From Oikopleura dioica (lineage: Eukaryota; Animalia; Chordata), in assembly GCA_907165135.1 (NCBI GenBank), contig OU015567.1, positions 4,712,001 to 4,776,000 on the forward strand: a DNA stretch of 64,000 bases. Reading direction: 5' to 3'. The notes under the pieces were generated by a model. The model ran no database searches, was not told the origin of the DNA, and saw nothing but the letters and a program-made list of their open reading frames with translations. Made by a program: the position numbers and the translations under genes. Below are positions 1 through 64,000 of this stretch, in pieces (position 1 is the first letter of the stretch; each line of letters opens with the position of its first letter).

Positions 1-337
1 TATCCAAACCGGATAAAATAAGTGCAAACTTCCGAAAAAATTCTTGACAAGCATTTTTTCGGATTTCTATTGTTCTCACATGACAAGTGAAACAACCGCC
101 TTTTTGAATCAAGAATCTTGAAAATCTATGAATCGTAAAATCAAATTACAAAATATTTTCAAATAGGAAGCGCGAAAAAAATTGCTTCTTTTTGATTGAT
201 TCCTGATTTCTGCTGCGGACAGGCTTCTGGCAGGCGATAAAGAAGACCAAACAAATGTAAATTCGGCATTTCACGCTTGTAGAAATGGTTTTGTCAACGG
301 TTTATTTGTTAGTCAAGGTGAACATCCTGATTTGACC

Positions 338-1505
338 GAGTGGTCTCCGTTTGCCCAAGTCGCCGTTTGCCCAAGTCGCCGTCTGCCCAAGATCGCCGTT
401 TGCCCAACTTGGGCAGACGGAGACTTGGGCAAACGGCGATCTTGGGCAGACGGCGATCAAATTGAAAATATAATCATAATTCAATTTTAAGAAATTAATT
501 CAAGGTTTCAGAACTCTATGAGCGCAAAGGAGACTTTGGTTTCAGTTTATTATTGCTAAAATCGGGAAATTTCTAATATTGAATTATGAAATCAAAACCA
601 GCAGGATAGGATAGATTTTAAAAGGTAAAGTTTAATCGCTGATTTTACGTCCGAGGCCTATAGATTGAGGAAACGATGGATGCGCCGAGTCCTCACAAGC
701 GCTAATCCCCAACTTGGTTGAATTGATGGTTTCCCGTATTACTGTTTCTTGTGATTCATTTTCGGTTCGTTCTATTTTTGGAGTTATTTTTGATTGAAAC
801 TCAGGGAAAACAGTCATTGTGACTAGTAAGAAAAAGAGAAAAAGGGGAAAACTGATGAAACTCTTCCCAAAACCTCCTCCCAGCAAAGAGGGGTACTCAG
901 GCTTGATTTACAAACACATGCACGATCTTATGACAACCGAATTACGATCCAGTCTCAGTAAACCGGAGCCTTTTTCTTCTCGATTAACTCTTCCGGGAAT
1001 AGTTTACAAGGACTTTGATTGAGAATTTAGCGACTGTCATAATTAGACCATCCATTACGAAGGCTCTCCGTTATCAATGTAAACGATGTCATTTCGGAAA
1101 GCTTCCGTAGAGTCCACGACACTGTATTTTTCATTTCGTCTCTTATTTATGTGTTTGTGCTCAAGAATTTATTCGAAAATCGGATATAACTATTGTAAAA
1201 CAATATAAGAAAATTGTGGTGGTCTTGTCAAGAATCCACGTAACCGACGGTTACTAACCGTTCAAAAGACATAACAGGACAACCTTTTTTTTCACCTGAA
1301 AGTCTCTGCAAATCAGACCGCAATCAGCAGACTCAGTGATGATAATGAAATTGTCGCCTTACTTCTATCATTTTATGATCAATCAATTAAAAAAAAATTC
1401 ACATCGCCGTTTGCCTAAGATCTCCGTCTGCCCAAGTTGGGCAAACGGCGACTTGGGCAGACGGCGACTTGGGCAAACGGCGACTTGGGCAAACGGAGAC
1501 CACTC
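338..1505. mobile_element. Mutator/foldback-like non-autonomous DNA transposon
   Basis: Termini GAGTGGTCTCCGTTTGCCCAA / TTGGGCAAACGGAGACCACTC are inverted and built from ~15-bp tandem units (ttgggcaaacggcga). Perfect 9-bp TSD GATTTGACC at 329-337 and 1506-1514. Interior has stop-riddled coding-like remnants. Confidence 0.9.
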
Positions 1506-2078
1506 GATTTGACCTTGACAATCTGACAACATAAATAAATTAAGAGAAACTTCTTAATTTTTTATGAAAATAATAGCGAAAATTATCAATTTTTAATAAT
1601 TTCATTTTAAATTATTAATTAAATAAATTTATATAATTATTTTTTAAGAAATATTATTTATAGATAAAATTCAAATTATTTTATTACCAATAATTTGTTA
1701 AAATTAATATTTAAAAAAAAAACATTTAATTTTGGAATTTTTATCGAAATAACTACTTTTTGCGAGTATTTTATTGCTTTTATCAAGAAAAATGACTAAG
1801 AATTAAGACTGTTTTTACGTGAAATTTCAAATCAAAAATTTAAATTTTGTTTATAAAAACAAAGTCACTCTTTCACGAAGTTCGCTCAGCGTGTCGTAAT
1901 GAAGGGGCCAGTCTGAGTGGTGCGATGTTTGCGGTTATGACATCTGAGTTGTTGTGGACAGCGCGGTTGAATTAACCAGTGCTCGATAAAGCGACACTTG
2001 AGCTGCTTCCAGCAATCACTTCAATTTCGGGCCTAAAATTGGCCATTTTACGGAAGCAAGAGAAAATCAAAAGTTTGC

Positions 2079-5193
<3,115 letters not shown>

Positions 5194-5664
5194 AATTATT
5201 ATTTTAATAAATTAAATTAAGAAAATCACAAAATATCGAAAAAATTATTCTCATTCGAGAAGATTTTGTAGGAAATAAATCTCCTGATCATCTGTTTATT
5301 TTTCAAAGCAGAAAAAAAAATCACTGCTTATTCGAAAGTCATAGAAACCATATTTATTTTTCCTATAGAAATTTCCTTCAGAGATCAATAACGTTTATGC
5401 AACTAGTGAAAGCATTTTGTCAAAAAATAAAATTAAGAGAAATTTTTGAAAAATCAAATATTGCTTATGATGAACCTTCATAATTTCATGCGATCAGTAA
5501 CTTACCTTCTTATTCTGATTCTTTCGATTTATTTAGGTAAAACTATCACTGATCGAATCAAGAAATTTCATTTTCAGCTTTATGGTTGTTTACGAGTTTT
5601 TACGGTGGCAAAGAAATTTATTCATTTTCACGAGAAAGTTCTCAATAGAAGATGAACGAAAGTA

Positions 5665-6810
5665 TTAATTGAATGTCTGAACAAATAAATTGCGAACTTT
5701 CGTCTCTGCTCTATCTTCATTTTGGAGAAATGTGTAATCAAGGTGGAGCATTTGGCCGACAAAAGTTTGGGCATCGCTAAATTCTGAGAACATTTGAATG
5801 TTTGCGCGCTTGATTTCACCGTCGATTTTGATCCATTCTTGTCGAAATCCGGACGATTCTCTTAATAGAATGATAACTCATAGAATTGGCACGGGCGTAC
5901 TTATGCTCTAGCTCAACAGAATGCCATTTTCCAGGAAGACAAGTGAAGCTGTAGCTCAATTGTTCATTCGCGATCTCGATGTTCTTTCCCCCATCTGATA
6001 AACTACTTTCAATGCTGAGAATTTTCTCTCCGTTCATGATGTTATTCAAGGGAGCATAAAGGATCTTTCCGTCTTGAGCATTTACCTCGGGGCATTTAAT
6101 ATCGATAGAAATAACGAGATTTGGTTTTATAGAAAATGAGCTGCTCAAATCAGCAAATTCAAGAGAGATTTGCCTCTCGCAAGAATTGATCAAAGTTGAG
6201 CATCCTTCAAGAGCGTCGCAGGGATCATCGCATTTGCATTTCAGTCCGTGCATATTGCCGAGCTCTTGGACCATTTTCTTGAGTCTCAAAAAGGCGCAAA
6301 AAACGAGCCATTTGTCCCTAAAGATTTCCTTGTGCCTTTTTTCCTGGAAGCTTGATTTCTCATCTGCTTCATGTATTTTTTCTCGTAAGCAGCTTCGCAT
6401 CCAAAGAGTCGATTCCAGCTTCGAATTTTCATCGGAACACGAACCGCGAGATCGCAAACCTCGGAACTTCCAACGGGCGGGGCATACGACCAGTCGTATC
6501 CTTCAAGATACCGATCGTGATTTTTGTACTCGTCATTTTTAGGACAGGCACTCGTGTTGACGCCTGCAAGCCCAGTCAACAATTTATCAACGGTGTTTTC
6601 GATTCTCGCCTGATGCTCGAAATCGTCGTTGATTTCTTGAGTGGCAGTAACAAGACGCTCGCCAAGATAGTTAATCAATCCTCGTTTCCAGTTTGGCCTG
6701 AAATTAGGGAAAAATTTCGACAATTAAAGTGGATTTGTAAAATATGGTGAATCACTGAAAACTTACCCAGCATCCACTAGTCCTGCAAGAATACCAATTG
6801 ACGCTCTCAT
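5665..6810 (-). CDS. Uncharacterised secreted Cys-containing protein, possibly with a LamG/ConA-like C-terminal region
   Basis: First exon MRASIGILAGLVDA followed by a GTAAGT donor. ORFs 6286-6723 and 5816-6457 join via short introns; a 40-nt GT-AG intron gives ...GKWHSVELEHK|ESSGFRQEWIKIDG...FVQTFN*. The fold guess is weak. Confidence 0.65.
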
Positions 6811-7179
6811 GTCTCACAAAAAATCACAACTTATCGTCGAGTGAAAAGCCTGCACTCCGAAAAATAAACAGCTCAGCGTGAGATTTTCAAAATGTCGTTG
6901 AATTAATTCTGCATTATCAAAAATTGTCCAAATATGTTTATTCAGCATATGTTTTATGTGCATATGTAAATGTTTTAAAACATCTTTTTCGTAATTGACA
7001 GAGTAAACAACAATAATTTTGACGTTAAAAAGTATTTTATTTGAAATAAGAAGAGAAAATTCAGCTTTTCTGTGGTCCCAGTTTCCACCGAAAAATAATC
7101 AGCTTACGCTGCTACACAGATAAGCCGAACAAAAAATAAAAAAAATAAATGTATGCATAAGAAAATAGTTGACTGCTAG

Positions 7180-10100
7180 TCATGTGTCTTCCGAAATCGT
7201 CGTTATGCTTTCGTTCTTCTTGTAGCAATGTTGAAGACTTCTTTTGCCATCGATCTCATCAAGCAATAAGTTTATTGCCAAAGCACTAAAAATAATTCAT
7301 TTCGAGCATCTTATGCGAGTAGTAAAAAGTTAATCTTGCGTCCCGTTCAAAAAATTGAAAAAAAAATATTGAAAAAATAGGTAATACTTTATCGATTCTT
7401 TGTTTATCCATTCCTGAATGAGTTCCACAGCGCGGACAACAGTCCTGATCTTTAAAACAAACTTTTCCTTCAGGGCACTTTTTATGCTCGATTCTTAGGC
7501 ATTCAAAAAAGCAATCTTCATACGCCTGACATTTTTCCTTGAGGCAGTCCCAGCCAGGGCCAAGTCTTTGACAGTCAAATTCACAATCGCTTGGTCGGAC
7601 ACAGTTGCCTTCTTTTCCGACAGGACAACGGTATTGCCCCTTGATTGGTCCAACGTCCGTGCAGTCGATGTCGGGACACGAGGTGACGGAACCGAGTCCG
7701 AAACAATCAGTCAGATCGATGCAGGGAGGGTTCAAGCAGTCCATGTCGCATGGACATTCGAAGCTATTCTCGCAAGTGTAATCTCCGTCGGCAGCTGAAA
7801 CGCATTCCAAACTCGGGTGATCGCAGTTATGAAGACCAGTCGAGCAGGGATCGATGATTTCACAAGAAACTCCATCAGCGGAAAGAAATTGGGTGGAACC
7901 TTCGTCGGGGCATTCGCAAACTGCGGTATCGAAGAGATTCTTACAAACAGCTGGGAAAACACATGGATCCTCGACATCGCAAGGAAGAGTTGCGTTGACA
8001 CATTTGTCGATGCCGAATTCATTGATTAGAGTGCTTCCGTCGTCGGGACAGGTACATTCGTACTGAGCCGTTTCAGTGTTGTTGCAGAATGAATTCGAGC
8101 AAATTGTCGTTATTTCTTCTGTTTTGAAGCAAAAAGTAGCGTCCATTCCAGCCGGAACAGAGCCGATAGCGCTCCACTGCCCTGTGGTTGCGTCCATGAT
8201 GAACTGGTTACCGTTGTCTTTCATTTTATTAAACGCCTGTTGATATGTCAGGCCGTCGAAGTTGATGTAGCCGTTTGTATCACCAGTGTCGTCGACGATC
8301 GGTAGAGCGGTTTCAGAAGGAACGAGCGCCCCTGAAGTCTTTGAGAAAAGCGTGTAGATCAGGCCGATCATGAGTCGCAATCCGGGGGTTGAAGCTTGCT
8401 GTTCATTTAGCCTCTCTAGCCAGAAATCGTTTGCATTGGCATTGTAGGGGTAGACAAGGCTCATGCCAAATTCAGAACACGCGTTTTTCACCTCGTCAAA
8501 ATCGTTGAAATCTCCGCTGGTCTTTTTGACAACAACAAAGTTGTAATGTCTGTCAGGATGGTCATTCGTCGCTGGATTGAAAAATGCCGGCAAGATCGCT
8601 TCGTTCCAGTATTCGCCTGTGTAAACTGTCTCGTCAAAGGCGTTCTGACCGGTGTATCGGTAGCAAACTGGGTGGGCCGTGCTTTCTGGGTCCACGAATG
8701 TCCCGCTTGTTATCGAGGGGTTAAGCTTCCCGGTTGTTTCGCACTCGAACCAACTGAATGAGAGCTTCGACAGTTTGAGATGTTTCGAGTGGAATTCTAG
8801 AGTCAGCTTCGAAGTCACAATCGGCCCAGAGGTCGATTTGAAAATGAAGCTTCCTGGAGAATCGGGATTCTGGAAAGCTTGGATTTTCTCGTCGCCGATT
8901 AGTAGATACATTTGATCATATTGGAAGACGGGGGTTTGCTCTGGAATCACGTTCCATTTTGCATCAGAAATGTTGACTCGTGGAAGACTTAGTGTATCAC
9001 TGTGAACTGTCAATTCAAGAGATTCGAAGAGAATTTTTCGCAGTTTGTTCGCGTTGTTGAATTTCGTTGAATGAATTTCTATCTTCTGCGGAGACTCGGT
9101 GATTCCACAGGCTTGGTCAAACTGGAAAAACGTGTGGGGGTTATTGTCGAAAAGCTCCGGCAAATCGGAAACATCGCGATCCCCGAAAACTTTTATCTTG
9201 AAATCGTGATGAGCGCCGTTCGTGTTGCTTGACTCGAAGATCACGAAATCTGATTCCAGCTCGCTTGCTTGGATTATCTTCTCAAGGATTTTTATATTTC
9301 TAAGACATTTCTTAAAATACTTTCTTAAAGAAAAAATTCCAGAAAAATATCTAGAAAAAAAATTAAAAAAATTTAAAATCCTTTCACGAATCTTCTTGCA
9401 TATCCTGTCCATCAAAGAGATACCGTTTCATTCCTTCGATGGTCGTTGTATTGCAGGGATCCTCAATCGGAGGCTCTTTGTGAATGACTTCGATCTTGAC
9501 GCAGTTTCGATTACTCGGCCGCTTGAAAACATCGTAGCAGAGGCCACACACCGTGTGCAACCCGATCTGTTCCACAGTTGGAGTCCAGAAGCACGTGGCT
9601 GTTCCGTCTTCCCGCAGCTCCGAGCAGGTCATTCCATCTGGCAGCGAGAATTGAGCCCGAGTGACTGTCGTGTAGTAAACTCCGTTAAAAAGAAATCGCG
9701 CTGCCCAAACTTGATAGTGAAGAACTGTCGCTTCGTAAATCAGCAAAGACTAATTTGGCGGAGTTGGATCTACCCAAACTGGAAGACCATCGCAATGATC
9801 AGTATTTCTCGTTAAAAAGCTGAGATTTGGTCTCTCAGTCCATGCCCGTTGTTGTCCATCTTGATGAGTATCATCGTCCTCAGCATCTCTTTTTCTTCGA
9901 TTAATTACGGTGTAAGGATTATCCAAGATTGATTCATCCATGCCTGGAGTGAAGACCTTTGCAAGAAAAACCGACGTAACCGAAGATTTAATATCGCCAT
10001 TAGCATCGAAGTCTTCAACTTGAACACCGATGGGCTTGTTGCCCCCGTTGCTGTCATATTCTGGGTGATAGGTGACGGCGCAGGCAGTTGCATCGAGAGA

Positions 10101-11532
10101 AAGTTGGTTCAGTGGCCAGTTTGTTTCGCCATCTACGTCGAATCCTTCCTTATCGTGGGCTAAAAATGAAGCTTCGTACATCGTTGACCATCTGCAGACT
10201 ATTTCGTCGCCATCAGGATCCTGCGGTGTGAGATAGTAAGTTTGCCCTTGACAGCCGCTCATGATCCACCAAATAGCGGGACTCTCGAATTGGGGCGAAT
10301 TATTGTCGTACTGGTAGACGTGCGCCGTGTACTGGTAATAACTCTGCGCGCTGTTGCCATTATCATGGGTGAGGGTCACTGTGTCTCCTTCACTTCTGTA
10401 GCCATTTGTCATTGTAAACGACTGGCCATTAAGGGATCCCCTCCCGATTTGAAAAATATCATCGAGAGCTTTTATGTGATATATTTTTGGAATCTCCGTT
10501 TTCTGGCGATCATTTTCATATATTATGTCAAAGGGAGTCCGTCACGTGGTAAGCCGTGACACAGCTTTGAAAATGGCTTATTTTAACGAAAAATTTTACT
10601 TAGAAAAAATTCGCAATTTTTTCGACGTTTCAAAGTCGACATAATCTGATGAATAAGGGCTCTTTAGAAAGCTTAGAGAAAACTGAATTAGAAAAAAATA
10701 GATCTAAGAAAAAATCTAACCACTAAAAGGCGCTAGAGAGCAAAGAAAGTCAAAAAATGGCAAAAATCAGTTAAAAAACATCTTGTTAAGAAAAATTCTA
10801 CAATCCTTGACGGAATCACACGCCTGTACTAGAGATTGTAGATTAGGGATCAAGGAAGACAGTTGTTATTGATTTAGGGCTCTATCTAACAGCAGAAAAA
10901 ACTAGTTCGATCTTGAAAATAGCCCAAAATGGGGTTTTTCGCGAGTATCAATGTTTTCAGCCCGCCTTTTCAAGATGTTTCCCCTTATGAAACTTAATTT
11001 CTGTACTAGAGTTTGTTCATTAAGAAACGGGCTTCAAAATGAGCCCTTATACTTGTAAAAAGCTCAGCCCTAAAAAAAGTAGTTCGAAGTCAAAGTTGAC
11101 GAAATCGGGGGGGGATCCCTTAAGTACTGCTGGAAGTTCCTCATCGATGGTCTTTCCAAAGCAAAAATGGTCATTATTAGGGTGAAGGGAGCTACTCTGC
11201 TCGATCTGCAGTAATTTATAAGTGACTTTCTTGTGACTCGTACCACTGATCTCGTTGCTTGGAGGATTTGTAGTTTCGCCAATCGGCAAGTAGTAGTTTC
11301 TATGCTGTCCGGTCGGCCAGGCCCCGATCTGGCCAGACATCTTGTTCATGTCATTTTCGTCGCATCCAGAATCGCCGAAGCCAGCAAATGTTCGCCGCCA
11401 GCCCATCGTTCTACTGACAGTAACGACGCCGTTCTCATCTTTTTTAAACTGCAAACTTCCTGCTCTGAAATGCGTTGCGTTGACCACTGCTAGGAGCAGT
11501 GGAAAAAGTGAAAATTTTATTTGTAATTTCAT
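7180..11532 (-). CDS. Large secreted multidomain protein: Sib/integrin-beta-like N-terminal region, furin site, C-type-lectin-like segment, EGF-like and Cys-rich repeats; interrupted by a MITE
   Basis: Signal peptide then THFRAG; NNSPQF..DPDGDEIVCRWS motif; RRKR site; EGF-like CTCP/CECP repeats in ORF 7286-9415. The reading frame is continuous across the 10433-11119 insertion once it is removed. Confidence 0.8.
10433..11119. mobile_element. 687-bp MITE with TTAA target duplication (Kolobok/Sola-type termini)
   Basis: TTAA|GGGATCCCCTCCCGATTT ... AAATCGGGGGGGGATCCC|TTAA; TSDs at 10429-10432 and 11120-11123; non-coding AT-rich interior. Confidence 0.9.
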
Positions 11533-12049
11533 CAATCTCGTTAATTCATTTTGTGAAGAATTCAAATTTCAATTTTCGAAGGGAATGGTTATCAAGGACC
11601 AACATCTCCGGTCTCACGGAGCGATGATATCGATGAATGACGACATTGTTTCGTTAATTTTATCTTTATAATAAAGAAATTTCTCTTTTCGAAATTTTTT
11701 TCGTGCAAATGGAGAATACAGTTAGACAGGCGTTTTGAATACATACAAGGAACAATAAGCTAAAGCATAATAGACAATTTTCATGAAGCAAATTTAACAA
11801 ACGAGCATCTCTGCTTGTAAGGGGTTATCGTTAGGGCCATGACGTTAGGGTTACTTTAAGAATGTTCATACGAAAATTTTTCTACGATTTTCGTCTTCCA
11901 TTTTCGTATCATAAGATACGGTATGTATGATCTTATATATCACATGATCGATATATATATGATGATATCATTGATATGATTCTTATCCCTAAGCCTAACA
12001 AGGAGGCATCCTAAAATCAAGAATAGACATCCTTTTTTTTTTGAGGCTA

Positions 12050-12178
12050 CCCGGACTATGTCGCGAAAGTCGCGAATGTCGCAATTTTGAAAACAAAAAC
12101 AATTTTGCTGCGACATTCGCTACATTCGCGACATTCGCGACATTTCCGACATTCGCGACATTCGCGACATAGTCCGGG
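12050..12178. repeat. Short foldback/MITE-like palindrome built of 9-bp GCGACATTC units
   Basis: CCCGGACTATGTCGCGAA... and ...TTCGCGACATAGTCCGGG are inverted; no clear TSD. Confidence 0.7.
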
Positions 12179-12925
12179 AGTCCCTTTTTTGGACACAAAA
12201 TTCCAGAACTCATTCGTCCTCTGACTCAGGATGATTTCGGAGATTTTTGACAAGCTATCTCTCGTGAAAACGAATTCCCGGAGATATCTAACGTCGATTG
12301 CCGAAATGAATTTATCTCCGAATGATAATGAGAATTTGAATTTTCTCGAAAGATTACATCTAAACCGCCGTTTATTCTGACTCAGAAGGAGCTTGCTTAT
12401 AATAATTACCATTACTCAAGATTTCATGAACACTAGAATTCGACCCTTCATTAATTTACTGAAGAATCTCATGTTTAAGAAATGTTGGTGAACGATGATA
12501 ATCGGATTATTTTTTTGTTTTTAGCAATAAGTATAACGAACGATAATTAGCAACGTTGCTCTATTGATGCAAGTAACAATATTTGCAACTAATTTGCTCT
12601 CAATTAGTCGTCAAACCAAGGACCGTTAGAGTATTGTGTTGCTTAGATGTCAATAATGAAAGCAATAAAAAGAATCTTGAGGGCGCTAGAGAGCATTATT
12701 TTCTTCTTTCTGCAGATTTTTCTTCTTTTCATCGCAAAAAATGCAAAAAAAAAAGAAAGCAATCGTTTTTAGGAAAAAATATGTTTATTTGTAGCACATT
12801 AAACATTTTGCAAGGTACAGTATGAAAGCTTAGAAAATTTCTTTCATCGTTAGAAAAGAGTATTGTACAGGTATTCATAATCATTCTTCATCAGATCAGT
12901 TTTGACTCAGATCAATTCTAAGTCT

Positions 12926-14155
12926 TTAAACGAGGCAGCCCATTCCGTGGAACTTTTGGTTGGTGAAGGCTACGTACTGGTTGTAGAGCATTTTCTTGGT
13001 CTTTGCTGGAATCTTTGATCTTCTAGCTCTGGCTTCTTGTGGCGTTTCTCCGGCGACTGGGTAGTAGATGGTGGGGAAGAGATCGTCTTGGCAGACGTAG
13101 GCGAAGTGAAAGCTGCGAATCGACTCGATGAAATTGCCGAGAGCGTAGCAAGGATCGCTGTAGTCCGTCGTTGGTGCTTTGAAATCGGTTGGGCTTCCAA
13201 CGTCAGCTTGCATCTCGCACGTAGGCTGGAGTTCGCCATATTCATCAGTGTAAAATGGCTTGCTGTTGTCGCGCATCCAGACGAATCTGCTGAAGATTCT
13301 CTGGATGAAGATCGCCTAAAAATTATGATTACTCATCTCGCGCAGCATGCCCCGAGGCGCAAGCCTGGTAAGCTCAGTCGGTAGAGCGTTGGACTCTTAA
13401 TCCAACGGTCGCGGGTTCGAGCCCCGCATTAGGCTTACTTTTTGGCCTGAAGATGTTCTTTGAAGTGATCGTGTCCATCAAAGACTTCGCTCTTCAAATC
13501 TTCGAAAGCGTTGTTGATCTTGTTCCAGGCGAGAAGATTCTCAGGCAGGGGAACAGTCGTGAACGTTGCTGTGAAGCCCCTGTGGACGACGCTGTTTTCG
13601 TTGGTTTTGAAGACGAGGGTGAGATCCTGACGAGTTCCAGTGACGTCCGCAACGGGTTGATTTCCACAATAGCGGGCGAGCTCGGCGTTGCCGTCTGGAC
13701 CGTTGAAGACCATCGCAGCGTCGTTATCGCACAAACCAGCGATGCCTTAAGATTTTGGTTGAAAAATAGTCGCGAAGAGATAGACCGAACCTTTTTCTTC
13801 CACATCGAAATCGCTGAATGCAACACTGACAACATCCAGCTCGGAAGGTGTCGTCACGTAAACTCGATAGTACATATTCGGCTTGTATCGTTGGTAGCCA
13901 CTGCCGTCGTCGAAGGTCGGGACGGACCAGGTGAAGGTTCCATCGGCGGTGGTACTCAGGTCTACGGTGATTTCTTCCGTGTAGTCTGGGACCCAGATTC
14001 GCTCGTCCTCCAAAGCATTATCGGATTCTTGAGCGACTCGGGCTGTTGCCAAAGCTGCTAGTGACCAGGAAAGCTTAAAAAATATTGTTTTTTTCTCATC
14101 ATTTACGCTCATGAAGAATATCTCTCATATTTAATTCAGGTCTTTTTACCTTCAT
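12926..14155 (-). CDS. Secreted single-CUB-domain protein with uncharacterised C-terminal region
   Basis: MK|LSWSLAALATA signal peptide; CUB motifs FSDFDVE, CDNDAAMVFNG, LARYCG, LTLVFKTN..HRGFTATF. The last splice junction is ambiguous. Confidence 0.8.
13363..13435 (+). tRNA. tRNA-Lys (anticodon CTT)
   Basis: Cloverleaf: acceptor GCCTGGT/ATTAGGC, D-arm GCTC/GAGC, anticodon stem TTGGA/TCCAA with loop CTCTTAA, T-arm GCGGG-TTCGAGC-CCCGC; followed by a TTTTT terminator. Confidence 0.93.
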
Positions 14156-14919
14156 TTTTTGATAAAATTTTTATCTAATTTTATCTCTGAAGAAGAAAGT
14201 AGAATGATAATTGCCGTCTCGATGAACGTGTTTTATAGCCAATGCGTGTTTGTTATTGCAACCTTGAGAACGCTGGAATCTCGTTAGAGAAACGGTTCAA
14301 CTTCAAGCGTTTGTCGTTGTCTAAAATATCCGCTAGAGAAATTCGAGTGAACACGTTGATTAGACGATTAACATTGAAAAGATAATATCTTACTTATAAT
14401 TAGTTTCGATCGAGGTTATCATAAAGATGTCGATAATTTCTAAATATAATCTTTCCGAGTCGAAAATTTCGACCGTGGAGGGCGAGAATCAAGTTATTTC
14501 ATTGCAATTTCGATTTTACAGTAAATATTTTTCATTTTTTCATGTTGATGGTCACGTCAAATATCTCTGATACGGATTCGAAATCGACATATCTAGACCT
14601 CAGAAAAATAATATTTTTTTTCAAAAAGCGAATCACTCTTTATCAGCAACTTCTTTGACAAGGAGTGTCTAGTTTTTTTTTGCAGACTTTCGAATATTTC
14701 AGAATCGAACTCTTCTGTCGTGCCTTTTACAAACATCTGACAAAATCAATGTGATATAGAAACTAGGGCGACGTTCTTTAGAAGACACTCTCGCCGAGGA
14801 AGCAGTTTTGAAAAAATGGGGAATAAGAGAAGAAGAGCGATAAAATTACTTTCATCAATTTGTAAGCAATAAATACACTTTTTTTTAATAAAACGATTTC
14901 AGTTATTCTCTTATCCGTC

Positions 14920-15885
14920 ATGACGGTACTGATGAGTCCTTACTACTTCCAGACGCGAAGTTTAGATTCTTCAACTTCGACAACTGTCTCGACTTCTTCT
15001 TCAACTACAACTTCAAGCAAAAGTACAACTACGATTTTAACATCATCTTCATCGCATATTACATCTTCCGTTTCTACATCAACATCCATTTTATCTTCGT
15101 CATCAACTATGCCATCAAATCCAATTTCAACTACAATTTCAAAAACGACTTCAACAACAACATCAACAAATAAAACCACGTCAACCACAATAGAAATAAA
15201 ATCATCCACAGCTTCAACAACAACAACAAGAACAACAAAAACTATAACCCAAACGACAACCCCAACTACAGCTGCAACAAGTACAACAACCATTGTTACA
15301 ACTTCAACTACAACTTCAACAACGAAAACGCCCAGGAGTACAACTGCTACAACTTCAACGACAAGAACTCCTCCACCTCTTCCAGAGTAAGCTTCTCTTT
15401 ATAATCTCAATGCCAATTTAGACTTAGATTCACGTGCAATTCAAATAGTGTAGTAATGGGCTGGAAGGAATGCTTTGAGCACTGCATTAATCATCACGAC
15501 AAACCAATACAGATTGGTAATTTTCTCTTGACCAAATTTTCAATCATTGTCTATAAAAGCAAATTTGGACCAAGCAAATTCTCTCAAGAAGTTTACACAA
15601 GAAAAATGTCCCGATGAAAAATTTTGGATGGGATACGGCTCGAGAAACAATGAGCATTACTGGATAAACGACAACCTTGAATATGAAAAAGATGTTCCTC
15701 AAAGTCATATTGATGCATTTAAAGAGGTTGGATGCAATTATTTTGAAAATTTTGATGAAAAAGGGCGTGCAAACGCTACTGCAGAGTGGAAATACAAACG
15801 AGAAGGGATTAAAAAATGGGAAATTCATTGTAAAATTCACAGACGTAAGGAGAATGATGAGAAAGATATCGTTAAAATATTTTAA
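14920..15885 (+). CDS. Ser/Thr-rich mucin-like protein with C-terminal C-type-lectin-like domain (5' end unresolved)
   Basis: ~150-aa Thr/Ser tract spliced to WKECFEHC...ANLDQANSLKKFTQEKCPDEKFWMGY...W...HC. Confidence 0.7.
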
Positions 15886-16025
15886 GTTGATGATGATCCT
15901 CCTCATAAACACAATTGTCTTTGCCTTTCACAGATACCAAATCTTTCTTCAAATTAATAATTTTCGAAGGATCAAATTCAATAAATTTTATTTAATAATA
16001 AATTTGTTCATGTCAGTAGGTTAAA

Positions 16026-19000
16026 TTAGTACAGAAAAGCAGTAAGGAGAACCAAAATAGCTAAATATGAGTTAGATCCTGAATTGTCTCTAGAAGTTCT
16101 TTACCTGAAAAAGTAAGAGCAGCAGCATCACCACCCTCACCATAGCAGATTGAGTCATCAACTTCACCCTTGTTGCAGAAAGGAGTGGCACTTGCATCGC
16201 AGGTCTTTCTGCTGACAGATGCTTGTTCTCCATCTGGAGCCGTGAATTGAGTACACTGAGTTCCCTCAATTTCGAAAGTTGAGCAACCCTTAGAATAAGC
16301 AACATCTTCATCGTTTTCGGTCACACGGACGTTGAAGCATCCAGCATTGGCCCATTTTGGACACAAGTGTCCCTGAAATTGGGTGAATTTCGCTCCCAAA
16401 ATATTTTTCGCTACCTGATCTTCGGGACTTGGCTGATTTCGGCAGTATTCCATCCAGTCTTTGCCCATTGAAGAGTCAGCGAAGCATTCTCGGCACATGA
16501 CGTTCTTCTTGCCAGAGTCAAACTTGTCCAGAAGAGCTTCGATTGTATCCCGGTTGCAGACCTCGCCCTTCTCAGCTTTGCACTGTTCCTGGCAGTGCTT
16601 GTACATGACAGGTCCATGGCTGCCTGAAATATGAGATAAAATCTATTTTCAGAAGACTTCTCAGTACCTTCGTTACAGTAAGTTTCCGCTTCAGTCTGTT
16701 GCTTGCAGCCTCGCTTGATTCGCAAAACCTGTCGACCATTGGTCAGCCAGTCAACTTCCAAATCGTTCGAACAATACGGAACTCGTCCGCCACCAACACT
16801 CTCGTCGCAGACTTGCTCGTATTCCTTTCCAAGTCCATCTTCGAAGCAAAGATGATTTCCAGAAGTGACGTTTCCGAAGAAGTCCATTTCGGCCTCGCAT
16901 GAGATGCATTTCAGAGTCAGATCGGGACCGGGGTTTTCAAGGACTTTAGACGGCTTTTTTTGTATCTTTTGTCGCGAGAATTGATCGGATTATCTTTTTG
17001 TTTCGTTATAAGAAGAAATGAATTAATATTAATTTCTAAGAAAAATTTCTCAATTATGGTTCTCAAAAAAGAGCCTTTCCTTGATCATTGCATCTATCCT
17101 CATCGCACCATTCTCGGCAAGTGGTGTAGACAGTTGAAGAGCTTCCTCCACCTCCACCAAGAATAGTATCCTCGCAAGATGGCGCATTGACTTCATCCTT
17201 TTTTCAAAGTATAATCTCCCTTCATTTCAAACCGTTACCTCAGTAAATGAAGAGCAGCCTCTGTAGGCTTCCAAAAGCTCAGTTCCGTATTCAACGTGCC
17301 AGTTCTTAGCGGTGTAGCATCCATTATCTTCATAGAGCTCGCATTTCTTGGCGTCGCCAACATGTGTGTTTGTATCGCAGTCTTGGACACCGATGTTCTC
17401 ACCTTGGAACAGTTTTGACATGTGTTCCGAATGAAAAAATAAATACCTGGGCGCTGGGAAAGATGACAAGAGTGGCATCTAGAGACTTTCTTGGTCGAGA
17501 AAAGCTCGTAGATATCATTGTTATTGTTGCATCCGAGGACGTTAGAGTCGCAAGAAGTTGCGCAAGTTTTTTGAGACCATTGGCCATTTGCGTCGCTCAA
17601 GAATGTCTCGCAGTTATCCTTTTTGGTTGGTGGGTCGACTGATTTGTGTGAAGTGCAGCCTCTTGAATTGGGCTTGGAATGATAGCGAAAAAAAAAATGA
17701 TTTACCGAGTGACTCGATGGAATTGATTTCCTCGCTGATTCCAGTCTGCTTCAAACTCAGTGAAGCAATATGGCTTGTCTTCAGGACAGGTAGTCAGGTC
17801 GGATGGAGCAAAATTCTCAGGCCTTCGGCATCGTTCGTCTCCAGAGCCGACAGCGATTCCGAAATCATCCCAAGAGTATGAGCATGAGAAGCACTAGAAA
17901 ACTTTAGACTCGTTCATTCTAAGAAAGTGTACCTTCATAGGCTGTTTGACTTCTCCGGAGTTGCAAAATGGCGTCTTGCAAGTTTCTTTGCAAGACTCAG
18001 TGTATCGATGAGCGTTGATGTCGTAGTATTCTCGGCAGTTGACGCTGTCGGTAGTCGCGACATTTTCATTGTCTTCCTCGAGGAAGTCGAAGCTAGAGCA
18101 CCCCTTGTGGTAAGCAATGTCGCTGTCACCGGGACTGGAATCACCATCGGGCTTGATGACGGCATCACGGACGTTGAAACAGGCTCGGTCGGCCCAGGAA
18201 GGACATCCAGTTGGGTCAATTGGGCTTGGAACATTTCTGCAGTACTCGATTTCTTCGGGAGAGCTAGTCGAGTTGGCAGAGCAAGATCGGCAAGCAATCT
18301 CAGTATTGTTAACACCGTGCATGGCAATGACGCCTTCAACATTTCGTCGATTACACTCGTTGCCAAAGGAACCAGTTGGATCACATGTTTTGACGCAATT
18401 ACGAGTCTGGATACCTTCACTTACAATTTCGACGTTACAGACATCAAGGTCGTTGTTCTCTTCTCTAAGAATTTCAAAGCAGCCTTGAGTGACTGTAATT
18501 GTTTGTCGACCGTTTGGCTCCCAGACGACTGTCGCGCTGGACTCGCAGACAGGCTTGAATGGACTTCCGTCAACTGCAGGGCAAGATACCCAGAGAATAT
18601 CTTCATCGTCTCTGTCGAGATTTTCGAAGCACTTGGCGTTTCCAGCAAGGAGATTGCCCATATGATCCATAGTTGCGACGCAAGCAGCGCATTTCGGCGC
18701 TACTGGAGGTCGAATCGGGGTGAAGTTGCAGTCAGAAAAGCCATCGCAGACTTCGCGACAGACGGTGAGATCGAATGCTTGAGAGTCCATGTTGCCGCCG
18801 ACAATTTGTCTGTGACACTCTTGTCGGAGCTCTTCTTTGGTGAAAGAAGAACATCCGTGGAAGAATTGGGCCTTGGTGTTCTCGCCCTGTGGCCAATCAG
18901 CGATCCAGTTTGCCGAAGTGTAGCATCCGGCGTCGGCAAAATTTGGGCATCGAGACTGCTGGAGGAATCGGCAAACTCCGCCGCCAATTTCTTCTCCTTC

Positions 19001-20341
19001 CTGCTCATCGGAACAGATGTAGCATCGGTTGATGTTGCCAGTCTCGAAGAGGTCGAATACATTGTCGTGGTAGTTGCAAGCGATCTGATCGTTGCAGGAG
19101 GTAGAGCACTGCTTGATAGCCCAGAGGTTGTTGAAATCGCTGGAGATGGAAGTCTTGCAGTTAGTTTCGGGAGTTTCTTCCTGGGGCTGCTCGTCGCCGC
19201 AGTATCGCTTGATTGTGTGCTGCTGTTCGCCAGTTTCGACCATTCGGGCAGTCATTTCAACGACGCAGTGGTGTTTGTCAGCAGGGCAATCTTGCATCTG
19301 GATTGGGCCCAAAAGATCGTGGAAAGCGCAAGCTGGGTCTCCCTTGATACCACCATGGTCGCTCCAGGTATACTCACAAGTGTAGCACTTAGTGGGGAGC
19401 TCTTCGAGAAGATCTTCGTTGCAGTAGTCGCCGTCCTTGCAGGTTGTCTTGCAAGCTTCGCCCCATTCGAAAAATTGACCGCGGAACTCTTGGCAGATGA
19501 TTCCGTTCTCGTCAGCATCATCATTGTAGGTGTCAAAGGCAGAGCATCCCTTGTGGTAGCCGACATCCGGTTTGGTCTGGTTGATATCAGGTCGGAGAGT
19601 GATTTCTTCGACTTCAAAGCAGCCTCGGGAAGCCCATCCAGGGCAGTCATCAGGGCTTGCGGTCTTATCATTGAGAGCCTTACAGGCATCAATATCAGCC
19701 TGGTCGGAACCGTATACAGCAGAGCATGTGTGACATTTAACTTTGTTGGCGCCAGCGTCTTGAAAGTGCAGTTCTTCGACCTTTGCCAACCCGTATCCAA
19801 GCTTTGTCCAATCGGCTGATGTTTTATCCATAGCATTGCAAGGAACCTTGGCATCGCCGATTTGTTCAATCTCATCGCTTCTGCAGAGATTGTAACACAA
19901 GTGAAATCGTTCGTTATTGGTCCAGACGGTGCAATCCTCATCAGGAATTCCAACTGGATGGACGTAGCATCCTCTGTTGATTTGGAAGTTTTCTCGGCCA
20001 TTTGATTCCCACTTGAATTATTTTTATATCTAGAAAATAACCTGCCCTTTTACCTGAACAAAAACGGTCGTCTCACAGCTACTGACAAAGCCCTCACTTT
20101 CAGGAGCGGCACAATTTATAAAATTTGGGAAGTCAGTAGTGTTTCCCCCAGCTTCAATGAAGTCCATATAGTCCAAATATTTTTGGTTCATCACTTCATC
20201 ATTATCGCAGTCTTCATCACCGAAGAGCCTTTTTCCAGTATGATCTCTGACGACAAAGCAAAATGCACAAACATGATCCTCTCCGAAGGCTTTGACTCCG
20301 CTGCTCGCCAGATAACTGGCGAAAAAAGCGAAGCTTCTCAT
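16026..20341 (-). CDS. Large, probably GPI-anchored protein made of about ten tandem Ly6/uPAR (three-finger)-like Cys domains
   Basis: Signal peptide MRSFAFFASYLASSGVKA; repeated CxxC...CPx(W/F)AxxGC(F/Y)...KGCSxF...CxxxC...CN units; C-terminus GEGGDAAALTFS|AILVLLTAFLY* resembles a GPI signal. Confidence 0.8.
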
Positions 20342-20569
20342 TTCACCGGAGCGAGATTCGAAATGACCAACGTTTCATCAAAAAAAAGAAGCTCCTAGCT
20401 TTGGCAATATAAAAATTTTATCAAGAACTCAAATGATATTTGGCCACGGATGTGGTTACAACGGTAACGCCCCGCTGGCCAACTGTGACATGCCCAAGGG
20501 CGATAGTGCACTCTTATCTTGATACTACCGGTGGTCATTGCAAATAGTACTTGGCGCAGAAACTATAGG

Positions 20570-22143
20570 TCAGAAGCCGTTGCCTGGACCCGGGTAAGTG
20601 GCAGGTGCAGAGTTACAATCGTTATCGCTGCATGAACTTTTGCATGTTGTGTGTCTTGAAGCGTCGAGAATAGCCGGCTTACAATCCTGCATAATCGTAA
20701 ATAGCAAAATTGCGTTTTTCAAGGTAACTTTGTTACCTCAGTTTCAGGTTCCGTAAATGAGCTGCAATGCCTAAATAATAGGTCAAAATCGTGACTTGAT
20801 GAATGAATTACCGATAAACTTCGAAATCTTCTTCATCTTCCCAATTTGTTCCTACATAGCACCCAGCATTCGCGAATTCCGGGCATGCTGAATACTCAGA
20901 ATCGCCGTCCAAACATTCCTGGGTATTATTGCACGTCATGCAGCTGCTGACTTTTCCGGAGTTGAAGAGGTCGAAAATGTCGTTTCCTTCATTGCATCCG
21001 TAGGAAGAGCAGGACACGCGGCAGTCTCTTGTTTTCTCATTGTTGACAGATGACTCGATGCAATTTGCGTCTTCGCTTATTTCTTCCGGCGAAGGGTGCG
21101 CTGAACATCCTCGGACGAGGTGGTGAATTTGTTTGCCTGCTTTTGTCCATTCAGCGGTCATTTTTGTCGCGCAAAATGGTTCTTCGAAATCACAGGTTTC
21201 GAGATTTTCAGCGGTTGAGTTGAAACAAGAGCCAAATGAAGAATCTTGAATGAAGGGATCGAAGGTTTCTTCGCAAACATGGCAGCGGGAAAGCGGTCGA
21301 AGATCATTTTGATTACAGTTTTTTCCTGGCCAAAGTTCTATCTGATCAAAGGAAAAAAATCAACTTAGTTTGAGATGACTAAGGGTGTCATTTTTTGGTC
21401 TTGATTTTCGCTATTGAGAACTTTGTCTTGGCATGTTTGCCTACAGATGTCTGAGTCTTTCTGTATTTCGATGCAGGTATCTACTCCCGAAAATGCAGAG
21501 CATCCTCTGTGATACTCTTTTGCCTCCATTTCCAAGTTATCATCATCTTCATTCAGCTCGAATTTTGCTGAGGAAAAGCACCCATGATTCGCCCAAATAG
21601 GACAATTTTCAGTCGTTCCTTCTGTCTCGCAGTTTTCTCCAGAACAGGTTTGGCAGGAAAGATCTGTTTTTCCGGAATCATGAAGCGCGATAGTCGAGAG
21701 CATATTATTCCGATTGCATTCGTACATATATTCTTCCCGAGCGTCACAGAAGCTTGTGCACGATCTCCAGTGCTCTCCAGTCGAAGAACTGATCACTTCA
21801 TCGAGGCAGAATTGATCATTATGCTCTTCAGTGCCGCTGCGAACTTCCGCGCAGCTTCGAAATACAGTCAGTGTTTGCCTACCGTCTTCAGTCCAATGAG
21901 TTACCGCGGTGGACTCACAGACAGGGTCCAAACCGATCAGAATTGGACATTGTCTCCATGTTACTCTACTGTCATCCTGAAAGAAAACATTTTATTGTGC
22001 CATTCCTTCCCCTTTTTTCCATAAAAACAATTTTCAAACCTCTTCAAGATCTTCAAAACAAGCATGATTGCCCTCAATATTCCCTAAATGATCCATAACT
22101 CCGACGCAAGCGGCACATTTTGCCTGTTGTCCATTGCAATTTC
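20570..22143 (-). CDS. Shorter paralogue with about four Ly6/uPAR-like Cys domains (5' exon unresolved)
   Basis: AKCAACVGVMDHLGN, CPIWANHGCF, YHRGCSAF, CPEFANAGCY, CKSSCSDNDCN match the repeats of the neighbouring gene. Confidence 0.7.
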
Positions 22144-22793
22144 CTGTAAAAAGGAAAAATAACAGTGTTTCTCTCATCTTTGAGAAATCTTCAGTTTTTT
22201 GGATTTTTGCGACGGGATTTTTTTATAAGTTCAGCTCAAAGTTCACTTTTTGACGCATAATTTATGCGGCATAAACTGACAGGAGAAAAAATCATATACA
22301 TTGTAGCCTCGAAATTACTTGCAGAAATAAAAGAAGGCATCAATTTTTATTTTTATCACAATTTTTTCCTCGGTTTTCTCAAAAGAGACGTTGAAATATC
22401 CATTGACGTCTCTTTTATATAGATTTTAGAAAAAGACCATTCTTCAAAAGAGACATCTTTTATTTGAATTATGTATATTTTGATCTACTGGCTCTGTTTT
22501 GGGTCTTTGACAAGGCATTATTCTGACAAGAGCTCTGAAAATGAAGCATTGGTTTTCCAAATTGAATCATTGCATTGAAAAAGCGGATTCAAAAAGCATC
22601 AGACAACATAAATATTTAGCCTATAGTTGCCTATTCTATTTTTTTGCCTAAACTTGATTTATATATAAAACTTGAAATCCTCCGGAGTTATTATGCGGAT
22701 GTACAGAAAGCTCAAGTCCAAACGCTCTTGCGAGTTTTTCTTGATCTTCGAGAGTTGACCTTAAAATGGTTACGGCCTATAATTTGGTTATTA

Positions 22794-24668
22794 TTACATG
22801 TAATTGCGCTGAAAAGACAGGTATTGGATGTGTTGCCACATGGATCTTTCCATTTCTTTTTTCGTCTTTTGGGGGAAGTGTTTGCAGATATCCTCTTGTA
22901 ATGAAGGCTCTGCAATGCCTGCTTTGGTCCGAATCACGCCCGTCACGGTGAATAAAACATCTTCAAGCTTGAATCCCTTCGCATCCAATGTCGAAGCTTC
23001 TTGATAAATCTTCTCGCCAACTTCGGCAGTCATTCCTGCGCAAGGGCCAGAGCAAAATGATGGAAAGAAATGACCACTCGCCCATTGTTCAAAAGTGACG
23101 TTGTATTTTCCCCATCGATGTGGTCGGGCATTTTCGCCAAGAAATCCAAAGCAAGTGAGATCACTCGCCTCAGGCAAATTGTAATAACTATCGAGCTGCT
23201 CGACATCTAGCAGGACATCATCGTCGATAAAATTTACGTGTCCTCCCTTTTTGCAATATTCTGCAAAATAAGTATACCCAGTCATCGTTTTCTGAGGAAG
23301 ATTGTCGTATTCATCGATGAAGTTTCCAAGAACCAAGTCGTTGTGATTTTCGATTTCTTCTTGAATGGATGCTTCAATTGATGGATCTGCCGAAGATTTG
23401 CCTTTTCCAATCAGAAAGCGCATTTGAGGAAGATGATCAATTGGAATTTTCGTGGAGTTTTTGTCGAATTCTTGAAACGCTCGGAGAAAATTTCGACGAT
23501 CAGTATTCGTCCTTGAACTTTTGACGAGATATAAATAAGAAGATGCATCGCAAGATGGCGCAACTTCAATTTCTATCGTCCATTGCGCTTCTTCTCGGTA
23601 AATATCAGGCAGGTCGTAGTCCATTAGCTTCGGAGGCTTTCGATCCATTCCCCAGTCGTAGTTATCCTCGTAGAAATCTTTGAACGCTTTCAACTCAAAC
23701 GGGAGTTGAATAAGATTGTAACAGTCTTTATCCAAGCTCAATCCTTCAATATTAGCGCGATGACGGACGATTCCAGTCAACCAACCTATTCGCCGCTCTT
23801 GAATGCTTCTCATGTATGGCTTGACATTTTCCATCTCCCTCGAATACATCTTGATAACATCTCCCCTCAGCGCGAAAACCGGATTTTCTCCACAGCCATA
23901 AATTTGGTTTGAATCTTGTGTTTTTGTTTTGAAGCAAATCATTTTCCTCCGCCCCTCGAAATTTGACGCCAGTTTTTCAGTCACGCTCGTGATTTTTTCG
24001 GAATCAACGAGGTCAGTTGTGTAGGCAAAAATTGCCACTTCAGTTTCATTTAAATTCATTTCTGCGGCGAGATTCACTGCTTTCATGAGCAAAGTGTATT
24101 CTTCCAATTCGCTTGCGTTTCTAGAGCAAAAGTGGAGATCTTGAAACTTTTGGCCTTCTTCTTTTGTTTTTTCATCCTCAAAAGTGATGATGGAGTAATT
24201 CATCGGAAGCATGGATTCATCGGGCTCCACACTCATCCACATTTTCATATACGCCCTGACAAGTCGTCTCTGCTCAGTTTTCTCCGGAAGAGAACGATAA
24301 AAGATATGAATATTCGTCGCTTTCAGGGTCGGAGAACGATTTTTCTCGAGGATAAGAGGCTGAAATCGAGTCGGTGCCCCCTTTATTTTGGGTATTTGGT
24401 CATCATTACTTTCGTTATTCGTGGGTAGTTTTTTTTTCTTAATTTGCTTCAAAACTGCTTCAAATTGATCTGACTCCCTTTTCTCTTGGGCTTTCGCTTT
24501 TGCTGATGATGTTGATGCGGCAGTTGTCGTTGAATTTTGATGAATGAGCCGATGGGCTGTATTGGTATTTTCCGTCGCGAATATGATGAATAAGACTGTA
24601 GGGAATATTAGGAACAAATAACGTCGTCGGACTGCGCGCAGTCTACTGTAGCAAAAATACTGTAGCAT
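22794..24668 (-). CDS. GT31-family beta-1,3-galactosyl/GlcNAc transferase-like type II membrane protein
   Basis: N-terminal TM helix; RRNFLR; DLVLGNFIDEYDNLPQKT; IDDDV (DxD); FPSFCSG; LEDVLF motifs in one long ORF. Confidence 0.9.
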   Translation of the reverse strand: MLQYFCYSRLRAVRRRYLFLIFPTVLFIIFATENTNTAHRLIHQNSTTTAASTSSAKAKAQEKRESDQFEAVLKQIKKKKLPTNNESNDDQIPKIKGAPTRFQPLILEKNRSPTLKATNIHIFYRSLPEKTEQRRLVRAYMKMWMSVEPDESMLPMNYSIITFEDEKTKEEGQKFQDLHFCSRNASELEEYTLLMKAVNLAAEMNLNETEVAIFAYTTDLVDSEKITSVTEKLASNFEGRRKMICFKTKTQDSNQIYGCGENPVFALRGDVIKMYSREMENVKPYMRSIQERRIGWLTGIVRHRANIEGLSLDKDCYNLIQLPFELKAFKDFYEDNYDWGMDRKPPKLMDYDLPDIYREEAQWTIEIEVAPSCDASSYLYLVKSSRTNTDRRNFLRAFQEFDKNSTKIPIDHLPQMRFLIGKGKSSADPSIEASIQEEIENHNDLVLGNFIDEYDNLPQKTMTGYTYFAEYCKKGGHVNFIDDDVLLDVEQLDSYYNLPEASDLTCFGFLGENARPHRWGKYNVTFEQWASGHFFPSFCSGPCAGMTAEVGEKIYQEASTLDAKGFKLEDVLFTVTGVIRTKAGIAEPSLQEDICKHFPQKTKKEMERSMWQHIQYLSFQRNYM

Positions 24669-24984
24669 ACTACTGTAGCGTACATTCGGCCTAAAGCCCT
24701 CAGTTGGATGAATACTTCTCAGATTTCGATTTCTCTTATCAGCAACGCTCTTAGCCTTGATAAGAGGTCGCGGACATTTCCAGTGCATTGAATTTATTCT
24801 GATGTTTATCTTTTTTCAAGAAACGATTAAAACAACCATGGACATGGTGGTCTGGATTCGAATTATTGAAAAATTGATTATTAAGATTAACAAATTGAAT
24901 TGCAATATTTATTTCAGAATTTATAATTTTTGACTTTTTATTTCTCGATGAATTATCTGCTTGATCAGGAAAAAAACGAACTAT

Positions 24985-25197
24985 TTACAGATTGAATCGC
25001 TTTCGAAGCATTTGCTTTCTTCTTTCAGAAAATGGCAGTCGCTTACTGCCCCGATATGCGACGACTCTGAAGTCTCCCATCCTTGGAATGCTCCGGTAGT
25101 AAATTGAGGGAGCAGCTTGAAGTGAATTTCGCATGCGATTTTGGTACAATCCATCTGCAGCGACAAGTGAAAAGTAAAGAAAAAGGGTGAATTTCAT
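24985..25197 (-). CDS. Small secreted basic peptide precursor candidate (70 aa)
   Basis: Signal peptide MKFTLFLYFSLVAA; basic sites KR, RRK, RKR; TATAAATA ~45-50 nt upstream on the minus strand (25240-25247). Confidence 0.5.
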   Translation of the reverse strand: MKFTLFLYFSLVAADGLYQNRMRNSLQAAPSIYYRSIPRMGDFRVVAYRGSKRLPFSERRKQMLRKRFNL

Positions 25198-25399
25198 TTT
25201 GGAAGTTTATTTTCTCTAAAAATTGGCAAAAAGAGTTGGTATTTATAGAACGGAAAGTCGTTAAAAACAGGATAGAAATGCGCGAACTCCCGTGACGCAG
25301 GGCTCAAACTTGACAAGCTTGCTCTTGTTGAAATGACTTTGCTTGCTTTTAGAGGCCATTTTTACGAAGTAAAAGGCAAAATTTTGGCTCGAATAATCA

Positions 25400-26881
25400 T
25401 TAGAGCGCTTCAATTTCATTTTTCCAGTTTTTAAAATATTCTTCTTGTTTCAGTCTCTCCTCTTCATCTTCAATTTTATCAAGCCTCGGCCATTTATAGA
25501 CAAATTTTTCGAGCGGTCCTCCCGAACACGCAAGTACGAATCGGGTCGATTTGCAGAGAACTTCGGGAGGTGGCGGCTTTACTGGAGTTTGTTTTTCGTT
25601 TGTCAGAAGATAGTGGAGTCGAGCGTTGAAAATGTTCCTTGCGTATTCGTACAGCCAAACATCGAGAGGCATTAAAGATCTTAAAATTGTTGAAAAATAT
25701 TTAAAAAATAAGCTTGAAGCATGAGTCATGCTTGAAGAATCAAAAAAACAGACAACCTAGGACTCTTCTCACCAGAACAAATTTTCACGTGCCACTCATC
25801 CAAGACACCTCCTTCCTCTCAAAACTTACCGGAGCTTATCCTTCGTCTCGTCAGTTGCTTCCTCATATTGTCGTTCGTTCTCATGGTGCTCAGGTCGACC
25901 TTTCTTCTTATGCGTATTCGGAAACTGATAGTTGAACATGTTCACCGATTCTTCAAAGTTTTCCGTGATTCCGATGAAATCCAACGCTTCCAGGTTCTTT
26001 GTTGCTTTTTCAAGGATTGTCTCAACATCGAGTGTTTGTTCTTCCAAGTCTCGGATTTGAGACTTCATGTCTTTTTCTTTGTCCCAATCGTGCAAGACCC
26101 AACTCGATCCGATATGAGTACCGGCTAGGTAATGAGCCGCGGCCATTCCATCTTGCCAAACTCCCCGAATTTCTTTCCAAGGCATAAATAATCAATTTTT
26201 TTTGATAAAAAGATCGAGAAAAAATTTTGCCCGTTCCCATCATCAGCGAAAAATCGTCGAACATATCGTCTATCGTCTTATCTTTGAGCAATTCCGCCGC
26301 CCATGCTAACGGACCTTTAATAAAATTAAAATGAGAAGCAGCTCTTGCTACTGGGTCGCGAAATAAGGAGACAACGGCCATTTGCTCTTTCTTCTTTTCG
26401 AAGATCGATTTTCGAAGGAGCTCGACTTGGGTCCAGTCGAAATGTTTTTGTCTACTCAGGATGTTGGCGTTTTTGTAGCCGCCCTCTGTTTTTGGAACGG
26501 GGAGCATTTCGTTGGTGATATTTCTAGGGCCGAATTCATTGAATGAAAAGTAGAAGGTTCTTACTTGGTGATGAAGCTCTCGAAAGTCGTTCCTCCTGTC
26601 TTCGGAATGTGCAGAAAGCAAATATACGCTCGCTTGATAATTTTTGGAATGGACAAATCCGTGCTTTCTGTCTCTTTCTCCGCCTCTAGAATTTTCGATG
26701 GCAAAACGAGCTCCGGAGCTTCAGTGGAGTTTTTTCGAAGTTTCAACTTTCGCCTTTGCTTTTCTCTCTTTTTCTGTCTTTTTAAAAATTGCTTTTCGAG
26801 GTTTTTATCGTGGATTTTTAGAATGTATAAAATTGTAAAGAATACAAAAATGAGAAACAATGGCCTTTTACGAAAGACCAT
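25400..26881 (-). CDS. Golgi carbohydrate sulfotransferase (Sulfotransfer_2 / HS 2-O- or 6-O-sulfotransferase-like)
   Basis: N-terminal TM; 5'-PSB motif FLHIPKTGGTTF; 3'-PB motif SLFRDPVARAASHF; FIGITENFEES. Confidence 0.85.
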
Positions 26882-27072
26882 ATTAATTAGTTTAAATCTC
26901 CCTTATTTACTGTGCAAGAAGTTCAACCTTCGAATGCGGCTGAAACAGCCTCCGGCCATTTCATGAAACGAAGTACTAGAATAATGATTAGAAAGAATTT
27001 ATTACAACATCAAATAAATTAACGAATGGATTGAAAAAAAGAGAGGGAGGAGTGTAAGGAGGAGAAATGTCT

Positions 27073-28818
27073 TTAGTATCTGTCGAGTCCCATGATTCTG
27101 TTCATGCTTCCTTTCTGGAATCGTGCGTTCTTGACTTCTCCTCTGAAAGCTACAAAAGACGGACCAGGATCGCCGCCGATGATTTTCAGCCCGCTCAGCT
27201 CCCGAAAGCTGTGTTCTCCAGGGTCGCCGCTTGTCTGCCCGCCATAGCCTCCTACGTAATCGGTTGGTCCGCTCAAATCGTTCATCAGATGTCGGAAAAG
27301 TCGGCGATTTCCGGCGATGCTCTGAATTGCCGTTGAAACTGTATTCCAGCCGGAACCCTGGTTCTCGTTCAAATAATGCCCATCGATGCATTGCAACCAG
27401 CCATTGTTCGACCCAGAGCTGCCATGATTGCAGTAATTGAATGGAGTCGGAAGAAGATTGTAGGAATTCTCGTCATATGAGTTGCTGCCTTGTCGAATGT
27501 CCCCATCATCGTCGGTCGTCACGGTGAAAATGCCCTCGTAGACGATTGGTGTGCCGGTTGCAAGAGATTGGTCCCAATAGAGAGGGTAATTGACGCTGTT
27601 AAGAGGGTGGACCTTGATGTCCATTGTAAGGAAGAAGTCGTTGCCGATGGTTGTGTCGTCGATGCTGGCGTATTCTCTATTGTAAACGATGGATTCTTCT
27701 CTACAGTCGATTAGAGTCCAGCAGTCCTAAAAATTTGATAAGGAAAAATCCGAATTTGATAAATATCGCGTTATATGAAACAAACCTCTCTTCCATGGCA
27801 CGGATCGCAAAAATCATCAGCATTGTCATGCTGGCAGTTGGAGCTGAAATTGTCTACATAGTTGAGCGCAACGCCTTCGAAATTTTTGCCCGTAGCGATG
27901 TTGATATCGAGAAATCGGCTTTCAATATCGCAGTCAGCATCGTCGCAAATGAAGATATTCGACTCGAATCCAGCGTGGCAGCCTTGGATCAGGATCATTT
28001 CGTGTCCATCATCGGTGGTGCCCTGGTATCGCAAGTTGTACTTTCCAGCTTCGCCGTAGAGTTCTTCGGAGAGTTTCGCGTCAAGGTTGATTTCGCGGCC
28101 GTTTTCTTCAAAATCCCCTTCTGCGTGGAAAAATAGGTTTTCAGTTCCGTCATCTGCAGAGACAGTTCTTGCATAAACTCGGCGACCTTGTTTGTTTCTT
28201 TCTCTGGGGCCGAGTTTGTATTCTCCCGTGTGTTCTTCCCTGATTTCGGTTTGCGTTATCTCAGCGACGTAGTTCGAGAACCAGCGAAAATCAGCCCGCT
28301 GGCATTCTCCTTCATCGTGTAAAAACGAACCTGGTGTCTTTGCGATCACCCATCCTTCCTCGAACATGCCGTAGATGTCGTTTATTTCGAGGCCTTCGCC
28401 GTCAAAGTCGGAGATCGAGCAGTCAGTTTGAGCTGGAAGATCGGGAATGAGTTTCTGGAGGCCATGGAGCTCTTTGAATTGGTTGAGCCGAAGTCGTTGT
28501 TGTTTCAAGAGAAGGTTGAAGAGATTCACCATTTTTTGCGATTATGATTTGAAAAGATCGATGAGGGTTTTTAAACGAATGCGAATTTCAAGGTTTCTAG
28601 AGCCACCTGCTGGATTTGATCTAAGAAGCCGATTGTGGACGCTGATTTGGGCTATCATTTGGGCTATCTGCTGCTGATCTGCTGAAGATTTGATAGAGTT
28701 GAAGAGCATTGTAAAAAATCTTTATATATTTATTTTTACAGTAAAAGCTTAACATTGGCACCAAGTAAAAGAACACCAAAACCGATGGCAAAGCCATAGC
28801 AATTAAGAATAACTTCAT
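27073..28818 (-). CDS. Secreted protein with lipocalin/ApoD-like domain fused to an uncharacterised Gly/Asn-rich C-terminal domain
   Basis: Signal peptide MKLFLIAMALPSVL; C..DFD...GMFEEGWVIAKTP...ECQRADF resembles lipocalin SCR1; a second long exon at 27073-27700. Confidence 0.55.
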
Positions 28819-28929
28819 CAGCTGTTTCTTCTTGTTCTTTTTCCGGGATCGAAACGGGGATGGAAATCACTGTCGAGTGACTCGAGTCTCTTGAATTTTA
28901 TGCTATCGGGAGAAGAACTAAGCTTGTAT

Positions 28930-30031
28930 TTACCCGATGGATCTGCGTTTTCTCCGATCACTTTCGAAGGAAGCAAAGCTCTTACTTCGTGATCCGCAGA
29001 GGTTGAAAGCTTTGCACTCTTCTTTTTTGCATGCTTTGACAAATGCATGAAGATATATTTTCGGATCTCGTTGGTGGAATCGAAATGAGGGGAGAGAGAA
29101 ACGAAGCTGACTTGGCGAGGATGACTCGACAGGGCGAATTTCTTCCTCTGTCGCGCAGAATTCATTGATCCAGGCAAAGTAGATGTTGTTTGTCACAGAT
29201 TTATCTTGAGAGTAAAAATGATGAAGGGGGAAAAAACTGGTTACCTGGAGATCCCCAAAAATGTTTAATTTCAATCCCAAAAGTCGAATCCATCAAATCT
29301 TCTTTCAAGCTTATCTGGACAAAAACTCTCTGGCCAAGCAAATAATTAGGAGTGTCCTCGTAAGCTTGCGAGAATGACTCATCCGTGAAAATTTTGATAT
29401 TGACCTCGAGGGAAATATCTTTTTCGCTTTTGAAATAAGATGGGTTGAAGGACTCGCTGTCGACAAGAATCGCGACTGGTTTTTGATCGGGGAGGGAGGT
29501 TGGCCATTCGCACTGGACAGGAAGGCTGATTTGCTTGAGAATATCTGGAAAGGGATCACTCAAAAAGCTCTTGAAAGACCTACATTTTCCCTTGGTCGAT
29601 ATTGTGTTATTATGCCGAATATGCGGCTCGGTTTTCCAAGTTTCCATACCGGGGTAATTCTCTCCTTGGTGAATTTCAGTGTCTGTTCCGCAATCATAAT
29701 GCTTTAGTCCGTCAATAAGCTGGTGCTCAGCATCTGGCTCTTCCGGAATTTCAGTGGAGCACCAGAGCCAAAAATGAAGATCTTCTGGGAGTCCTTCGAG
29801 CGAGCCGACATCAGTCGCACTGCAGGTGGGGTCGGCAAAGGAAAGCCCATCGACATCTTGTTCATAAATGCCTTCTTTGTTCAACCATTTCTCGCTGATC
29901 CAAGCACACATCTGGGCAATCTCGCATTCGACATACACTCCTGCAAAAAGATTTCGGAGCATTTCAATATCAACATCATCCACGGAAGAAAAAGAAAAAT
30001 GAAGCAAAGAAAAAAGAAGAAAAAATCTCAT
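28930..30031 (-). CDS. Secreted zona pellucida (ZP)-domain protein
   Basis: Signal peptide; VECE..M, DPTC, CGT, LPVQCEW (ZP-N); LGQRVFVQISL, FRF..IYLHAFVKAC (ZP-C); furin site RRKRR. Confidence 0.85.
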
Positions 30032-30363
30032 TTTGAATTTAAATTTCAAAATTTCTTATTCAGATTTTCGAAAATGGAGGAATGATTATGTCTGAGCAGG
30101 TCATTCTTCTTGTTCCTGAAATTGGCCAATTTGGAGAGTCTTGGAGGGCGCCATGATTTTTGTAGACTTGTTTTGATTCCGTTTTTGAGAAGACACGAAT
30201 CATCGGTTTCTTCCGGTGAAATTTCGATTATTTTGAATGATCAGTGATCACAACGGCTCAGGAAGAAAAAACATGTGATAGGTGCTATTTTTGTTTATTT
30301 TCGAGCGAAGGATGAAGTGTTTGCTCACTGTTTTTCTCTAAGATAAAGAGAAAATAAATATAA

Positions 30364-31674
30364 ATGAAGCTTTCAGGGGCTCTTTTCGGGCTTGTTGCGG
30401 AAAATGCGGCGGCATTCAATTGCACGGAGTCCTGTACCTGCTCTGAAGGATCGAATCTAAGACAAAAAATGTCAGAAAAATTATTCAAACACTTTCAATT
30501 CCGTAAAAGATCTGGTTCAATGTATTTCTGGCGAGCTAACGGAAGCACCCGAATCCTTTCCAGATCAAATTCAACTCATTGACATTCGAAACAATATGAT
30601 CGAATATTTCGCTCTCAAGAAACTCCCATCCCTCGATCTCAAATACATGTATTTGAGCAACAATTCCATCGAGCAAATCGAAGATTTGAATCGCCACAGC
30701 TTTCCGGAATTGGAAGAGTTGGACCTCAGTAATAACAAATTAAAATGGCTCCCGATGGGGATGCTGAGAAGAATGAGCATGCTTCAAAGATTGGACTTAT
30801 CGTTCAACTCTTTGGTCTCGCTTTCGACCATACGAATTCCCAGCTCTCTGAGGTTGGTTATATTTGAGAAAGGGGAGCTAAAATGTTTTCTAGCTTTGCG
30901 AGTTTTCAAGCAAACCGAATCGAGAGCATCCCAAAACGAGGATTCCTTGATGTCGCCCACAATCTGGCCATTCTTGACCTCAGGTTTTCTCAATTTATAT
31001 GTGATTACGTAATATATTTTCAGCTTGAACAAAATCGAAACTGTTCGAACTGGCGCTTTCAACAACGCTCATAATCTTCAGAAACTTGATCTCAGCTCCA
31101 ATATTGTAAGAAATTATCGAAAAAATAAGAAAAACAAGCCGTTTTCAGATAGACAATCTCCAGAATCATGCTTTCTCGGGTCTGTCGAACTGCCGAGAAC
31201 TCAGTCTACGAGACAATCTGATCAAGTTTGTTCTAATTATTATTTCTAGAGCCAAGGAGAATTTAGTGATATCATGCCAAATGTCTTAAAAAACTTCGGA
31301 TCGGACGTTCCTCAGATTCCAGGAGGAAGAAACATCATCGATTTGCGAAATAATGAGCTGTTCACGATTCTTGACGACTGGGTAAAATTTCAGTCCCTTT
31401 CAAAAAATGATGCATTCTTTAGATTTCCGTGTTTGGCCCTTCGACGGACGAGTGCAACGATTCGTTCTGCCCGAAAACGACGGAAATCCTGCTCCAGTCG
31501 AATCCTCTTTTCTGCGATTGTGGCCTCCAAGAAGTTCGCGATCGCTACGGCCGATTTATCGGTGATCTGGAATACGCTAAATGCGTCAATAACAACTTCG
31601 ACGAGCCTGTTACCCTCGCGAAGTTTCAAGATGACAGTTGCTGTGCCCCAGAACTAACGCTGCTAATAAATTAA
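30364..31674 (+). CDS. Secreted leucine-rich-repeat protein with LRRNT and LRRCT caps
   Basis: Signal peptide; CTESCTC cap; LxxLxLxxNxL repeats (LEELDLSNNKL, LQRLDLSFNSL, LQKLDLSSN); NPLFCDCGL cap. Confidence 0.85.
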
Positions 31675-31921
31675 CATCGTAGATGATCAAGTGTAGCCGC
31701 TTTTTGACTCAGAAGGAAAGACAATTGAAAATAATTTGAAGCAATTTCAATGTCTATCAATCCGTCAGCAATTTTCATATTTCCCATCGCATTTGGCAAA
31801 TTTATCTTCTCTTCAAAATCTACCGCTTGTTCAATACGGCGCTGTAAAATAAAACTGATAACGGCGGGTAAAACACACGCCCCCGAGGGCGTTTTCGCCA
31901 GAGCTAGAAGAGAGAATAAGA

Positions 31922-34900
31922 ATGCGTGCGCTTTTTTGCACCCTTTTCGGGGCGGTTTTCTCCCAGCGCCTGGCTGTTGGAGTCGGAAAAGGGGACATAA
32001 CAGGGCCCGTGGTGCAGGTGGCAATGATGGGTTACGCGGACCCAAGGCAGAAGTCCACGGGTTATCACTCACGACTTTTCGCGCGATGCTTTTGGGCGCA
32101 AAACGTCGGCGAAGAAGGCTTCGTCTTTTGCTCTCTCGACAACGGCATGGGCGCTCTTCGCCACAAACGAAAAGTGATCGAAGCCCTTGAAGCCGAAAAC
32201 ATCTCGTTGAAGATGGAACAACTCATCATCAGCGGCACGCACACTCATTCTGGCCCAGCGGGGTATTTTGAATACTTTACGTTTCAAATTCCATCGGCTG
32301 GATTTATCCAGGATACTGAAGATTCCATGGTAGAGGGAACTGTTAACGCGATAAAAATGGCCTATAGAGATGCCTCCGATCAGATTTTGGGGCTTAAAAG
32401 CTTCAGGAACATCAAGGCAAGAAACAAGAAAGATTTTTCTTCTTAATTTGATGTTTTTAAGTTAAACCACGGCCAACTTTTCGACGCAAATCTCAACCGA
32501 AGCCCTTCATCCTATCTCAAAAACCCTCAATCGTTAATCGACCAGTACCCAGAAGGAGATACAGACAAGAACATGACACTCATCGGCTTCTACGACTCCC
32601 AGTCCGAAGAACTCGTTGGCTCATTCAATTGGTTTGCCGTCCACCCGGTCGCGATGAACAAGTCAAATACGCTGATAAATGGCTGTGTCAAGGGTTGGCC
32701 GAGCAAAATGATGGAATATGAATATGGAGAGGGATTTGTTGGAGCTTTCGCAGCGACGAATCTTGGCGATGTCAGCCCGAACACTGATGGGCACAAATGC
32801 CACTACAAAGGTTTTTTATTGCGGAGAAAATTGATAACCGTTTTGAAGGAGAAAGAATCCCAATCGGCGCGTACGAAGGAATGGACTGCGAATTCGAGCA
32901 TTCCCTTTGCCCAGTCTCCCTTCCTTTCGTCGGTCAAATTTTCGATGGCTACAGTAATCAGCACTGCTACACGATGGGCAAATACAACGGTCCCCTCTTT
33001 ATCAATGATGAGCCTAATGACAAGGTTCAAAATTTGACAACTTGAACTTAGATTCGTGGCGCCGGAAACACTCGAAACTTGATCTAGAAAATTAGGAGAA
33101 ATATCTCGGTTAACAAATTTCTTTAATTGATTTCGGATTTCGAGTAAGACTTTTTGTCGGTCAAAAATAGACGAGGAAATTACAGGCAATTTTAAACCTT
33201 CTTTTTTGACTTACATCAGCATGATATGAAGGCGCAGACAGACAACATCAGCAAATTCCAGTTTCAGAAAGCAAAAGACCTCCTATCCTCTCCGATGACA
33301 AGCATTGGCTCTACGGTTTCCTATCAACATCGCTTTATCAACATGGCGAAATGGCAATCTGCAGAAGATCCGTCTGTCAAAACATGCACCCCTGCGATGG
33401 GAGTGCCTTTCGGAGCTGGTTGTACTGATGGCCACGGGGCGATGCTTTTTGAGCAAGGAGTCAATATGGACTTTGTCAATGAAAATCTTGAAGGAGAAAA
33501 TTGGGTGTGGTTCAAAATTCGAGATCTTTTGAGTGAGCTTTGGGGGTTCAAGTATAGAATAAATGTTTTCTAGTGAATGTTCTGTCTACTAATCCACCAG
33601 ATCCGTCAGAATACGAGTGTCATGGACAAAAAGCTGTTCTTCTCCCAACTGGTTGGGCAGATATCCCGTATCTCTGGCACCCTCACGTGATTGAACTCGG
33701 ACTTTATCGGATTGGAGAGTTTTTCATAATTTGTAACATCATTTTTTCTTTTTTTTTTATTTTATCTTGTTTAAGCTGTTCCTGGCGAGTTTTCAACAAT
33801 GGCAGGAAGAAAGATAAGAGAAGATTTGAGGCAAGAAATAAGAAAGCATGTCGATTTCGATCCGTTTATCGTCATTGCTGGATTGTCAAATATCTACACT
33901 CATTACATAACAACCGTTGAAGAGTACAATGCTCAGCGATATGAAGCAGGGTCGGTGATTTACGGCGAAAAAACTCTTCAAGGTAACTATTCCCTCTTTT
34001 TCGTTTTTTCTTCTTCAAATTCAGCTTATACCGAGGAAACCATCTGCATGGCCCGAGAAATGCTCTCTGGCGAAACATGCGGAAATCCCACTGATCCTCC
34101 TGCAGAGCCAATTACCAATCTCATCGAATGTCTTGAAAGACCGGGAGCTGATCTTGACTACAGACATGTTACAGAGGAAAGTATCATGTACGCCTCGCCC
34201 GGTACAATTTTGAAACAACCAGAGGACTTGGTCTCGTTTTTTGCTGCCCAACATGAGTACAGGATCACTATGGAGGTTGTCGGTGCTAATCCTAGGTAAA
34301 AGAAGATCGTGTGTAAATTCTTGAGTTTTTTTCTAGGAATCTGAAAGGTGGCCAAGATCATTTTTGGATTGAAAATGCTGATGATGGATCGATTGCATTT
34401 ACCGGTATTGTCCTTGTCTTTGTCGATTCGATAATGAGATTTTTACTAAGGAAATGACTGGGAAACGGAATTCTTATGGGACTGGGTGCCAAAAGATCCT
34501 TCAACAAATATGACGAGGGAGAAAGAAATGGAAGGCGAGGAATTCGACAAGTTCGGCATTTTCTCTGGAATCAACAATTTTTACGGCACTCTGACGGGAA
34601 GAAAATTTGACTTCGAAAAGGCAATTCTAGCGCATCAAGAAGGAAAAGAATTGAGTGAAATCATGGAAGAGATCACTTATCCAGTTGATGAACAGCCAGG
34701 GGGGATTTATTGCCCGAGAGGCGGGGAAAAATCTCATGGATCATCGCTTGTGGCCATTTCGCTCATTCTCGACTCTGACAGGTAATCATACGAAATATTT
34801 TAAGTTGAGAGAACGGTTCTTATTTAGGCGACCGGTGAATTCGGGCAATTACAGAATGTGTTACAGAGGCAATAAACGAGATTATCAGGACAATCTTGAG

Positions 34901-34945
34901 TTCTTCGAAGTCTGCTCCCGAGATTTTACTGTTTCTTATGCCTAA
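31922..34945 (+). CDS. ASAH2: Neutral/alkaline non-lysosomal ceramidase
   Basis: GVGKGDITGP, MMGYA, HSRLFARCF, GTHTHSGPAGY, NWFAVHP, NLGDVSPN, PAMG..F.AG.TDG, YEAGSVIYG, and C-terminal GNYRMCYRG..F..S..F.V motifs. Confidence 0.92.
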
Positions 34946-35304
34946 AACTGTTTTGGTCAATAAATCTTTTATTATTTTTTCTTATTATTTCATTCAATGG
35001 ATCGGGTTCACAGTTTGAACTTCAGAAATTCTGACTCAGAATGGTAAACCCGATTGCTCTCAAAATGCGTTAAAAGAGTAAATTTAATCCCTTCAGGAAA
35101 AAATACAGGTGTGAAAACGATTAATCCTTTCAAAAAAGATAAATTGAAAATAAGTGTTTGGATTGTCAATGCTTCGGAACTTTGCGAAAAGTCGGCGGAA
35201 AGGTCGTTCTCTTCACAGAGGAAGTTCTCTCTACCCGGAGCATCCACACACAACAGGCTGATTTAGAGAAGGAGAAAACATGGAAGAAAAAGGTCACCAA
35301 ATCA

Positions 35305-37416
35305 ATGACCCTTGCTAAGCATGGTTTTGCCACGAATATTCAAATATCAAATTATTTGACTTTTGGTTCTCTCTTTTGGCTTACAGTCATAATTATAGCG
35401 AATTTCGTCTCTTTGGAGAAATCAAAAAGTGTAACGACTTTTCTGACCTCAACTTGCCACCGAAACTACAAGCGATGTGTTCAATTTGAATCCATTGACA
35501 TCTGCGGCCATCTGATGAAGAAATGCCACCAAACAAAAGAGTTTATACTTCCAGAGCCAGTTTCCCTTATAAAACCAAGCCCCATCGATTCGGAAGCATT
35601 TACCGAAGAAGACAACAGAGTGAATTTCCGCCGATGCCGAAAGAAAAAATTTTACGACCAAAAAGTGTGCCGCCATCTTTGCTCAAACACGCTGATTTTG
35701 AAATCAATGAGGACTCATCCGATTTCACCATGTGAATCAATTTGCTTTCAACTGACGCGATCGTTCGCTTCTGCTGGAGATGTTTGCCCGACTGAAAAGT
35801 ATTGCATAAATGGCTGTCCGTGTCCCTTTTATAAATGCGAAAGGACGGATAAAGACCAAAAATTCGTCCCTGTCTTCGATTTGGAGAAGCGTGATTACAG
35901 TCGATCAATCGAGCGGAGGGATGAAAGCACAGAAAGAATCAAGAATGACGCTGTTATACTGTTTGATCCTTCGGGAACCCAAAAAACCAACAAACAAAGC
36001 ATCGACATTCAAGCAGGCGATCATTTCGAAGATTTCAAGCATTATGAAAGTTTTTTCTTTTCTTTTTCGTACACTTAATTTTGCTCAAAAAGCGAATATT
36101 CTAAGTAGACAAAGATTAAACAGCAAAAAAGGCAATTGGTGCTGCATTTCTTAACGGAGAACATTACTTGGTCGATCAAAGAGGAAGCTTGATTAGACTG
36201 GGAGAGAATGGGAAAATCTCGTTAATTGTCAAAAATCGTTTTTATGCCAGGTTTTATGAATTAATTATTTGCAGGGCTAACGAGTCTTTGAAGAACGGGA
36301 AATTTCGCTTTTCATTACAGCTCTTCCATAGGAACCCACGATATAACAATCAGAAATGAGGAGAAAAACACAACTGTCTTTCCTGTTGTTGTCATTTGAA
36401 AACGGTCGAATATTATTTCAGGATTTTTATCTTTGTTTTAATTTCGACCTTTGAAAGTTCTCCGAAAAGTCGCCCAGATAAATGCTATTATTATGCGCCT
36501 GATTATAATTTAAATAGATTCGAAACCGCCCAAGGTAAAAATCGTACTTTTCAGCTGTTTCATTCGTTCCAGGTTATATCGCAAGCAATCATTTCAACGC
36601 TCGAATGTCTTCAATCAGCTTCCGCGGCATATTCTTCCTGATGAGCATGAGGCTCGGCACAAACTGGATAACTCTTTCGAGAACGATCGCGCTTAACTCA
36701 ATTCGATCAACGGAACAGTTGGAAAAAGGCTGGCGAAAGGATAAGGTCGCCCTTCCAGCAATGTTCCGGGACTTTGACCCCGTGCACGTGATTCCTCTGG
36801 AATGGATTCGAGAAAATTTTTTTTCAGAGAAAAATTTTTTTTCAGAGAAAAATTTTTTTGAGAATCCTAAAAGATCGATCTTGGTCAGCTGATGCTTGTC
36901 CTTGTAACGAGAAGCATTGGACTTTCGAATATGCAATATTCTTTGTTACTCGAAAAAGAAGGGAAATTTCTGACGCTCGGAAATGAATGGATCGGAAATC
37001 TGATCAAGTACGAACAAGAGTCGCGTTGCTATTCTGGACTTTTTGCGCCGAAGGATTTTGCGTACTCGAATGAATTTGGAACGAACAACGATGAGTGCGA
37101 GTATTTTATAAATGCATTTCAGAATAATGACCGGATTTATCTTCAAAACATCGTCTTTGATACAACCTTTGAAATATACTTCGATTTCGGAAAGGATCAT
37201 ATTGAAAGAATTTTGTTCGGAAAAAATCCTCTTGCGATCCCCGAAAAAGATAAAATTGAGCTCGATTTTCAGCAACAAAGAGCAGAGAAAAAAATGCTCG
37301 TAACAAGCAACCCCTTTTTCAAATTCCACGATGATGTCTTTCCCAATTTCGCGAAAAACGCAGTTGGTATAATTCGCAAATTTCCACTTTCAGCTAAGGA
37401 TCAGAAGTACTGCTAG
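35305..37416 (+). CDS. Uncharacterised type II membrane protein with CP..C..GCPC motif and beta-propeller-like C-terminal region
   Basis: TM near the N-terminus; DVCPTEKYCINGCPCPFYKC; AFLNGEHYLV; C-terminal ORF 36892-37416. Middle exons not fully resolved; frameshifts possible. Confidence 0.55.
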
Positions 37417-37469
37417 TTTACCGGTCCTTTCTAACAATTTCTGAGCCTTTAAATAAGCTAGCAGTTTGT

Positions 37470-38272
37470 CTCCGCCGTATCCACTGGCGATTATTCCGGA
37501 TTATCCATTCGGGTCTTTCGATGAGGCATTGTTCCACATTTCTTCATTCGAGCTTGATTTTAATGAAACGCAGAAGCTCAATCTTGAAATCAAGGAAAGG
37601 GTCAAAACTGAATAGCGCCTCCTTGCTCCATCCGGTCCGTAGCAATGGGCGGCAATGGGCGGCACAAGGCGGTTCTAGGCGGCGCTATAGAGTTACGCCC
37701 AATTTTTGTGCAAAAGCGGTTTATAATAATTTTTTGATTCTTTGAAGAAGAACTCAAAATTGCAAGAAGCGGCTAAAATCCTCGAGTTTCGATCATTCAA
37801 CGAAAAGTCCATCTTTGAAATTGATCTGCTCAAAAACAGTTCGATGAAAATATCGTCGGATTTTTTTCACGAATCCATTATTTTGGATACAAATTCAAAC
37901 GACAACTGGCTCTCTCTTGAGTTTATTTTCGAAGTCAAAGACGACTTTTTGCTTTTCAAAATCGAAGGAACAAAACGAAAAATGAAGGAGCTAAGAAAAA
38001 TGGACGAAAAAAGAATAAAACTCCTCAAATTTGACAACGAAAGCGAAATTAAAAATGTGTTTTTCTTTCAAAATGGACCAAGTCAGATAAATGTTATTTT
38101 GCATGAAAACAACAAACGACCCGAACAATATGCACTTTTTGGTGATGGATTCAGAAATGACGATGAAAAAATACTTATTCCAGATAGCTCTGCATTTTCT
38201 ATCGATCAATCGAAGCCTGCTCTTGTAAATGGCCAGTTGCATCTTTTCGGCAGCCTGAAGGATCCAAACAAT
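37470..38272 (+). pseudogene. N-terminal part of a Kelch/beta-propeller-like gene, cut off by a repeat element
   Basis: ORF 37742 ends ...ALVNGQLHLFGSLKDPNN with a GTAGG donor, and the repeat starts 5 nt into the intron. Confidence 0.5.
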
Positions 38273-38277
38273 GTAGG

Positions 38278-38680
38278 TAGCATTGGGTGGTGTAAATATA
38301 AATTTGCAAGAATTGCAAAATCTCGTCCTTTGCATCAGTTGAGTCTTATATTTTGATAAGTTTGTTGAAAGGGGCATGAAAAAGCGATAGAAAAACAAAA
38401 ATAGTGAGTTTGGGCAGTCGTTGTTGATTACACGCTAGGTCAAAGGTCAAAATTTGATAACGCCCTAGAGGCCAGGCGCATTGATGAATTTCAAAAATTT
38501 TTTTTCGAGGAAGATTATCGTGACTATGAGAAGCTCGCTTCGAGTTTTGAGCGTGATCGGACGTCGGATATGGAAGTTATGTGATGGAAGAGAAAAACAA
38601 AAATCGGCGACACGGCGATTACGTAACAGCGCGGCGGCCGCGCGGCGGCGCTGTCCGCCCGCAAGCCTAGCCCAGCGCTG
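38278..38680 (+). mobile_element. ~400-bp hAT-like non-autonomous repeat, copy 1
   Basis: Diverged inverted homologue of 55627-56038; imperfect termini TAGCATTGGG / CCCAGCGCTG; no TSD found. Confidence 0.65.
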
Positions 38681-39020
38681 AGAGAGCTCAATTTTTTCTT
38701 TCAATTAACTATTTCTAAGAAAGTACTCGATAATTAGGTAAACTTATTAATTTAACTACAGTTATAAACTAAAATTGTGTATTTTTTATTTATACTGTAG
38801 AATAAGGCTCGCCAAAAAAAAAAGTCGATGTCGATTCTCCCTTACGAATTTTATCTTAAAATGATCCCCGTTCTTTTCTGATTCAAATGAGTGTAGAATC
38901 TACAGTGAGACAATCATTATTATTTCAATTTCTGTTTTTCTATTTGATGGAAATGAAGATAACATTTGCGAAATGCAAGTCGCAGCTACTCATAACACTC
39001 AGGTCAATTATATGACCGCT

Positions 39021-40129
39021 TCAATGCCTGCTCAAAATGCTGAACCGACTGGTACTCTCGCCAATCTCGCTCCCAACGTTAAAGACGCCAACAAGTTGCA
39101 TGTTCATCGTGCATTCCTTCAAAAGCGAGCCTAACTTCTCACGCTCAGCTTTAAACCTCTTCAATTTCGCTTTCGAAATAGCCAGCTTTGACCTTTATCA
39201 TCCTCAATCGACCTCTTGTTTAGCTCCTCTTCCAGTTTCTCAACTTTGCTGGAATTTCCACATGATTAAAATTATTGGCAAACATCTAGCGGCTACAGTA
39301 GATGTATTTAGCTCATCAAAAAGGAATTTTCTCTCAAAAAAACACCTAAAGCTTGAAATTCAATCAAGTACTGATCAATTGAGCGACTCGACTCTTATCC
39401 TCCAAAGTACAAAAAGGGCCCATCGATTAATGTTCCTCCCTTCAAAAAAACCCGGCAAAGATAAAACGCAAAAAATCCAATTTCCTCAATTTTTTCCTGG
39501 AAAGAAGATATGTTTGGTGCTCATTTTTTGTGATCTTCTGGGCATCTGGTAGCGGCTAAATACACAATCTTTGAAGAAGAAACCGCAGAATTGTGTAAAA
39601 TAAATTTGAATGATGGATTTGAGAGGATTCAGATTGACTTAGCTTATTAAAATGATTGAGCGAGGAAGGGCTCGTTTATGAAACTCGGAGCGTACACATT
39701 TGATGAATAAATTAGCTCCAAAGAGTGCTTCCTCTGCAGTTTTCACTCATTTTATGCCCCCCGAATACCCTGAAAGTTCACTCGTGATTTTGCCCATAAT
39801 CGAATGATGGCACTTTTGATGATCTTGGCAAACTTGATTTGATCTATCTTGCGGTTTTCAAAAAGTCGCGTTTTTCAAATAATCCTTTCCGTTATCTTTG
39901 AAGCAGTGGCAGCCGTTGTTTAAGTGCTTTCCGAATCGGGGAACGTCTTGAAGGTACATGATGAAGTTTTTGACCATTTTGATTTCCATCACTTCTTCAA
40001 GCTCATTGTCAGGGGGTATCTTTCTTCAAAAGCGTGGAAAAGATCGTCGTCGGAATTTTCTGCTAGAATTCTCTCAACTGGAAAATTTTTGAAACTCGAG
40101 CTTCTCAAAACAAGCTCGATGGAAAACAT
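39021..40129 (-). pseudogene. Degraded uncharacterised coding sequence
   Basis: Protein-like stretches (MFSIELVLR..., EVMEIKMVKNFIMYLQDVPRFGKHLNNGCHC, SKVEKLEEELNKR) broken by stops and frameshifts. Confidence 0.35.
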
Positions 40130-40330
40130 AAAATAATTCAGAAATTACAGCAATCTGAAAAATAGGTCACAGCGGGGCGCTCATCGAGCGAGGCGCGCCG
40201 CTTCAATTTGATGTTCTACCCTTGAAAGGTTGAACTTGTGATGTCCTGGAGCGCAAATTGTCAACTGATGCGTAAAATTTGAACCCTCAGAAATCGAAAA
40301 TCTTTTTTCGAAAGAGGCAAAATATTAAAA

Positions 40331-40810
40331 ATGGAGATTCAAAAGAAAACTGATGAAGAAAAGAAGAAAGAAGAAATCGCAGAAGCACAAGTGAAAAAGA
40401 GAATGGATCATGGAGGAATTGCCAAAACGGCAGGAATGCCGCTAGAAATGATTCAGAGAATGGAGCCATTCAAGCTTCCAGATAAGTATTATAATTTAGA
40501 TTTTCTAACTCAAAATTTTCCAAATTTTTGCTATTTGGTTAAAAAAATTAAACGTAGAAAGCGTGATAAAGACAAATTAATCAATTTAGCGAAAAAAACT
40601 TGTGAAAATCATATTTCGCTCACTGGTTCGAAGGCTGATTTATCAGTGCAAAAAACAATCATCCCTGACTTCAGAATCAATCAGAGTGAAATTCTGGACA
40701 AATCGAGCGATCAGGCTTTTCGGGCGTCAAACAGCTCGTTTAAACGCAACAAAAATCGGACAAAAATAGGGAAAAATCAGTGCCCGCGAAAATCTCATCC
40801 AAAAATTTGA
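40331..40810 (+). CDS. Uncharacterised basic 159-aa ORF, convergent with the transposase-like gene
   Basis: ATG-started ORF downstream of a GC-rich segment (40170-40205); no recognisable domain. Confidence 0.4.
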   Translation: MEIQKKTDEEKKKEEIAEAQVKKRMDHGGIAKTAGMPLEMIQRMEPFKLPDKYYNLDFLTQNFPNFCYLVKKIKRRKRDKDKLINLAKKTCENHISLTGSKADLSVQKTIIPDFRINQSEILDKSSDQAFRASNSSFKRNKNRTKIGKNQCPRKSHPKI

Positions 40811-40827
40811 TTTTTTGTTAGATTTAA

Positions 40828-41095
40828 GGGTGTCATCATCGACTTCGTTTTTTTTTCTGCGTCAGTTAAGGTTTCTTCCGCTCATAAATAACATCTGATT
40901 TTTCGTCCAGTTTTTAATCAATCCTTATTTTGTAACATAAATTTGGCATCAAAGTAAATTTATAATCTATAAATCCCCACGATCGCTTCAAATGATACTT
41001 CAAATTCGACTTTTACCAATTTTCTTCCGGTAGCTGTGACAAAACTACGAATTTAAATTTTTTCATCTTTTGTCAGAGGCGACCCTTCGACACCC
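40828..41095. mobile_element. 268-bp MITE candidate with TTAA TSD
   Basis: TTAA|GGGTGTC ... GACACCC|TTAA; the TIR is only 7 bp. Confidence 0.5.
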
Positions 41096-41190
41096 TTAAT
41101 TCTCGAACATTTTAAGTCACGTGAGCTTATTTCTAATATTCCTGTTTGACGTAGAGAACAAAATTTTCAAATTATTTATAAGCAATTATT

Positions 41191-44100
41191 TTATTTGAAA
41201 TAATCATTACAATGGTAGATATTTTCGGCCCAGAAATAACGATGAATTTTACGCAGTTCAATAAAATCTTCTGCAGAAAAAGTATATTTGTTAATTAATT
41301 GTTCGATATTTGCTGTCGCGAGCATCTCAGAATTGGCTAAAGCCAAAGGACCGCAATCGTTATCGTATTGTGGAGTAAATGGCGGTAAAATGCATTCGAC
41401 TTCGGTATTCCAAAGATAGTCGTAGATTTCAATGAGGATTTTTCCAACTAAATTTAAAATTTTTATACTTAAATTATGAGGTCATCATACGATAGTGCCA
41501 ATAATCATCCGGAGAGTCGGGAACATGATCGCGAAGAATAATTTTCTGAGAGTCTCGTAAGAGTCCAACAGCAAAGAAATGACCAACTTTTCTTCCTGAT
41601 GCGATAAATTTTCGGTCTTTATGTGCATTTTCGTTCAGAAGAAATGTGAATATTATTCTTTTGAATTCTCGCGCGGACGTCGGATAAAAAAATTTTATTC
41701 TTTCCAAAATCGTTGATTTATCCTGTTGAAAAGACGTAAGAATTGCACTGGTAATGTTGGGATCCACAATCAAGACATCATCTGACTGCTGATCATTCAT
41801 GTTTTTGACGAGATGACTGAAGATATCTTTCTCAGAGTTCAGAATGGCATTCTTGAAGTTATGAAAACGGAGATTGAGAGAAAATTAAGACATTAAGAAT
41901 GCTTGATTTTGAACTCTGATCTATAAAATATGTTTTATTTTTGTAGAAGGAATTTTTTCTCGCGGTTATCTGACGATTGTATTCAAGATCATTCTTTCGC
42001 TTCATTCCTTCGATTTTTCGAGAAACAGCTCGATTGTCGATTTTCAATTGAGGCAAGACGAATTTGTTGACTGAATAAGGCAGTCCATGTTTGAGAGTCG
42101 GATAAGATTTTTTTAGGCTCCTCTTCATAGACATTTCGTCGCTGAGTCGATCTGTCATCAATCTGCTCTTCAGTTTCGTTTTCTTCTTCAGTCTCTTTTC
42201 CAGTGAATAAGCTTTTGAATTCTTCAATTAATGTGCTTTTTTTCTTTTTTGCTGGAGGACTTGGAAGATAATTGGTTTGATTTTTCTTTGGATCTTCACG
42301 AACATATTCGACAACTCGCTCACTAACAGAATGATCGTATATTTTGCAGTTTTCGAATTCTCCACTGTTGCATTGCGTGCAATCAGGACTGCAGATAGTG
42401 TTGGTTAAGACCACTTTCTGCCTGTCGCTGTTCCAAGTTGCCATTCTGACACGACGGCATTGGAATGATCCAATGAGCTCTTCCCTTGGCAAAATTGGAT
42501 AATTGTCCAAATTAACAAAGAATCTCTCGAAATATGTGTCTTCAGGCCTTTCGTTCTTGAGTCGTTCTTCTTCCAATTCAAGTCCGCAAATCAACGAATC
42601 AATATCAAGCCCCTCATCACGCGCGTTCAGTCTCTGTGCGGTTGCAGGAACCATAGAATGGTAGGCATCAATGATACTCAAAGATTTGGATTTTAAATTG
42701 AAATCGAAAGTCTAAACCTTAAGAACAGGCAATTAAAAAAAATTTCACCGAATCTTTCCGTGGGCTGGAGCCTTAAAGCGTATCGTCGAACTTCTCAGAT
42801 TCCGAAGCATCGCCAAGGAATACTTATTTTTAAATTCTGATCCTTAAATATGGTCACAATTCGGTTCGCATCGATAAATCAGAGAGGGATGACCAGGTTC
42901 GTGAGGACTAGGTTCGTTAGACTAGGTTCGTAGGTGCCATGTCGGAGAAAATAATTGGTGTGACTAGGTTCGTGGAAATATGATTTTATATGGATTTTTT
43001 TGTATCGTCGGCATTTTCGGACAGTAAGGGAAATGGGTTGATAACTAGGTTCGTGGGACTAGGTTCGTGAGTTTTTAAATTGCAAAAATTTTCGGGCAAT
43101 AAGGGAAATTGGCTGATGACTAGGTTCGTGTGACTAGGTTCGTGAGTTTTTAAATAGTATAGATTTTCGGTCAGTAAAGGAAATGGGTTGATGACTAGGT
43201 TCTCGGGACTAGGTTCGTGAAGACAAGGGTAAATTTCTACTATTTAAAAACTCACGAACCTACTCACACGAACAAAGTCCCACGAACCTAGTCCCACGAA
43301 CCTAGTCATCAATCCATTTCCTTTACTGCTCTTAAATTTTAACCATTTAGAAACTCACGAACCTAGTCCCACGAACCTAGTCATCAACCCATTTCCCTTA
43401 CTGCCCTAAAATATAGCCCGATTTCAATACTCTGGCAGAACCAACCACGAACCTAGTCCCACGAACCTAGTCTTCACGAGCTAAGTCGTCATTCCTATAA
43501 ATCACAGCTGAAAATTTTATGACCATTCCTGAGTTATCTGAGCAAATAACGATATGTTTGTCCGCAATGTCGATACCTTCGTCAGAAGCTTTACGAAAAG
43601 CAATGGTTTCAAGATCTTTTATGTGACTGGTTGACTTCTTCTGAGATATACCATGGATGACAAATCGTCTCCAGGATTCGGTAAGATCATCGAAAATCGT
43701 GAAAAGATATGTTAACGGAGCGATTGGTCGAGTGTTCTGAAATTAAGTTTGATTTAACTAACTAACTAATAATCAATACCAAATACTGTCCTTGAGTTCG
43801 CATTGAAGGAAGAAGTGTAAATGATCGGCCATAATCGAACTAAGTTAAGTTTAAATGATCTGATACTAATTTAAGATAAACCTCAACATAAATGAATTTT
43901 CGATCAATCTCCACATCCCCAGCCCGGCAGATAATTTTGTTCTCTTTTGCATGAACCTTGTCAAACCAATGAGCTTGGATTTCTGACAAGCTTTGAATGC
44001 AAAATTCTTTCGCTCTTCTGAAATCCATCATGCATTCCTCGGAGCCTCTCGGTATCCAAAGAGTGTTTCCATGCGCCTTTTTATCAGATCGAAAATGTGG

Positions 44101-45666
44101 TAGTCGATAGATCTTTCCAGTAGTCTGCACGTTTTTAAGCAGGTCATTGATTGCTTCTTCAACTGACTTCGAAGAGCATTTGTGATGACATTTAACACAA
44201 CCATTTTGCTGAGTTGAGTGAGCGAAGCAGCCTTGTAAAAATTTTAAACAAGAAAATGAAAACAAACCTACTTGAGTATTTTTTGCTGTCTGCGCACATA
44301 ATATTCTCAAAAGAATTTGTTCCGCAGACAGTTTTTTCCAGAATCGAAGACACTGTAATCCATTTATGAGAGGACCGAGATTCCTGCGGTAAATTTTCAC
44401 GGATAATTTGATTGAGATGCACTGTAGATGCCTCCGCATTTGTGCAACTCGAGCAAAGACATTGGTGCTGCCAGAAATGATCGGAAGATCTTGTTATAAT
44501 ATTTTTCGGTCTGACCTTTTATAGCTTATTTAAGTCTGTCTTTCAATTATAAGAAATTGCATAAAACTATTATAAGCCTTTCCTTGTTAATTAAGTATGG
44601 TGTGAATTTTGAAGAAATTTCATTAACTTCAGCGTAGATCTCCGGCAAACTTTTACAAAGAACATATTTTTGAACCCTCATAATTTGAGCGCTCTTCTGA
44701 CCAATTTTTTTTTCCTCATAAAACGCACTTTTGAAGTTTGACAAATTAAATAAATTGTAAAAATTCTTGCCTGTTGATATAAATTTCATCTAAGAATTTC
44801 AAATTGGATTTTTGTCAAACTCTCCCATACTGATCATAAAAGCGTTTGTGCAACGGAGTGCATTTTAATGGGTCGATTATCATCATCGATTGCTTTCCAA
44901 CAACTGGAGTTGACGAAGCGTACCAAATTTTTACTAAGGCCTCTTTTTCATCATCTGTAAGAGTTTCAATACGTTTTTTGCGAAGATCAGGACAGTCAGG
45001 GCCATTTTGGAGTTTTTCTCGGTCGGATATTGCCGTTTGAACCCTAAAGCGAGAAACGCCAATAGAGTCGAAACTTCTCATGATGAATTTTTTGACAAGA
45101 GGTCCAGGGGTTTCTGGGATAAGTGACGCTAGAATACGTCTCGAGACATCATGATTACGAATTTTTTCGATCAGGCCGCCGATTACTTCCAATGGTACAA
45201 GATTTAGCGCGTATTCAACGCAATGTCTCGTTTCAGGATCCAATGGATCAAGGATTGTTTGAACTCGCGCAACTGTCGTTTTTATCTTGTCTGAGATGTC
45301 GTCATCATTGTTATCCTGGGACAGTTGTAAAGTCAGCTCTGTCTCGAGTTCCGAAGCTTCCAGTGAGCGTTTTTTTGTTTGATAAGATTTTCTTCGCTTT
45401 GCACTGTCATATTCTGGTGTCTTATCATTCTCAGTGCTGATTCGTTCATCATCAGCCAATATATCCTCTATGTCCTTCTTCTGATAAGACGAGTATGGAT
45501 TTTTCGAAAAATTAGTTCTGCAAATCATCGAATGACGGTCAAATAAGGTGATCGGAACGGTAGTTTTACAGGCCATGCAGACAATTCCAAAGCATTTTTG
45601 TTTATGCTCCCGATAATATTCATTTTGCGACATCGTTTGAAGACAGTATGGGCAGGTTCTTTTCAT
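41191..45666 (-). CDS. Spliced transposase-like gene: Cys/His zinc fingers + DDE/DDD-type catalytic core + Cys-rich segment + Ulp1/C48-like cysteine protease
   Basis: CPYC..H..C / CMAC..H..C fingers; QCLCSSC; KFIY|FDYGRSF; YISEEVNQSH; VICSDNSG|SEFKNKY; APAHGK; protease motifs GHFFAV, ILRD, PQYDNDCG. One junction after HGK could not be put in frame. Confidence 0.7.
42882..43496. mobile_element. 615-bp foldback MITE made of GACTAGGTTCGTG arrays, inside an intron of the transposase-like gene
   Basis: Left half gactaggttcgtg units, right half cacgaacctagtc units; 8-bp TSD ATAAATCA at 42874-42881 and 43497-43504. Confidence 0.85.
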
Positions 45667-45874
45667 TTTGTGACCTTGACGGGCTACAAATAATTGAAAA
45701 CAAGCGAAATATCTAATGACGTACATTTAGATTTGTTTTTTGCTGGCATAATTATTGTTTGTGGAGCTGCATACCGTTTCGGAGCGCAACCGAAAACCAA
45801 ATGTTCATTGTAATTTTCGGGCCCTGTGAATGTCCTTTTACACTTTCGGCAAGTGATCCCTTAATTTTATTTAA

Positions 45875-46704
45875 GGACCCCCTGTCAAGTTTGACGATTT
45901 TAACAAATGGATTTGATTAGTTCTGAGAATCATTCTTCTGTATAACGGTCGGAGTCAAAAATAAGGGACTCTTTTTGATCCAAAATTTTCGAAAAAAGTC
46001 TCTTAATTTGGGTCATCAAAGCAAAAAATATGTCGCTGCAAAATTTTTTCAAAGTATAATTTTTGCAGCATAACCGAGAAAGCTTACTAGTCTCAGAAAG
46101 TGGGAATGACGACTAGGTTCGTGAGGACTAGGTTCGTTGGACTAGGTTCGTGTGACTAGGTTCGTGTGACTAGGTTCGTCTGACTAGGTTCGTGAGTTTT
46201 TAAATAGCAAAGATTTTTGGTCAGTAAAGGAAACGTGTTTGACTAGGTTCGTGGGACTAGGTTCGTGGGTTTTTGAATAAGCAAAATGTGGGATTTAAAC
46301 CAAATGTGAGTATATAAAAATCCAAATTCCACGAACCTAGTCTCACGAACCTAGTCAAACACGTTTCCTTTACTGACCAAAAATCTTTACTATTTAAAAA
46401 CTCACGAACCTATTCAGACGAACCTAGTCACACGAACCTAGTCACACGAACCTAGTCCTATGAACCTAGTCAACAACTCATTTCGATTACTGACGGAAAT
46501 CTTTACTATTTAAAAACCCACGAACCTAGTCACTCGAACCATTTTTCAAACATGGCTCCAACGAACCTTGCCCTACGAACCTGGTCCTCACGAACCTGGT
46601 CATCGGTCTCTAGAAAGTCCCCTTAATTGGATTTCTTTCTGCCGCTGATTTCCGGCATTTTTAGCCAAAAAGTTCCTAAATCACTTGACGTGGGGGGGGG
46701 GTCC
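45875..46704. mobile_element. TTAA-flanked MITE carrying a nested foldback element
   Basis: TTAA|GGACCCCCTGTCAAGT ... ACTTGACGTGGGGGGGGGGTCC|TTAA; TSDs at 45871-45874 and 46705-46708. Confidence 0.75.
46102..46610. mobile_element. Second copy (opposite orientation) of the GACTAGGTTCGTG foldback MITE
   Basis: Same asymmetric ends (GGGAATGACGAC.. / ..GGTCATCGGTCTC); near-perfect 8-bp TSD CAGAAAGT / TAGAAAGT. Confidence 0.85.
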
Positions 46705-46771
46705 TTAAACGATTTGAATGATTTATTATATACCAGTGCATTCTGCAAAGTGATCGTCGTTCTCACTGCTT

Positions 46772-49700
46772 CTAAACTCGCCACAATTTAAGCATTGAAA
46801 GAAGTTTGGAGTATCTAAAGAACGAGGTTGATGAAAGAACAAGTCGAATTCGAAAACCTTGCATCACGACGATTGGCCCGATCGGACGATAACCGGAAAC
46901 GAAAAGAGCGCTCAAAAAATATGAGGTCAAAAGTATCAAAATCAGCAATGCTGAAATTATTCCCAGAACGACAGCCATCACCAATCTTTTTTGAATCAAG
47001 ATATTAAGAAAGAAAAACAATAAACAAACGAATTCGCAGAAAAAAAAAATTTATTTCTCAGACATGAAAGCAGAGAATCTATTGTAAATATTTTCAACAC
47101 AAAAGATAATTATGACAAAAACTATAAATCTGATGTTGTTATTTATCCAGCGCACAAGACAAGCAAAAACTAAAATTGCGAGAAATTTTGGATCAAATAG
47201 ATAGGAAAGTATATGTTTTTCAAGCTGAAAGACTGTTTCTCCAGCAATTGAGAGCGGCAAGTCGATTCGAGTCAAATCCGTTGGAGCAGAGTCGCTTAAA
47301 ATCGATTAATCATCGGAAAAACCTTGATTTATCTAACCATAAATATCCACATCCGAACAAGATGATAATGATTTTCGAGAAAAGCATTGTCTTAACCTTA
47401 AATATGAATTAAAAAAAAATCTTTTTGCCAAAAACAACAGTATTTTAAATAAAAAATGAGCCAAAACAAACTAAACAAAGGAAACCGAGTACAATAAATA
47501 CAAAAGGCGATTTTTTCCAGATTTGAATTATAAGAATCAGACTAAGCAGAAGGAGAGAAATCCAAAGAAGTAAAATAAATGAGATAGTTTTATTTCCCAA
47601 ACATGCGACTAATTTTTGCCAGTATCCCGGCGAGAATATTTGAAAACCTACAAATTTATACGTGCTTGCAAATTCATCAAGCGCCGTAAATTCTAAAGAG
47701 GTAAGATTCAGCTCATTATCAATTATTGACAAGATTTGATGTTGAATTCCGTAATTTTCTTTCATTAATAATTCGAACTGATATGAATTTGTAAGAGAAA
47801 ACTCAATCTCATAATCATTTGAAATCGGTGGAATTGTCATATTTCGACTAGCAACAATAATTGCGTACGGTGATTGCCTTCTCTCGCAGCAGACAACTCC
47901 ATCTGAACGAGATTTTAAGATTATGTCGTCGAAATATATTCACCCGAATCCATTATACGAAAGGGGGTTCTACTGATCTGTCAATTGCAAAAGCTCCGAT
48001 TCCAGCCTCAAAGCAAATTTCTGTTTCAAGTGAATGAGCTCTTCCGATTGAGACTTCCTGTTGCTTGATTCTGGCTAATGAGTGTCGCCCGATTCCATCA
48101 AGCATCTTATTTTCTGGGCACAAGAAATTCAAATTTCCAAATCCATGACGGCAACTAAAACTGACTAGAATGGTCAACTCACAAAACATACCTCTCTCTT
48201 TTGAAAGTGTTAAATTTTCCATCAATATGATTTTTAATTATGACGGAGCCCGCAAAATCTGGTTTTTCGAATTTTTTTCCGGCGATTCGGCCTCGAGATT
48301 GCACTTCAACGCGATGAAACCGGGTAAGTCCGATCGGAAAAGATACTTTCACTGTAAATATAATTAACCGGCGAAAATGAATAAAAATATTTACAATTTA
48401 TCTTTAGACCAAGAAGCGTTTTTTCATTACTATAAGGGAGCACATTCGCATGATGGACTTCAAAAAGTCCATTTCGTACTATTTCTTCACAGATTCTTGT
48501 TGTTTCTTTATCACCATCTTTGGGGAAAGACGTTTGGGATCCTTTGCATAACCCCACAAAGATTTGCTCGGTGTGAAAGTCTAAATTCATTTTTATAGAA
48601 AACCAACGTATATCATTTACAGTCAGGGCTTCCAATTTCGGGCCTTTCAAATTCACGTTTTACGGCGAGAATCCGAAAAATAAGGCTTGGAATAACACGG
48701 ATTTTTGAGTAAATCCGCGAAAGAAAAAGTGAATTGAGAAGCTCTAATTGTACAAAATATGATAATTAAATGTTTGCGATAACAATGATAATTTAAAATT
48801 ACCTAATCCACTGCACAAATTTGTCCGCTGCAAAAAACAATGAGCCACTGTCGTGAGTTTTTTATAACGACTCATTTGCGTATCAAGTATCCAGGAAACG
48901 GTTTCCTGGTCAAAAGGGGCACGAATCGTCTTTGTAACATTTGAAATCGAGTCAAATATTCTTGCGTTGATTGTTCCAATATTTGATTCCAGTTTCAGTT
49001 CATTCTCCTTTAATTCTTCGATTACATTTTTGAGTGACTCTTCGAGAGACTGCGTCTCTTTATGACTGTAATACGATCCGAAAAAAGGACTTTTTAAAGC
49101 ATTCAATAAAAGATCAGTAAGAAATTCAAGAACGAATTTCATTCTGTTTAAAGAAATAACTGAATGCCATTCCTTGCGTACGCAAAGTCTAGGAGGTGAC
49201 TGTCGAGAACGCCACGTCGTTGTATTTTATGAATCACTTCGTCAGCAAGATCTTGAATGTGATTACTCGCCAAAAAATTTCGGGAGAAAAGTCCTGGATT
49301 GCTGATTTCATCATTGACGTAAACGCGACCGCCAATCTTAGTCCCGGTATTTTGGAGGCTCTACATATTTCGAGTTTCTCCTGTTCAACAATTTTTTCAA
49401 ATGAAAGTCGGTCTTCGTCGTGCATAAATTTCGAATACGTAAATTTTTCGTGGTAAGATTTCGGAATCTGGAAAAAATTTTCTTTTTGTGATTTCTTGGA
49501 GGCATAATAATCATTCTCATTCACATAAGAAGAGAAAGCTAGGATCACAGCTTGCACTTTAATAAATTAAATTTAAGCTAGTAAAAATTAATTCTGCCTT
49601 ATTCCTTTTTAATCATAAAATTTCCAAGAAGCGTTTTTCGAAGAAGAGATGAATCTGTATCGTCAAGAAAATGATGCAGCTTGATCAATCTTTGAAATTG

Positions 49701-50250
49701 AGCAACGACGTAATTAACGCAAGGGCCCGCCAAGGCATCATCACTCCTTCGCGATCGCCATGATAGCCGAAAGAGCTCGCCGCGATCACAATCGTCTCTG
49801 ATAATAAGTTTTACCATTGATCGGTAAGTCCTTTGATGCGTTTTGTATACATTAATAACTGAAGTGATTGATTTTATTTGCTCGAAATAAAAATAAATAT
49901 TAAGGGTGTCAACAGAAATTTAATAAAACGCTTCCCTTTGCATTTCTTTGTTGTCAATAGGAATATCTCGAACAGACTCAGATTGTAAGTCCATTTCAAA
50001 AAGCATTCGATTCCCATAAAAAGATTCGTAACAAGGACTTGAGTAATGAAAAGAGCGCAGTGTCCTTAAAAATAAAAAGTATAAATTTACTCGAAATCAA
50101 ACAAACCAATTGAATTTTTTTCATTAGGAAAAAATATATTCTCTGCAGACGGCGCTGGATAAAGAATCGCAGTTTCGTAGCTTATACGGGACTCGTAGGT
50201 AATGACGGTATCTGATTTTTCAACGAGACTAAAAGATTGACATTAACGTC
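46772..50250 (-). other. Tight run of co-oriented short ORFs/exons encoding uncharacterised, partly hydrophobic proteins
   Basis: ORFs 46772-47020, 47051-47275, 47445-47840, 47953-48225, 48306-48656, 48744-49142, 49234-49557 and 49599-49817 are all on the minus strand; some can be joined by short introns; no domain recognised. Confidence 0.4.
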
Positions 50251-50336
50251 TAGAAGAGAACCATAAAAATTATTTTAATAAGCCCAGAAAAATTCGGGCC
50301 AACTCCGGTCTGCAACTGTCTAAACATAAGCAGTTT

Positions 50337-51075
50337 GCAGGTCCTTCGGGCCGGTTAACCTTATTCGCGGACTCTCGAAGAAAAACCGGTCCGCCGGCCC
50401 TGCGGACCGACTGAGCCCGGTCTCGAGCTGTAGAAAAAAAAGCGTCTTGCCGGCCCTTCGGACCGGTTCCGCCAAATTTCCAGATGATGAAGAAAAAACA
50501 GCTTTATGGCCCTACGTGCCGACTCAGCAAAGTCTCGAGCTGTAAAAAAAAGCTTGCCCGCCCTTCGAGCAAGTTACGCCAATTTTCGAGCTAATCAAAA
50601 AAAAAGCGGCTTGCCGGCCTTTCGGACCGGTTCCGCTAAATTGCATGAAGATCAAGAGAAAACAGCTTGACGGCCCTTCGGACCGAGTCAGCCCAGTCTC
50701 GAGCTGCCCAAGAAAAAGTAGCTTGAGGGCCCTTTTGGCCCGTTCAGCCAGTCTAGAGCTGTTCGAGAAAAAGCGATTTGCCGGCCCTTCGGACCGGTTC
50801 CGCCAAATTGCATAATGATCATGAAAAAACGGCTTGAGGGCCCTTCGGACCGAGTCAGCCCAGTCTCGAGCTGCCCAAGAAAAAGTAGCTTGAGGGCCCT
50901 TTTGGCCCGTTCAGCCAGTCTAGAGCTGTTCGAGAAAAAGCGATTTGCCGGCCCTTCGGACCGGTTCCGCCAAATTGCATAATGATCATGAAAAAACGGC
51001 TTGACAGACCAACTCAGCCAAGTCTCGAGCTTTTCTTTAAAAGCGGCTTGCCATCCCTTCGGGCCGGTTCCGCGA
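50337..51075. repeat. GC-rich tandem repeat, 167-bp period with ~55-bp subunits
   Basis: Near-identical copies offset by 167 bp (50701 vs 50868; 50774 vs 50941); core GGCCCTTCGGACCG. Confidence 0.85.
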
Positions 51076-51372
51076 AAACACGAGACGATAAAGAATAAGA
51101 AGCTTGAATTCTGTTTATAATTAATTGATTTTTGTTCTGTGGAAAAATTTTTGACAAATAATAAGCAATCAAGGAAGCCTATTTTTGCCGTTTTTGTCAG
51201 CGAGATGACCACAGAACTAGATCAATGCTTACTTGAATTCTTTTACTTATTTGAAAAAAGCTTTCAGGAAAAATTCTGACAAAGAACGTCCTGGATCTCT
51301 CCATTTTGAAACAATGTCATCCTGATTACTGAAGAGCTTAATTCAATCCCCCAATATTCTTATGTTGACGCT

Positions 51373-52290
51373 TTACCTTGACTTAAATTCATCATTTAAT
51401 AAATGAATTTTTTTTCTCTCGTTAGGTAAAGGTGTCGCTCTTGTGGAAGAGCTGAAAATCTCTGGCATCGAATCTCTACGGCTTCTGTTTTTTGCATTTG
51501 TAAAGATTTCATCAAGATATTTATCGAAAATTTCTCCGTTTCGAGTGACAATAATGAGTAGAAAGCTGTTCAATAGTGTCGAAACAAGAAACAAGAAAGA
51601 AATTTTCAGAAAATTCATCCTGAAATGATGATCATTGAAAAGAAATTCAGCCTGAGGTACTCATTTCGCACTTTTGATTTCATCTAGTGGTAAAAGAGCG
51701 CCTTTTCACAGCTTAAAAATAAACTAGTTTTTTTTTTTGTCTCGAAAAGCGAATTTTCGCGTTAAGTGACCCCATTAAGGGTATCGGTGATAAGATTTCT
51801 GCTGAAAATCACACCCTTATATTTATCTGTATCTAAAGCTCGTTATCACTTCAAACAAAAACGCCTAGCTTTCAAAAGTTTGCGACACATTTTTCGTTCT
51901 TGAATCTATAAAATGTTCCCGCTAAAGCGTCCTCAAGTGCGCCGCTTTGCGAGACCGCAGTTTCTACTCGCACCGACAAGTCTGCAACCGAAGTCTCGAC
52001 TGAAGTTTTCAGCGTGTCAGTTTTGGTTGAAATCTTTGTCAGATCTTCACGGATAGTTCCGATGGTATCTGTGGCCATTTCTTCAAGTCGCTTGTGGAAA
52101 GTAACTGTCACGTTTTCTATTTTCTCGTCGACATTTCCATCCCATCTTAATTCTAAATCGCCGATTCTGGACTCCAGTTCGAAAGCAGTTGCGTCACCCA
52201 TGTGCTCTTCAACAGCAGTGAGAATCTTTGTTATGCCTTCTGGTCGCAATTCGAAATGTTCAACTTTACCAACAGTTGGTAAACTCGTGG
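51373..52290 (-). CDS. Uncharacterised exons: coiled-coil-like segment (51872-52290) and a hydrophobic-leader ORF (51373-51618)
   Basis: Protein-like ORFs; gene model unresolved. Confidence 0.35.
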
Positions 52291-52661
52291 TTCAGTCGAA
52301 AAACACGAGAATTTTGCACCCGGAGGAAAATATATCACTAAAAGAGCCGCGATGAAAGCGTGGTGGCTTCGGTGTCCGCACCGGTTTTGGTGTCCGCCCG
52401 CGATTCTGATCAGGTTATCTTCTCTATTTTTCTTTGCCTTTCCAAATTGCTCTCCCTCTAAAATTCCCGAAAATTTCAAACCCACAGCTGAATCTCACTT
52501 ATTTAAATCAAGATGCAAACATAAGTACCCGTGAAAAATAAAAAATTCTTCATCGATTTTCTGGAGAGAAGAAATGCGCATGTAGAACTCTCGACACAGT
52601 CCCAAAGTCCGCACGGTAGGTACCCCTCAAAGGTACCGAAATCAAAATATTTTTTGCTCTT

Positions 52662-53345
52662 TTATCTAAACCTCTTCTCCAACAAAATAGTAATTCCAAA
52701 AAAACTATTTCCAATATTCAAAATTGTGAAAAAATCGAGAGCTTTTGCGTTGTACCCGACCACCAGCGCAAGAACTGAGTCGAGAACCAATACAGTAATT
52801 GTCAAGGTTAATTGAAAATTACGGTAACTAGAACTAGCACTGGACGAGGCACAAAAAAGTCGCATCATAAAACCAGGTTTGAGCTTTTAGCTCATTTTTC
52901 TTTGTAGCTCAAAAATACGCAAAGTCTCTCAATTCTTCTGATTTCGAGTTTTATCAAGTTAAAAATAAATTTAAGTACCTATATTTTTGCTGCAATTGTT
53001 AACATGTAAGTAGCGTCATTTTCAAATTAGTTCTATGCTCAAGAGAAAAATCAGCCCATCGTATTCCCCGCCGAGAATTATCCTATTTCGTGAGTCAACG
53101 AAAATAAAAACAAAGAAATAAAATAACCCTTTTTTAGAAGATTCCTTCTTTTCAGACAAAAGAATTGTCGGCCGGTGCTCCAACAAATCTCGCAACAAAC
53201 GTCGCAAGAAAAATATTATCGATAAGATAGCCCAGTACGTTTCCAAGAATGGCAGCCAATTCGAAAATATGATGCGAGAGAAGCAACGGCGCAATTCTGG
53301 AGCTTTACACAGTGCACTAGACACGGTTTTCAACCAACACGCCAT
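52662..53345 (-). CDS. Uncharacterised membrane protein candidate
   Basis: ORFs 53022-53345 and 52662-52868 contain hydrophobic helices. Confidence 0.35.
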
Positions 53346-53492
53346 TTTTCCTTTCTGTACTTTTTGTGAAAAGAAATCGACAAAGCGATGGATAGGTAGT
53401 GAGCCTGGTTAACTGGAGCTTTTTCTTACATAAATAATTCTAGACCAACGACCGGGCAGTCTCGATTTTCGGGGCTGACGCTAGACACTCAG

Positions 53493-54006
53493 TTGAGTCG
53501 GCAGACATCGCTGGCACCAAAAGAGCTCGAAGGAATCTTCACTTTTGAAGGAGTCTCGCACGACTTACTGCTCTCAAATGGGAAGCTTTATTGGGAGCCA
53601 ATTACAGTCGATATTCAAGGTACTGAGGCACCGGGAAAGTACTGTGTTAAAATTGAAAAATTCGTGATTGGTGTCCGCGTCAGAAAAATCAGAACTGTTC
53701 GATCGAGGACAAACATGGTCGATTGTAACAGGAAGGGCTTTCATAAACTTCTGGTTGAAATGCGATAGAGTCGAAAAAAGCCAGATTAGGATTCAGCTGG
53801 AGAGTAATTGCGGACGATGAAGAGTTCGACTTCACCTTTAACAACGATACAGAAGAACTTGTTCGAACCTGGGCAAGCGCTATCCTCAAAATCATACGGA
53901 AACGCCTTTTATTTCTAAAAATCATGCAAAAGTTTTTATCGAAAATTCCGACGCAAAAGATCTTCCAACTATTCCAAATATTTTGGATTTTCAATTCGTT
54001 TTATTA
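53493..54006 (+). CDS. PH-domain-like coding segment
   Basis: Beta-rich exons ending FTFNNDTEELVRTWASAILKIIRKR, typical of a PH C-terminal helix; start unresolved. Confidence 0.4.
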
Positions 54007-54348
54007 ACCGGTGCAATAAATGAGAAACAGATCAAATTCACGGTCGGTCTTGGGAAGAGGGTCGCAATCAAAAGTAGTTGTTGTGATCGTAGAAGTAGTA
54101 GCTGTAGTCGTAGTAGAAGCTGTCGCAGAAGACGAAATCATCATTGCTGGGAGAGATTCTTCTGAGTTATCGTCACATTTGCCGGCTAAAAAAATGTCAA
54201 TCGTATCAGATTAAAAGTACTTACAGGCAATCAGGTACATAATCGCCACACCCAAGCCGAGGGAAAAAAGAGCAAGAACGATGATGTCTGCCAAGGACAA
54301 AAGGTAAGATCTCATCTTCCATCGAGATTGTCCTTCCAAGTCGTCCAT
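54004..54348 (-). CDS. Small type II membrane protein with Thr-rich stalk
   Basis: Two exons with a GT-AG intron: MDDLEG...IIVLALFSLGLGVAIMYLIA|SGKCDD...TTTTATTSTITTTTFDCDP...YCTG*. Confidence 0.55.
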
Positions 54349-54407
54349 TTGTGTTGAAAAAGAGGTTAATTTTTTGAAAAAAATACTGTATATTAAAAAT
54401 AAATATA

Positions 54408-54654
54408 CAGTTTGTTTCCAGTTTTCCGGAGTCCATTTTTCCGGACACTTTTCCGATTATAAGGCATTTAAGTGGGGCACTGCAAAATAAATCATGCTAG
54501 AAGTTTACTTCGCGGAAAATCGAGAAATGTCTGTTTCTCGAAAAAAATTTAAGTATTTTTGGTGGGACATGCATTTTTTGCAGGTGACCCAATTTTCCGG
54601 ACATTTTTTGAAAATCTGAGGACAAAATTAGTCCGGAAAAATGGAAACATACTG
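54408..54654. mobile_element. 247-bp Tc1/mariner-type MITE
   Basis: TA|CAGTTTGTTTCCAGTTTTCCGGA ... TCCGGAAAAATGGAAACATACTG|TA. Confidence 0.85.
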
Positions 54655-54951
54655 TAACTGAAAAGAATTCTCTGTAGAAAACTTTCACAATAAAATTTAT
54701 AACGTTATAAAGATTAAAAATATAAATAAATTTATCTGTTTCTCAAGACGATTCAAAAAATTAACCTCTGTTTTGATAATCTTCTCTCAAATCTCTTTTT
54801 TAAGTATTTTTCAAATCGGAATAATTATGATATGAATATTCAAGCGCAAGTTCACTTCCAAAAAATGCGTCAAAAGAGGGCGCACACGTGACATGGCGCT
54901 CGTGCAACAGTAGCTCTGATTATCATAGTACTCAAGGATAATCAAATTCAG

Positions 54952-55141
54952 TTCCTTATCGCTCAAAAATCAAGGATCATCGATTCAACCCTGAGCTTGA
55001 CGAATTCAACCACACCGCCTTCGACAAAAGATTCGCCTTCATCGCAGGCATAGAAGCGCGAGAAAAGAGCATTTTGAAAAAGAAGCTGAAAAAAGTGAAA
55101 AACGCGGACCTCAAGCATGATATGCACAATCTCATGAACAG
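54952..55141 (+). pseudogene. RRP36: Isolated RRP36-like exon
   Basis: KDHRFNPELDEFNHTAFDKRFAFIAGIEAREKSILKKKLKKVK resembles the RRP36 RDPRF..FDK.Y.F..E...KK.LKK segment (from memory). It is flanked by AG and GT, but the rest of the gene is not evident. Confidence 0.5.
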
Positions 55142-55626
55142 GTAATCGAATCATTATTTCTTGACTCGGCAACCTGTGCAAAAACCTGAGTCAGGTTTGA
55201 TGAAAAGCCGCTTTGCGGCTTCACCTAAATTGCCATGTCTATTGAAACCTGTGACCTTAAGAACACTGACTCAGGAGTCCTGAAGGAAAAGAGCGAAAAG
55301 GCCAGCTCGAAAATGTCCGATCATCAACTCGCGAAGAAAGAAGCGACGAAAGAAAAGAAACAGGCGAGACAAATCATCTCTTCCTGCCAGGAGAAATGTC
55401 TTTTGAAAACAAAACTGATGGGAGAAAGGATTGAATCGGATACAAAGCCGGAAAAGAAGAAACCAAAGAATTCAACGCTGGAGCCGAAGTCGTCTACTCC
55501 TACTCGAAAAAAGTCCCCTGCTCGATCGCAGCAGAAGATGGACCAGCAGCTGAGAGAGCAGAAATTGGACGCAAGAAGGTCATCAAGTAGAATTCGTCCA
55601 TCAATTATCCCTGCCGAGGGATAATT

Positions 55627-56038
55627 CAGTGCTGAGCTTTGCTTGCAGGCGGACAGCGCCGCCACGCGGCCCACGCGCTGTTACGTAATCGCCGCGCCGC
55701 CGCTTTTTGTTTTTCTCTCTCGACAGCTTTTGCATTTTTGTCGGCGTTTCTACAACCCGATCACGCTCAAAACTCGAAGCGAGCTTCTCTTAGTGATCAG
55801 AATCATCCTCCATCAAGAATTATTGAAATTTATAAATGCGCCTGGCCTCCAGAGCGTTATCAAATTTCGACCTTTGACCTATCATAAAATCAAGGAAGAC
55901 TTGCCAAATCGACTTTTTTGATTTTAAATCGTTTTTTCTTGCTCTTTTCAACATTCTGATCGATTTATAAGACACAACTGACGCAAAAAACGAGATTTTG
56001 CAATTCTTGCAAATTTATATTTACACCACCCAATGCTA
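55627..56038 (-). mobile_element. ~410-bp hAT-like non-autonomous repeat, copy 2 (inverted)
   Basis: Reverse-complement homologue of 38278-38680 (shared TAGCATTGGGTGGTGTAAATATAAATTTGCAAGAATTGCAAAATCTCGT end). Confidence 0.65.
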
Positions 56039-56047
56039 GGTTGACGG

Positions 56048-56396
56048 GGAAATGGAAATGATTATTTGAAAGATGTTTGGCTTCTTATGAATGACTCATG
56101 GTCACAAATTGGATCATTGAAAGAGGTATTTTTAAATCACTTGAACGTGTTCTGGTGGTTTTAATGGCTTCAAAAAATAGCAAAAGATTAATTTTTAATA
56201 TATATTTTAGGGCGATGCCTCTCACTCATCAATAAAAATAAATAACTCGATTTTCATCATTTCTGGCGAAGAATATCCACTTCAAAGAGTTGAGATAGAA
56301 GGAGACGAAGTCAAAAATTCCGAAATTATTGGTCGTCATAGCTCTTACGAAGCGCATCCAGTCTTGCTTCAAGTACCTGTAGGATTCTGTGTTTGA
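56048..56396 (+). pseudogene. C-terminal two exons of a Kelch/beta-propeller-like gene
   Basis: GNGNDYLKDVWLLMNDSWSQIGSLKE|GDASHSSIKINNSIFIISG...PVLLQVPVGFCV*; no upstream exon, begins right after the repeat. Confidence 0.55.
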
Positions 56397-56478
56397 TATA
56401 TTTCAAAACTTAAACCCCGGAATTTAAAATTCTCTAAAATTAAGAATCAAAATATTTGTACTTTATTTCCAAGGACAG

Positions 56479-57373
56479 TCAGGTCTTGCCATGCATTTGA
56501 CATAATATACCAAAATTATCCAGATCGTCACATGACCGCAGAGAGTCGCAAAAATCATTCCCGCACAGTATTCCATCAATTCCTGCGAGTAAATCTGAGC
56601 CATTTTGTAGTTTTTCAGCGTTTTCGGGTATTTCCTCGTTTCATCGTCTATCTTAAAAACGGGTCATCGAACTTTGTTTCAGTTGATTTTACCAGTCGCT
56701 GTTTTTTCTTTGCGAGAAAGCCAATCGGGAAAAAGAGGATAAAGAGGATGAAAACAAGGCAGGAATGACGCTCAACAGGAAAGCCTAAATTATATAAGAG
56801 ACAAAATTCTTTGAAAAAATCTTACCTTGAAAATCAGAATCTTCTCTTTCCTGCAGCAGCAATGCGTTTTCATCCTCTCTTTCTCTTGCTAATCTTTCGT
56901 TTATTTCTAAAAAAAATAGTGGCTGGTAAAAATTCGAAAAGACCTTTTTCTATTCACCTTTGACAGAGTCCGCGAATCGTTCCTGCTCTTGATTTTCATC
57001 AAATCTCGAAGTTTTACTCATTTCAGCTGACAAAATGAAGCCCTTGGCCAAAAATTCTAGCGTTCGGGATAAGCTAGCCCGTGTTTCTTTTTGACTTTTT
57101 GGTCTTAGCGACCTGTCAGTCATCATTTCATATTTTTTTCTTTCCGAAAATATGAAAATCTTTTCCTGTCGACTGAGTCGCGGCTTTGGCGTTTCTTTTG
57201 GAAATTTAAAGTCGCAAACATCCTTAATTTTTTCATGAAAAATTATTGATAAGGGCGAGATTTATTTGTTGATGAAAAAAAAAAGATCGATTTACTTTGG
57301 CGGCATTGGCAAAAGAAAAAGCTTTTCCAGCTTTGGCTCCTTTAATCTCTTCTTGATTAAAACTCGGGTTCAT
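56479..57373 (-). CDS. Uncharacterised multi-exon protein with C-terminal hydrophobic segment
   Basis: Exon-like pieces MNPSFNQEEIK..., EINERLAREREDENALL..., ...CAGMIFATLCGHVTIWIILVLCQMHGKT*; frame continuity not fully verified. Confidence 0.35.
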
Positions 57374-58148
57374 TGTTTTTTTTTTTTTTGGAAAAAAGCT
57401 CGATAAAAAATGCACTTCGCTCAAATCTCCAAATGTGAGTGGGAAATCAATTTGTCAAATACCTTGGCATCTCGACTTGGCGCTAAGCTTATGGTTTTGG
57501 CAGGAAGAAATAAAAATATTTTTCATCAAAGAGTTTAAAAATAAAACTTGTCTTCTTTACTCATTGCGGGTCAGAAATCCCTTTACTTCCTGTTCTTCCA
57601 ATACAGTCAAAATCTTCTGATTGTAGGGTAATCTTTTCTTTCAAAATATCAAAATTCAAACCTAGCCCCCTCGAGCGAGAGGTGCTTTTTGCGCCCCCGT
57701 TAATGTGAGGCGGGGGCTTCGACCCTTTGGGTCGAAAAATACAGCAAGCTGATTGGTCTTCCTAAAATACATTTCCTTTTCTTGGTTCGTTCACCTCCCC
57801 CTTGGACCCCTTTCTTGGTGAATCCTTCTCCTTACCCTTAAAATAAGCATTAATTCTAGATATTTTTGGCATTTTGGTTGATAACGAATGAATCATTGGC
57901 TAAAAAATCACCCTTTTCTACAAATCCCTGCATTTTATAAATCCATCAAATCGAACATCCAGTATAAAAGGATTAAAAGCCTTCTTCACTTTTTTAATTT
58001 TCCCGAACTCTTGTTAACCCCGCTTTTTTCCTAAAAAATCAATGCACGACTATATTCAGCTCTTCTGGCACAAAGCCCTCCTCCTGTTTAAATTTTCATC
58101 CTCCATTCTTTCCTCGTTCGTTTTCTCTCAAAAATCCGAAAATCCGAA

Positions 58149-58767
58149 ATGAAGCTTCTGACAAAATGCTTCCATTTGCCGACATTTTTGAAGGGAAGAG
58201 AAATTGAGATGATGGAACTGTTCGATAAGAGAAATGAAAAATTGCTCTTCAAGTTTTGGGAGTTTTTGAGGATGGAATATGCTCATGAGACGCTGAGTTT
58301 TTACATGTCGATTCAGGAGTTCAAAATCTTTGCCCAAGAGTGAGTTTTCCGAGGCTTTCTAGCTTTTCATCCCCTTTCAGGATCATCAGGCGATCCGGCA
58401 ACGAGCCCTCCTGATCTATGAAAAATATCTAAAAGAGACTTCTCCAAAAGAAGTCAACATCGACATGTGCATCAGATTTCGTCTCAAAAAGGAGATTCAA
58501 CGACTCAACTCCTCCAGCGTTCGAATCAATTCCAATGAGCTGCGGCTGATGCAAAAGACGATTTTTGAAGAGTGCGAGCGGGATGCGCTTTTGCAGCTCA
58601 AACAAGGCAGCTTTTATCGCTTCAGAGACGTGAGATTTGCTCGATTTTGGGAGGGCTAAGGTTGTGTTTAGTCGCTGAAGAAATCGCCAAGAGGAACCTT
58701 CAATACGAATACGTCGGAGCTGATCATTCAACCGATCGACTCGCACGCTCATAAAATGTTTCTATAA
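58149..58767 (+). CDS. RGS (regulator of G-protein signalling) domain protein
   Basis: FWEFLRMEYAHETLSFY..IQEF | RALLIYEKYL..SPKEVNID ... SFYRF; start uncertain. Confidence 0.8.
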
Positions 58768-59246
58768 AAAACTTAATTCGTTCCAATAAAATGTATCAGC
58801 TTTCAATTCAAAAGGAGATAAGGGTCGAAAAAGGCAAAATCTTGTCACAGCAAAAATTGCTGCCCGCAAGAGCCGCCACAAGAAATCAACAACGAATGCG
58901 TCTTTGTTTTGGTTGAGCAGCTTTGAGTTTTATTTGGCAGGAGTTTGTAAACGAAAATCATAATTCATGGCATTTCCACGCCCTCATGCCATTCCGATTT
59001 GATCAGACAAATATTTTCCAATCATCTGCCGAATTCAAACCGCGCAATTAAAATCCGACTTCTCAAATTTGTCGGCTAGACATAAAAGAAAGGCAAAATA
59101 TCGTCCATAATTATGGACCATAAAACTTTTTAATAAAGGCTAAAATTTAAAAAAGACATTTATTCGGAATTTATTTGAAAAAAAAACGGATCTACAAGGG
59201 ATACATGGGACTTTTGTGGCAATGGATGATAAATGAACAAATTCGA

Positions 59247-60461
59247 TCAAATATAAAATTCAAGGGACAAGATTCTGGAGAAATATTTTTGAAATAATTG
59301 AACTTTTTTGCTTCTTTTTTTTTTTGGTCGTGTCGTCTTTTTCTGTTTACTGGTTGTTGTCCCGCACTCGATATTTCTGAAATAGACTGTCTAAAATTTC
59401 GCCAATTACTGTAGCTTACGTGAAGATCCTGGAGCTGCTGACGAGCATCGAGCAATTCAACACGGAGGCGAATGTTCTCCTTCTCAAGCCAAGCAGCACG
59501 CACCCGGATTTGATTTTCTTTCTTGTGCCGCGCTTTTTTCCAGGGCTAATTTTAATTGCTAAATTAGCAATGCTAATGAATTTCAGCCCGTCAAATACAA
59601 GATCGAATTCGAAAGAGCCCCTTCCTTCTCGGCTTCGTCTCGCAGCTGCGTTGTTCTTCACGCGACGAGTCCAGTATTTTGAGTCTTTAGCATGCTCTGT
59701 TTATGGCTTGAAAAGCTTCTTAGCAGAAAAAAGCCGCACGCGGCTTATTCTTAAAATTGTCCTTTCGAGTGCCATTCCTGGAACAAATTGCTGAATGAAA
59801 AGTTAAGATTTTTTCTTGTTTGAATTCTTTACCTTTTTGGCTTTTCGAACCATTATCTGCGGCGCAAGTTCTTCAGCTGAAAATTGCCTTGGGACCGAAG
59901 TCACAGATTGGGGCTGATGGGCTTGTTGTTCTTCCTCCTTGTTGCCATCTGGCATCTCAGCTAAGCAAAAGTAAGTTTGAAAGATGAAGGGGGGTGAAGA
60001 CGATACCTTGCATATGAGGATTGAATCGCTCATCCTCGCCGGTCTTCGCGAAGACATCCTCAAACTCGTCAAGAAGCTGGTTTAGCTCGTTGTTGTCCAT
60101 ATTGTTCGGATTCAGTGGCTGTTCTGCTGGTTCGTCAATATGCGCCTATAAAAAGAGGGCTGAGAGAATTAACAATTAAAGAATTAAGTTTCTTTGTTTT
60201 CTTGTTTCTGATTGGTTCAAAAAGAAAATAACGGATTCCTATTGGCTGTGAATAAAGAACTTCTTATAGAGTAGAAAAGAGATTGTAGGGGCTATCATTC
60301 GGGCTACCCCTAACCCTAATCTTAACCCAAGGTACTACGCCCCCGTTGGGCCCCCACCTAAGTGTTTCTAGTCCCTAACCCTAAGCTCTAATGAGAACCC
60401 CTCTTTACTAAAAAAAGAAATCTCTGCTCTGCGTTACCTGAAATTGTTCAAATCCAACCAT
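59247..60461 (-). CDS. PAR-bZIP transcription factor (TEF/HLF/DBP/PDP1 family)
   Basis: Spliced [60 protein letters not shown]; the start exon MVGFEQFQ is inferred. Confidence 0.88.
60308..60384. repeat. Short interstitial telomere-like CCCTAA repeats in the bZIP intron
   Basis: CCCTAACCCTAA at 60308-60319 and 60373-60384. Confidence 0.5.
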
Positions 60462-61887
60462 GTATTGTGGATTCCAAAGTTGGGGAATCAGAGAGGCGCT
60501 GCTAGGTTCCAATTGTGACTGAATTCATCCGTAAACTTTGATTTGAAAAATAAATTTGGTACATATTGATTGTTAGTTTCGAAACAAGAGCGTAATTTTA
60601 TATGGCTCAGTGATTACATAAATCTCTACCTTGCGATCTTATCGAGCTCAAAATAATTGGATCAAGGTAAAAAAAGCTAATTTGAAGAATCCTATCTTCC
60701 TTGATTTTTGAGTTGAAGTCGTTGTCTACTTACAGTATTCGGCGTCTTTTGACTGGCGCTGGAGCAGCTTTCCTTGTTCATGTCGGGAGTCGATCCTTTT
60801 TGAACAGATTTAGTGTTGGTCTTTAGTGTTGTTTTCAGCAAAATAAATGTATTCTGAGACGACCGATTCCATAAATATTCCCTGTTCAAAACAAATTATG
60901 CCAATGTTACGTAACTATTCAAGAATCGTTATCAAAATTTAGTCCCTTACAAAATCAAAAACAAGGCTCGGGCGGCATAAATTCTTGATAAAAAACGTCA
61001 TATCGTTTGGTACCCCCTTTACCATGATAGAGTATCGTGTTAATACTTAAGGGTATAGTAGAGGACTCAGAGGACTTACGATAATTTGGTGGTGGAGCAG
61101 GAATACTGAGAAGTTTCAGGAACGAGTCGTCGGTGGTTTTCTTCTGATCTTTCCTAGAATACAGTAAGACAAGAATTCTCATCATATCCCAAAAAAAAAT
61201 AAGTGACCTAAAGATGATGAATTAAGGCTTACTTATTAGCCGGTTGGTTGATACTCCCGTTTCTGCTGTTAATGTTATCCATAGTTAGAAGTGCAGATCG
61301 ATAAAGTTTCAGTTACACAATCCGTTATCTCTTGTTAACTCGTAAGCCTGTAGAAATATGATAGATTCCTCGGTACTCGAGCAATTCTATAACCGTCTGA
61401 TTCGTGTTCCCCCTCGCTTGATGGCGCAAGAACAACAGTTTCCCTTCAGATATCGCAAATTCAGCAGAGTTAGTTACGAAAATAGATGTAATGCTAGCAA
61501 AATTTATATCAATCCTTGTCTCGTAGTCTTTTCAAAATAAAAAATAAGGATTTCTGTTTTCCAAAAATATCAATTTTATGATTTTTTCATTGAGTTCTTG
61601 GTAAAATTAACTTTGGTCAAATAAAAAATATTGGCTAAAAATTTGGTCAGAATTTAGCCATACTAAAATTGCCCCTCTTTTTCTAGTCAAAACTTCGTTT
61701 ACCTGGAGATATTTTTTAATCGACTTATAAATAAGTTTTTAAAAGTACTCTTTTTCGTGAAAGAATTTTGCAAAGACAAATCTTATGAAGCGCAATTTCG
61801 ATTTTTACGCGTTGAACTATTCTTTACATAACAATGTGAATCTTTATATAAAAAATTTTGCAAATGAAGCTTTAACGCATCAATTTT

Positions 61888-63808
61888 TTATTCAGCAGCT
61901 CTGGCAGTGGAAGGATTAGTGAAATATTGGTTGATTTCAAGAAGAAGTTTGCTTTCGTCAATGCGTTTGCTGAAAAGAAGTCGTTTTTACGTTGAAATTA
62001 TGAAATCGATAAAGTGAACTCGGACGCTCTTATTTTCAGCCTTTGATTGAAGAGATGTTTTTACCTTGTCCAAAGAAGAAGAGATTGAATGGGGTCTTTG
62101 AGCATTTGAACATGCGCTGGATTTCGCAAAAGATCTTTCAAGAAATCGGGAAGTTTTGACAGAAAGCGGATGAAGTGGATGACCGAGCAGTGGTTTCTTG
62201 GAGAGCGGATGGTGGAGCAATTGAAATCTTTCTCAGAAGCTAGAAAACGCGATGAGCTTTCTTTTGAGCTTTGAACAACTTACGGTAAAGCAAAAAGTTT
62301 CCATAAACAACATCGAAATAAGCCAAGATGCCTTTTTCAAACTCCTCCATTTTTGAAGTTTCGAAATCGTCGAGAGTTTTCGACTCGCTTGTTCGAAACG
62401 CCTAGAAGAAAACTTATCAAAAATAGTTAGAACTAGCGCGTACTCGGAGAGAAGAAAGAAATTGTAATAATAATAACTATTACAATTATAACAATTAAAC
62501 TATAAATAATGCTCACATTCATAAACTCCGCGATGGAAGGACCGACGTTACACTTGGATGAACATCCTGCTTCAACGAGAGATTTGTCTTGCTTTCTTTG
62601 TTTCGAAATCGTTTCCAAAATAAAGATTTAATATTTTGTTATCGGGTTAGGGTTAGGGTTAGTGTTGCAATTTTTTGAGCTAGCTGAACTGAGCCATCTG
62701 AGCTAGCTGAGCTGCAGCTCAGCTCAAATCAGCTCAGCTCAATGGTTCTTCGATAAGAGCCAGCTCAGCTCAGCTGGCCCAGTTTTGACCTGAGCTCAGC
62801 TCAGCTCAGTGGTTATTAAACGAGGCCAGCTAAGCTCAGCTCAGCTCAATTTCGAATTCAGCTCAGAAAAAAACTTGCAACTCTGGTTAGGGTTAGCCTT
62901 CTGATTCCCCTGAGTAAGGGTTAGGGTGAGATTTAAGGTTCTTATTCACCGGAGTAAAAACACAAATGTCTCGTATTAGTACGATTATATTCGAAAAAAT
63001 ATAACAATAAAAGCTCTTAAATTGCGTAGCAATCCGCGAGTTCTTCTGCACCTCAAGCTGTCATCATCATCATCATGCCTCTTACTATTATAACTATGCT
63101 TTACTCCCCTATCCCTGCTCGGCTTAGCCGTTAATGTCTTTTGACTGCAAATAAATATCAATGAAAAAAAAAGACGATAGAATCGATAGGTGCATAATTA
63201 TGCTTATATATTGGTTTTTACGGGGTCATATAATTTCATCCATTTAATCGATGAAACAATCCTTGAGAATTTCCACAATATTCTGAGGCAATTCAAATGG
63301 CAATTCCTTCCCACTCTCTTCCTCGTCTGCGAGACTGATGGAGAGCTTCCTCTTGCGGCTCCTCGAGTTCTTCGATTTTTCGATTTTTTCTGCCTCTAGA
63401 AAGCGCCAAAGAATCTTACATAACAAAGAGCAATGAAAATTTTTACCTTTGCATTCAGCGAGAAGATTTTCCATTTTTTGGGTGTTCTCTTATTTCAAAT
63501 TTTTTCATGGGGAAAAGAGGGTGGTTTTTTTTACCTTTGTTTTTCTTCAAAATATCTGTTTCACTGACCCATGTGTCCCAGGATTTCGACCATCCAACGT
63601 AGTGAATGTGATAAACTGAAGAGGATTAAACCTAACGCGGCTCGTTTCAAATTGGTCACGTGATTAATTTTCAAAAACAATGGAAAACTCCCTTTCTGAA
63701 AAAAAACTTACGGGTTTCATTTTTCTTCTCTTTGACTGTCAGAATTTTCGCTTCGTACAGTAACTCGTCGTGAAAAGACAGAACTCTTTCGCCTTTTACA
63801 AAAGCCAT
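61888..63808 (-). CDS. MORF4L1: MRG15/Eaf3-family chromo-barrel + MRG domain protein
   Basis: MAFVKGERVLSFHDELLYEAK; YHIHYVGWSKSWDTWV; EEFEKGILAYFDVVYGNFLLY; IHFIRFLSKLP. MSL3 is the alternative assignment. Confidence 0.78.
62660..62885. mobile_element. 226-bp hAT-like MITE made of AGCTC units, inserted into TTAGGG repeats
   Basis: TIR TAGTGTTGCAA / TTGCAACTCTG; 8-bp TSD GTTAGGGT at 62652-62659 and 62886-62893. Confidence 0.85.
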
Positions 63809-64000
63809 GGGGGATAAAAAAATGAAGAAGGGGTTGTTTTATTATTGGAAAAGAGGAGGGCAAGGAAGGGTTGAAGAAAGTTCAGTCTGGCAGAATACGA
63901 AAACGCAAGTCTCCTTCGAATACCTTACCTTACTTGGTAATGATGTGGTAATCACTAAAACGTGGCACGCGCCAAGCCCGGCTTCTGAAATCGCGACGAA

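Follow-up and report, generated by a model that had tools for sequence, protein, structure and literature searches.

The locus described here raises the question of whether a gene that joins zinc fingers, a transposase-like core and a protease-like domain is a mobile, undescribed DNA transposon carrying its own deSUMOylase against silencing, as a preliminary description proposed, or a gene of another kind. The window analysed comprises 64,000 nucleotides of contig OU015567.1 (positions 4,712,001 to 4,776,000) in the Okinawa assembly of Oikopleura dioica; the gene occupies its minus strand at 46864-41191, and coordinates are those of the window unless a relative is named.

Gene model

Script assembly of 13 minus-strand exons yielded a single open frame with a CDS of 3501 nt (1166 aa) and one terminal stop, and the scattered open reading frames of this strand do join as one long protein, as first described. 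The model uses 12 introns (nine GT-AG and three GA-AG), requires no frameshifts, and contains stop-free exons of 863, 669, 350 and 326 nt. The open frame was considered to be beyond chance, since runs of 303 and 240 codons contain no stop in DNA of 37% G+C and similarity to a distant relative is collinear. The main points of the preliminary description were borne out, with corrections to the extent of the gene, the number of fingers and the reading frame of one motif. One-base homopolymer deletions in the contigs of DNA run X3 were rejected as true sequence; they would interrupt the long open frames and were therefore taken as errors of those contigs and not of the window.

The start codon is the ATG at 46864 (minus strand), which adds 1.2 kb of gene, with two further zinc-finger exons, upstream of the boundary previously placed at 45666. 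Exon 1 (46858-46864, ATGCAAG) shares its start coordinate with a publicly annotated gene of 728 aa and is followed by a 43-nt GT-AG intron. Zinc finger 1 (CLNC...H...C) was located in exon 2 (46734-46814) by translation and pattern matching, and zinc finger 2 (CRKC...H...C) in exon 3 (45725-45859), which has sub-threshold similarity to Pfam zf-C2H2/C2HC (E 0.003). Fingers 3 and 4 lie in exon 4 (44821-45683), a 303-codon open frame that also includes a linker of acidic character and a helical region; the model accordingly has four C-x2-C...H...C fingers instead of the two originally counted. The 31-nt intron after exon 4 is uncertain. Exon 5 (44583-44789, 80-codon open frame) holds a possible helix-turn-helix and precedes a GA-AG intron of 67 nt, the ends of which pair. 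Exon 6 (44272-44515), with QHQCLCSSC inside, and exon 7 (43882-44231), with a C..C HH.C motif and the end ...KFIYVE, are open frames in the model.

Exon 8 (43780-43839) lies between GT-AG introns of 42 and 43 nt and contains EFDYG with the first putative catalytic Asp; the 42-nt intron separates FIYVE from FDYGRSF, in agreement with the join given earlier. The second Asp is in CSDNSG of exon 9 (43529-43736), in a frame backed by alignment with three relatives, and the 'ISEEVNQSH' once listed as a protein motif belongs to another frame of this exon. Exon 10 (42749-42842, SEFKNK...IRFKAPAHGKI) is 74% identical to relative L001 over 23 aa and is followed by a 72-nt GT-AG intron. Exon 11 (42008-42676), for which significant relatives exist, encodes the third acidic residue (IIDAYH), a Cys cluster (C-x3-C-x2-C-x7-C) and a K/E-rich linker, with its frame open as far as a stop at 41989. 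The protease-like domain is divided between exon 12 (41491-41816), an open frame in the model with His (GHFFAV) and Asp (ILRD) in the N-terminal part, and exon 13 (41191-41447), which shares motifs with C48 ORFs of relatives, with Gln and Cys (PQYDNDCGPL) in the C-terminal part. APAHGK, the Cys cluster and the three protease motifs GHFFAV, ILRD and PQYDNDCG were all found as previously listed. The stop codon is at 41193-41191 and is overlapped by an AATAAA. In the public annotation the locus is split: the 728-aa gene begins at 46864, its stop falls inside intron 10 of the 13-exon model, and the protease exons are ignored.

Introns and MITE insertions

Introns 2 and 9 each contain a copy of a palindromic MITE. 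The copy in intron 2 (874 nt, GT-AG) spans 46103-46611, has 14-bp GACTAGGTTCGTG subrepeats, and was recognised from repeat families and by alignment with the intron-9 copy. Intron 9 (GA...AG, 686 nt, 42843-43528, minus strand) contains its MITE at about 42880-43499, and the join of ICSDNSG to SEFKNK across it was retained as originally proposed. Intron 9 is an older intron of ~63 nt whose ends, ATGGTCATAA / TTGTGACCAT, pair; the MITE was inserted into it later, with an 8-bp TGATTTAT duplication. In the end-pairing computation its end duplex had an energy of -13.2 kcal/mol (z -3.4), and that of intron 5, the 67-nt GA-AG intron, -10.3 kcal/mol (z -3.6); strong end pairing was found in these two GA-AG introns and was absent from the GT-AG introns of the model.

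GT-AG alternatives to intron 9, among them those with a donor at 43594 or 43576, exist and delete the second Asp, which is retained only via the GA-AG path; one of them yields 728 aa, the length given in the public annotation. Intron 10 is best read as a 72-nt GT-AG intron (42748-42677), resulting in HGKIR|IIDAYH where a 49%-identical relative has HGKSIVDSYH. The link from the core to the protease can be made by 226 in-frame solutions, or replaced by the stop at 41989 and a separate ATG at 41800; intron 11, which would join the protease, is one among these 226 options and its ends are unpaired. Across this genome, 11% of introns are non-canonical and the median intron is 49 bp (PMC8008620). 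The locus provides a clean example of a MITE within a pre-existing, end-paired GA-AG intron, and also of public annotation breaking such genes.

Transposase core

Three conserved acidic residues are in frame, in EFDYG, CSDNSG and HGK..IID, and the core extends across five exons (7-11). The core was compared by eye, with no scored profile, to the Sola1, Sola2 and Sola3 rows in supplementary file 5 of Majorek et al. (2014). At D1 the block EFDYGRSFTLLPSMRTQGQYL of this gene faces KDYCQKVLPSKFREGQKEYF of Sola3; for exon 8 with its EFDYG, the Sola3 row reads KDYCQKVLPS and relative L006 VIYCEADYSSK. The D2 block SDNSGSEF corresponds to SDNASSY in Sola3 and SDNCGGQ in Sola1, and the third block HGK..D to TSHG in Sola2 and CRGKD in Sola3. 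D1-D2 spacing is 85 as compared with 83 (Sola3), 84 (Sola2) and 77 (Sola1), and D2-D3 spacing ~37 as compared with ~38. The S-L/I-H motif of the Sola rows is kept by the relatives from Tara contigs and lost in this gene.

Sola has no Pfam model (PMC5751038). The Pfam models rve, MULE and KDZ gave no match on the window exons or the relatives' ORFs, including those that hold D2-D3 (MULE and KDZ at E up to 1-10), nor did a PDB search with the family profile, integrases included. An AlphaFold prediction of the exon-11 domain from a five-sequence alignment reached a pLDDT of 42 and was set aside. The motif blocks and the D1-D2 spacing, which fit Sola2 and Sola3, together with the lack of a Pfam MULE, KDZ or rve match, support a core that is Sola-like rather than of MULE, KDZ or integrase type, as far as can be read from the residues, and on MULE and KDZ the preliminary description had come to the same view. 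A Ginger/integrase-type core was also considered on account of the SDNGxEF-like and HGK motifs; it was ruled out by the missing rve match, the spacing of 85 and the closer Sola motifs. Integrase-type cores follow D-(about 52-60)-D-35-E, as with D64 and D116 of HIV-1 integrase, and the distance of 85 between D1 and D2 exceeds this pattern.

Protease-like domain and relatives

In the model, H1052, D1069, Q1108 and C1113 follow Ulp1-like order and spacing: His-Asp is 17, equal to L006, Asp-Cys 44 as against 50 in L006, and Gln-Cys 5. Relative to the Ulp1 type, HW is replaced by HF and less of the N-terminal half is present, with the catalytic set kept. Exons 12 and 13 matched nothing in Pfam PF02902, PDB or Atlas; the putative protease of this gene is very diverged, beyond recognition by sequence methods. 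The C48 ORFs of two relatives do match PF02902 (L006:8068-8523 at 6.5e-7, L008:1500-1967 at 4.4e-10) and the Ulp1-like protease structure 6dg4 (4e-9). The Q, D, CGPL and N of exon 13 are invariant with these ORFs, and exon 13 is the rank-1 ORF for their profile, though at E 3.1.

The relatives are marine-plankton contigs (Tara), at 25-49% identity. None of the window exons, searched one by one against Pfam, PDB and Atlas, reached significance. Significant relatives were obtained with exon 11 only, against which the profile of the relatives gives E 3e-12. An exhaustive protein search with exon 11 returned four matches, one of them (P0003) a repeat artefact; a word-based protein search returned nothing for exon 4 and only itself for exon 11, and a scan of JGI metagenomes with the family alignment found nothing. 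In P0005, D2, D3, the Cys cluster, the linker and the start of the protease are all contained in one ORF of 407 aa. Eight window exons have their best or second-best L006 matches in collinear order, among them exon 2 (best ORF match, the upstream finger ORF), exon 4 (top match 3768-4670, E 0.003) and exon 6 (second-best match 5255-5530); exon 7 ranks 1 of 2574 ORFs for the relative's pre-D1 profile, though at E 0.74. A common gene family for the Ulp1/C48-like domain and the Sola-like core is thereby supported at the level of predicted proteins. Measured among the relatives, dN/dS came to about 0.1, at saturation of the synonymous sites.

Mobility, copy number and expression

Neither other copies nor defined termini emerged: the gene is present at single-copy depth in DNA contigs, protein searches gave no second copy, and comparison of the flanks (46.7-50 kb vs 38-41.3 kb) gave no inverted repeats beyond a T-run. 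To this T-run belongs a 14-nt inverted match (47035/40848), which was ruled out as a transposon end. An inverted-repeat search of the L006 contig found only an 11-bp palindromic tandem array, distant from the gene. Since the relatives are only 25-49% identical and synonymous sites are saturated, there has been no recent burst. A search for transcripts in three oligo-dT RNA runs, in which the organism lacked a positive control, returned one partial read.

Interpretation

On balance, we find it somewhat more probable than otherwise that the gene is a single-copy, immobile descendant of a Sola-superfamily DDD transposase that already bore C2HC fingers and a C48 domain. In the ancestral transposase, the C2HC zinc fingers would have stood N-terminal, and a cysteine protease of Ulp1 type (C48) C-terminal, to the Sola DDD core. 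The fingers and the helical region may bind DNA, the RNase H-like core may bind or cut it, and the protease-like domain, if still active, might strip its own protein or a partner of SUMO or of a ubiquitin-like tag. The reading as a counter-silencing transposon found no support, and membership in an old family of genes derived from a transposase is the likelier account. That an autonomous Sola-like transposon of an undescribed family opposes SUMO-dependent silencing with its own deSUMOylase is in our estimate highly improbable: the three acidic catalytic residues and the His/Asp/Gln/Cys set are all retained, related plankton sequences exist under purifying selection, and Ulp1 domains are known from Mutator and Ginger1 transposases (PMC2836005), but terminal inverted repeats and target duplications were not found around the gene, no second copy accompanies the one at single-copy depth, and two of the 12 introns have been invaded by an unrelated high-copy MITE.

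The unpaired ends of intron 11 are also compatible with two genes, a transposase-like one ending at the stop at 41989 and a protease-like one from ATG 41800, perhaps trans-spliced at AG 41817 as an operon partner. An AATAAA follows ~50 nt downstream of that stop, a good acceptor lies 16 nt upstream of the ATG, and the public annotation ends a gene at exon 11; the two parts are, however, in one ORF in P0005, domain order is conserved in the relatives, and in-frame joins are possible, so that we regard this arrangement as rather doubtful. The gene could instead be a silent, decaying relic with expression and function lost, its open frame an artefact of free choice among weak splice sites. Consistent with decay are the lack of RNA reads, other than the partial one, across the three runs, the need for three non-canonical introns and one of 31 nt, the two MITE insertions, a protease unrecognisable by sequence, the lost S-L/I-H motif and a public annotation that stops within intron 10. 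Long stop-free exons without a single frameshift, the kept catalytic residues, two best GA-AG introns that pair like the real weak-donor introns of this genome and the missing positive control of the RNA runs stand against it, and we judge it unlikely. In Oikopleura the family seems to survive as intron-rich genes that are diverged and single-copy; for a chordate whose genome is tiny and rearranges fast, it is thus a candidate case of transposase domestication. The further step, that appendicularians keep a domesticated family of Sola transposases fused to a SUMO/ubiquitin-like protease, with a nuclease guided by zinc fingers and the protease acting jointly on chromatin, of which this locus is an expressed, functional member, seems to us very unlikely; such a joint role might concern DNA breakage or repair tied to the extreme scrambling of the Oikopleura genome, or the control of MITEs.

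Comparison with known systems

The Sola superfamily, with Sola1, Sola2 and Sola3, reportedly goes back to Bao et al. in 2009. Its three groups are the RNase H-like groups E.10, E.12 and E.13 (Majorek et al., 2014). This gene has in common with Sola transposons the DDD triad, the motif blocks at each acidic residue, a nearly equal spacing and the lack of a Pfam match; Sola transposons, in contrast, have terminal inverted repeats, 4-bp duplications and copies, none of which were found here. The gene adds to Sola four fingers of the C2HC type and a C48 domain, either fused or adjacent, a combination with a Sola core for which no description was found in the searchable literature.

Ginger1 (Bao, Kapitonov and Jurka 2010, PMC2836005) is similar in that a single intron-containing gene encodes a DDE/D transposase flanked by a zinc finger on the N-terminal side and a Ulp1 protease on the C-terminal side. 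Its core, however, is a Gypsy-type integrase (rve, YPYY, GPY/F) with a D1-D2 spacing of ~55-60, whereas this gene has no rve match and a spacing of 85. Ulp1-carrying MULEs (KI-MULEs/Kaonashi of plants, and those of hydra and lancelet; PMC2836005) likewise join a transposase to a C48 protease, and some of their lineages do not move and diversify in the manner of gene families; they belong to another transposase superfamily, and this gene differs from them in its motifs and in having no MULE Pfam match. If the association of a Sola core with a Ulp1 partner is true, it would constitute a third independent transposase-Ulp1 case after Mutator-like elements and Ginger1, and would support the view that proteases of ubiquitin-like proteins are a general advantage for cut-and-paste enzymes.

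Gene model

Six-frame translation of positions 41000-47400 and inspection of the sequence gave a series of open frames on the minus strand, which were joined by script into a splice model of 13 exons with a coding sequence of 3501 nt, encoding 1166 amino acids with a single terminal stop. On the minus strand, the exons lie at 46864-46858 (exon 1), 46814-46734 (exon 2), 45859-45725 (exon 3), 45683-44821 (exon 4), 44789-44583 (exon 5), 44515-44272 (exon 6), 44231-43882 (exon 7), 43839-43780 (exon 8), 43736-43529 (exon 9), 42842-42749 (exon 10), 42676-42008 (exon 11), 41816-41491 (exon 12) and 41447-41191 (exon 13). They are separated by 12 introns, nine GT-AG (one of 874 nt, the others of 31-72 nt) and three GA-AG (67, 686 and 191 nt). 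The preliminary description, which had joined scattered minus-strand ORFs into one long protein, was largely right, with a gene larger than it had proposed: instead of starting at 45666, the gene begins 1.2 kb further upstream at 46864, and the full model contains four C-x2-C...H...C fingers (model positions 10, 33, 85 and 110) where two Cys/His fingers had been counted. The 1166-residue frame contains QCLCSSC, FIY(VE) followed by FDYGRSF, ICSDNSG followed by SEFKNK, APAHGK, GHFFAV/ILRD/PQYDNDCG and the Cys cluster; ISEEVNQSH belongs to a different frame of exon 9, the frame used in the model being the one that aligns with three relatives.

In the public annotation of 41989-46864 (5791-10666 of its record), two genes of 728 and 221 amino acids are called, and the protease exons are uncalled. 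The 221-residue gene is the exon-11 ORF, and the 728-residue gene (46864-42745) stops within intron 10 of the model. The adjoining ~6 kb downstream of the gene (34945-41190) have no called gene in this annotation and carry several plus-strand ORFs of 150-300 codons, e.g. 35158-36078 (Cys-rich) and 40331-40810 (K/E-rich). Elsewhere in the window, a tRNA-Lys (CTT) gene was observed on the plus strand at 13362-13436.

Contigs of X3, a DNA sequencing run of the species, differed from the window by single-base A/T homopolymer deletions only (41953, 42108, 42237, 42281, 42735, 44058, 44517, 45162, 45595 and 45736), with zero substitutions; since these deletions would break long frames, they were taken as errors of the X3 contigs and not of the assembly. 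A single partial read at the locus came from three oligo-dT RNA runs of O. dioica; with no positive control for the organism in these runs, this is weak negative evidence on expression.

GA-AG introns and MITE insertions

In the Okinawa O. dioica assembly, the median intron is 49 bp long and 11% of introns are not GT/AG (PMC8008620); both figures bear on how the locus is read. Repeat comparison located a palindromic MITE with 14-bp GACTAGGTTCGTG subrepeats inside intron 9 (42880-43499), flanked by the 8-bp duplication TGATTTAT, and a sister copy with the same subrepeats at 46103-46611, in intron 2. Each copy has an 8-bp target duplication, which is hAT-like. Summed contig depth in run X3 was ~150-2,470 over the MITEs versus ~9 over the exons, in places more than 100x.

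Minus the MITE, intron 9 (42843-43528) is a ~63-nt GA-AG intron, the ends of which pair ATGGTCATAA with TTGTGACCAT (-13.2 kcal/mol, z -3.4 against shuffles). The ends of intron 5 (44516-44582, GA-AG) pair GGCTTAT with ATAAGCT (-10.3 kcal/mol, z -3.6), and in both introns the 3' arm stops 7 nt ahead of the acceptor. By duplex energy against shuffles, the nine GT-AG introns showed no such end pairing, and introns 5 and 9 appear to be the two convincing GA-AG introns. The GA-AG join 43528-42843 of the preliminary description is the sole path that keeps the second catalytic Asp. Canonical GT donors in exon 9 also yield in-frame products, without this Asp. A GT donor after 43595 gives exactly 728 residues to the stop at 42745, and the annotated length would fit a donor that removes this Asp.

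Relatives

An exhaustive protein search with exon 11 returned four proteins in all. Besides the ORF of the exon itself and a match that was rejected as a repeat artefact, these comprised an ORF of 49% identity on L001, a metagenome contig of 676 nt, and one of 28% identity on contigs from Tara Oceans. A profile built from these matches added the proteins P0005 and P0006, and among the contigs of the profile-found relatives, L006 (8.9 kb) carries a whole gene of the family. In word searches, exon 4 had no match and exon 11 found itself alone, on one contig, and a scan of JGI metagenomes with the family alignment gave no match. In exon-wise BLASTP against all 313 ORFs of L006, exons 2/3, 4, 6, 7, 10, 11, 12 and 13 obtained best or second-best matches, at positions 3124, 3768, 5255, 5537, 6498, 7199 and 8068, on one strand and strictly collinear with the exons. 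Exon 11 alone was individually significant (1.4e-6; 3e-12 with the profile), and it is the collinearity of the weak top matches that argues for full-length homology. L006 also contains an 11-bp palindromic tandem array (157-432) and a 319-residue ORF (956-1915) that by eye resembles an envelope/fusion protein of a virus or retroelement and has no recorded Pfam hit.

Comparison of 42677-42770 with L001 95-190 places an intron after HGK in the window and before the equivalent TPYHGK in this relative, a shift that would represent intron sliding or independent gain and loss. The three Tara relatives share 67-72% amino-acid identity among themselves, with saturated synonymous sites and dN/dS ~0.1, and are old lineages under purifying selection; these values would fit long-lived genes or long-lived active lineages, not a recent burst.

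Transposase core

Reported matches of Sola cores to Pfam families are lacking altogether (PMC5751038). Pfam holds no Sola model, and the core, which is split over five exons, was compared by eye with the RNase H-like alignment of Sola1-3 (Majorek et al., 2014, supplementary file 5). The window core matches the D1 block of Sola3 (D-Y-x3-5-L-P-S...G-Q..Y-[LF]), and the D2 block (S-D-N-[ACS]-x-[SG]) and third block ([HR]-G-K, then Asp) of the Sola rows. Spacing from the first to the second acidic residue is 85, versus 83 in Sola3, 84 in Sola2 and 77 in Sola1, and from the second to the third ~37 versus ~38. Sola2 and Sola3 also have an S-[IL]-H block, which the Tara relatives keep and the window copy has lost. 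All three acidic residues are shared by the window copy, L001 and the relatives from Tara, at ~25% overall identity. At the first, EFDYG of the window corresponds to EADYS of L006; at the second, CSDNSG of the window corresponds to LDNCSS of the Tara relatives; and at the third, HGK-IR-IID of the window corresponds to HGKSIVD of L001 and to HSKSTID of the Tara relatives.

A Ginger (integrase-type) core was rejected, with no rve match on any exon or relative and a D1-D2 spacing that is too long. The PDB, searched with the family profile, gave no integrase match, and Pfam searches of the exons and relatives found no MULE or KDZ domain. The exon-11 domain folded alone reached a pLDDT of 42, too low to use.

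Protease domain

Exons 12 and 13 had no match in Pfam, the PDB or the Atlas. The matching single ORFs of the relatives are Peptidase_C48 past the curated cut-off (PF02902, 6.5e-7 on L006 and 4.4e-10 on a further contig, L008), and match the Ulp1-like SUMO protease structure 6dg4 at 4e-9, as well as ChlaDub2, SENP1 and SENP2. Exon 13 aligns with these ORFs at the residues that are invariant (Gln, Asp, Cys-Gly-Pro-Leu and Asn). The window copy and the relatives also agree in the distance of 17 from His to Asp and in a D-D-aromatic motif that follows the Asp by seven residues. On these grounds the window copy has a homologous yet strongly diverged C48-like domain; it retains the four catalytic residues, with HW changed to HF and a shorter N-terminal half. 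Motifs compared by eye and homology to Pfam-positive relatives support the proposal of a Sola-like gene, not MULE or KDZ, with a Ulp1-like domain.

Origin and mobility

That core and protease belong together in the family is indicated by P0005, in which the second and third acidic residues, Cys cluster, acidic linker and protease start lie within one 407-residue ORF, so that the fusion is real there. At the locus itself, the exon-11 frame runs to a stop at 41989, the ends of intron 11 used in the model (42007-41817, GA-AG) are unpaired, and 226 in-frame joins lead from exon 11 to exon 12 if weak donors are allowed; the protease part may equally well have a start of its own, the ATG at 41800, which follows a good acceptor.

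The preliminary description had further suggested a mobile element carrying a deSUMOylase as a counter-silencing module. This is not supported, given the absence of inverted repeats linking the gene flanks, the unique depth of the exons in the DNA contigs, the lack of a second copy among the called proteins, the old related lineages, the 12 introns and the two MITE invasions; a 14-nt flank match considered as a transposon end was rejected as a T-run. For the same reasons, the locus is most likely a transposase-derived gene, old and immobile, that belongs to a diverged family. We lean, by a modest degree, towards a single-copy immobile gene derived from a Sola-type transposase that already possessed the zinc fingers and the C48 domain.

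Comparison with known systems

Ulp1 domains have been described both in Mutator-like elements and in Ginger1 transposases (PMC2836005). The searchable literature contained no paper joining a numbered Sola name (Sola1-3) with Ulp1, Peptidase_C48 or SUMO protease, and a search on Oikopleura and Sola gave none with both, among the matches listed. Judged against this literature, the fusion would be of a known kind and the Sola-like core a new partner: the association of transposase and Ulp1 is common to Mutator-like elements, Ginger1 and this gene, whereas the core here is Sola-like.
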